A DNA stretch of 64,000 nt from Macrostomum lignano (GCA_002269645.1 NIVC01001151.1:62001-126000), one strand, 5' to 3'; shown: positions 1 to 64,000, counted from the first letter of the stretch. Made by a program: numbers and translations. Notes: generated by a model from the sequence alone, not told the origin.

Positions 1-1696
1 TTCCCCCCGTAAGCCTTGACATGTCATTGATGCCCTCCATAAACCTTGGAATCTGAAAAATCCACTGTTAACCTTGAAACCTGCTAAAAACTAACCCTCA
101 ACCCAAACCTGACCTAAACCTAACTTTAACCCAAACTAAAGCCTTGACAAAATTCATAAACATCCAAGTTATCAATGTGACAATCTAGGTTTTTGCAAGA
201 GACAATGTGTAAAATTGCACCTTGTACCTAATTCAGGGTATAATTTTAAGGCTCAGAGTGCAATTTCTCTTATATAAAAAACTAGGATTATAGATAGGCC
301 TATCTATAAATATTTTCTTATATTAAAAATATGCATTGACCTATTGTCTTATTTTTAAAAATCTTATTCTAAGGCAAATAAGGCTTAAAAGGAAAATAAG
401 TTGTAAGACTGCATTTAAACCATTCCAACCTTTTAAATTTCAAGGTACAATTTCAAAATTCAGGGTATATATATCTAAATATATTAAATCTCTAAGTAAT
501 ATACTCTATGCACAAAAAACCCACATTGACAATCAAATTAATGAATTTGGCTACATCTACCTTATTATATATTATTAACAACAATATATATTAAACCAAA
601 GCAACAAAAATCTTAGGGCCTACCTTTTTATACTATTGATGGATTTGATAGATTTGGTAACTTTTAAAATTTAATATCTAATCTATAACTAATTTAGTTA
701 TTTGACTATACATTATTGACTATTGCTAGGCCTATAAATCCAAATATACTATATCTCTAAGGTTTGTATGCTTGATTGATTGATTGAAAATCTATAAAGC
801 TCTAGAGATTGCAATATATTGCTAAAGATTGAAAGACAAAACTTATTATAAAGGCAAAATAACAAAGGCAAATTACATATATTTGTATATTTGATATATT
901 GTATATTGCCACCTTGAAATTCAAAAAGTGCAATAGAAATATCTTACTTCTATTAAAATAGTATATTAATATGGTATTATTATATAGGCTTATATTGATT
1001 GTCCTATAGTTTTTTTATGTTAAGTTTCATATTTTATTGCAATGATAGCATATGAAATATATAACCATAATGTAAATTTTAAGTTGGTCAAAACTTAGTC
1101 TTAGCTTTTATTTCATTGTTTTATTTTTTTAGTTCATTTTCCAAATCATGTTACCTTTAAGATATCTAATACAAAATTCTTTTAACTATAATATTTAACT
1201 ATAGAATAATCTTATAAGTTTTTTCTTTATTATCTATAAAGTAAATATTTAAATATATATTTGAATCTATAAATATATAAGGTTATATATAACCTATGAT
1301 TGTATACTATAATATCCGGGAACATTTGTAGCAATGGATGACTATAATAAAACTAAAACAATTGATAGATTAATAAACTATAAAATAAAATAAACTATAT
1401 TTTTAGGCTTTTGTTATTATTGAATTTTATGAAAAACTTGGTCATACTAGCCATTTAATATAACAAGGCTGTGCATGTATGATTTAACTTATTTGTTGTC
1501 TTAAGCAATTGTTAAAATTATATAATATACCAGTGTAGTCTTACTATACTGGTTCTTACCATAGTCAAAGCTTGCCTAAAACAAGTAACCCATGTATTTA
1601 CAATAGACAATAAACATTTACAATGGTAAGTAATGAACAATAAGAATTTAGATTTTGATTTCTTACAATTTTTTATATTGATTTATTTGCCACTCA

Positions 1697-2977
1697 TTGA
1701 AGCATCCAGCATCTGCCAGTGTCACTTGGTGCCCAGCCATCAATCAATTTTTGGTGTGGGACGCCAGTTCAGCGCAATGGCTGAGACAGGCCAGAGTCCT
1801 TGCTGTCCCTGTTGGCACATTGCCGCGCTGTCCGCGTCAGAATCGGTGTCTTTACCTGCCCTGTGCGCTAACAGCCGAACAGGCAGCTATTGCTGCTGAA
1901 GAATTGCAATCTGACATTCGATTCAGCTGTCAGACTGCTTGTCCTGACCATCCGGCTGACTCCGCCACCATCGCTGAGTATGCCAGGCAGCGTGAACAGA
2001 ATTACAGTGAAGCTACAGAAGTTCTGTTAGCCAGGCGTAGGCTGAGGATGACGCCTCACGCGGCTAAGATTGCGGCCGGACGAGCTGTTAAAAGGCGTAG
2101 ACAGGAGCAGAAAATGGAGCACCAAACCGGAAGTAACAAGTTAAAAGAACAGAAAACTGAAGTTGAAGCAAAACAACAAACTGTTTCGAAAATGGAAGTT
2201 AAAGAAAGCCATAAACTCTTGGAAACAAAACCGGAAGTTGAAGGAAACCAAATGCTTGGCGTGGAAGCAAAACCGGAAGTTAAAGGAAACCAAATGCTTG
2301 GCGTGGAAGCGAAACCAGAAATTGAAGGAAACCAACTGCTAGGCGTGGAAGCAAAACCGGAAGTTGAAGAAAACCAAACTGCTATTGAAGAACCGGAAGT
2401 TGATCTAGAAGCGGAAGCTTTAGCCGAAGGTCTTCCAACCTTAGATAGGGTTCCAATTCACCTGCCGACTCGAACCCCGGACTCTTGGCTTCGAAGAGGC
2501 GAACTTCTGCCCGATGACTGCGGCGCTGTGCCATCATCGCCGCCAGAAACGGCGCGCAACCGGCTTCGCTTAAACGTTTGGCGCCAATTATGGCGCCTAG
2601 GCTACTATCTGACTAGCGGCGCCGCTAATTTTGGCGCCGATTTCCTGCTCTACCAGGGCGAGCCGTTGCGCTATCACGCCACGCATCTTGTCCTGTGCTG
2701 CCCGTCTGGCTCACTGCCTCCACCTCGGTCGCTCACCTGTCACCTGCGAGTGGCTAACGATGCAAAGAAATTGCTATTGATTGCCCTGCCGGTTGATGAC
2801 GGCGCAGGCGCGGCATTTCGCGTGTTCGCCTGGCGCAGAGGCGAAGCTGTGGAGTTGGAGTTGGGCAGCGAGCGGGAGCGAGACGCTTTGGATGCCATGG
2901 AGGTGGCGGCTGCAGCTGCTGCAACTGACGGACGGCTGAATGAGATGGACTGCGATGATGAGGAAGAGGATCTTTGA
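1697..2977 (+). CDS. TSEN34: tRNA-splicing endonuclease catalytic subunit Sen34 (5' end/ATG exon not identified)
   Basis: N-terminal FLVWD...VGTLPRCPRQN..L.LP and C-terminal WRLGYYLTSGAANFGADFLLYQGEPLRYHA...AKKLLL match Sen34, with the Tyr/His/Lys triad present. The ORF opens on TTG, so a short upstream ATG exon is probable. Confidence 0.85.
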   Translation: MKHPASASVTWCPAINQFLVWDASSAQWLRQARVLAVPVGTLPRCPRQNRCLYLPCALTAEQAAIAAEELQSDIRFSCQTACPDHPADSATIAEYARQREQNYSEATEVLLARRRLRMTPHAAKIAAGRAVKRRRQEQKMEHQTGSNKLKEQKTEVEAKQQTVSKMEVKESHKLLETKPEVEGNQMLGVEAKPEVKGNQMLGVEAKPEIEGNQLLGVEAKPEVEENQTAIEEPEVDLEAEALAEGLPTLDRVPIHLPTRTPDSWLRRGELLPDDCGAVPSSPPETARNRLRLNVWRQLWRLGYYLTSGAANFGADFLLYQGEPLRYHATHLVLCCPSGSLPPPRSLTCHLRVANDAKKLLLIALPVDDGAGAAFRVFAWRRGEAVELELGSERERDALDAMEVAAAAAATDGRLNEMDCDDEEEDL

Positions 2978-3029
2978 GTTGGAGTTGCCTAAGATATTTT
3001 GCCGCTGTTCACTAATTATTTGATTTCTT

Positions 3030-3495
3030 CCGATCCGCTCTCTACCCAGTGTTCTACTCATCTGATCCGCTCTCTACCCAGTGTTCTACTCTGATCTGCT
3101 CTCTACCCAGTGTTCTACTCTGATCTGCTCTCTACCCAGTGTTCTACTCATCTGATCCGCTCTCTACCCAGTGTTCTACTCATCCGATCCGCCCTCTACC
3201 CAGTGTTCTACTCATCTGATCCGCTCTCTACCCAGTGTTCTACTCATCCGATCCGCCCTCTACCCAGTGTTCTACTAATATCTGATCCGCTCTCTACCCA
3301 GTGTTCTACTCATCTGATCCACTCTCTACCCAGTGTTCTACTCATCTGATCCGCTCTCTACCCAATGTTCTACTCATCCGATCCGCTCTCTACCCAGTGT
3401 TCTACTCATCTGATACGCTCTCTACCCAGTGTTCTACTCATCTGATCCACTCTCTACCCAGTGTTCTACTCATCTGATCCGCTCTCTACCCATTG
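3030..3495. repeat. ~32-bp minisatellite (TCTGATCCGCTCTCTACCCAGTGTTCTACTCA)n
   Basis: About 14 near-identical tandem units just downstream of TSEN34. Confidence 0.95.
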
Positions 3496-3828
3496 TGAAC
3501 TTCGTAAAGTGCATTTATGATTAATGTTTTCTTGCTTGAGGACAGTGTCTGTCAAATCTTCATTGTTGGTCAAGTGTTGTAACACTCACTGCAAATGCAA
3601 TACACTTGTCGCATTTTATAATTGGCAAAAAAATTGCCAGTATCTGTAATGAGCGATTGTTTTTACTTTATTTTGTTCTCTAACGGAAAGAATAAATAAT
3701 GTTTTTCATTACCTATTGTCAGCATTGTTGCTAACTTTTAAAAATTCTATCCCAATTTATGTTTGAATACAAAAAGTCTTTTCCTTTGTCTCGAACAAAA
3801 GATCCGAAGATCAACTAAACCAGTTTCC

Positions 3829-6217
3829 ATGGCAACCAACCTCACTTCCGTTGTCGGCCTGCCGCCCGGCTGGAAGCGCGAGGAGTCGCTGAAGCAGTCC
3901 GGTTTGTCCTCGGGCAAGACCGAAGTCTATTATGTCAGCCCCGGCGGCAGGAAGCTGCGAAACCGGGTGGAACTGCAGAGAGCTCTGGGCGATCGATACG
4001 ATCTCAGTAATTTCGACTGGCGCACAGGCAGGTTTCACCCCTATGCTAGGCCTCAGCAACACCAGCACCAGCATCATCACCAGCATCATCAACAGGCTTC
4101 GTTACAGTCGGCTGGTCGGATAAAGACTCCAGCCGACATGCTCTCGTCTGCTGCCGCCGCTGCTGCTGCTGCCGCGGCCGCCGCCGCTGCCACCACTTCG
4201 CAGGCAACCAGTTCGCGATCTGGCGCAGGCGCCGGCTCTTCGGCCTCCAGCCGGGCAGTCACGGATCCGTCGTTGCGATTGCCGGTCAGACAGACCGCTT
4301 CTATGCTGAGGCAGTCGGTGAGTGGCTTTTGCAGCTGATTGCGTTATGGCTATGAGATATGTTGCTTGTAGAAATTGCAAATGCTGACTCAAATTCTGAC
4401 CAACTGCTGACCTACATGCTGACCTACATGCTGACCCAAATGCTGACTTAAATGCTGACCCAAATGCTGACCTACATGCTGACACAAATGCTGACTCAAG
4501 TGCTGACCTACTGCTGACCCAAATGCTGACCCAAATTCTGACTCAAGTGCTGACCTACATGCTGACTCAAATGCTGACCCACTGCTGACCTACATGCTGA
4601 CCCAAATGCTGACTCAAATGCTGACCCAAATGCTGACTCAAATGCTGACCCAAATGCTGACTCAAATGCTGATCCAAATGCTGACTCAAATGCTGACCCA
4701 AATGCTGACTCAAATGCTGACCCAAATGCTGAATCAAATGCTGACCTACATGCTGTCCTACACGCTGACCCAAATGTTGACTCAAATGCTGACCCACTGC
4801 TGACCTACATGCTGACACAAATGCTGACTCAAGTGCTGATCTACATGCTGACCCAAATGCTGACCTACACGCTGACCCAAATGCTGACTCAAATGCTGAC
4901 CCACTGCTGACCTACATGCTGACCAAATGCTGACTCAAATGCTGACTCAAATGCTGACCTACTGCTGACCTACATGCTGACCCAAATGCTGACTCAAATG
5001 CTGACCCAAATGCTGACTCAAATGCTGACCCAAATGCTGACTCAAATGCTGATCCAAATGCTGACTCAAATGCTGACCCAAATGCTGACTCAAATGCTGA
5101 CCCAAATGCTGAATCAAATGCTGACCTACATGCTGTCCTACACGCTGACCCAAATGTTGACTCAAATGCTGACCCACTGCTGACCTACATGCTGACACAA
5201 ATGCTGACTCAAGTGCTGATCTACATGCTGACCCAAATGCTGACCTACACGCTGACCCAAATGCTGACTCAAATGCTGACCCACTGCTGACCTACATGCT
5301 GACCAAATGCTGACTCAAATGCTGACTCAAATGCTGACCTACATGCTGACCCACATGCTGACCCATGAACTGATCCTTTATGCCTGACCCATGAACTGAT
5401 CCCTTATGCCTGACCCATGAACTGATCCCTTATGCCTGACCCATGAACTGATCCCATATGCCTGACCCATGAACTGATCCCATATGCCTGACCCATGAAC
5501 TGATCCCATATGCCTGACCCATGAACTGATCCCATATGCCTGACCCATGAACTGATCCCATATGCCTGACCCATGAACTGATCCCATATGCCTGACCCAT
5601 GAACTGATCCCATATGCCTGACCCATGAACTGATCCCATATGCCTGACCCATGAACTGATCCCATATGCCTGACCCATGAACTGATCCCATATGCCTGAC
5701 CCATGAACTGATCCCATATGCCTGACCCACATGCTGACTCACGCACCCGCAGGTGGAGCTGGTCCGCGGCCACCCAGACAGCCGGCGCAACGATCTGCAG
5801 CACGGGCCCAAAGACCGGCCCCGCCAGCTATTCTATCACAAGCGATTCGACAATCTGCGTGCCTGCGACCCGGACACGGGCGAGCCCAGTCCGGAGATTG
5901 GCCTGCCGAAGCACCTGCAACCGGCCGGTGGCGGCCCGGTCACCGGCACCGACCAGCTGGTGCTCAGCGTTGCCGACTGTCTCAGCAGTGTCGGCGGTGG
6001 CCACTCCGGCGCTGTAGCCGTTGTCGGCCAGCAGAACTGCAAAGCATTCGAAAAGAATCCACACGTGTCCGTGAACCCGGACCAGCCGCTGGTTCGCTAT
6101 CATCTGGTGTCTGACGACGAGGTCCGCCAGCAGGAGGCCGTGGTGCGCGAGGCTCGTCGAAGGCTGGCCTTGGCCCTGCGGCTATTCAAAGCTGGCAGGG
6201 AGGCTTCGGCAGCTTAA
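3829..6217 (+). CDS. MBD2/3: Methyl-CpG-binding domain protein 2/3; exons 3829-4317 and 5753-6217
   Basis: MBD: LPPGWKREE..KQSGLSSGKTEVYYVSPGG.K.R....L...DLSNFDWRTGR. Then LPVRQTAS, PRQLF, EKNPHV..N.DQPL and the C-terminal coiled coil VSDDEVRQQE..VREARRRL. Phase-0 GT-AG intron 4318-5752. Confidence 0.92.
4380..5360. repeat. 12-bp minisatellite (ATGCTGACYCAA)n with a ~380-bp higher-order duplication
   Basis: In the MBD2/3 intron. Identical repeat-derived ORFs at 4594-4803 and 4974-5183 show a 380-bp period. Confidence 0.95.
5361..5735. repeat. 26-bp minisatellite (CTGACCCATGAACTGATCCCATATGC)n
   Basis: Tandem units abut the 12-bp array and end just before the exon-2 acceptor. Confidence 0.95.
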
Positions 6218-6240
6218 TGGACTCGCTTTGTTCTTGTATT

Positions 6241-6700
6241 GGTTGCTAAGCAACGGGTTAGTTTGCTTAGCAACGGGTTAGTTTGCTTAGCAACGGGTTA
6301 GTTTGCTTAGCAACGGGTTAGTTTGCTTAGCAACGGGTTAGTTTGCTTAGCAACGGGTTATTTTGCTTAGCAACGGGTTAGTTTGCTTAGCAACGGGTTA
6401 GTTTGCTTAGCAACGGGTTAGTTTGCTTAGCAACGGGTTAGTTTGCTTAGCAACGGGTTAGTTTGCTTAGCAACGGGTTAGTTTGCTTAGCAACGGGTTA
6501 GTTTGCTTAGCAACGGGTTAGTTTGCTTAGCAACGGGTTAGTTTGCTTAGCAACGGGTTAGTTTGCTTAGCAACGGGTTAGTTTGCTTAGCAACGGGTTA
6601 GTTTGCTTAGCAACGGGTTAGTTTGCTTAGCAACGGGTTAGTTTGCTTAGCAACGGGTTAGTTTGCTAAGAAACGGGTTGGTTTGCTTAGCAACGTTTAT
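6241..6700. repeat. 20-bp minisatellite (GGGTTAGTTTGCTTAGCAAC)n
   Basis: About 23 nearly perfect units starting ~25 bp after the MBD2/3 stop codon. Confidence 0.97.
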
Positions 6701-7479
6701 GCTTAGTTTGCATGGCAATTGGCAAATAGAGATGTTATTTAGGAACTGTAGAAGTGAAAAATTCATTCTTGTACCAGCTTTCTCTGTCTGGCTCTCTAGC
6801 CTACCAGCATCCTTCATCCCGTCTTATGCCTTCAGTTATGTTTTTTTGCGTCTGTCTGTCCTGCGTCCTTTTAGCAAGGTTTTGTGTACATAATTTTGTC
6901 ATTTGGGGTTTCACTTATATAATACTGCTTGTACATGTACCGTAATGTGCGAAGCTAATACCGACATCAAGTTAATGTTAATTGTCTATTATTGTTGTGT
7001 GTCTATAAAAAGTACAAAATTAATCTGCCCTTATCCGCTATGGAGCTCATTATTCCCTAAGCTGTTGCTTATAAGCAAAAATTTCCTTAGCAAATTTATC
7101 TGTAGTATATTACTTATATAAGTAGCTATGTTTGCTTCCCAGTGAATTTAATACGCCGTTTGCTTATGGTTCATTCAGAATTGGCAATTATAAGGTCATA
7201 ATTTCATGCTGACTTTTTTGTTTAAACTAACAATGTTAATAAAACTGTGTAAGTTATCGCGCTAGCTGTTCCCGCGAAAATGAAAATTATAATTCTGAAT
7301 TCTGGATAAATGGCGTTTCGTGTTGTTCTTTATTTATGCTTGGTATATATGATCTAGTCAGTTAGAACTGTATGCTCAGGTTGATTGCTTGTGGTGGATT
7401 TTTAAAAAAAATATGGGGAGTATTCTTAAACACACTCTTAGCTCAAGAGTCTACACTGTCTAATCTTCATCTGAGCCCT

Positions 7480-7780
7480 TCCCTCACCTTCTCTTATCTT
7501 GCTCTCCCTCCCTTCCCCTCTCCGTCTCCCTCTCCCCCTCTCTATCTCCCTCCCCCCTCTGTCTCCTCTCCCCCTCTCTATCTCCCTCCCCCCTCTCCGT
7601 CTCCCTCCCCCGCTGTCTCCCCCTCCCCTCCATCTCCCTCCCCCTCCCACCCTCCGTCTACCTCACCCTCCTCCCTCTCCCACTCCCCGCGCCGTCTCCT
7701 CTCTTCCCTTTTCTCCCTCTCCCTCTCCTTCCCTCCTTCTCTGCCTTTCTCCCCGTCTAACCCTTTCTCTCTTTCCCTCT
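7480..7780. repeat. CT-rich low-complexity tract
   Basis: Polypyrimidine run (CTCCC/CTCT), source of spurious Pro/Ser ORFs. Confidence 0.9.
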
Positions 7781-7999
7781 GCCAAGATCAATCGAGCAAG
7801 CAAAAAACTTTCTTTTCTTAAAAACTTCTTGACGTCTCCAGTATGTGCGCATAAAAAAGTTGCCATGCACCTGCATGATAGGAAGTTGATTTACAAGCTG
7901 ACAATTTATGGTGCTATAAAGAGGAACTGAGAGATACAATACAAGCTAAACCTGTTATTTTCCCGCACCTGGTGACCCCAGCCTGACTATCGGTTCTCC

Positions 8000-10900
8000 A
8001 TGGACCAGGTGATCCCAGGCCTGTGGCTTGGCGGTCGCAACGCGGCCAAGAATGCTCAAGTGCTCCGATCCAGACGGGTCAGCCGCGTTCTAACAGTGGA
8101 CGATTTGAACCTGCCAGACCGGCTGTTGGAGCAGTTTGACGATGGAGCGCATCGGTTTGTTCGGCTTGAGGATCACGCCAGGGAGGACCTGCTGGACCGG
8201 CTGCAGGAGTGCCTGCAGTTTATTGGCGAAGCCTTGGAAGGCGAGCACAATGTACTGGTGCACTGGTGCGCGCACTCTGCTGGCTCTGGACGGGAAAAGC
8301 TGGGGGGGGGGGGGGTTGCTGGGAAAATCGCACAAAATATCCAGCTGCTGAGTTCGCTAGCTGGATGATGCTGATATGCTGATGGGTTGTCTAGGAGGGT
8401 GTGATTAAACCCAGGGGCGTCGCCACCGGAGGGGGACAGAGGGGCATGTCCCACCCAGTAAAAGCTATGGGGGGGACATGCCAATGCTTTTCCCCCCCCA
8501 CCCCCACCTTGTTGACCCGTTACGTTATGGAAATCAATAATTTTGCTTCAGGGCGACAAAACATAACGCCTGCAGCACCAAAATGAGTGCCTGCAGCACC
8601 AAAATGAGTGCCTGCAGCGCCAAAATGAGTGCCTGCAGCACCAAAATGAGTGCCTGCAGCGCCAAAATGAGTGCCTGCAGCACTAAAATGTGTGTCTGCG
8701 GCGCTAAAATGGGGCCTGCGGCGCTAAAATGAGTGCCTGCAGCACTAAAATGAGTGCCTGCAGCGCCAAAATGAGTGCCTGCGGCGCCAAAATAAGTGCC
8801 TGCAGCAACAAAATGAGTGCCTGCGGCGCCAAAATGAGTGCCTGCGGCGCCAAATGAGTGCCTGCAGCACCAAAATGAGTGCCTGCAGCAACAAAATGAG
8901 TGCCTGCGGCGCCAAAATGAGTGCCTGCGGCGCCAAAATGAGTGCCTGCGGCGCCAAAATGATTGATGACAACACCGATTCGAAAATAATGTACATGTAG
9001 GAATTTAGTCATGTACATGTAGAATACTGTCCCCCCACCATAAAATCCATGGCGACGCCCCTGATGAAACCTTTAATTCCTAATAGTACGATTTCTTGCA
9101 AATAGTTGCGTTGGAGTAAAGATATTCTATTAGTAACATCCTTTTAAGACAAAAAGTACACTAAACATACATAGATAGGGACAACTGCAAGTTTTTCAAA
9201 ACCTTGTCACTAAACCATCTCTTGATCAAGCAAAAGCTTGGAAGATACTCGTAAGGGGGAGTTCTAAAGTGATGAAACCTTAGCGTAGAGGGGATAATGC
9301 TAATGTAGAGAGGAATGTACAGATTTATTCGGCTAGCATGACAACAGCTCTGGCTCTCGTGCCACAACCTCCTGAGTGGCCTGCAATTATTTTTATTAGT
9401 GTACAATGTACATCGTCTAATAACGATGTCGACATTGTCTCCCAACCTCGCGTACACACGCTCACACAGGGTCCATCATGTGTGAGAATCGCACGACAAA
9501 TCTTCTCCAAGGGCTACTCAAGTAGAAGCTTGACGGGAAACCTCGTTTCCAGGGAAAATTGTAGAAGGCAGGTTTTCCGAAAAAATACACTACGGAGATA
9601 GGGGTGTTCATTTTTGCTGCACAAAAATTGTTAATAGCTTTCGATAGGAGGCAGACCCAATGTTCGTCTTTTGATATGTTGTGCTTTTCTTAATTACAGC
9701 TCTATTTGATATTCATAAAGTTTTTCGTTCAGAAAATTAGGATTCTATGTTATTTTTTCTACATACAATTGCACATGTCCTGTTTAAAAACCATTAAAAA
9801 GGCGTGGCTTAGCTCATTGGTTTTATAAATCCATTTTTATCATTCTTAGCTGACTGTGTAACAATATGTGTAACAGAGATGATGAAATAGATTCATAAAA
9901 CCAGAGTCGAGCTGTGCCATGCATTGTTATGATTATCAATAGAGCTGTAAGAAAGGCACAACATATCAAAAGATGAACATTGGGTCTGCATGCCTCCTAT
10001 CGAAAACAATAACAGTTTTTGTGCTGAAAAAATGAAAACCTCCTATCTCCGTAGTGTATTTTTTTGGAAAGGCCTGCCTTCTACAATTTTCCAGGAAACG
10101 AGATTTCCCTTAAGCTTCTACTTAAGTAGTCCTTGTGGTGTCCTTGCAAATCCGCTAGCCTATTTTCGTGTACGCAAGCCCCAACTCGGACCAAGGGCCT
10201 CGGAGCGAGAGTCGGAAGTGCTTGCCGCTGAGCTGACCGATCAATCAATCTCAACCATTCCAGTCGGGTGGGCGTCTCTCGCAGCGCATCTGTCGTCATC
10301 GCTTACCTGATGCAGAGTCGGCAGCTGGCCTTTCAATCGGCTTATGATTTGGTCAAAGCAGGCCGGCCTGTGATTGGGTGAGTCTGGCCGTGTTAGCTTT
10401 GCTCAGAGTTCACCAGACCAACCTGTTTCAAAATTCCTTCTCTGCAGACCAAACGACGGTTTTGTAGAACAGCTGCGTCTGTTTGAGCAGATGGGCTGTC
10501 AAGTTGACAAAGACCACGCCGGCTACAAAGAGTTAGTAGAGCGGCTGAAAGAGGAGACTGCAATTTTGGAGAATTCTAAACTACCTGCTCCATCGCCTCG
10601 CCAGGGTGACTTAAGTTAGTGACTCAAGTGACTCAAAAATGATTTTCATTTTTTTTTTAAAACTGCAATATGATTTCTGTGCTTTTTATTGTTTTTCACG
10701 AGTATAAATACATGTACATATATTGTCTGTTGATATCTAAGGGAGCGGTACACCTCTACAGGTAAGGAGGCAATTAAAGTTTAATTGTCACTTATTTTCA
10801 GAGTCACGTGATTTTCCGACCGTGCATTGCTTTTTATCTGCAGGTACTTATTTTTTATTAGAGGCAGGGGGTTGTGTGCACCCTGGCGCACTTTAAGCGA

Positions 10901-12384
10901 CATAGGCACACAACCGGCGAGAGGCATTACTGCCCATTCCGCCGACTCCCCTGAGCAGGCATACAAGCTCGCGGATACGTACGCAGGCACACACTCACAC
11001 AGGAGTGTACAGCGGCCCTAACTTTATTTTATTGTTAGGCATGTACACTTCACTGCGCCTTGGGGGGTTGGCTCTCAAGGCCGTTAATTGCACGAGCAGA
11101 GCCAAGCCGAGATTCCAATTCAGCCCCAAATTAATGTGACTGCACTTGGAATCGAACCTGGGTCGCTGGCACACCAGAGCAGCTGCGCTACCGCTGGGCT
11201 ACGGCCCCCCTCTGCAGGTATTTACTTGGTGGATGAAGTTTTTATCATTCGAAAATAAATTTCCAAGAAAATACAGTTACATTCATTTTGCTAGCAGAAC
11301 AGTATCTCAAAGGGTGAAATGAGTTAATTTAAATCAGGATTATTTTCTTTCAATTTATTATTTTCTTAAATTTATTTTAGAGGTCGTGAAAAGCATGGAT
11401 TGTGATCAAATGCTACACGCCCTTAGGCGTTTTGTTGCTCGAAGAGGGATACCATCTGTAGTCAGTGACAACGCGCACGCACCTTTCGAGCCGGAGCTAA
11501 ATTAATTGGTGCGCAAATTTCCGAAGACTTGCAGGCGTTTTGTTCATCAAGGAAAATCAGCTGGCATTTCGTTCCTGAGCGAGCCCCGTGGTGGGGAGGT
11601 TTCTGGGAGAGGCTCATTGGATTAGTGAAGATGTCACTTAAAAAAGCAGCAAAACGTCAACTCCTAGACTTTGATCAGTTTGTGACTCTGGTGCTTGAGA
11701 CCGAAGCAGTGGTGAACTGTATGTGTCATCTGATGACAGCACCGGAGTGATCACACCGTCGCACTTTATTGCAGCGGGACGACTCACTCAAGAATCTGGC
11801 GGGGCTGAGAATGATGGTGAGTCGTTGCTGCCACTTCCAAGAAGATTAAAGATGCTCAGAGCTGCGCTAGATTGGTTTTGGCACCAGTGGAAAACAGCCT
11901 ATCTTCAGGCGCTTCGTGTGGCCGTTCGGCGGTCGTCCGAGTGTCGGGTGCTGGGAATTCCCGGCGCTGGGAGCGGGTGAGGAGACCAGTTCAAGCTTTG
12001 GTGCCGCTAGAGATTCAGTCTTAAGTCATTTTTCCGTTCGCTGTTCAACTCGTTTTTTTGCGCTTGGCTTCGGCTACTGAATTTTCAACTTTGGTCGCTA
12101 TATCGATAGTCTGTTTGGTTGATTTGGTTGATTATGCTAAAATGCGTTGTTTTTTCTGCGTTTGCGTTTTGCGTTTTTTTGAGTTTTGCAATTCTCATCA
12201 TTTTTCCGGTAATTGGGTTCATTTTCCATCCCGCTTTCGAATTGACATTTTATAGTAAATTCCAGAATTTCACCATTAGCCGACCGTCATGTCCCCAAAT
12301 TGGAAATTCTACAATTTAATAGGTGAACTCGGTGAACTCTTTCCTGCATCCAAACAAGAAATCTCCCCACAAACCCCAACATAG
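8000..12384 (+). CDS. Dual-specificity phosphatase, DUSP12/YVH1-like; exons 8000-8265, 10264-10377, 10448-10605 and tentative last exon 12323-12384
   Basis: MDQVIPGLWLGG start. Splicing (TG|T) rebuilds the catalytic loop HCRVGVSRS, followed by IAYLM and PNDGFVEQLRLFEQMG as in DUSP12. Intron phases are consistent (2,2,1). The last exon is tentative. Confidence 0.8.
8412..9063. mobile_element. Non-autonomous hAT-like MITE carrying an internal 21-bp tandem array
   Basis: 14-bp TIR CAGGGGCGTCGCCA / TGGCGACGCCCCTG. Flanks ATTAAACC / ATGAAACC (7 of 8 match). Internal (AAAATGAGTGCCTGCAGCACC)n at ~8565-8960. Confidence 0.85.
9508..10135. mobile_element. MITE with ~170-bp TIRs (CAAGG-terminated family, copy 1)
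   Basis: Ends CAAGGGCTACTCAAGTAGAAG / CTTCTACTTAAGTAGTCCTTG. Internal sequence is homologous to 39710-40380. No clear TSD on this copy. Confidence 0.8.
10847..11210 (-). mobile_element. tRNA-derived SINE (~364 bp)
   Basis: Minus-strand head GGGGCCGTAGCCCAGCGGTAG has A box TAGCCCAGCGG and B box GGTTCGATTCC. A-rich 3' end AATAAAAAATAAG. Flanked by direct repeat TCTGCAGGTA (10837-10846 and 11211-11220). Confidence 0.8.
11378..12025 (+). pseudogene. BEL/Pao LTR-retrotransposon integrase 3' fragment
   Basis: ALRRFVARRG..SDNA, W.FVPERAPWWGGFWERLIGLVK, PSHF, FWHQWKTAYLQALR and terminal RPVQALVPLE motifs, disrupted by frameshifts. No LTRs seen. Confidence 0.85.
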
Positions 12385-14078
12385 GTAGAAATCTCCCCAC
12401 AAATCCCGATACATGTAGAAATCTCCCCCCCACAAATCCCAACACAGGTAGAAATCTCCCCCACAAATCCCGACACAGGTAGAAATCTCTCCCACAAATC
12501 CCGACACAGGTAGAAATCTCCCCTCCCACAAATCCCAACACAGGTAGAAATCTCCCCCACAAATCCCGACACAGGTAGAAATCTCCCCCCCCCACAAATC
12601 CCAACACAGGTAGAAATCTCCCCCACAAATCCCGATACAGGTAGAATCTCCCCCCACAAATCCCGATACAGATAGAAATCTCCCTTACAAATCCCGACAC
12701 AGGTAGAAATCTCCCCCCCACAAATCCCAACACAGGTAGAAATCTCCCCCACAAATCCCGACACAGGTAGAAATCTCTCCCACAAATCCCGACACAGGTA
12801 GAAATCTCCCCTCCCACAAATCCCAACACAGGTAGAAATCTCCCCCACAAATCCCGACACAGGTAGAAATCTTCCCCCCACAAATTCCAACACAGGTAGA
12901 AATCTCCCCCACAAATCCCGATACAGGTAGAATCTCCCCCCACAAATCCCGATACAGATAGAAATCTCCCCCACAAATCCCGACACAGGTAGAAATCTCC
13001 CCCCCACAAATCCCAACACAGGTAGAAATCTCCCCCACAAATCCCGACACAGGTAGAAATCTCCCCCACAAATCCCGATACAGGTAGAATCTCCCCCCCA
13101 CAAATCCCGATACAGGTAGAAATCTCTCCCACAAATCCCGAAACAGGTAGAAATCTCCCCCCCCACAAATCCCGATACAGGTAGAAATCTCTCCCACAAA
13201 TCCCGATACAGATAGAAATCTCCCCCCGCAAATCCCGATACAGATAGAAATCTCTCCCGCAAATCCCGATACAGATAGAAATCTCCCCCACAAATCCCGA
13301 CACAGGTAGAAATCTCCCCCACAAATCCCGACACAGGTAGAAATCTCCCCCCCCCACAAATCCCAACACAGGTAGAAATCTCCCCCACAAATCCCGACAC
13401 AGGTAGAAATCTCCCCCACAAGTCCCGACACAGGTAGAAATCTCTCCCACAAATCCCGACACAGGTAGAAATCTCCCCCCACAAATCCCAACACAGGTAG
13501 AAATCCCCCCACAAATCCCAACACAGGTAGAAATCTCCTCCACAAATCCCGATACAGGTGGAATCTCCCCCCCCACAAATCCCGACACAGGTAGAAATCT
13601 CTCCCACAAATCCCGACACAGGTAGAAATCTCCACCACAAATCCCGATACAGGTAGAATCTCCCCCCCCCACAAATCCCGATACAGGTAGAAATCTCTCC
13701 CGCAAATCCCGATACAGATAGAAATCTCCCCCACAAATCCCGACACAGGTAGAAATCTCCCCCCCCACAAATCCCGATACAGGTAGAAATCTCTCCCAGA
13801 AATCCCGATACAGGTAGAAATCTCTCAGAAATCCCGACACAGGTAGAAATCTCTCCCACAAATCCCGATACAGGTAGAAATCTCTCCCACAAATCCCGAT
13901 ACAGGTAGAATCTCCCCCCCACAAATCCCGACACAGGTAGAAATCTCTCAGAAATCCCGATACAGGTAGAAATCTCACCCACAAATCCCGATACAGGTAG
14001 AAATCTCTCCCACAAATCCCGATACAGGTAGAAATCTCCCCCCCACAAATCCCGATACAGGTAGAAATCTCTCCCACA
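12355..14078. repeat. ~31-bp minisatellite (ACAAATCCCGAYACAGGTAGAAATCTCCCC)n, left portion
   Basis: About 55 units with variable C-run length. The array continues in the same orientation after the Polinton. Confidence 0.97.
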
Positions 14079-14860
14079 AGTAGAAGGCAGGAGGGGGCTT
14101 CTGGGACAAAATTTTTCACCTCCTCCATAATCCACCTAAATCCATCCATATTATCCCTGACAGAATCAGAAAAAAAGGGGGGTCGCACTCGCTCCCTAAA
14201 CGTCCTCCATAATCCACCTAAATCCATCTATATTATCCCTGACAGAATCTTGAAAAAGGGGAGGGGTCGCACTTGCTCCGAAAACTTCGAACATAATCCT
14301 ATTAAATCCATCCATATTATCCCTGACAGAATCAGAGCATTATCCCTGACAGAATCAGAGCATAACAGTAGGACACCTGTTATGCTCACTGACACCGACA
14401 TCCACCCATAGCATCTTCGAAACAATCAGAAAAAAATCTACATTCTTCTCCCCATGGGGCCCACATTCAATTTGCAACACGAAACCAGATCCCTAAAACT
14501 TTAAATCCCCTAACCCAGGGTCCTTACCCTTTGAAAAAAATAAATTTTCAAAAAAAATGTTTCCAGTTGTCTCTCCGGGTTCTTATTACAAAGCGCACGA
14601 GCCTAATTACAAATCCAAGTACCGATGCAAACTTGAATGCAGCGAGTACATGAGAAAATATTGGCCTGGCGTTGATATCAATGTCCCTAATATTAATCTA
14701 GCTCTCCAACGACACTGGTTTCTTAAGTATGGAATAACCTACGTAAAAGATTACGACAGCTACTATAACTTTGCAGAAATCATTAGGCAATTGTGATTTC
14801 TTACATTCTCTCAATGATTAACGTCAATACAAACTCTTCACCGTTGAAATCAACACCCAC
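14079..14860 (+). repeat. Polinton left terminal inverted repeat
   Basis: Reverse-complement match to 27893-28741. Homology ends at ...CAACACCCAC, inside the penton 3' end. Confidence 0.9.
14557..14796 (+). CDS. 79-aa Tyr-rich hypothetical protein inside the left TIR
   Basis: ATG in AAAAAAATG context, open frame, intact paralog in the right TIR. Confidence 0.6.
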   Translation: MFPVVSPGSYYKAHEPNYKSKYRCKLECSEYMRKYWPGVDINVPNINLALQRHWFLKYGITYVKDYDSYYNFAEIIRQL

Positions 14861-15665
14861 CCCATCTTCAGTCTCAAACTGTAGCACAATCTCGTGAATC
14901 TCCTTATTACTCAATACAACTCTTTTCACTGGATTTGGTTTCTCTACCACCATCTGTCCTCCAGCTACAGAGTTGGAGATGTTGTACAAAATATTCGTTC
15001 GCTTTCCCTTAAATACCCAATCAAGACTGAGATTAGTTCTGATTAGAATATTCAAACCCTTTACAATGTCTGCAATGTTGGGTGCTAAGAACAAACCGCT
15101 TACACTTTCCCGGACCATTCTAACAGTCCCCGATGCTTGAGTGGCGGTCTGCGCAGCGGATTCTGCCTTATAAACTTTCTTCTCGAATCCCAATTCCCTA
15201 TACCAAGTGTCATCTTTAAACTCAACCTCCGCATCTTTGTGAACTTGCATGACCACTCTCATTACAGTGAGATCATAGGTTAGTTTGACAGGGAACAGTT
15301 TCTTCTCTGGCTTACTCGCATCAGGTGTCTCAAAATGGCCTCTTTTAGTAAAGACGTTTTCTAGAAAGTTATTGTAGGTATCCACACTTTGCGTGCTCAC
15401 ATGGAATACCACAGGGTCTGCTGCTGCACCTTTCCATTTGTAATAAAACTTATTATTTGCTGCCATCACATTGGGAACGTTTGACCAACCATGTGAAGTC
15501 GTTAAGATAGACATGGTAATTAGCGCCTGGATCCAGGCGAATCGCCTGCTCTAATTTTTCAACAAATATCCCGTTTGAGTCATTAATTCGCCCGGTTATT
15601 GTAATAGGAATGCTCTCCTTAGAGTGTGAAACAATGTTGTTTAGTCTTTCGGCTATGGCTTCCAT
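14801..15665 (-). pseudogene. Polinton minor capsid (penton) protein, +1 frameshift near 15490
   Basis: Joining IRLDPGANYHVYLNDFT with GWSNVPNV..NNKFYY needs removal of one T. The C-terminus I.EIVLQFETEDG.GVDFNGEEFVLTLII resembles Polinton penton proteins, and the gene is adjacent to the MCP. Confidence 0.75.
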
Positions 15666-15688
15666 TTTTTTTCACCCACAAAAAATAT

Positions 15689-16975
15689 TTAAACTTTACT
15701 GGATGAATTGTTGATCATGTTAAGCTTCACCTTCCTCTCAAATGCATAGACAATGTACAGGTCCACGGGTGTTGCGGCAGTCCTTTCAATGTTAGTCACG
15801 ATATTCACAGGGCTGTTATCAGTGGGCATTTGTCTGGCAGACACATCAGCGCCAAACATTGGATATAGAGTTCCATATTGAAGAGCAGTGATAGCAATTC
15901 CATTGTTCTCTTTCACAGCCAAGTCGACCAACTCGCTGTAAAATTTGCTAATCTTGTTCTGACTGAAATTTCCATTTTGTGGCAGTGCAGGGTAAAGATT
16001 ATCACTGATTTCATGCTGAATGGACCGCACGTCTCCATGCATGTAGCGTATAATGCTATTTGGGTTTCTCATGTTAATAATAATATACCGTGGATTGCTG
16101 CATGATCCCTCTTTAATGCAGATGTTTGTTCTAGTTTCGTTTCGCTCATCTCGACACATGTAGGCTGTGTATGCAACATCAATGTCCTTCTCTATTGCCT
16201 TAAGATAGTCTGCTTTTAGTGCGGTCTTTGGCTCAATGACTTCCAAATACAGCTCGATTCCGGTTAGCTTCACATCCATCCTAGTGTGATCCGCCCCAGT
16301 CCACAACGCTCTACTGCGATCATCTCTAGTCATCTTAAAAGTGTAGCTAAAGTTACTAGTCAGTCGATTAAATGTATTACAGAATCCACTCATGAATCTT
16401 AGTGGTACAAATACATCAACAGACCGATACAGCGGGTTCTTAGCAGCATCATCAGCACCTTGCAATGCATAGTTGTATCTCTTCTTCCTCTTTTTATAGC
16501 CACTGTCATTGGTGTCTCCTTCTTTTTCATCTGCAATAAAACCCGCACCACTTCCCAACTGAATAAAATCAGGATTCTCAATCAAACAATGAGCGTCATA
16601 GACAATTCCAAAGTTGGCGATTCGCTCCAACTCTGTGCTCCCATTCGATACACTAAACTCCTTGAACATGTACGCCCAAAAGTTACTGATCAGAGCCACA
16701 TCCGCATCATGCTTGTCAACGTTAGCACGAGCCGCATCCGCACCACCTTTTGTCTTGAATTGAAATGTCATATGGAATCCGCTCTTAAGACTGTGCACAC
16801 TAACCAAAGACGAACATCCATTGTATGTAAATGTCAGTGTTTGACCTGGACCCAAATTAGTTTCATTCTGATTTTCCTGACTGGGAACTCTTACCTGAGT
16901 CGCTTTGATTGTGCTATCATCACTCAAAATAGGCTTGTTAATTTTGTAGAAAACTGGTGTCAGTGGGTCGTTCGT
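15689..16975 (-). CDS. Polinton double-jelly-roll major capsid protein (428 codons, ACG at the expected start)
   Basis: Motifs D.STI, N...YMFK..S...G..ELE, GYKKR and FVPLRFMSGFC resemble Polinton MCP, and the size fits. The frame is open from AAAAA-ACG (16975) to TAA. Confidence 0.8.
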   Translation of the reverse strand, partial: TNDPLTPVFYKINKPILSDDSTIKATQVRVPSQENQNETNLGPGQTLTFTYNGCSSLVSVHSLKSGFHMTFQFKTKGGADAARANVDKHDADVALISNFWAYMFKEFSVSNGSTELERIANFGIVYDAHCLIENPDFIQLGSGAGFIADEKEGDTNDSGYKKRKKRYNYALQGADDAAKNPLYRSVDVFVPLRFMSGFCNTFNRLTSNFSYTFKMTRDDRSRALWTGADHTRMDVKLTGIELYLEVIEPKTALKADYLKAIEKDIDVAYTAYMCRDERNETRTNICIKEGSCSNPRYIIINMRNPNSIIRYMHGDVRSIQHEISDNLYPALPQNGNFSQNKISKFYSELVDLAVKENNGIAITALQYGTLYPMFGADVSARQMPTDNSPVNIVTNIERTAATPVDLYIVYAFERKVKLNMINNSSSKV

Positions 16976-17005
16976 TTTTTAACTAAAAATAAAATAAAAT
17001 AAGAA

Positions 17006-18217
17006 ATGAAGCGGAAAAGTAAACAGCAGATATCTGAATTGGAGAAGCTAGCACAAGCAGAGAAACGAGTTACCGGGCTAATAAATAAGGAGCAACAATC
17101 CTACAATGAGTTTGTCCAAGCAGCCACAGAGTTTCATAAGCCTGGGTATGGAGAAGCTAAGAAAAATATTGATCAGGTCAAAGAAACTATCGACGACATA
17201 CAGGAAACCCAAGTGCAAAAGGTTTTGGGCAAAATTCCAGAAGCACCACAGATACAGCCGCAACCACAACAACCACAACCACAACAACCACAACCACATC
17301 AATCACAACTAAAAGTGACAGATAACATTTTTGGACCAGTAGAGCGTGTCGAACATGATGGGAAATATGTATTTGGAATAAGTATGTGGAGAAAAAACAT
17401 TTATAATGAACCAGTGGAATATTATATCGACATAAATAAGAAACATATTTCTGTTGTCAAAGGCTCGGAAACTAAGAGCATTCCTTTCACAGAAACTTTA
17501 CTGACTTTTATGACCAAGAACCAAGAGAGAATCTCGGACAAACAGCTAAAGAACTACAAAGATCTAGTGACTTTTTCTCTTGCTAGAGATATAGAAATAC
17601 TAAAGGTCCCAGAAGTTCTGAAACACATGTACGATAGCGGTGTCAACCTGACTAAATTCAAAAAGTACAAGCACATCAAAGTATGGTTCGGTTTGCCAGA
17701 TCAGGGGGAAGTCATTGATCAGATGAAATATCTAGAACAACAACAGCAACCGCCACAACAGCAGCAACATTCCACAGAAGAACAAGTACTTAGTCAACTC
17801 GAGCAGTTAGACCCTTTGAAAGTAGCTGAATATAAAAATGATCACCCAGATGCCTGGCAACACTTAGAACAACACTCTCCAGATCGAATGAACAGAATCA
17901 AGCAAAGAGTTTTCACACCTCAACAAAGACAGGCACCACATGACAGTTCCATCTCTGAAAGTGAGCAGTCTTTTGCATCACCTCCCCAGCAGCTACAAGC
18001 CCAACCAACTCCACAACCTCAAGACCAACCACCCTCAACTGGAAAAGGCATGCCTGAATTCTACAAGCGGTTAGCTGTTCTTCTAGGAGCGGCAAAGACC
18101 GGAATGAAAGACGAGAATAGAAAAGAATTTGTCAACATCCTCAATAAAATGCTTGAGAGAAAATACATCGATAAGAGGGCGAGAGAGCTTCTGCTTTCGC
18201 GGTTCAACAAAAAATAA
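17006..18217 (+). CDS. 403-aa Gln/Pro-rich Polinton hypothetical protein
   Basis: Intact ORF. The C-terminal RLAVLLGAAKTG...EFVNILNKML resembles, from recall, a motif ending a conserved Polinton unknown protein. Confidence 0.7.
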   Translation: MKRKSKQQISELEKLAQAEKRVTGLINKEQQSYNEFVQAATEFHKPGYGEAKKNIDQVKETIDDIQETQVQKVLGKIPEAPQIQPQPQQPQPQQPQPHQSQLKVTDNIFGPVERVEHDGKYVFGISMWRKNIYNEPVEYYIDINKKHISVVKGSETKSIPFTETLLTFMTKNQERISDKQLKNYKDLVTFSLARDIEILKVPEVLKHMYDSGVNLTKFKKYKHIKVWFGLPDQGEVIDQMKYLEQQQQPPQQQQHSTEEQVLSQLEQLDPLKVAEYKNDHPDAWQHLEQHSPDRMNRIKQRVFTPQQRQAPHDSSISESEQSFASPPQQLQAQPTPQPQDQPPSTGKGMPEFYKRLAVLLGAAKTGMKDENRKEFVNILNKMLERKYIDKRARELLLSRFNKK

Positions 18218-18233
18218 ATTTCTATTTAAAAAG

Positions 18234-18614
18234 ATGCCAATTATTTTCGAAAAAGACATTGACAAATACTATGACAAAGAGGAACTTAATCTCATTAAAC
18301 GCGGATCTGGACTTTTCCCTGCAGGCCACTATCCAAGAAAAGAACGCTCTGGGAATGGCCTTGCCGATTTGATCGCTCAGGGGGCCAAGATTTTTAAGGT
18401 CATTGGAGAGAACAAAGAGAACATCAAGAACGTTGCCGAAGCGGCCGGTAGTGTAGCCACAGCAGCCAAAAAGATAAAGGATACGGTTCATGAAACCCGG
18501 AAATCAATACCAGATATTCAACCCCTTGCACCGAGTGCAGATAGTGTCGATCCAGCCATCTACGCAAAGATGAGAGCTGAATATAAGAAAGGAGGCGGTT
18601 TTAAATTTGACTAA
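18234..18614 (+). CDS. 126-aa putative protease-processed virion protein
   Basis: Intact ORF with KRGSG-LF, RSGNG-LADL and KKGGG-F motifs and an amphipathic stretch after GNG. Confidence 0.65.
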   Translation: MPIIFEKDIDKYYDKEELNLIKRGSGLFPAGHYPRKERSGNGLADLIAQGAKIFKVIGENKENIKNVAEAAGSVATAAKKIKDTVHETRKSIPDIQPLAPSADSVDPAIYAKMRAEYKKGGGFKFD

Positions 18615-18811
18615 TTTGGTGCACCCTGACGGTAAAAGAGGTCTGAGGGTGTAGGACTAGTCGGATGTAGGACTAGTCGAAAAAAGACACACACATCCCG
18701 AAAAAAGACACACACTTCCCGCAAAGAGACACACACATACACATCCCGAAAAAAAGACACACGCGTCTTAAATACACAAGTTTAAAAAGAAAAAGTTTTT
18801 TTACATAAAAA

Positions 18812-19612
18812 ATGGACTTCACAAACGACTTTCATCCCCACTGGACACGCAATCAGATAAAATTTGCTCACAACGAGATAATTCCAGGGCACTTCCGATG
18901 CATTGTTGTTGGCTCATCTGGGTCAGGGAAAACCTTCAGAGTTTTTAACATGCTCCTCAGACCTGGATTCCTCGATTATGACACACTACATATCTATTCA
19001 CCCACTCTGTATCAAGATGAGTATAAAATGCTAGTAGCGGGCCTACAGAACAAACTCAACAAGGAAGATATTATTCAATGTTTTAGACATCAAAAAGACC
19101 TCAACAGCAACCCGGAAGTTGTAGCCACTGAATACGCATAGCACATCCCAGACAATGAAAAATGGCAAAGCATTAAAGTTTTCACTTATGGAGATCCACA
19201 GATAGATCCTAAAACTAAACTCTTACCTCAACCTGATGAACTAGAAAAGGGGAGAAAGCACCTGATTGTCTTTGATGACTGCATGACAGGTCCCCAGAAA
19301 CAGATAGAAAATTATTTCACCCGGGGTAGACACAATAACTGCAATGTTATTTACATTGCCCAAAACTGGTTTGAACTGCCAAATAAAACAATTAGAGGTA
19401 ACTGTAATTTGATTCTCCTTTTCCCAACCATACCACAGGATCGACTGAAACGATTTTATAATGAGGTCATTGCCCCAGCTCACATTACATATCCAGCTAA
19501 GAACTCTAACAGAACAATATCACAGGAGGAATTTGTTAACATATGCTATGAAAAGTGGAACCAACCCTATCAGTTTGTCATGATTAATAAGGAGAAAAGA
19601 ATTTTACTTTAA
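18812..19612 (+). pseudogene. FtsK/A32-like packaging ATPase with an in-frame TAG at 19139-19141
   Basis: Walker A GSSGSGKT, Walker B LIVFDDC and RGRHNNCNVIYIAQ. The two ORF pieces are in one frame, split by a single stop. Confidence 0.93.
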
Positions 19613-19628
19613 TTTTTCATTTAAAAAA

Positions 19629-20417
19629 ATGTCTATTAATTTTGCAGGTGAGTCAACTACAGGCAACAGCACTCTCACAACTTCCTTCCTTGACAAGCGC
19701 TACATTAACACTGATGAAGAGATCCCAGAGATCAAACTGAATAAAAACAGACTGAAAGCCCTAGAGCGCTCCATGCACCAGTTGCAAATAAACATGGAAG
19801 ATCTCAGGCTTAAAGTAGCTAGACAGAAGTTTGACAGTGATAAGCTTTATGTGCCGTTGTTAAACGCAACTAATGAACTAAGGTCAGAAATAACTTCGAT
19901 AGTCTCGCTAATCAACAGCTTAAGATCGACAATTAATCTTCTGAGAAACTCCATTGATAGACGGATGCGTATTCTTGAAGGAGGAGTTTTCACAAACACA
20001 GCTAAAGTAAATAATTTAGAAGAGTTCATGACTCGGTCAACAGCGTTGCATGATAGAATTAAAGAAAACGTCGCAACCAACACAGGTAAAGTGAGGAATT
20101 TAGAAGAGTTCATGACTCAGTCAACAGCGTTGCATGATCGAATCAAAGAAAGACTTGAAGCATTAAAGAGAAAGGATGTATCACACAGTAGCTATCTAAA
20201 CGGAATGTATAGCTCTTGGGGTAAAATAATAAGGAGGCTTGATCGTCTGGAGAGAACACTCAATCTTCGTGATATTGCTATTGATGAAGCAGAATCTACT
20301 GCTCGTCTGGTCATGTCTACAGATGAAATTATCAAATTTCATCAAAATCAAATCAAATCAAAAGAAAACAGATCTTTTTTTCAAAACAATAGATCTTCAA
20401 ACCGGATAGTTTTATAA
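19629..20417 (+). CDS. 262-aa coiled-coil hypothetical protein
   Basis: Intact ORF with Leu/Ile heptads and an internal duplication of NT.KV.NLEEFMT.STALHDRIKE. Confidence 0.65.
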   Translation: MSINFAGESTTGNSTLTTSFLDKRYINTDEEIPEIKLNKNRLKALERSMHQLQINMEDLRLKVARQKFDSDKLYVPLLNATNELRSEITSIVSLINSLRSTINLLRNSIDRRMRILEGGVFTNTAKVNNLEEFMTRSTALHDRIKENVATNTGKVRNLEEFMTQSTALHDRIKERLEALKRKDVSHSSYLNGMYSSWGKIIRRLDRLERTLNLRDIAIDEAESTARLVMSTDEIIKFHQNQIKSKENRSFFQNNRSSNRIVL

Positions 20418-20444
20418 TTTTTTATTTTTTCTACGGAAAAAGAA

Positions 20445-21179
20445 ATGGCCCAACAAAATTCTCTATACGATCAGTCTCAATACGCTGAAGCTAAAATACC
20501 GACAGCACCAAACCCAATGGCACCGAATTCGAACACACAAAGCCTGAATGCACCGAATCTGAATGCACCTCAATATGAGCAGCAAAAACTCTACCCTGTT
20601 ATTACTTGTAACTCTCAACAATTTCGACTGGTGGAGATTCAAAAAATGCGAGATGATCTTGAAAAAAATATTTTTCACAACACAAAGAAAATTAAGCGCT
20701 ATGACAGCCACTGTAAATTTTTCGACTACAGCAATATGATTCTAGGATCTGTGTGTGTTCTAACTGGGTCTGCTGCAGCTGTCTCAGTGTTGCCAGTCAT
20801 CACAGCCCCAATCGCAATCCCTCTCGGCTCTGTGGGTGCTGCATGTGGACTTATTTCAGCAATTACTGGAGCATTAGCGCGAAACAGGCGAAAAAAACTA
20901 AAGCAGCTACAGGAGAAGCAAGTAAAAGAGAAAGGGGTGCACACTTCAATCATAGGGTACATTTCAAGGGCAATCGAGGATAAGTTCATTTCAGAGGATG
21001 AGTTCAAAACCATTCAGGATCTTTATGAACAATCAATTCGAATGAACTTGAACATGGTCGGTACTGATGACATGAGTCAGCTGAAAAATGAACTCGAGAA
21101 AGTTCTTCAACATTATGTGGAAAGAAAGTCGGCAAGAAGGACGAGAAATTCGGTAAGGACGACGAGAAATGCACAATGA
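20445..21179 (+). CDS. 244-aa protein with a hydrophobic hairpin (putative membrane protein)
   Basis: ~48-aa hydrophobic Gly/Ala-rich segment followed by RNRRKK. QFRL.EI and ISRAIED.FISEDEF motifs. Confidence 0.7.
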   Translation: MAQQNSLYDQSQYAEAKIPTAPNPMAPNSNTQSLNAPNLNAPQYEQQKLYPVITCNSQQFRLVEIQKMRDDLEKNIFHNTKKIKRYDSHCKFFDYSNMILGSVCVLTGSAAAVSVLPVITAPIAIPLGSVGAACGLISAITGALARNRRKKLKQLQEKQVKEKGVHTSIIGYISRAIEDKFISEDEFKTIQDLYEQSIRMNLNMVGTDDMSQLKNELEKVLQHYVERKSARRTRNSVRTTRNAQ

Positions 21180-21183
21180 ACCC

Positions 21184-21584
21184 CTATGAAACACAGCCAA
21201 GAATAATTTCCTTGTAGGTCTTTCGTGTTTTGGTCATTGCATACAAAACAGTCATGCACAGCTCACCGCAAATATCACTGCTAAGACCTTGAAGAATAAA
21301 GTCTGAGCGGTAAATTTTTTTATTTTTTTTCCCTTCATATAATTTCTTAGCTCTTCTGGTACTGCCGTCCCATAGCTATCAAAGTAATAACACTTGTGCT
21401 TGCGATTCGGATCAATCACCCAGCAAACCCAATGAGATCCTGGCTTATCAGTGGTGTCAAAGTTCATGATGCCGCATTCTTTTCTTAGAGGAAAATCGGG
21501 CAGAGTGTCCCTCATAAATATTCCTCTAAAGTTTGGGATTTCCAGTTCGTTAGCCAAATCTTCAAGAAAGTTATTTGTTGTCAT
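21184..21584 (-). pseudogene. Adenain-like cysteine protease, frameshift in an A-run near 21320-21335
   Basis: GSHW (His) and YFDSYG (Asp). The shifted frame continues KIYRSDFILQGLSSDICGELC with the oxyanion Gln and catalytic Cys. Confidence 0.9.
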
Positions 21585-21692
21585 TTTTATGTCATTTTTT
21601 TATGAGGTTTATTAAACTTTCTCTTAAAACTAAACCTAATCTCAACCTGAACCTAAACTCCAGTGCCCGAATCTAACCTCCAGTGCCCGAAT

Positions 21693-24600
21693 CTAACCTC
21701 CTAAACCTAACCTCCAATGCCCGAACGGTAGACTGTTAATATTGTCATCAAAAATGAATCTCTTGTTATCTGCACCTGACAGTCCAATCTTCTTTTGCTG
21801 AATTGTGTGAATAATATGGTTTTTAGATTGTAGCTTTGAGAACTCATGTGATGTCTTTTTGTTGCAATTCAAGGCGTCTCTGTATTCAGCTTCATTAATT
21901 TCCTTCCTAACCACACGTTTCGGAATTCCCTTTGATTTTTTAATTGGGTCTGACGACTCACATTTTACAAAATAGGACTTTGCTCTCAACCCAATGAATT
22001 CAGTGATTATGTCACCAGCAATCTCGTCCTTCATTTTCCCAATCACTTTCTTGTTAGTGGCGTCAAACACTTGATCGCCATTCTGTGTCCTGCAAGATTC
22101 ATCATACTCAGACAAGTCAAACAAATCTTTTTGCTGCAGCATGTCCTGATAAATGTCTTCTGTTTGAATGTCCATAATAAAACTGTCTGTGTCAGTGTAC
22201 AAGAGTTTCATTTTATCCTTGTACTGCTGCTTCATGCCATAGAAGAACTGGTACATCAGACGTTTTGATTCGTCGAGAACAGTGACACCTGTATAGATCG
22301 GCTTGCGCAGCGTCACCTTGGTTTTGTAAAATATGATCACACCTAAGTAGCTATTAAAGATATGGAGTTCTTTGAATGTTGGCTTTGACATATTTGCCTG
22401 AATAACAGCAGGCTCTGATGAGGTAACAAGTTTCAGGTTTGTTCTTTTCCGCTCATTCTCAAGAGTCTTGCCATAGACAGAGTTGTTGGCCAACTTAAAG
22501 AGGTTCTTGTCAAAGTCGTTGGTTGCTTTGGTCCTAAACTGGGTGTTCTTATCAATGTAGGGTTTCATCCACGCTTCCTCTGTAAATGTAAGAGCCCTGT
22601 GAACTTTGGTGACCCTGCAACCAAGTGAGATAAAATACTGAAGCAGTTTGTAATGGATTTTGTAACGTGTCTTGTTGTTTAGATTCTGTGTTAGTTTCTC
22701 TGTATGTTCTTTTTCTGTTCCTGACAGGCCAAGTTCCATTATTATCATTGGGAGTTTCGATTATTTTCGGGCACTTGATGTTCTCTGGGAAGGGTGGAAA
22801 GTCAGAGAAATAGTCGTGAAGCTCTGGTGGAATGTAAACATCAACTCATAAATGGCAGCCAATGAAAAGTCCCATTTGAATTCTGATGAGGGTAGCCATC
22901 GAAAATCTCTAACTGGAAGATCTTGACTCATCGCCCACCCGTAGAGATTATTAGCGTCCAAGTAAGTAATGTAGTTTGAGGGCTGCTCCTTATTGTAAGA
23001 TTCAATGTAGGGATTGTTTGCTTTTGCATACCTGTTAACACAAATTGAGATCCCCCTCGCTTTGACGATTCGACAAAATTGTACATGTCAATGTCTGTAA
23101 GAAGTTCAATGTACCAATCTGGATCTTGATCCCATTTCATTTTAAGCAAAGATTCCCAGCTAGTGGCAGGCAGAGACACATAATGTGCTGGATCGAGGCC
23201 ATATGCTGTGTACCAGGTGTATCTGAAGGTTTCAAACACATCGGCCAGCAGAAACACATCTGTGAGAGGTAAAGCAGGTGATACTGGAAGAAGTTTTGAC
23301 AATTAAAGTAATTATAGACATGCTTCGCGTGCTCATAGTCTTTGTCAGAGATTCCAGAGTCTGTTAGCTTTGAAAAGAACTTTTCTTGTGGTGGTAAACC
23401 TTCTTCAAATACGTGATACCCAGTAATATTTTCATAGGGGTAGAAGCCTTTCTTTCTTAAAAGTTTAAATGATTCATCACTGTTGTTAATTTGACTTGCA
23501 AATATCTTTGTATATGTACTGTACATTGTTCATCTTTTAGATTCTTACTTAGTTCGTCTAGACTGGCAGCAAGAAATTGATATGAATCCTTCAGTCTTAT
23601 TTTACCTGTACCCGAATTATCCTGTTTAATATCAACACACTTAAACTTCTCCTTGTTCTCTGCGATGCAATCAAGGTGTATGTCTGGAATCATGCCGATT
23701 TTTTCAACTATTAAATGCATGTCATAGTTCTTTGCGTTGTGACAAAATATCGTTAGATCATGAATGTTCGATTTTAGCTTTAGATTACAGGTGTTATGCG
23801 CTGCACCTCTAAATTTCCCAGTAAAGTGGCAGTGGTCCCTAACGGTCGGGTTTTTAATATTAGTGCAAGTTAACTGTTTCCTGCAGATGTGGCAATGAGT
23901 TGCTGATAGGAAATTGCTTTCATCCTCCTCAGACATCATTATTGGAACAGGTTGAAGGGTGCTAATCACTTTTTGCAACTCTAACATTCTGGCAATAAAC
24001 TGCTCCACACACTGCTCTCCAAAGAAATAATTATACTCAACAAGTCCTTTTGTAGTAATAAAGGCATATGCTACTGAGTTGGGGACATGTTTTTGAGTTT
24101 GAGTTTGTTTTTCAGTATGAGTTTGTTTTTGTGTTTCCGGCATGATTGAGCATTCGAAATCAGCATATACAACAAATGGGAGCTTCTCCATCTTGTGATA
24201 GTTCTTAAACGGAGATACTTCTCTTCAGCTGAAGGAAGAGAGCAGTTTGTCGGGTGATCCTCGCATGATAATTCATGCTCTGTTAGCTTTTCAAAGCGTT
24301 CAGGTCCACTGTAATGCTTAAGGCACAAGCGGCAGATGGCAACAGCCTCGTGATGATTATTCAACTGCTTGTGAATGAGTCTTGAAAGATCTTTAATCCA
24401 AACATAGTGAGCCTCCTCTAGTAAATTACCAATCACTAGAAGATCCACTTCAGTCCGCCTTTTCCCCTCGGATCTAAAACGTCTTTGCTACATCTGACCG
24501 GTTGAACTTTCTCAGTTTTTTCACTCCACTCAAAGACTGTGATTCTAATTTTGTTATTAAACACTTCTTCTAGCTTTGGATCTGAGAGATCGCCAAGCCT

Positions 24601-25545
24601 CCTTTGTCAAACCTGATTCCCTTCTTTTCGCATTCGATGAGATAGTAGTTGAAATAATTTTGATAATTTGAGGTTCTTTCGGGGTGGTGAGGGACACTAT
24701 CATAAAGAAGTGCAGAAAGAACTGCCCATAGAGCACAGCAATTGTCTTTATTTTTAACATTTATGCAAGCTTTTTTGCCGGCTAGCTTATGCGGGAGCTC
24801 TATATAAGAGGAGGCTTTAAGTGGGTCATATTTCATGACCATGACAGTCGCTCTTTGAATCCCTCCACGACCCATCCGGAACCTCTGGATGTAAACGCTT
24901 CAATTTTCTTATTGACATCTTGAAGGAAAGGATCCAGTGTGTCTGTAGGGGTGAATGGCTTTGCCTTTGTTGTCATGTAATACTCGAGATGCTCAGTGGG
25001 TTTCGCAGGCATATAAAACGCAATCTTGAATGATATCTGTAGTTTAAAGGTCTTGCGTGTTTTGAGTGTGTGATCAACAACTGATTGGATGCTGTCTTTA
25101 TAGTCGTAGATGTTTGCGGTGGTGCCGTTGGTGCCGTAATTGGGATTGTGTACTCTATGTAATGTTCTGTAAACTTCCTCTGTGCAAAATTAATCTCTTC
25201 AATGGCAAGCTCCGACTCTTTTAAATGGATTAATTGCTCTAATTTCTCTTGTTCCTGCTTATTTTGTGGGTACTTTGCTTTTTCACCAGTGAGAGTTTCG
25301 TATTTGTTAACTAAGTTGCGACTCCTCTCTTGGTGTTCCTTTGCAGGATTTTTTATAGGCGCATACTGGTTGAATTCTAATTGATTGATGATTTCCAACT
25401 GTTTTTCATAGCTTCCCAGGTGACCAGGGTCGGTATTAAACTTTTGTTTACATTCTTTTCTTAGTAAATTACTTTTGTCTTGAAATGAGACGCCTTTTGA
25501 AAAATATTTGTTGACTAAATCTCTTGCTGGATTGGCTTTTGGCAT
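21693..25545 (-). pseudogene. Protein-primed family B DNA polymerase (group-2/pPolB2 type), at least seven frameshifts
   Basis: In order: RGSGW..YDPLKASSYIELP, ExoI YADFE, DHCHFTGKFRGAAHNTCNL, ExoII HNAKNYD, KGFYPYE, ExoIII DVFLLADVF, PolA LDANNLYG, PolB KLANNSVYGK, PolC YTDTDS. ATG at 25545. Confidence 0.95.
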
Positions 25546-25668
25546 TTTTCTCGAAAATATAAAAAAATTTTTGAGGGTGACCACCCTGATAGAAAAGTTG
25601 AACTGTTTCTACATCCTATAAGTAGCGCTAGGTTTATTAAGCTGGATAAAGTGGGGTTTAAAACCTCA

Positions 25669-26115
25669 TCACATACGCATTATTGTAAACCCAGCATTGT
25701 GCAATGTCATGATGGCTTTGACAATGTCAGACTTGCTTACAGAATTTTCATGCTCACAATCATCAAAATCCAGGCAGCCCTCTCCTGCCTTAATTGTTAT
25801 ACCTTTGTCTCTTGCAATCTTTTGCAATTCAAGCTGGTGGGCTCTATCATTACCAGCTTTAACAGCAGTTGCTACACCTCCAGCTACACCACCTGCGGCA
25901 CTTACAGCGCCTGCAATGATCGGAATAAGAGCTGCTAATGGTAGGATTCCTCCTGACTTTTCATCTGTGATGCTGTGTCTTTGTTCATTACACTGAACTA
26001 TTTGCTGCGTGGGATCGATTTTTACTTTGACACCTTTAATTGATATAATACCTGGTTTCTTTGATTCAATGATTTTATTGAGTTTATTGATGGTTCTGGT
26101 TTCAATCTTTGTCAT
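25669..26115 (-). CDS. 148-aa putative protease-activated membrane-active virion protein
   Basis: EKSGG followed by hydrophobic ILPLAALIPIIAGAVSAAGGVAGGVATAVKA. A second site-like KAGEG motif follows. Confidence 0.75.
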   Translation of the reverse strand: MTKIETRTINKLNKIIESKKPGIISIKGVKVKIDPTQQIVQCNEQRHSITDEKSGGILPLAALIPIIAGAVSAAGGVAGGVATAVKAGNDRAHQLELQKIARDKGITIKAGEGCLDFDDCEHENSVSKSDIVKAIMTLHNAGFTIMRM

Positions 26116-26131
26116 TTTTTATTTTAATATT

Positions 26132-27144
26132 TTAATTAATTTCTGTGTCAGCCGGCATCACTAGGAGTTCAGCTCTAGTGAATGACCGTGTGGGGGATTT
26201 AGGGTTAAAGGCCTGAGATAAAAAGTAATATTCTCCAGAGTCGGAGGTGAAATGTCTGTCTATTTTATGTACATCAAGGCTGAAGTATGGATCTGTAGCT
26301 CTTCTTTTGGTGTCCTTCTCTAGCTCTCCAGGTAGATATAAAAAGCGTAGAAACTCAGAGTTTGTCAGTATGTATGGTGATTCAACTCCTGGAAGCTTAG
26401 GGTAGTTCGAGGTGTGTTTTGTGTTGTGCTTGTCTGTTCTATGAGATGACTTAAGTTCGACAGTGTCTTGTTTAATTGCATGGGACGGTTTCAATCCAGT
26501 CATGCGCGTGACTTATTGTTCAGTTGCTCTATAACAGTGGGGAGCCGGTCTGTCCACTTGGTATAGTATTGGCCACCTTTTAGTTTCAGCTCCTCTGCTG
26601 TCTGCTTAGTGAATAGTCTCTTGGCTAGAGTTAGATTGAATCTTTCCACAAAAGCCTAGTCTCTGTGGAGCTCAGTTCTGCCATAGCGAATTTTTGCGTC
26701 ATACTTATGTAGAAGTGATTTCACTGCCCCAAAGAATTCTTTACCCGGGTCCGTCATAAAGATTTGGGGGTATGTGAGCGGAGAGTTTTTATAAATATCT
26801 TGGAGGGCGGCTGCAACTGCTTCTGACTTCTTCGTCTTAAGCGGTCTCGCTTCCTTATATCTGGAGGCAACGTCTGTAATTGTAAGAGCATACTTGTAGC
26901 CTGATTCGTTGGGGAGAAACAAAAGATCTGCTTGGTGGGCTTCATTAGGTTTATAGATGCTAAAGTGAGGTCTTGTAAATTTTACTGGTGGGAAATAGAC
27001 TTGAAAGAGAGCCTGCTTAGAGAGCCACTTTTCTACTTTAGCTTTTGGTTCCTTACTTAGTTCTGCGAGTTTGGTGACTGCAGTTTTTCCTACAAAGAAT
27101 CCTTTGTCGCTGTAGTAGAGTTTTTTAAGTTTCTGATCTGTCAT
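26132..27144 (-). pseudogene. Retroviral-like (RVE) integrase with an in-frame stop (26656-26658) and a frameshift (~26505)
   Basis: DDE triad QADLLF / TDPGKEF / FVERFN. C-terminal YLPGELE..RRATDP and RSFTRAELL motifs. No chromodomain seen. Confidence 0.93.
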
Positions 27145-27175
27145 TTTTTTTAAAAAGAAAGTTTAAAATAAAATA

Positions 27176-27625
27176 ATGCAACGCTCTGGTGGTAAGTTAG
27201 ATTCACATGGACTGATAGAAAAGCTTCCTCATCCAAACAAAGGCTGGACACTTCCCGGCTATAAATATTGCGGGCCTTTGAATCCACTTGAAATACAGTT
27301 AGATACAAACGATAATCCAAATCCTGGGCATGAGCCTGTGAACGAGCTAGACTCTGTCTGCATGTGGCACGATGTTAAATATAGAGATTTTCCTGAGGAG
27401 AAGAATCGCTGGGACAAAGAAATGCTTAAGAGACTAGACAATATAGGGGCTTCAAGCGGATTTCGTGAGTCGATCGCTCGGAAGCTAGTTAAAGCTGTTA
27501 TTTTTAGTAAGACAAAACTGGGGTTCGGGGTTGAAGGCGAGGGTGGGGTGGGTTTTGCATTGCACGCACCAAGTAAAGAATTAGGAAGACTGCTGAAGGA
27601 GCTGGGGGTTCAGAGAGCAGAATGA
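27176..27625 (+). CDS. Parvovirus VP1u-type phospholipase A2
   Basis: LPGYKYCGPLN calcium-loop motif and D..C..HDVKY catalytic motif. Intact ORF with N-terminal RSGG. Confidence 0.88.
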   Translation: MQRSGGKLDSHGLIEKLPHPNKGWTLPGYKYCGPLNPLEIQLDTNDNPNPGHEPVNELDSVCMWHDVKYRDFPEEKNRWDKEMLKRLDNIGASSGFRESIARKLVKAVIFSKTKLGFGVEGEGGVGFALHAPSKELGRLLKELGVQRAE

Positions 27626-27892
27626 TTCAAGCAAGAAAATTCAGCTGGATTAGCGGGTGTTTGGGAGAAGAGAGAACCGGGAGGGGGATTTGCATTGCAC
27701 ACACCAAATAGAGACTGCGTACATCGACAGTGCATTTCCCAGTATTTGAGGTGGTTTTCCGACAGTTTTCCGGCAGTTTTCCGACAGTTTTTGTTGAGCA
27801 AAAAAAAATCCGACAGTTTGTCGGATATTTGTCGCAAACAAAAACTCATTATCTACTAATAGTAGTCCTAGCATATAGTACTCCTTATAGTA

Positions 27893-28741
27893 GTGGGTGT
27901 TGATTTCAACGGTGAAGAGTTCGTATTGACGTTGATCATTGAGAGAATGTAGGAAAAAATTACAATTGTTTAATGATTTCTGCAAAGTTATACTCGTAGT
28001 AGCTGTCGTAATCTTTTACGTAGGTTACTCCATACTTATGAAACCAGTGTCTTTGGAGAGCTTGATTAATATTAGGGACATTGATATCAACGCTGGGCCA
28101 ATATTTTCTCATGTACTCGCTGCATTCAAGTTTGCATCGGTACTTGGATTTGTAATTGGGCTCGTGCGCTTTGTAATAAGAACCTGGAGAGATGATTGGA
28201 AGCATTTTTATTGAAAATTTAATTTTTTTCGGAGGATGAGCACCCTGCGCTGATAATTTAAAGTCTTTGGGATGCGTTGCGAATTGCAAATTGAATGTGG
28301 GGAGAAGAATGCAGATTCTTTTCTGATTGTTTTAGAGATGCTATGGGTGGATGTCAGTCTCAGTGAGCATAACAGGTGTCAGTGGACATCTGTTATGCAC
28401 TGATTCTGTCAGGGATAATATGGATGGATTTAATAGGATTATGTTCGAAGTTTTCGGAGCAAGTGCGACCCCTCCCCTTTTTTATGATTCTGTCGGGGAT
28501 AATATGGATGGATTTAATGGGATTATGGAGGACGTTTTGTGAGCGAGTGCGACCCCCCCCCCTTTTTTTCTGATTCTGTCAGGGATAATATAGATGGATT
28601 TAGGCGGATTATGTTCGAAGTTTTTGGAGCAAGTGCGACCCCCATTTTTTCTGATTCTGTCAGGGATAATATGGATGGATTTAATGGGATTATGGAGGAG
28701 GTGAAAAATTTTGTCCCAGAAGCCCCCTCATGCCTTCTACT
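27893..28741 (-). repeat. Polinton right terminal inverted repeat
   Basis: Reverse complement of 14079-14860 with indels and one extra subrepeat. Confidence 0.9.
27960..28205 (-). CDS. 81-aa paralog of the left-TIR ORF
   Basis: ATG at 28205. About 16 substitutions plus an in-frame 6-bp indel relative to 14557-14796. Confidence 0.6.
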   Translation of the reverse strand: MLPIISPGSYYKAHEPNYKSKYRCKLECSEYMRKYWPSVDINVPNINQALQRHWFHKYGVTYVKDYDSYYEYNFAEIIKQL

Positions 28742-29108
28742 CCCACAAATCCCGATACAGGTAGAATCTCCCCCCACAAATCCCGATACAGGTAGAAATC
28801 TCTCAGAAATCCCGACACAGGTAGAAATCTCTCCCACAAATCCCGACACATGTAGAAATCTCCCCCACAAGTCCCGACACAAGTAAAAATCTCCCCCCAC
28901 AAATCCCGACACAGGTAGAATCTCCCCCCACAAATCCCGACACAGGTAGAAATCTCCCCCACAAGTCCCGACACAGGTAGAAATCTCCCTCCCACATATC
29001 CCGATACAGGTAGAAATCTCTCCCAGAAATCCCGACACAGGTAGAAATCTCTCCCAGAAATCCCGACACAGGTAGAAATCTCTGCCACAAATCCCGACAC
29101 AGGTAGAA
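28742..29108. repeat. ~31-bp minisatellite, right portion (same array as 12355-14078)
   Basis: Same unit and orientation. Resumes exactly at the TSD. Confidence 0.95.
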
Positions 29109-29553
29109 ATGCCAGCAGCTCAAGTTTATCTTTCCTTTAATCATGAAATGCAAAATGTTTTTTTCAGACGCCAACTTTACTATCAATCTATATTCTGAGC
29201 TCGATGGGTCAGTGTTGTGGTCATTCACAAATGACATTCAAAAAATTCAGCAAAGCAGACCTAGAATTAGTGAGCTTTTTATGCACGAGAGTAGTTCAGC
29301 CATAACCCAAGACATCAATGGCAATAAGAATCCGAAAAATTTCTATGTATTGTGTTGCTTTGTTGTAAAAATAAAATTTGTAAAAATTTCGATTTTGGTA
29401 GCTCGTAGAACAAACTTGCCTATAGTTCTGGCCATAGACGGCAGGACGGGGCTCGAGTGCCTGCTCGAGTCGAATTGCATCCGCGATGTTTTTCCTTAAA
29501 CCAGCTCAAAAATATTCATAGCCGCATCAGCCATACGATCAAGTTGTCCAACA

Positions 29554-31933
29554 ATGTCCATCGATCAGTTTCAATGCCCTACTAACGAGAATGTTAGCAA
29601 TACGACTCTGCGAACCCTTGGTGACAGCGTCCTGTTCGACGAGATCATGCTGAAAGAACTGGAGGCTAAGCAGCAGCTCGAAAGCCAGTCTGTTGAGTCT
29701 GAGCAGCTGCGCAACGTCGAAATCGAGGCGGCGGCTTCGAGGGTTCTGGCTCTGATCATGGACAGCTCGTTCAAGCGAAAATATGGACAGGACTTTGCCT
29801 ACCCAAAGTCCATCCACTGCTACCTGTTCACGCAGCAGCCGCGCAATCATACCTACGCTTTTGAGGCCTTTGCTGCGGTTGCCACGGTCACACCGAATGC
29901 GTTGAAGCGTAAAAAAGAGGAGATGATCTTTCATCCCATGTTTGAGAATGTTATCGAACGGTATACCAATTCACGAGCTAAGCCAAATCCCGTGCTCATG
30001 GAGACTCGAAACAGCGAATTCTGCTACCGGCTGTCCATCCTGGTTGAGGCTGTGCCCATCAGTGTTCAGGTGACTTCGGGCTCTCCATTCGTTTTAGAAT
30101 TTCTACCTTTAAAAAAGCTTTTTGCGACAGCTACTGCACTCCATTTTCGAGATAGTTCTAGAACCGACTATACTCAAGTCAAGACGTTTTTAGAACAGAC
30201 CAGTCCATCAAGACCTTTTTAGAACAGACCAGTCCACCACGATGTTTTTACAACAGAACACTCCATCAAGACGTTTTTTAGAACAGACCAGTCCATCAGG
30301 ACGTTTTTTAGAATAGACCCGTCCATCAAGACGTTTTTAGAACAAACCAGTCCATCAAGAGGTTTTTAGAACAGAGCAGTCCACCACGATGTTGTTACAA
30401 CAGACCCGTCCATCAAGACGTTTTTAGAACAAACCAGTCCATCAAGACGTTTTTACGAGTAGAACAGACCACTCCATCAAGAGGTTTTTAAACCTGCGAG
30501 GTACCATTCCATTATCAAGACGGTTTTATAGTCGTCAACTCCTATTGAAAAGCTTTCACACTATAATCACATTTAAATCAGTTGAAACTAAATTACGGCT
30601 CGTACATAAAGTATTTACTTAACCACACTAATTACGTTAGTCTGATAAATGCACTCTGATATTCCAACACCCGCATTCCCAGGCGTCTTTGGGATTCGGC
30701 ATGTCTAGCCTGCGACTAATTCGCCAATACGAGATCCTCTACTACATCTGGGAGACGTTCCGCCACGATCTCGAGGTCAAGAAGTGCTATTCAGACCAGC
30801 TAATCGGCATCCCCATGCCATTCGAGTTTGTCAACGTGTGCGGCAACGAGTACGACTTCGAATTCTCCGAGCACTCTATCAACTACTACGACATCCGGGG
30901 CGCCTACGTGCCAGTCAACAGCTCCAGGATACCCGGCGCCGGCAAGGGCAAACCGCTGGGCTCGTTTCTCAGCTACATGTCCATGGAGAAGCTGGGGCCC
31001 AGTCTGGCCTACATGGCCGACTTGTTAAAATCGCAAAGGAAATGGTTTAAAATGTCTACAGCGCTGAAACTGTTGGACCAAATCCTGTGCAGGCTGATGG
31101 TGCTGCACAGGTATGGCATCATCCTGGGAAACCTGGACTTTCGATACCTGAACTTTGGTGTACGCGAGGCCATCAATGTGCTCTACGTCAGCAGCTTCGA
31201 TTGCGCCGTTCAGGCGCCTACAACGCAACGACCGTTGAACTATTTCAACGAGCGCTTCGCCTCGATAGGAGCATTGAAAGGAGTGGCGCATTTTGTCAAT
31301 GACATTGAGACGGCTTTCTATCTGTTTCTGGCCATGCTGTCGCACCGGCTGCCCTGGGACCAGAAACTCCCAGTCAGTGAGACGCCGCTGACTGACCAGC
31401 AGACGCAGCAGCTTCAGCAGCCGCAATTCGACGGCTCCTGGGAAGTCGGCGGCAACACCAGGTATCAATCGACTCTTAGGACGCACCTAGACGAGAGGAC
31501 CAAGCTGTGGGACACCACCAGCTGGATAGACCGCATGCTGAACTCGTACACGCTCAGGAACCAGATGAAATCGCCAGCTCTTGAAGGCTTCGCTTTCGAC
31601 ATCATCCAAATGGTGTACCAGAAAACCAAGGAGGCCATCAGTTGCGCGTCGATTCCGCAGCAAGACTTCATGACCAACGTCATGACGCCGTCTACGACGG
31701 CAAACAACGCTTACATGGGCATTAGAAAGGTCATCGTGTCCTTCTTCCGTTTCGAAAGTCTCAGCAACAACCTTCGAGATGCCACCTGCCAGAACAAGGT
31801 GGACCAGCTGCTGGCCACTGAGCAGTCCGACGGCAGAGCACTGTGGGACCTCAACAACTGGTGCTGGAATATGTTCGAGACTTCATTCATGAGCAATGCT
31901 CGATCTTCAAGACGCAGCATCGTCAAGTTTTGA
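29554..31933 (+). CDS. Casein kinase 1-family pseudokinase; exons 29554-30069 and 30683-31933
   Basis: MEKLGPSL, F.MSTALKL.DQIL.RL..LH, RFASI.AL.G, D(I)E..FYL....L...LPW match the CK1 fold. HRD reads LGN and DFG reads SFD. Phase-0 GT-AG intron. Confidence 0.75.
30180..30480. repeat. ~29-bp degenerate minisatellite in the pseudokinase intron
   Basis: Repeated TTTTTAGAACAGACCAGTCCATCAAGACG. Confidence 0.85.
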
Positions 31934-32394
31934 TAATGGAATCGCTGGGAAGTCTTTTACTGCCTCTGAGATGGACGAGTATGTATATTCATACTTTCTG
32001 GTAGACTGTGTCGTTGTTAAAGATAATAACGTACCAACGTACTGTAAATACGTCAGCACAACTTCTGCAGATTGTCTTGAGAGTACAATTCAATGTGTCA
32101 ATTTTTCATTGTCAGCAATTCGCTGATTGAGGAAGCAACGAACAACAACGGTTCATGTTCGGTTTTCTTTTTTAAACTTGTTTTCGTACTCTGTATCCGC
32201 GTCTGTGTCTAGTGGTACCCGCACATGTAAGCTCGGTTTCGTGCTCGCATTGATTTTTTTAAATAAAGAAAATCAGCTGTATAACGTAAATATAAATACG
32301 AAAATAACTACGTCGACTAAAACACCTGCATACTGGACTCGCGGATAGCGAAAAAGAAGAAGTTAATCCATTTTCTCTTTTATTATTTAATGCC

Positions 32395-32455
32395 TACCCT
32401 ATCTGCCTGTCTGTCTGTCTGTCTTAGTGTCTGTCTGCCTGTCTGTCTGTCTACC

Positions 32456-32496
<41 letters not shown>

Positions 32497-32545
32497 TGTC
32501 TGTCTGTCTGTCTGTCTGTCTTGTCTGTCTGTCTGTCTGTCTGCC

Positions 32546-32639
<94 letters not shown>

Positions 32640-32731
32640 TGTCTGTCTGTCTGACTTAGTGTCTGTCTGCCTGTCTGTCTGTCTGTCTAAGTGTCTGTCT
32701 GCCTGCCTGTCTGTCTTAGTGTCTGTCTTAG

Positions 32732-32770
<39 letters not shown>

Positions 32771-32775
32771 GTCTG
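32395..32775. repeat. (CTGT)n microsatellite
   Basis: Directly visible. Confidence 0.97.
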
Positions 32776-32990
32776 AGTGTGTGTCCAACACTGGGCTTGG
32801 ACAGAGTGATGTCTATGGCCAAAATGCTCCACTTTCGCTGCAGCAAAGAGGAACAAATCAAGCATGACGTGAGTCGTGAGCATCTTGTGCAGTTTCCTGT
32901 GATGGACTACAGGAAATCAAAGTCAAATTTATTTATTTTTATACTATAGCTGAGCACACAAGCTCCGACAGCCAACAAATAAATCTTTAA

Positions 32991-35593
<2,603 letters not shown>

Positions 35594-35817
35594 GGCCCAT
35601 TGTAGAAAACCTGTCACGTTGATTTTTACTTAAAACTTTAAGTAAATAAATTGTTTTTGAAAAGTCAAAAGGAAGCAGCATGGCCTACTACTTTCAGTGG
35701 GATCTCATCTCGTCTATGTAAATATTTTTACTTAAGAAATATATTATATAATTATATTTCCTATGACGAGGAATGCTCATCTTGGAGTAGTACGTATAGC
35801 AAGTTAGCTTGATTATC

Positions 35818-37305
35818 TGACCTGCCATCAATGCTTTGCCACACCTGCCATCAGTGCTTTGCCACACCTGACATCAATGCTTTGCCACACCTGACATCAA
35901 TGCTTTGCCACACCTGCCATCAATGCTTTGCCACACCTGACATCAGTGCTTTGCCACACCTGCCATCAGTGCTTTGCCACACCTGACATCAATGCTTTGC
36001 CACACCTGACATCAATGCTTTGCCACACCTGACATCAATGCTTTGCCACACCTGCCATCAATGCTTTGCCACACCTGACATCAGTGCTTTGCCACACCTG
36101 CCATCAGTGCTTTGCCACACCTGACATCAATGCTTTGCCACACCTGCCATCAATGCTTTGCCACACCTGCCATCAATGCTTTGCCACACCTGACATCAAT
36201 GCTTTGCCACACCTGCCATCAATGCTTTGCCACACCTGACATCAGTGCTTTGCCACACCTGCCATCAATGCTTTGCCACACCTGACATCAGTGCTTTGCC
36301 ACACCTGCCATCAGTGCTTTGCCACACCTGCCATCAGTGCTTTGCCACACCTGCCATCAATGCTTTGCCACACCTGACATCAGTGCTTTGCCACACCTGA
36401 CATCAGTGCTTTGTCACACCTGCCATCAATGCTTTGCCACACCTGACATCAGTGCTTTGCCACACCTGACATCAATGCTTTGCCACACCTGACATCAGTG
36501 CTTTGCCACACCTGCCATCAATGCTTTGCCACACCTGACATCAATGCTTTGCCACACCTGACATCAATGCTTTGCCACACCTGCCATCAATGCTTTGCCA
36601 CACCTGCCATCAATGCTTTGCCACATCTGCCATCAATGCTTTGCCACACCTGACATCAATGCTTTGCCACACCTGACATCAATGCTTTGCCACATCTGCC
36701 ATCAATGCTTTGCCACACCTGCCATCAATGCTTTGCCACACCTGACATCAATGCTTTGCCACACCTGACATCAATGCTTTGCCACATCTGCCATCAATGC
36801 TTTGCCACACCTGACATCAATGCTTTGCCACACCTGACATCAGTGCTTTGCCACATCTGCCATCAATGCTTTGCCACACCTGCCATCAATGCTTTGCCAC
36901 ACCTGAGGTCAATTCTTTGCCACACCTGACATCAGTGCTTTGCCACACCTGCCATCAATGCTTTGCCACACCTGCCATCAATGCTTTGCCACACCTGAGG
37001 TCAATTCTTTGCCACACCTGCCATCAATGCTTTGCCACACCTGCCATCAATGCTTTGCCACACCTGAGGTCAATTCTTTGCCACACCTGACATCAGTGCT
37101 TTGCCACACCTGAGGTCAATTCTTTGCCACACCTGACATCAGTGCTTTGCCACACCTGCCATCAATGCTTTGCCACACCTGAGGTCAATTCTTTGCCACA
37201 CCTGACATCAGTGCTTTGCCACACCTGAGGTCAATTCTTTGCCACACCTGACATCAATGCTTTGCCACACCTGAGGTCAATTCTTTGCCACACCTGACAT
37301 CAATA
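35818..37305. repeat. 23-bp minisatellite (ACCTGMCATCARTGCTTTGCCAC)n
   Basis: About 64 units. A variant unit GAGGTCAATTC is confined to the 3' third. Confidence 0.96.
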
Positions 37306-37675
37306 AACTATGAAATGCTATGCAAATATATAGCGAAATGATTCACCGAGTTTTGCTATTCGAGAGCTCTAAAGACAATTAAATAGGTAAGATGCAGACT
37401 CGCCTGCCTCGCCACCCTTTGGAGGCTTCAAGCATAAAGGGTTAGGGTAGATTTCGAACATTTTCTTTGCACACAAGCAGAGCTCCAGTTGTTAAGCACG
37501 AAAGAAGAAATGAGGTGGCGAGTAAGGCAGAGCAAGAAGTCTAGAGCAGTTGAGCAATGTACATTGAGTGCAATGCCACGCATATAAAGCATTCCTCTAT
37601 ACTACTATACTAAAAAAGGCCTTTTGACAATCATCTTGCATCTTTAGAAGCAAAAAGGCGCCAAACAGGAAACAC

Positions 37676-40600
37676 ATGGACTCGCACTTTCTGCACGAGT
37701 TCACTCACGCGGCCGAGTCGCACGGCGTTTACGCCGAGGACTTCGCCGATCGGCTGTGCTCGAAGTACACCTGCATCGGCCTCTTGTTCCTCGCTAGTGT
37801 CGGCGTTATGCGCCAGTACGTCTTCAAGCCGATCCAGTGCTGGGTGCCCGCCGAATGGCCTCGGCCTTGGGAAGAGTTCGCCGAGAACTACTGCTGGGTG
37901 CAGAACACCTACAGGGTGGCGTTGCGGGAGCCGAGCTATCCTGAGGCCAGGGAGAGGGGTGGGCTGGAGATTGGTGAGATGTGCTCTGTAGTCTCACTGC
38001 TCATGTCTGATGAATGTGTCTTAGCAATGACTGCTCATGTCTGATGAATGTGTCTTAGCAATTACTGCTCATGTCTGATGAATGTGTCTTAGCAATGACT
38101 GCTCATGCCTGGTGAATGTGTCTTAGCAATGACTGCTCATGTCTGGTGAGTGTGTATTAGTAATGACTGCTCTTGTCTGATGAGAGTCTTAGTAATGACT
38201 GCTCATGTCTGATGAATGTGTCTTAGCAATGACTGCTCATGCCTGATGAATGTGTCTTAGCAATGACTGCTCATGTCTGATGAATGTGTCTTAGCAATGA
38301 CTGCTCATGTCTGATGAATGTGTCTTAGCAATGACTGCTCATGCCTGGTGAATGTGTCTTAGCAATGACTGCTCATGTCTGGTGAGTGTGTATTAGTAAT
38401 GGCTGCTCATGTCTGATGAATGTGTCTTAGCAATGACTGCTCATGTCTGATGAATGTGTCTTAGCAATGACTGCTCATGCCTGATGAATGTGTCTTAGCA
38501 ATGACTGCTCATGTCTGGTGAGTGTGTATTAGCAATGACTGCTCATGCCTGATGAATGTTTATTAGCAATGACTGCTCATGTCTGATGAATGTTTATTAG
38601 CAATGACTGCTCATGTCTGATGAATGTTTATTAGCAATGACTGCTCATGTCTGATGATAGTCTTAGAAATGACTGCTCATGTCTGATGAATGTGTCTTAG
38701 CAATGACTGCTCATGCCTGATGAATGTGTCTTAGCAATGACTGCTCATGTCTGATGAATGTTTATTAGCAATGACTGCTCATGTCTGATGAATGTTTATT
38801 AGCAATGACTGCTCATGTCTGATGAATGTTTATTAGCAATGACTGTTCATGCCTGATCAATGAGTCTTAGTAATGACTGCTCATGTCTGATGAATGTGTC
38901 TTAGCGATGACTGCCGATCATATCTGAGGAGTGTTTTTCACATCGCAGCTTCTCCATCTCAGTCAACCCGAACCCCATCCGCTCGCACTCAGGCTATTAC
39001 CAGTGGGTGCCCATCGTGTTGCTGGCGCAGGCCCTGCTGTCCATGGCCCCGCACCAGCTCTGGCTGTTGGCCTCCCGCCGTCTGGCCGGCTTCGACCCGC
39101 ACTCGGTTCTCCGCTTTGCCCGAGAAGTTGAGCACGCGGGCAACAAGGACACAAGCAAACGGTTGCTCACCTATGCTGCCTGGCACTTGGCCTGGGGCGC
39201 GAGGCTTTCCGGCCGAACCTACGACCCGGATGGCGCACTGCTGACTGACGACAAGCCGAACAAGCTGCAAGCGGAGCGGCAGCAACAGCAGAAACCACAA
39301 GGCCGAAGAAGCTGCTCCGAGGCAGTGAGACAGAGCGGCTGCCTGCTGTTCATTCTGTACCTGCTCAACAAACTGGTGTGCGCTGGAACTGCCGCTGGGC
39401 AGGTATAAATTAGCTTTCTGTCAACACTTGTATTAGCTGCCCTTTGATGGGCCGCAGGGAGCTTCTCACAAGCTAGATTCCGTAGACTCCTGACTGAGCA
39501 CATAGAGGAAAGCTAGCACGCATTCAGTGCGGTGCTCACACAGGGTACACAGCGACTGCCCTGACTTTCTAATCTCGTCAGATCTTTCACCAGACAACTA
39601 TCACCCTCTTATAATTGTGTCATGCCGGTGCTTTAACACAATTGATTTGTTGTGTTCCAGATTTGATTGATTGATTAGCAAAATAGTTGAAGCTGATACA
39701 TGTACAGCACAAGGACTACTTAAGCAGAAGCTGGACGGGAGGCCTTGTTTCTTGGAAGTTTTTAGAAGCAGGTTTTTCCGAAAAAAGCATTACAGAGACA
39801 GGTTTTAATTTTTCAGCACAAAAATTGCTGTTGCTTTTGATAGGAGGCAGATCCAGTGTTCATCTTTTGATATGTTGTTCCTTTTTATTTCTCAATCGAT
39901 ATTTATAAAGCTTTGCGTTTAGAAAATTAGGATTTTATGTTATATTTTCTATGTTCAATTGCACATGTCCTGTGTCTAAAAACTATTAAAAAGGCGGGGC
40001 TCAGCTCATTGGTTTTATAAATCCATTTTATTATTCTTAGCTGACTGTGTAACAATATGTGCAACAGGGATGGTATAATAGATTCATAAAACCAAAGTCG
40101 AGCTGTGCCATGCATTGTTATGATTCTTAGGTACAGGAAATGTACGGAGAATTAAAAATTAACATTATATTCTAGAATCCTAATTTTCTAAACTATAAAA
40201 AGCTCTAAAAAACTAAAAACAGTTGTCTAAACATTGGGTCTGCCTCCTGTCGAAAGCAATTAACAATTTTTGTGCTGAAAAATGAAAGCTTTCATCTCCG
40301 TAGTGTATTTTTTCGGAAACCTGCCTTCTACAATTTTTCCAGGAAACGAGGTTCCCCTCTTTCTACTTGAGTAGCCCTTGGAACAGCATCGCTCACTACT
40401 AATAATAAGCATGATCTTATTGTCGAATTCGTCCCGGGCAGGTGTTCCTCCTGCAGAGCTACCTGGGTTTCGCCAGTCCGCTGTTCGGCTGGCAGTGCGC
40501 CAGCAACCTGCTCAGGGGCGGCACCTGGGAGCTGACCGGGGTGTTTCCCAGGCTGACATTCTGCGACCTGCCACTGCGGCATGTTGGTCAGTTTAACCTG

Positions 40601-41110
40601 CGCTCGGTCCAGTGCGTCCTGGCGTCCAACATGATGAACGAGAAAATCTTTGTCTTCCTGTGGTTCTGGTTCGCAGTCTGCTGCTTGACCAGCCTGATGT
40701 ACACCATCAGCTGGATGGCGCAGCTGCTGCCACCGACGGAGCGGACCAGACTGGTTCGCCGCTACCTCAGCCTGCAAGCGAGGCGCGGTCACGGACAACA
40801 AAGACCAGCGGCCAATGGACGGGAAGATGTCTACAAAGCGTCCAGACAGCTGACTGACTTGCTGCGTCTGGACGGCGTCCTGCTGCTGCAGATGGTGGCC
40901 GACAATGTCGACTGTCTGTGCGCTGCCCAGCTGGCCGGCCGGCTGCGAGACCAGAGAGATCGCACCTTCGACACGAACGACTACTGCTCCGAAGACGACG
41001 ACCTCCAGCTGCGGCCGTTGATCAACGATGGAATCAGCAGCGAAGGATCTTCGGGCGACGGGTTGCGACAAAAAGTGCTGACGACAGAGCTGAAGATATC
41101 ATCGGTCTGA
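37676..41110 (+). CDS. Innexin (458 aa); exons 37676-37973, 38993-39402, 40442-41110
   Basis: PIQCW, ENYCW, GYYQWVP, FPRLTFCD and QCVLASNMMNEKIFVFLWFWF innexin signatures. Intron phases are consistent. Confidence 0.95.
37995..38905. repeat. 34-bp minisatellite in innexin intron 1
   Basis: (GCAATGACTGCTCATGTCTGATGAATGTGTCTTA)n. Confidence 0.95.
39710..40380. mobile_element. MITE with long TIRs (CAAGG family, copy 2) in innexin intron 2
   Basis: Ends CAAGGACTACT / AGTAGCCCTTG. Flanks GTACAGCA / GAACAGCA (7 of 8 match). Homologous to 9508-10135. Confidence 0.85.
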
Positions 41111-41204
41111 CAGCTCGAATGCAGATTGGCTTACCTTGGGTTTTACTCAGTATTCCTCTCTGCTGTCTGCACTGACATCCTTTTGAAGGCCGATTTCTGG
41201 ATTC

Positions 41205-41940
41205 AATAGAATCGCCCCTATAACCATCTATACAATCGCCCCTATAACCATCTATAGAATCCCCCTTTACCCATCTATAGAATCTCCCCTATACCCATCT
41301 ATAGAATCGCCCCTATAACCATCTATAGAATCCCCCCTATACCCATCTATAGAATCCCCCCTATAACCATCTATAGAATCCCCCCTATAACCATCTATAG
41401 AATCCCCCCTATAACCATCTATAGAATCCCCCCTATAACCATCTATAGAATCGCCCCTATAACCATCTATAGAATCCCCCCTATAACTATCTATAGAATC
41501 CCCCCTATAACCATCTATAGAATCGCCCCTATAACTATCTATGGAATCGCCCCTATAACCATCTATAGAATCCCCCCTATACCCATCTATAGAATCCCCC
41601 CTATACCTATCTATAGAATCGCCCCTATAACCATCTATAGAATCGCCCCTATAACTATCTATAGAATCGCCCCTATAACTATCTATAGAATCGCCCCTAT
41701 AACCATCTACAGAATCGCCCCTATAACCATCTACAGAATCGCCCCTATAACCATCTATAGAGTCGCCCCTCTAACCATCTATAGAATCGCCCCTATAGCC
41801 ATCTATAGAATCCCCCCCTATAACCATCTACAGAATCGCCCCTATAACCATCTATAGAATCGCCCCTATAACCATCTACAGAATCGCCCCTATAGCCATC
41901 TACAGAATCGCCCCTATAGCCATCTATAGAATCGCCCCTT
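41205..41940. repeat. 24-bp minisatellite (ATAACCATCTATAGAATCSCCCCT)n
   Basis: Tandem units between the converging innexin and PRP4 kinase 3' ends. Confidence 0.95.
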
Positions 41941-42416
41941 ATCAACCCAGAATAAGCCTTATTATTTTTAAGGAACGAACGACTGCTAAATATTATTTTC
42001 TATAAGCAGAGATTTGTTAATTATTTTCGTAACTTAGCATAACTGTACCAGGATTTTGATCTTCAAAAATCCTTTAAAAAGTCGAAAATTCTACAAAAAA
42101 TGAAGTGGATAAAGCTCAAGACAACCAGGTATTGCATGTACAGTCGGCTCAATAAGCCAATTGAAATGTAGGAAAATTTTGGCCTTTTCCGCTTCAAAAA
42201 GCCATGTTTAAAAATACACGCTATGCCTTGTTTATTTTTATTATTAATATTAATATAATCGACTGGTGTACTTTATCAAATTTTATTTACAATCAAATAG
42301 CGCGCGTCAAACGGGATTAATAACAATATTTTGTTTATGCGCAAAGAAACTCATTTTTTTAATTGAACTGTTATTTCTACTCATCAGTAAGTAGTCAGAG
42401 CAGCGCACGTCAATCA

Positions 42417-46437
<4,021 letters not shown>

Positions 46438-46864
46438 TTATGTAATTAAAATATAGAGCTTGGTTTGTTTGACAACAAAATCCACCTGCAGATATGAAAT
46501 AATAATGGAATAAGCTAAGTTAGTATATTTGCCTATTATGGTGCACACAACTCACGAATGCATAGCTGCCACACAGGCTGTGTAGAGGCTGCCGACCAAC
46601 TGCAACTGCGTTTGGAGAGAGAGAGAAAACAAATAATAGCAGAGATGGGACTTAATAATATGGTTTCCATCTTATTCAATATTAATATATCATAAAGGCT
46701 ATGGTCAAATTTTCAACTACTTGAGCACAATATTCTTGCCTCTGACATAAAACAAAGACTCAATATATAGATATATATTTGGGCTTTGTGATACTCATAC
46801 AAGTATAAAGTTATATTATGTCAAAATAAGTTGCTATGCTTCATTAATAAATAATAAGCATAAA

Positions 46865-47137
46865 CATACATGCGCAACCTCCAAAATTCAGTTGGCCATG
46901 CGACTTAGTGTTAACAAAAATGCAACTTACATGTAAAAGAAACCCTAAAGCAAAATTAACACAACTTTGGGTAAACAACAGGAGTAACTATAACTGTCTT
47001 ATTAAGCCAAAATACCTCATTATCTACTTAGTACTACTTGGGTATTTATTCGGGTGGGCATTTTTGTGACTTACTTTGGTTGGCTGCCAAATTGGTTGGC
47101 CAGATTGGCCGATTCAGCTGACTATTGTGCATGTATG
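46865..47137. mobile_element. CATAC-terminated MITE, copy 1 (older)
   Basis: Homologous to 51798-52083. Flanks AGCATAAA / AGCATGAG form a degraded TSD. Confidence 0.8.
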
Positions 47138-49293
47138 AGCATGAGTTTATTAGCCTAGTTTGATAATCACTTAGTTCAATTGCTTACTATATTAAAACTC
47201 TAGCAAACTACTTTAAAGTGAAGCAGCTTCTGTAACTAAATAAATATGGAAAACCAAATGTCTTGGGGGTTCAATTCTTGATCTCACTTGTAACAATTTA
47301 TGTCTTTAAGCAAAATAACTTATAAGGTCTAATAAGGTATATGGCAACCCACCAATCTTTGGACTAAATAGCTATATACAGCTTTCAAATATGCTGTACA
47401 ATAGCTGCAGCTAAGCTATCAGTTGCATATCTAGCCTAATTTGGGCAGGTGAAAATCAAAATCAAATATCTTAATTAAAAGACAGTTTTTTCAAGACTCA
47501 TATTAATAAATATATAGCTTTGGCTATATGACACAATAATATATAATTATTATTGTTTTATATAAACTTAGTTGATATATATACTTATATAAATATAAAT
47601 AAATAAATATATATGTATAGTATATTAAATAATAATAATATACAATATTAATAATAACAAGAATAATAATATTATATATATATAACATATAAATGAATAT
47701 TTTAAGACAATAAATAAGATTTGTATAAGAAAAAAGAAACCTTTTGTGTCCCAGAATTATTTTAAATAAAACAAGAGACATTTCAAAATAAAAAACATGT
47801 CAGCTTAAGAAATGAATAGTTTAGGCCTAGTTATTTAAGTTAAAGTAAATATTAGTTATTACTAGGGCAAAGGAGCATTTTTCTTAGATTAAGGATTACT
47901 TTAACTTAATTTTGGCATCTAATTCTAGTAGCACCACCATAATTTTTTGAGAAGGTAGATTTTGAAGGGTAAAGGCCCAAAAGGAAGTAGAGAGAGAGCA
48001 ACTATTTTTGGCAAAAGTTCATTTGGCCCCTTTGATTTTTTGGCCTCTGCCTAAGAGGGAGGATAATTGCTTTCCCTTGGTTTCTAGTTCATTCATCTAT
48101 TGATAGTTTGTCTACTATAATGAGTAGACAAAATGTCTTTTTCTTTTAAAAACTCTTTGTCTGCTAGGAAATAGGGCTAGGGTCATAGGGATAAAGAGTT
48201 TTAACATTGTTAAAGTGCTGCAAGGGTCTTCTATCATTTTAACAAACTATTTTAAAATATATACCTATAATAAGAAAGCTAAAATAGTAATAATAAAACA
48301 AAAACAATTCAAACTTTGCTAAAAATAAAAAGTATCAATAAGTATCAATAAAAATAAGTATCATATAAATATTTATCCTTTAATTGTACACTTTGTAGAT
48401 AACTATCATAATATCAAATAACTTTTTGTGATTTTTTAGGCCTAAGTCCATAGTCAGGATGATGTACATTATGCCAGAAATTTCTAGCGTACAATTGAAA
48501 ATTTTACTTTTTTGCCATAGAATTGGCATAAAAAATGAGGCAAAATATATTTGGTGTACCTTTTGGCATGATGCTGTGGCGTAAATATGCCAAGCAGCGT
48601 ATGCCAACTCCAACCTTCATGCCAAAGTTAATATTAACAATTGTTGGCATAACGCTGTAACCTCAGAATCTTATTATAAAATCATAAAAACTGTAAAACT
48701 CATTAGATGAAAGTTTATAATTATTCGTGATTTATAAAATTTAAAATTCCATGTGAACTAATCATGAATTTTATTAAAAAAACTTAAACAAAAAATTGAT
48801 TTTTGTTGGCATTATCTATAAGCTAATTTACTTTAAATGAAAACCAATAGTATGGATCATGCTAAGTGCACGCGAGAAATGACCCAAAGCTAATTCCCAA
48901 AAGCATGCCAACGACAAACGAATGCACGCCGATGCATGCCGATAAATTAAAATTCAAATTGAAGACAAAAAATGTATTTTAAATTGCATTGTGTAAAACA
49001 AAGCAACAAACGATGTACAAAAGAAATGATATATCTTTAAAAACGTGTATTTCTTATGGGTATTTTGTTGTACTTTTTATTTGCAACTCAGTTTGTCATA
49101 AATTACCATAGACTAATTTCCTTTTACAGTTCTTTCTCGCAGTTAAGTTTCTCACCCCAAGCCCTCTCGTCTTTAACTCATAAAATATATTCCAATTCAA
49201 ATCTAAGTTAGGTTGTAGTTTCACTACAAATTGGTCCGGTGAGGCGGCGAAAGATATTACTCGCATACTCAATACTCACAGAAGACAAATCCA

Positions 49294-50184
49294 ATGACGG
49301 ACAGTGCAAGCAACAATTCCGCTCCTACACCACCTACAACCACGCAAGCCGCACCAGTGGTTACACATGCAGTAGGAAATGCCGCCGACACTGCTTCAGT
49401 CTCCCTAGCCCACCTGAAGCTGCCAATCTTCTATTGCAACAACCCGGAAGCATGGTTTCTCACGCTGGAGGCCCAGTTTATGCTCAACAGGGTGACCAAC
49501 GAGACCGCCAAATTTTACCACCTAGTCTCTCATCTACCGGAGGATATCGCGGCTCTGCACTTGTCCGCTCAGACTCCAAAACAGTATGAACAACTGAAAA
49601 CAGCGATTACATCGACTCTGCAAAAGTCCAAGCAGGAGAAGGTTTCGGAAGTATTGCAAGTCTCGGACCTTGGAGGAGACAAGCCATCAATCTTCATGCG
49701 CAAACTCCGGAGCAAGATGGAGCAGTGCCAGATACAGCCCGACGAGGAACTCCTCAAGGCCACTCTGATGCGCTGTCTTCCACAGGACCTTCGTATTGCA
49801 CTGTCGGGATTCCAACAGCAGTCATCCCAGCAAATTTCCGAGATTGCTGACTCGATGTTGGTCGTCAGAGGCCTTAGCTCTCCATCGCCAGCGACAGTTT
49901 GCCCAATTCAGCAGGCCGGTGCAGATCGGACACCCCAACAGCGCTTTGAGCAAGCTCCACACCAACAAGCACCTGGTAAGCCCACTGGAACAGACCCATT
50001 TAAGCCTGGCCAACACCCCGTCATTTGCCGCTCACACCTCTACTATGGCCGCCGTGCTCGGTCGTGTCGCCCGTGGTGCCAGTTTCCCAAGGACAGCTTG
50101 TGTCCGATCCGAGTGCTGCATCCCAATGAAAAAACGCCATCTCAGTCGCATTCATCATCACCTTCTCGACAGCCGGAAAACTAA
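49294..50184 (+). CDS. gag: Gypsy Gag
   Basis: LKLPIF...PEAWFLTLEAQF N-terminus and C..H.YYG..A.SC..WC knuckle-like motif. Intact 296 aa. Confidence 0.85.
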   Translation: MTDSASNNSAPTPPTTTQAAPVVTHAVGNAADTASVSLAHLKLPIFYCNNPEAWFLTLEAQFMLNRVTNETAKFYHLVSHLPEDIAALHLSAQTPKQYEQLKTAITSTLQKSKQEKVSEVLQVSDLGGDKPSIFMRKLRSKMEQCQIQPDEELLKATLMRCLPQDLRIALSGFQQQSSQQISEIADSMLVVRGLSSPSPATVCPIQQAGADRTPQQRFEQAPHQQAPGKPTGTDPFKPGQHPVICRSHLYYGRRARSCRPWCQFPKDSLCPIRVLHPNEKTPSQSHSSSPSRQPEN

Positions 50185-50207
50185 GTCGCACTGCGACCAA
50201 GATCGCG

Positions 50208-52835
50208 GTGCGCAGTGACGAGATACCATCGACTATCGCGAACTATCGCGAATTGAACAAACAAAAAAAGCCGGACAACTATCCGGTTCCACACATTCAA
50301 ACATTCACTCGGTACCTACATGGAAGCACTGTGTTTTCAAAGTTAGACCTTGTTCGCGCCTTTGATCAAATTCCAGTCGCCAAAGAGGATATTTGCAAAA
50401 CCGCTATCACCACACCGTTTGGATTGTTCGAGTATACACGCATGCCCTTCGGCCTGAGGAATGCAGCACAAACATTTCAACACTTCATCGACTCTGTTTT
50501 TCACAGACTGTCATTCATCATCTCTTACATCGATGATGTCCTGATATTCTCAAAGACTCGTGAGGACCACTACTCGCATTTGGAACAAGTTTTGGACCAC
50601 CTAAGAACACACGGCCTATAGGTTCATTTGAAGAAGTGCGAATTCTTTCAGTCCGAGGTAGATTTCCTTGGCCATCGCATGACTCCTGAAGGAATAAAAC
50701 CTCTCCAGAAGAAGATCCAAATAATCACTGACTGGCCGACACCCACGGATTCAAACGCACTTCGGCGCTTCCTCGGTGTCGTCGGTTTCTACCGTCGATT
50801 TGTTCCCAACTTTGCCAACCGCATCTGTCCTCTGCAAGACCTACTCACTGCATCACTACAGTCAGCAGGAAACTTCCAATGGACGAAGCAGCATCAGAAA
50901 TCTTTTGAAAACATCAAACAAGCTCTCTCAGAGAGACTACTGCTGCATCATCCGGACCCCAACTGTACTGCGTACCACCTATACACTGATGCCTCAGCCG
51001 ACTGTGTTGGTGCCGTTCTACATCAAACCTCTTCAACCGGAACGTCACCTCTTGGCATGTTCAGCAAGAAGTTGTTGTCATCTCAAAGGATGTACAGCAC
51101 GTTCGACCGAGAACTACTCGCGGCGTACCTGGCAGTGTTGCACTTCCGCAGCCTCATTGAAGGACTGAGCGTGACCTTGTTCACCGATCATAAACCACTA
51201 GCTCAGGCCTTCCACGCCAATCGCACCACTACGTCAGATCGCAATCAGCGCTACTTGACCGTCTTGTCCGAGTACGTGGCAGATTTCCAGTACATTCGCG
51301 GTGCAGACAACGTAATAGCTGATGCCCTTTCTCGACTGCCTGACTTCCCAGTGAATGATCACGTGTCCAACATCGCAACAGTCGCTGTAGTCGCTGCCCC
51401 ATCAAGCCAATTCCCTGTTGATTTGCCCAGTATCGCTGAAGCACAACAACCGGAGTTGTTCTCACCTGCACCAAATATTCGATCGTATTCTCTGGACAAA
51501 GACGTCATCATTTGGTGTGAGACGTCAACGCCGTATCCTCGCCCGATCATTCCACCGTCCCTCCGCGACGCCATGATTGCCTCCTTCCATCGACTTGGTC
51601 ATTTCGGCTACCCTAAAACAGCAAAACTCATCACAGAATGTTACTTTTGGCCCGGAATGCGCAAGTCCATCAAGACCTACTGCTGGAACTGCCAGGACTG
51701 CCAACGGAGTAAAGTCACTTGCCACACTGTCTCCCCGCAACAGGCCTTTGCATTACCATCAAATCGCTTTGAGGCGGTACACATCGATATTGTGGGACAT
51801 ACATGCGCAACCTCCAAAATTCGGTCGGCCGTGCGACTTAGTTTTAACAAAAATGCGACGTAGTTTTTGGCCAAAAATGCGACTTACATGTAAAAAAACC
51901 CCAAAGCAAAATTAACGCAACTTTGGGTAAACGGCAGGAGTAACTATGACTGTCTTATAAAGCCAAAATGCCTCGTCAGCTACTTAGTACTACTACTGTG
52001 TTTCTTCGGGTGGGCATTTTTGCGACTTCCTTGGTTGGCCGCCAAATCGGTCGGCCGGATCGGCCGACTGTTGCGCATGTATGTTGTGGGACCACTTCCA
52101 CCAGCTAATGCTACCACCTTTGGCCACCAGTCTGCCCGCTACCTTCTCATGATGGTCCACCGCTCGACTGGCTGGCTAGAAGCTACACCACTGGAATCAA
52201 TAACCGCGGAAGTAGTCGCCCATGCATTTGTCTCGTCTTGGGTCTCGCGCTATGGAGTGCCACTGTATGTAATCACTGATCGGGGGCGCCAGTTCGAATC
52301 AGAATTCTTTCACTTGGTCTCGTCATCAATTGGTTTTCATCGATTACGCACAATGGCCTACCACCCTCAAACCAATGGCAAGGTCGAGCGAGCCCATCGC
52401 ACCCTGAAGACGATGCTACGTGCTCGAGGCAATGACTGGCTAACAGACCTACCTGTGGCTCTCCTCGCGATGCACGTCGCACCTGACGACCAAGGAATAT
52501 CACTGTTCACCAGGGTTACCGGCGAGCTTCCGATGGTTCCGCGCATCGTAACTTCTGAACCATTTGCCCCAACGGACATTCGGACACGGCTGCAAGAACT
52601 GCTGACAGAGTTACCGAGTCCACACGCGAAGATGCACGAACCACGGAGCTACGTACCCAAGGACCTGGAAATGGCTGAATTCGTCTGGGTTTGGGTCGAT
52701 CGCGTGCGGTCGCCGCTCGAGGCGCCGTACTCAGGGCCGTATCGCGTGAAACAGCGAACTGACAAGTTCTTCGTTATTTTCCTACCGTCAGGCAACACCG
52801 AATCCGTCTCTATCGATCGCCTTAAGCCGGCGTGA
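50208..52835 (+). pseudogene. pol: Gypsy Pol remnant (partial RT, RNase H, integrase)
   Basis: YRELN, MPFGLRNA, YIDD, TDAS, H2C2 zinc finger, HIDIVG / TDRGRQF / VERAH and GPY motifs. Protease and RT N-terminus are missing. TAG at 50619-50621. MITE inserted in the integrase. Confidence 0.92.
51798..52083. mobile_element. CATAC-terminated MITE, copy 2 (286 bp), inside the Gypsy integrase
   Basis: Perfect 14-bp TIR CATACATGCGCAAC. Perfect 8-bp TSD TTGTGGGA. Confidence 0.95.
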
Positions 52836-55800
52836 CTTTCGCTTCCGAAGTCGGCTGTTCAGCTGGCCGCGAACTCGCTGCCGGAAAAAGCCGCCAAACC
52901 AAAGGAACTGGTGGACTCATCACCTCCTAGAGTGACCTCTAGCGGCTGCCAAGTCCAATTCCGACGCCATAATGATTACATTTATTATTAACCTTGTAAT
53001 GTATAACGTCTACTGACTGCTGTTCCAATGTTCTCAATATTTCTCAATGTTCAACCCCTCATATAAAATTTAGCTCGTATTTCAACTGTATAACCGCTTT
53101 GTTTAAATAATTTAAGCCATTCCACCATTTTATAATTCAGTTACAGTCTCTTTTCCCCGTGCTCCGCAATTGGAGGGGGGAGTCGTATGGGTATTTTGTT
53201 GTACTTTTTATTTGCAACTCAGTTTGTCATAAATTACCATAGACTAATTTCCTTTTACAGTTCTTTCTCGCAGTTAAGTTTCTCGCCCCAAGCCCTCTCG
53301 TCTTTAACTCATAAAATATATTCCAATTCAAATCTAAGTTAGGTTGTAGTTTCACTACATTCTCATACATTAATTTATTTAACAGTCTTATACACTGTTT
53401 ATTTATAATAGTTTTTTTCAAAAGTTAAATACAATAATATGTATTTTATGTCTGCTTACCAGCTTTGCCACATCAAGTACCAGGCACGCGGCACGTGGCG
53501 CATGCCAGGCATGCCAGTGTATTTATGTAGTGTGCATTATGCACGCCAAATGCACGCCACTTACCTAATCGCATGCCGGTGCACGCCACTTTTGAAAATG
53601 CACATGGGAAAATTCTCGTGTGCATTACATGATCTACACTATAGATGAAAACCACACATTTGTTAAATAATTATAATTACAAAGTAGGCAAAAATGTGTA
53701 ACACACAAAAAAGGTCATTTATTGTCGCAAAGCCTAGAAAACCTGGCATAAGTTCCTAGCACCTTGGCATACATTTTAGTATAAAGTGGCATAGATTTTT
53801 TAGAGGACTTTTTATTCCGGCGTATACTATGACATGATCTTGACTATGGGCCTAAGTCTAAGAAGCTTTCAAATCTAGAATTGTTGCTATATATTGTGTC
53901 CTCTCTTTCTAAAACCATTTTACTTAGGCAGCTAGGCCTAGTAACTTGCATGTCACTAACTATATTTGGGGTATGCAATTAAAAAATTGACCAAGCCAAG
54001 TCCCTTCTAATAGGCCTATAATTTATGGATAGGCCTAGCATTTATCATTTTTGAGGAGCCTAATATCCCAATAGCTTTTTAACAAATGAAAAGATTATTA
54101 GATAGCTCTTTATCTCACTCTATATTTTTATTCCAATTTCCTAGCAAATAAATGATTTTAAAAGAGAAAACTTTTTGCCTACTTAGCAGATGAACTGTCA
54201 ACAGAAGAAATGACTATAACCCCCCTTTCCTTGGTTGTGCTACTATTTGAATTCTAATTTGTAATTTAGATATTAAAAATCCCAAATATAGGGGCCTAGA
54301 TATCAACTCAACATAGTAGGCCTACCAAAAGTCCAAGACAAAATGCTAGGTAACAAAGAGCATATATACCAAAAAAGTGTGGATATCTTTAGTATTTGAA
54401 GGCTGAAAACAATTGTCTAAATGACAAGTCCTAAAAATCATCAAGCTAAGAACAAACAAAAAAGGCATGAAATATTAATAATTTAGATATTGATTGGTGG
54501 CATTGGCCTAGTTTGCAGCCAATCCACTAGACTCCAGATCTAATAATATCTGTAACTTATCAGAAAGAGCAGCTTATTTCAACCACTAATGCATCAAATA
54601 TTGATAAAATCACATACATAAGTCTAAGAATTTATTTAGGCGGTTAGGCCTAAATGTAATCTAGTATTATACCTATCAGCATTACGATTATGCTGCTGTC
54701 GTGTAGAGTCTGTAGACCTAGGACAGTACACCGCCCCTTGACGATTGGGTCTACACCAGAAGAAAAGTGGCAAGCAGATTGGATAAGCCTAGACATAGCA
54801 TACAGCCTAGCCTCATTTCATGACAAAAACGGAATCGGGAATATGAAAAGCCTAATTGACGGCGTTAGGCTTCGGTAACCTCTTACCTATAATTCTAAAA
54901 TATCCTAATTCAAGAATTATTCAGTTAAGTATTTTTTTGCACTTTGAACTTTGCATAATGAATTGTATTCAGCTGTAACGTCTTTTGCAGTTGTTTTTGT
55001 TAAAAAAATTTTTTACGCATTTTTAACCTAAATTTTCACAGGAATAACATGATCTACTAACACACTGACTACGGAATAAGGAATACGAAGAATGAAGTCA
55101 TGATCGTGCTGGGTCGGCTAGGCCTAAGTCACGTTAAACTACGGAAATATTGAATTCAAAATTTTAAGCAGTGAACTTGTTCAAAAGTAGACTATTTCTG
55201 GAAAATAAATAATTTATGGTAATAATAGGTCTTGCTTGCTATGCTAGTGTGCTGTTGACTAGGCCTATTTATTAATTAGTGTCAACTGTCGTGTCAGTCA
55301 ATAATTATCATTGCTATTCATTGTGTCATGGATTGATGACTATATTACTTGAAATTTAAATACCTGTTACAAATTCACAATTGCTAACCTCATCATTTTT
55401 TCATATTCTTATGTGGTTGGCTTAAGTCAAGGCCAAATATTAATGTTTTATATTATTTATTTGGGACTGGCCTGGGCCTACTTATTATTTTATTTTTAAT
55501 AAAATATACAGATCCTAAGCCTATTAAGTTATTTAAAAGTAAATTAAATGTGTCTACTCTAAAGATTATTTTGCAACGTTATTTTTAGGCCTAGTATTAG
55601 CTTAGAATAAATTTATTTATTATATTTTTATTTTATATATGTAACAGGGGGGATTCTTCCTTCTTAATAATATCCTACCGCTGCAACCAAAAGCTGTCCC
55701 AGGCCCAGGGCTCTTAATTATTCTCTTTCTAGTCTTACTCGCTGCCACCAAGTTGTCAAAGTGGTGTTCCTATACGATACAAAATCCCACCAATTAGCCA

Positions 55801-56152
55801 CCAAGCTGTCACAGGGCTAATTTACTAATCTCTTAAGTGTTCTTAGGTTGGTAGCTGCCACCAAGATTATTCTATTAATAAATTATGAGTTTATCAATAT
55901 TAGAATAATCTGAGAAATGTTTCTTAGAATAGGTCTGAGTATTTAGTCTGAGTATTTAGTCTGAGTATTTAATCTAAGTATTTAGTCTGAGTATTATTCT
56001 TAGAAAAACTGTTAGCCCTAAAAGATTTTACTCTTCTGATTATTCTGGTAGCATTCTATTTAATAATGGCCTAAGTGGTATTTTGGCTTACTGGTATATG
56101 TATTTCATATACTTTGCAAATCCTTGGGCGTTACCGAGATCAGAGGATCACA

Positions 56153-56442
56153 CATATATGCGCAACCTCCGAAATTCGGTCGGCCATGCGACTTAGTTTT
56201 AACAAAAATGCGACGTAGTTTTTGGCCAAAAATGCGACTTAGATGTAAAAAAACCCTAAAGCTAAATTAACGCAACTTTGGGTAAACGGCAGGAGTAACT
56301 TTGACTGTCTTATTAACTCAAAATGCCTCGTCAGCTACTTAGTACTACTACTTCGTTATTTTTTTCGGGTGGCCGTTTTTGCGACTTCCTTGGTTGGCTG
56401 CCAAATCAGTCGGCCAGATCGGCCGACTGTTGCGCATGTATG
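56153..56442. mobile_element. CATAC-terminated MITE, copy 3
   Basis: TIR CATATATGCGCAAC / GTTGCGCATGTATG. Perfect 8-bp TSD GGATCACA. Confidence 0.93.
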
Positions 56443-58080
56443 GGATCACAGCTTCCGTTATTCTTACACATATTACTTCAGATCTACTTCGCAACTTCTT
56501 ACTACTCAACACTTTCCTTCTCAGCAATATATACAGTCCACACTTCCATCTACTTCACTCTTATTTCTTAAAAGGAATTAACACAGAAAACACTTCTTCA
56601 ATTCTTATTTTCTCGGAACTCTTACTATTCGTTATAACTATATTATTAGTGAACCCCGATACGCAAGGTTGGTCTCTCCTCTGCCAAAAACGCTTCTATT
56701 TATACTAAAATTTGCTACAGTTTTAAACAAAAATTCGTTAGTGCAAAATATTATAGAAAATACGAGTATTAAAACAAAATATGTTTCTTAGTTTTAGCAT
56801 GAATTCAAATTGACTAAACGGTGACTATTTTATAAAGAAATTGGAAGGGGCCCTGCACATATATTATATATAATTTTAGTCTGGTTTTAATTTTTATATA
56901 CTACAATAATTTTAAATCAATAGATTCACTAGGCTTATTAGGATTATTAAGTAAAGCTTTAAGTTTTGTCATAAAAAGCAAGAATTCAATCTATTGCAAA
57001 AATATAAATTATACTATGGGGCCTTTTTTATTAAAATTCTTTGTATATTCTATTTATTTGAAATCTCATTCAGATATATTATTCCTTAGTATTTATAGGC
57101 TAAATATAAACTATTTATACTTGTTTTGTTTTAGACTATGTATATTTATATTGTGTTATATATGCAAGTGTTGCAAGTGTATAGGCTTATAGCTATGTTA
57201 TTTTCAACCTAGTCTTAGTATAATATTGTATTACAACTCTATTGGCTTTTATAATTGTTGTATAGGCCTACTATTTAGCTACTTATATAATTTTTAAATC
57301 ATACTCAAAGTATGCAAGTGAAAAAACCTAGTTTCAAAAGTATGCCATAGGCCTATAGCATAGTCAAATAAATTGCTATTTAGCTTAGCTAAATATTATT
57401 TAAAAGTATAAACAAAATGATTTCTATAAATGAAAATAAGTTTAATTGAATAAGTCCACATTTAATCTGCTTATTAGCCATGTATAGCTTGTATTAATAT
57501 GATTTGAATAGTTCTAATACAGGTATAAACTTGTTTGTATTGTATGCAAATGGCTATTATACTTTTAAATATTTTAACATTCTAAATATATATTTATATA
57601 ATTGAGGAAGTGTGGCTTGGCTAAAGTAGGAAAATAAGCGTCAACAAAAACATAAAATAAAATTTTTCTTTTTAGCCAATGCATTTTGTCAAACACAAGA
57701 CATTGTCAAGGCAAATTCAACTAACCTTAATTTTTAGCACTAATATATTTAAGCAAAACAAACTGTACAGTCCAAAGGTGGGTCAAAACAGTCTAGTAGA
57801 ATTTAGTCTAGAATCTAGTAGAAGTACATAACAAAGGAACAGAGAGAGAAAAATAGGCATGGCTCTGCTCATAGTACTCTTGGCTCATGCTCTACCCCAT
57901 TGCTAGCAAGCTGTACATTTAAGTTGGGTTTCTGCATTCTGATATAAGAAGCTTCAATAATCTTAAGCTTATGGTCAAATTAGCATCCATCCATTATATA
58001 ATTGAATGCATGATAAACTTTGCCCATAAGGCTTCTATACTTGGAGTCTTACAAAGCAGAATTGAAGCCAGACTGCAGCA

Positions 58081-61000
58081 ATGCAGCTGTTGGAGTTGCC
58101 ATTGTCATTGGCATTTCTGCTACTTATAATTAACCATCAATGTTCTGGTGATACTTCTATTCGTTTAATACAGATTTGTCAGGGCAAATCTGACAGGACA
58201 AACAGATTCAATATAACTGCTAACAGCTCTGAAAAGATTACTTTTACATTAAGTGGTTATGAATCATTGACTCAATGCATTCTGCGAGTCAGGGCTAGTG
58301 GTGAGTGTTAGTTTTTGTTTCATTTGAACTTGTTACTAGCTTGCAGATCACACACTTGAGACAAGGGCCAGGACACTTCAGACAAAGACTAGGACTAATG
58401 TCTGCCTTAGCGTGTCTTACTGTTTTTCTCAGTGTGTCCTAATGTCTGTCCCAGTGTGTCCTAATGTTTGTCTTAGTGTGTCCTAATGTCTGTCTCAGTG
58501 TTTCCTAATTTCCGTGTCAGTGTGTCTTATTGTCTGTCTCAGTGTGTCCTAATATCTGTGTCAGTGTGTCTTAATGTCTGTCTCAGTGTGTCCTAATGTC
58601 TGTCCCAGTGTGTCCTAATGTCTGTCCCAGTGTGTTCTAATGTCTGTCTCAGTGTGTCCTAATGTCTGTCTCAGTGTTTCCTAATGTCTGTGTCAGTGTG
58701 TCTTAATGTCTGTCTCAGTGTGTCCTAATGTCTGTCTCAGTGTGTCCTAATGTTTGTCTGTGTCCTAATGTCTGTCTCAGTGTTTCCTAATGTCTGTGTC
58801 AGTGTGTCTTAATGTCTGTGTCAGTGTGTCTTAATGTCTGTCTCAGTGTGTCTTAATGTCTGTGTCAGTGTGTCTTAATGTCTGTCTCAGTGTGTCCTAA
58901 TGTCTGTCTCAGTGTGTCCTAATGTCTGTCTCAGTGTGTCCTAATTATATCTGTCAGAAAAGGCAAGACAGACATTAGGACACGCTAAGACACGGACTGA
59001 AACCAAAGCACATGCAGATGCAATTTAATAAACACTCGATGACTTGAAAGTCCTTGTTTTTACTGAAATTAGTGCTATAAAAAACAAATAAAAACTGTGC
59101 CACCATTCAAGAGCCGAACCAGACGATCAGAGTGCTGCAAAGCAAGGACTCATACGGCACCATAATGCTAACCGAATGCCTGGTTGATTTTCTTCGCATA
59201 ACGGACGGAGGCTGCAGCGGAGACGGCAGCGCCAACACTGTGGGGCTGCTATCGTATGATGGCGGCAGTGCTGACATGAGGTATTCCGTACCGCTCATCG
59301 CCTACTCCGGCTGTGTGAGTAGCGCGCTTGTTTGAGCCAAATTTTAACTCTCAGTATCTATAAGGTTAAGCAGAGCTGGCTGAGGTTAGTATGTACGCCT
59401 CGTCAGGCATTTAGATCAAGGCCTTGGATATTTGTGTACAGTACGGAGGTATATTTTAGCATGACCGCTAGCCATTTGACTGCAGACGGTTTAGGCTATG
59501 ATTTAGAAGTTAGGGTTTATGATTTAATAAAAGTTCTAAGTTTAGGGATTAGAGGTTAGTTTAGGCTTTGGGATAGGGTTAGGGGATTAAGGTTTAGGTT
59601 TAGGTTTAGGGTTTGAGGATTAGGGTTTAGGTTTATGTTAGGGTTTTGTTTTAGGAATTAATGTCAGAGTTATAGATTCGACAGCCAATTGTTGTAGACC
59701 CTTTTATTCGATAAATGTATTTTATAATTGAGATTTTAAATTAAAAATTGTACTATTATTTCCTGTCCATATTGCAGATGAAGTTGGACTTTCTGGCGTC
59801 GCCTCGTATTAATAAAAACGGATTCAAAGTTGAACTTGTTGTTGAAGACTGTCCCGCAAGCTGTATGAGCCGTGGAACCTGCAATAGTGGCGTCTGCCAG
59901 TGCTCACCTGGTAAGATTGAGCTGTTTGTGTTTTGTCACTGTCGTGGTGAAATTCTAAGGCTTAATACAAGCTAGATATATGTTCAAAAACTTTACAAGT
60001 TCAAAACTTAGCAAGTTCGAAGCAAGGACCACTAGAAGTTACCGTTGTATCAGGACGCAACACTCGTAAATATTGCAAAATTATTTGAAGGCCCGCTTGT
60101 TTGCATTGCAGCTAAACTTTAAATGCTCATAACTCCGGACTGGTTGCACTTAGAAAGATAATTTTTTTCGCAAAGTTGCTCGAAAATTTGTTCTCTTTAA
60201 CATGAAGCAAAGTTTGGCGCTATATCTACATGTAGGAGCGGCATGCGTACTGCACTTAAGAAACGGCAATACGCAATATTTCATTGCAGTCAAAATGAAT
60301 AAAGTTTCAGTTATTTTAACCATTGCTTCCTAGTCTCGATAAAGAAGCAGACCATGCAACATACTCTGTAGTTTGGAAGCTTTATAAAACGGATAATCTG
60401 TACAGAGTTTAGTAGGCTGTAAAGGCGTCACTTCACTATCAAAAACCAGTATTATCAAAATCAGGAAGGCGCAGTATTTTTGAAATCTTGGCACACCTGC
60501 CCAACAAGGACTCCAACATTCATAACCTTTCTTTTGCTGTTCAAATGAACAGTAGGAGTCAAATAAAACTTGTACAGTAGCACAACTTTATTTGTATTTA
60601 AGTTCAATTTCGATATAAAAACCTCTAATTTCATAAAGAATACATGCGAAATAAGAAAACAAAGTAAAAAAGCAACAATTAGCCAATGTATTTTAAACTT
60701 GAACTTTCATACCAATCAAGTCATTCTGTCTAAAAAATCTCTTAAAATCACCAAGCATAATGAATCATGGTACTTCACCATGTTAGCTCAGCAGACATTG
60801 ATGGATGAACATCTAGATTGGATGATTTGGCACACCTGAAATGAAACCAATTAATAAATATATATAATAAATACCTGCTTTGCAATGAAAAACAAAATAT
60901 AAGCCTTGTTTCGAGTAAATAAATACATTTTCTCTATAATCTAATATGTATGAAACAAAGTTTAAACCATCAAGATCACAGCTAGTTTAACTAACATGAA

Positions 61001-63553
61001 ACTGACAAACTAACAAATTAAAGTACATTGAATATTGATATAAAGGTAATGATAATAAAAAACTGTAGTTAAACTAAACAAACATCTCAACTGTCAATCT
61101 GCAACATTTGTTAACAATATGGTTCATAAAATAATTGTCAATGACAAGACTAACAACCTACTTATTACACTGATGAAAAACAAGATAAGGTTTACAATCT
61201 TGTATAAAGCTAGTTAGAACAATAGCTTTAGATAAGTCTATAAATGGTACACATCCTACTCTACAGAATTGTCTTAGGCTTAATAAATAAGGAAAGAGAA
61301 TAACAAATTTATAAACCAAACAATTGAAACATTTCATTTATCTCACTTTACATTTTAGAGGTTTCAACACAAAAATAAATAAAGAAATTGAAAAGCCAGT
61401 ATAATAAACTTTAGCCTTGTTGTTTCTAGTGGGAAACCAACTTTCAGTATGCTAAAATATGTCTACTACAAAAGGACAAAATAATAAAAAGCATAGGTTA
61501 GCTAAAGCAACATCTTATTGGTTGGATACATTTAAAACAAACAAACTATCATTTAACTTGTTTATACTAACATCAAGCATGAGTGCATGAATTAGTCCTA
61601 GTCTCCAGTAATAATATTAGTAATAATAATAATAATAGGCCTAATAATCATGGTAGGCATAGGCCTTGTAGCTGTTGTGAGTTTTAGTAGCCTATGATAG
61701 GCCTAATGTCATGATAGCCTAACTGTCATAGCTAGCTATAGCGTAAAGGCTAAGCTTATAAGTTATAAAATAATATAGACCTACTGGTTAAATTACTTTC
61801 TGGTTGATAGTAAGTTAGTTAGAAGCCCTTCTGATCCTTTTCTCAAGCTTTGTTGAATTCGTAGTACTATTATTGTACTAGCAGTATCTGCTGTCTGCGT
61901 AAAACCTTAGGAAATATTAAAACGAGTTGCATATAATGATATAATTACTCAAAATATCTAGATTACAGCCTAAATGAACTATAAATACACATATTATATG
62001 AAGCTTCTGGGGCTCAAATGTAGTGCATGCTTCTTTAAAACAGTCGACTCAAGTCGAGTAGATGCTTTTTTGAAGGCAAGTACCGATAAATACATGCAAA
62101 CAAGCGGGCTTTCAAATAATTTTACAATATTTACGAGTGTTGCGTCCTGATACAACGGTAACTTCTAGTGGTCCTTGGTTCGAAGCTTCACAAGCTTTAA
62201 ACTCCATAAACTCGAAGCTTCACAAGCTCAAAAACTCCATAAACTCGAAGCTTCACAAGCTCAAAACTCCATAAAATCGAAGCTTCACAAGCTCAAAACT
62301 CCATAAACTCGAAGCTTCACAAGCTCAAAACTCCATCAACTCGAAGCTTCACAAGCTCAAAACTCCATAAACTCGAAGCTTCACAAGCTCAAAACTTCAC
62401 AGGCTCGTAATTCCATAACACAAACTCAAAACTTCATAAGCTCCTCTCCCTCACCTCATGTCTGCAGGCTTCTATGGCCGGGCCTGTCAGCACGAGGTCC
62501 TCAGCTGCGACGATCACGGCACTTGGAACGCCACTAGACTGGCCTGCGACTGCCAGCCCGGCTACTCGGGCGCGCAGTGCACCTACAAGTTCGCCGACAC
62601 GGCCGGAGATCAGAAACCGTCACCCTGGCATCCGCTTCAATACGACGGTCGCGGCTTGTCTCCAAGATTTTTTCATCAATCAGTGTTCAATCAACAGCGA
62701 GCGACATACTTTGCATTCGGTGGCAGAACGCTGAATAATTGCCTGTCAGATTTGGTTGCCTACAGTTTCCATGGCAACGCTTGGGCAACCATTTCGCCAG
62801 CTGTTGGGTCCAAAGCGCCAGTGGCTCGTTACGGTCACGTGATGGCTACTGTTGACGACTATATTCTAGTCTATGGAGGCTTGACCTTCAATGACAGCAT
62901 CCTGGGCGATATGTGGCTGTTCAATCTGACTGAATCTCGATGGACTGAAGTCTCTTTGCCATCCTCTACCGACGCGGCTGACTGGCGACCCCAGCCTGTC
63001 GGTCTGGCCGCCTCCGCTGTTGACGAGGCCAATCGCCGCTGGTTCATCTTCGGCGGCCGGGCTGCCAACGGTCGCTGGTCTGGCGAGATGTTCAGCGTCG
63101 ATCTAGCACCCGGCGGAGTTGACAAGCTGTCTGTCAGGCCAGTGGGTTATGCGGGCAATGCTCAGAATGGGCCGCATCTGCGTCTGCCACGAGAGGGTCA
63201 CTCGATGGTGCACGATCCCGCCACCGGCAACCTGCTGGTGTTTGGCGGCGCTCCGGCCCCGGACCACCGCACCGGCTATCGGGTGCTGGAGAGGCGGCGC
63301 TACAGCTCCGAGCTGATGGCCTTCCACCTGGCCAAGCGGGTCTGGTCAGCCCTGGCCGGCTCCTCCGCGGTGCAGCCGGATGCCGTGGCCTACCACGGAG
63401 CTGCTCGGATTGGCCGCTACCTGGTTGTGATGGGCGGCGCCGTCAACTCCGCTAAAGGCGGTCCCTCGCTAGATGGCTGCTTTGCCGACACGCAGTACCT
63501 GTATCATATCGACTGCGGTGTGTGGGTGGAGCCCAAGGATGTCATTAGAGCTG
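58081..63553 (+). CDS. MEGF8/attractin-like protein, 5' part (signal peptide-CUB-EGF-EGF-Kelch); exons 58081-58300, 59112-59314, 59778-59910, 62468-63553; continues beyond the window
   Basis: Hydrophobic leader, CUB (TECLVDFLRITDG; NGFKVE), EGF (CPASCMSRGTC..GVCQC; CDCQPGYSGAQC) and Kelch GG repeats (ARYGHVM, PREGHSM). Intron phases 1,0,1 are consistent. CUB directly after the leader favours MEGF8. Confidence 0.85.
58400..58945. repeat. 22-bp minisatellite in MEGF8-like intron 1
   Basis: (GTGTCCTAATGTCTGTCTCAGT)n. Confidence 0.93.
60023..62177. mobile_element. 2,155-bp non-autonomous DNA transposon (CAAGG termini, 8-bp TSD; hAT or P superfamily)
   Basis: ~70-bp TIR starting CAAGGACCACTAGAAGTTACCGTTGTATCAGG. 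Perfect TSD GTTCGAAG. No transposase ORF. Confidence 0.9.
62180..62445. repeat. ~32-bp minisatellite (AAAACTCCATAAACTCGAAGCTTCACAAGCTC)n
   Basis: Directly visible. The adjacent transposon TSD overlaps its first unit. Confidence 0.9.
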
Positions 63554-63569
63554 GTGAGCTCTGCCTATC

Positions 63570-63589
63570 CATCTATTAATTTATCTATC

Positions 63590-63652
<63 letters not shown>

Positions 63653-63915
63653 GTATCTATGTATCTATGTATCTATGTATCTATCTATCTATCCATCTAT
63701 CTATCTATCTATCCATCTATCTATCTATCTATCTATGTATCTATGTATCTATGTATCTATCCATCTATCTATCTATCTATGTATCTTATCTATCTATCCA
63801 TCTATCTATCCATCTATCTATCCATCTATCCATCTATCTATCTATCTATCTATGTATCTATCTATCTATCTATCGATCTATCTATCTATCCATCTATCTA
63901 TCTATCTATCTATCC

Positions 63916-63958
<43 letters not shown>

Positions 63959-64000
63959 CATCTATCTATCTATCTATCCATCTATCTATCTATCTATCTA
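63570..64000. repeat. (CTAT)n microsatellite
   Basis: Directly visible, runs to the window end. Confidence 0.97.

Follow-up and report, generated by a model that had tools for sequence, protein, structure and literature searches.

In the NCBI taxonomy, Polintons/Mavericks make up the class Polintoviricetes, order Amphintovirales, family Eupolintoviridae. According to PMC8097293, intact vertebrate Mavericks range from 12.7 to 24.6 kb, defective fossil copies are the norm (96% of vertebrate copies), and Maverick particles had not been observed as of that publication. Group II Mavericks are recognized, as cited in PMC10328495, by a protein-primed DNA polymerase B (pPolB) without the ~140-aa VSR insertion of group I. 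Among adintoviruses, a phospholipase A2 (PLA2) is the hallmark of the Alpha module (Starrett et al., PMC8502044; exemplar Mayetiola); Alpha PolB belongs to the archetypal pfam03175 class and, like the hexon and penton, groups with its Mayetiola counterpart. In nematodes, recombination between co-resident Polintons has been documented, and an HNH insert is held to be unique to oomycete and nematode pPolB2 (10.1101/2023.08.22.554363). As for flatworms, it is reported that Polintons are silenced by piRNAs in Schmidtea (PMC8532177) and that an Orthopolintovirales insertion occurs in Rhabditophora (10.1101/2025.04.19.649669); the main text of the latter does not name Macrostomum. A literature search for a paper on Macrostomum Polintons found none.

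We describe here an element of 14,663 bp, very probably a Polinton/Maverick (Polintoviricetes) provirus of the Macrostomum lignano germ line that is preserved over its full length yet defective, fairly recently decayed, and most likely recombinant. Its junctions and interior are known from the assembly sequence of one window, i.e., the 64,000-nt stretch of DNA that was analyzed. The element falls within the length range of intact vertebrate Mavericks, and it shares with Polintons/Mavericks the terminal inverted repeats (TIRs), a 6-bp target-site duplication (TSD), ends that start with AGT, the core gene set, and a probable penton adjoining the major capsid protein (MCP). It departs from them in ending with AGTAGA, rather than (AGT)2 or (AG)3, and in having TIRs that hold a small gene and a penton tail and whose arms are ~10% apart. 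The same core gene set is found in nematode Mavericks (10.1101/2023.08.22.554363); their fusogen-like gene was not detected in our element. The Polintons of the planarian Schmidtea mediterranea, compared by description only, come from the same host phylum.

Results

Boundaries, target site, and terminal repeats

The ends of the element and their surroundings comprise the following features:

12357..14078, no strand assigned: host 31–32-bp satellite (54.5 copies), left flank and insertion target
14073..14078, plus strand: left TSD, CCCACA, read at the junction
14079..14860, plus strand: left TIR, 782 bp, begins AGTAG (arm alignment)
14557..14796, plus strand: 79-aa TIR ORF without family match, frame open in both arms
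27893..28741, minus strand: right TIR, 849 bp, ends CTACT (arm alignment)
28742..28747, plus strand: right TSD, CCCACA, read at the junction, from which the satellite goes on to 29110

The AGTAG and CTACT termini lie at 14079 and 28741, as the initial annotation had it, and match five of the six bases of the (AGT)2 motif. CCCACA is present on both sides (14073–14078 and 28742–28747), so the perfect TSD claimed for the element was found, albeit weakened by its setting: the target is a satellite that itself bears CCCACA (46 occurrences per 1,722 bp on the left, 8 per 369 bp on the right), which makes the duplication good but weaker evidence than it would be in unique DNA. The satellite picks up again exactly in register 3' of the element (28742–29110), and a chance in-register duplication would occur about once in 31 cases by a hand estimate.

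The TIR lengths agree with the ~0.8 kb anticipated, though the arms are not near-identical: identity is 90.3%, with 75 substitutions per 770 aligned columns (9.7% divergence) plus 10 gaps. The left arm contains 84-bp subterminal repeats (14121–14336), the small ORF, and the final 20 codons of the penton-like gene; the right arm carries the TIR ORF again (27960–28205, 81 aa) along with the penton tail in non-coding form. The terminal 10-mer GTAGAAGGCA recurs elsewhere in the window at 9561, 10075, and 40322, its total count (5) being at chance level. We rejected these GTAGAAGGCA copies as family remnants, the sites being part of an unrelated MITE-like repeat, and blastn of the element against the remainder of the window gave no match.

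Gene content

About 14 ORFs had been announced, and we counted 14 gene loci, which beside the TIR ORF include:

14801..15665, minus strand: probable minor capsid protein (penton), adjoining the MCP
15689..16975, minus strand: double-jelly-roll MCP (PF21738, E = 2.4e-5, below cutoff; Foldseek and VIA)
17006..18217, plus strand: 403-aa Gln/Pro-rich ORF, no meaningful family match
18234..18614, plus strand: 126-aa ORF, amphipathic Ala/Lys helix after a GSG motif, no Pfam/PHROG match
18812..19612, plus strand: A32-like packaging ATPase, 266 codons (Pox_A32, PF04665, E = 7.7e-7, above cutoff, stop read as X)
19629..20417, plus strand: 262-aa coiled-coil ORF with an internal 84-bp repeat, weak coiled-coil matches only
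20445..21179, plus strand: 244-aa ORF, hydrophobic hairpin (residues 97–145) between helices, from hydropathy
21184..21584, minus strand: Adenain/Ulp1-like cysteine protease (Peptidase_C5, PF00770, E = 0.0027; C48, PF02902, E = 0.0034; both below cutoff)
21693..25545, minus strand: pPolB (PF03175, E = 9.1e-5 on one piece)
25669..26115, minus strand: pX-like protein, 148 aa, frame open (Adeno_PX, E = 4.4e-7, above cutoff)
26132..27144, minus strand: rve integrase (PF00665, E = 5.3e-11)
27176..27625, plus strand: parvovirus-VP1-type PLA2, 149 aa (Phospholip_A2_4, E = 6.8e-14)

A PHROGs search of the 14 ORFs left 11 without a match, an Rfam search returned none, and exact look-up of nine window ORFs in the protein collection found 0/9 present. 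A sigma-70 scan was set aside as irrelevant to a flatworm host.

The predicted model of the MCP (pLDDT 52) shows a double-jelly-roll (DJR) fold: it matched PBCV-1 Vp54 by Foldseek (E = 1.4e-8) and the mavirus MCP by VIA (Z 8.9, rmsd 6.0, 310 residues aligned), and the top rows of both searches were DJR MCPs. PF21738 was matched in 10/10 relatives of the protein; a PDB sequence search gave no match at E ≤ 1, and a pattern scan of bacterial and archaeal genomes yielded 35 pattern matches, none confirmed. The reading frame is open throughout, without a frame change; the alignment reveals no start codon where the relatives begin. Relatives with open frames are 69–77% identical, and a 96% identical fragment (P0176) carries an internal deletion, marking a defective sister; both speak for activity of the family. 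Further relatives drop to 41–46% identity and then, outside this small clade, to ~27% or less over the full length, which sets the MCP apart from those of other Polintons/Mavericks. Judged against its protein relatives, the lineage is distinct and looks undescribed.

For the neighboring penton-like ORF, which has one frameshift near 15490, the single-sequence model (pLDDT 32) gave no match at E ≤ 0.001 in a fold search. Its position, an Atlas feature score of 0.97 to clusters rich in viruses/Preplasmiviricota, and motifs that we take to resemble those of minor capsid proteins make it a probable minor capsid protein.

The pPolB is colinear with its relatives over ~1,100 aa across nine firm frameshifts (near 24860, 24575, 24470, 24210, 23510, 23260, 23050, 22845, and 22750), which recur in 10/10 frameshift-aware alignments of relatives, and a probable tenth near 25130. 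The aligned path contains no true nonsense codon; a stop at 22761 was discarded as a lesion, being off the aligned frame or within alignment gaps. We retrieved 630 relatives at E ≤ 1e-20, the best full-length identity being ~49%; the search was restricted to proteins of 623–2000 aa and may therefore have overlooked closer relatives that are fragmentary. A tblastn of the C-terminal piece against phages gave no match.

The integrase is interrupted twice, by an in-frame stop (26656–26658) inside its catalytic core and by a frameshift near 26505; the ATPase has an in-frame stop (19139–19141) between Walker A and Walker B. In the protease, the His/Asp and the Gln/Cys motifs lie in two frames, set apart by a frameshift near 21310.

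An entry toolkit had been proposed for the element. Its three components are present, i.e., the PLA2, the pX-like protein, and the two-helix hydrophobic ORF; such a set is largely known from adintoviruses, and the function is inferred. The PLA2 has the Ca-loop and HD motifs and matches AAV VP1 weakly (best E = 0.018). Its stop may be a lesion, since the same frame stays open for 77 further codons; even when this ORF was read past the stop with X, we found no Adeno_PX match in it. The pX-like protein has an adenovirus pX/mu-like hydrophobic segment (residues 53–84) after a GG motif. For the 244-aa hairpin ORF, an Atlas score of 0.93 to clusters, with low recognition, is a lead only. The 126-aa ORF, possibly akin to the 'cupiennin-like' adintovirus ORFs, may encode a small core protein.

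Affiliation

The DJR fold, together with the Pfam families rve, Pox_A32, Peptidase_C5/C48, and DNA_pol_B_2, supports the Polinton/Maverick identity, which had been proposed from the AGT-type termini, the 6-bp TSD, and a gene set of pPolB, integrase, ATPase, protease, and major and minor capsid proteins. The assignment to group 2 stands in part. A VSR-like motif, sought as a sequence pattern, was absent from the window and from 120/120 pPolB relatives, and the segment preceding motif A has a median of 44 aa in 112 relatives; the PLA2, as an Alpha hallmark, points the same way. Against this, the weak PF03175 scores (3/9 relatives) also fit Starrett's description of Beta. In a pPolB tree (59 of 121 rows kept), the branch leading to the window sequence is long, and none of its neighbors is a supported close sister; the tree does not settle the group, because it holds no reference groups.

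The element resembles Alpha adintoviruses in its PLA2 gene, its pX-like domain, the OTU-type motifs of its PolB (vOTU-like Cys/His motifs), and the missing VSR insert, and the named relatives of its pPolB (from a midge, wasps, a spider, cnidarians, and a snake) belong to host groups listed under Alpha in PMC8502044. It differs in that PLA2 and pX are separate, on opposite strands and with the integrase between them, whereas Alpha elements have a fused PLA2X; PF03175 is weak, and the pPolB is at best ~49% identical to its relatives and lies on a long branch. The Mayetiola exemplar was compared by description only. Overall, the host spectrum of the relatives and the lack of a VSR insert appear to favor Alpha, while the weak PF03175 fits the Beta wording. 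The pPolB of the element and 90/120 relatives also have an EndoVII-like motif, which we compared with the HNH insert of nematode pPolB2 by description only.

Lesions and the origin of the two ends

All six core genes (pPolB, integrase, ATPase, protease, penton, and MCP) carry lesions: about 13 frameshifts, ten of them in pPolB, two internal stops, and one missing MCP start codon. The copy is thus complete, as initially annotated, in length and gene inventory, though not in its genes (0/6 core genes intact), nor is it intact in the sense of PMC8097293, where all core ORFs are uninterrupted. It is a fossil that by itself can neither replicate nor integrate nor assemble particles, and only an intact relative could move it in trans. 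With all six core genes damaged, the description of this copy as virion-capable is not supported; it may hold for the family. Gene decay is estimated at ~0.5% (about 0.4–0.6% substitution, upper bound ~1.8%), assuming that lesions in family-unmatched ORFs would be visible, and we infer that function was lost fairly recently.

Such decay contrasts with the 9.7% divergence of the TIR arms. Neutral post-insertion decay to that level predicts ~23 nonsense codons, and 2–3 were seen (p about 2e-7). Moreover, the arm differences within coding parts lean silent: the TIR ORF has 8 silent and 8 replacement differences (n = 16; dN/dS ~0.31, p = 0.019), and in the duplicated penton tail 3/3 are silent. 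From this mismatch and the silent-leaning differences, the two arms probably stem from two subfamilies, through recombination or an assembly chimera. As each end would come from a subfamily under selection, the copy is most likely a recombinant of co-resident family members.

An arm divergence far beyond what gene decay allows could also arise if two independent insertions, both within one satellite family, had been fused into a chimera, whether by mis-assembly or by ectopic recombination; the apparent TSD would then reflect a common target register, CCCACA occurring about once per satellite unit. The host, according to PMC12801592, is also a hidden allotetraploid, and its assembly is redundant. 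We nonetheless consider this origin unlikely, because there is one non-redundant gene set in which no block is duplicated or missing, and the satellite returns exactly in register, a match expected about once in 31 without target preference.

The distribution of the lesions bears on when the polymerase was lost. pPolB accounts for ten of the 13 frameshifts (p = 0.028 within the core genes, 0.001 within all coding DNA), while the MCP and accessory ORFs retain long open frames, as if the lineage had lost its polymerase first and then spread for a time as a non-autonomous, helper-dependent element that kept its capsid and accessory genes. That course of events seems to us quite improbable: the aligned path of pPolB lacks the true nonsense codons expected after longer decay, pPolB is the longest gene, and frameshifts in the family-unmatched ORFs are harder to detect.

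The lesions themselves look mutational. Only one of six precisely placed frameshifts lies in a run of ≥4 bases (background 25%), and the exons of the host PRP4 gene in the same window, one of which is 99% identical to BOX15_Mlig002035g1 of Macrostomum lignano (next match 63%), show no frame change over ~730 codons. Still, plain neutral decay would not ordinarily give a 13:2 ratio of frameshifts to stops or such clustering in pPolB, both of which could be owed in part to errors in assembling a repeat. That the element is intact or nearly so in the animal, a potentially active provirus most of whose frameshifts arose from faulty long reads or from polishing of a multi-copy repeat, is very unlikely: this would suit the frameshift excess, the redundancy of the current assembly (PMC12801592), and the poor polishing of repeats (PMC11131425), but not the three substitution-type lesions (two stops and the lost MCP start), the lack of homopolymer enrichment at the six placed sites, the clean host exons, or the defective sister MCP fragment.

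Discussion

By far the best account of the locus, in our view, is a decayed, most likely recombinant Polinton/Maverick provirus. From what is known of the family, its active ancestor would have been a linear DNA copied by protein-primed synthesis starting at the TIR ends and integrated by the rve integrase, which would have cut the target, in this case a satellite, with a 6-bp stagger. The A32 ATPase would have packed the DNA into a shell of MCP and penton, which the cysteine protease matured, and the PLA2 and pX-like peptide may have served membrane entry. The two ends, probably coming from two selected subfamilies, would point to recombination between co-resident members.

Specialists would find little unexpected in the locus itself, since defective full-length copies are the usual state of Polintons. 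For a family already recorded from most animal phyla, flatworms among them, it contributes a host, judging by our literature search, and a divergent capsid lineage; its ends, which appear to derive from different subfamilies, bear on TIR homogenization and on the recombination of co-resident elements. Since the MCP frame is open in some close relatives, a model organism may yet yield an intact copy of the family. A bolder proposal, which we regard as doubtful, is that Macrostomum hosts a recently or still active, deeply divergent lineage, with its own MCP clade, a split PLA2/pX, and a selected gene duplicated within the TIRs, in which at least two subfamilies co-replicated and swapped ends and intact members make particles. 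If this were true, an animal in routine laboratory culture and with established genetics would offer a tractable system for asking whether animal Polintons form virions.

Boundaries and Gene Content of the Element

The termini proposed in the initial annotation were confirmed: AGTAG lies at 14079 and CTACT ends at 28741, bounding an element of 14,663 bp with 40% GC. Alignment of its terminal inverted repeats (TIRs; 14079–14860 vs 27893–28741) gave 695 matches, 75 substitutions and 10 gaps. CCCACA flanks the element on each side, and the 31–32-bp satellite that the element splits picks up again in register beyond it. This target site duplication is persuasive, but chance alone would give it in about 1 of 31 cases (a hand estimate), because CCCACA recurs about once per unit in the flanking satellite. 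Elsewhere within the window, no further pieces of the element were found. Third-position GC is lower in the element (0.38–0.47) than in the four measured host frames (0.49–0.76).

Pfam searches over 22 ORFs returned rve (5e-11), PLA2 (7e-14), Adeno_PX (4e-7) and Endonuclease_7, plus sub-cutoff matches to DNA_pol_B_2, Pox_A32, Peptidase_C5/C48 and DJR-like families; the ATPase rose above the Pox_A32 cutoff once its internal stop was read as X. For the major capsid protein (MCP), a model built from an 11-sequence alignment (pLDDT 52) points to a double-jelly-roll fold: such capsids ranked top in all three structure searches, with PBCV-1 Vp54 at E = 1.4e-8, viral MCPs as the top matches in BFVD, and Z 8.9 against the mavirus, faustovirus and PBCV-1 MCPs. 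The penton assignment is likely, judging from gene position, an Atlas feature match and a resemblance to what we take to be penton motifs. Pfam and PHROG searches assigned no family to the 403-, 126-, 262- and 244-aa ORFs (the last containing a hydrophobic hairpin) or to the ORF carried in each TIR arm. An A-rich stretch occurs immediately 5′ of the start in all 14 element gene starts examined (14557–28205). Three smaller features of the element are

14557–14796, + strand: TIR ORF, left arm
27960–28205, − strand: TIR ORF, right arm
18615–18811: noncoding spacer directly 5′ of the ATPase, with 21- and 27-bp tandem repeats, possibly regulatory

Classification and Relatives

Every Polinton feature tested was found, penton aside, which bears out the initial identification. 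The further placement in group 2 agrees with part of the evidence. The protein-primed polymerase (pPolB) has no VSR-like insert, which places it in group II under the criterion cited in PMC10328495; it also carries an EndoVII-like motif, common to 90 of 120 relatives. PLA2, described in PMC8502044 as an Alpha-module hallmark, is shared with Alpha adintoviruses, but in our element it is separate from pX. Since, in addition, PF03175 scores are weak and groupings map poorly across papers (VSR-bearing polymerases are assigned to group 2 in 10.1101/2023.08.22.554363), we file the element as a Polinton, with no genus.

The MCP search yielded 10 proteins, seven at 70–77% and three at 41–45% identity, and the profile search 633 at E ≤ 0.001. 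By BLASTP against 167 fetched proteins, identities were 69–77%, next 41–46%, and beyond these at most about 27% across full-length matches, short fragments excepted. The relatives sit on 0.6–12 kb contigs. One of them, the sister MCP fragment P0176 (157 aa, on a 598-base contig), shows 96% identity across 114 residues, and an in-frame internal deletion has removed its central part; on its sequence, it is a second defective family member.

The C-terminal piece of pPolB retrieved 630 relatives of at least 623 aa at E ≤ 1e-20, with a best identity of 47–49%; those named come from a nemertean, cnidarians, a crinoid, a sponge, a spider, insects and a snake. A 59-row tree set the window sequence on a long branch with no supported sister.

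Lesions in This Copy

The proposal that this copy is virion-capable was not borne out. In pPolB, nine identical frame changes appeared in 10 of 10 frameshift-aware alignments of relatives, and an additional one near 25130 in the sole alignment extending there. The integrase has a stop inside its catalytic core followed by a frameshift, the ATPase a stop between the Walker motifs, and the protease a frameshift ahead of the Cys motif. A single frameshift interrupts the penton-like gene, and PLA2 may be truncated as well. The MCP showed no frame changes against two relatives (frameshift-aware alignment), and its frame has no start codon at the position where full-length relatives start.

Frameshifts outnumber stops and cluster in pPolB (p = 0.028), a pattern that leaves room for an earlier loss of the polymerase in the lineage or for sequence error behind some of the frameshifts. 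Against error, however, three of the lesions are substitutions, homopolymers hold only one of six well-placed frameshifts vs a 25% background, and the host PRP4 exons have no frame changes over ~730 codons; for these reasons the lesions look like mutations.

Probably Mosaic Terminal Repeats

The TIR arms differ by 9.7%. With a 3.9% probability that a substitution produces a stop, the 2–3 nonsense codons correspond to a decay of ~0.4–0.6% (upper bound 1.8%), while a neutral, post-insertion origin of the arm difference predicts ~23 stops (p ~ 2e-7). The right arm duplicates the last 20 penton-like codons, with no gene there, and all three differences are silent (chance ~0.016). The TIR ORF (79/81 aa, Tyr/Lys-rich) is open in both arms and, with eight of 16 changes between them silent, apparently evolves under purifying selection. 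The arms are most simply explained if each recently terminated a functional element of a separate subfamily. In nematodes, co-resident Polintons have been shown to recombine (10.1101/2023.08.22.554363). The assembly may instead have mis-joined two insertions within one satellite, which would yield the same arm signal as recombination.

Host Flanks

The flanking DNA holds intron-bearing eukaryotic genes (tRNA endonuclease, MBD, innexin, Kelch/attractin-like; Pfam matches for 8 of 12 frames); one PRP4 kinase exon shares 99% identity with a named protein of Macrostomum lignano (next match, 63%). Distinct minisatellites crowd host introns and spacers throughout (64 TRF rows). Other features are

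49243–52835, + strand: disrupted Ty3/Gypsy-like retroelement whose DUF7041 gag-like, RT/RNase H and integrase parts are spread over several frames
about 9508–10135 and 39710–40370: two copies of a MITE-like repeat (~630–660 bp; CAAGG...CCTTG ends, long imperfect TIRs), presumably hAT-like
29500–30222 and 30641–31933, + strand: long single frames adjoining the right junction
60016–60106 and 62094–62184: arms of a 91-bp inverted repeat with 97% complementarity, spaced by ~2 kb, which may mark a further small DNA transposon

The second MITE-like copy lies between two innexin exons, its flanking duplication matching at 7 of 8 positions; a 10-mer common to this repeat and the Polinton terminus is shared at chance level. 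By eye, the 430-codon frame (30641–31933) looks like a divergent casein-kinase-like protein; a Pfam search gave no match at E ≤ 0.001.

Conclusions

In the non-subscription literature, we found no Macrostomum Polinton paper, though supplements of PMC8502044 and 10.1101/2025.04.19.649669 could name a flatworm element; five supplements of PMC12801592 mention neither Polinton nor Maverick. The locus is genuine: a Polinton provirus, full-length but defective, whose flatworm lineage appears to be undescribed. Polintons are already known as a kind, and what is added here is another member, from a flatworm lineage; the leads of value are its probably mosaic TIRs and the relatives whose MCP frames stay open.
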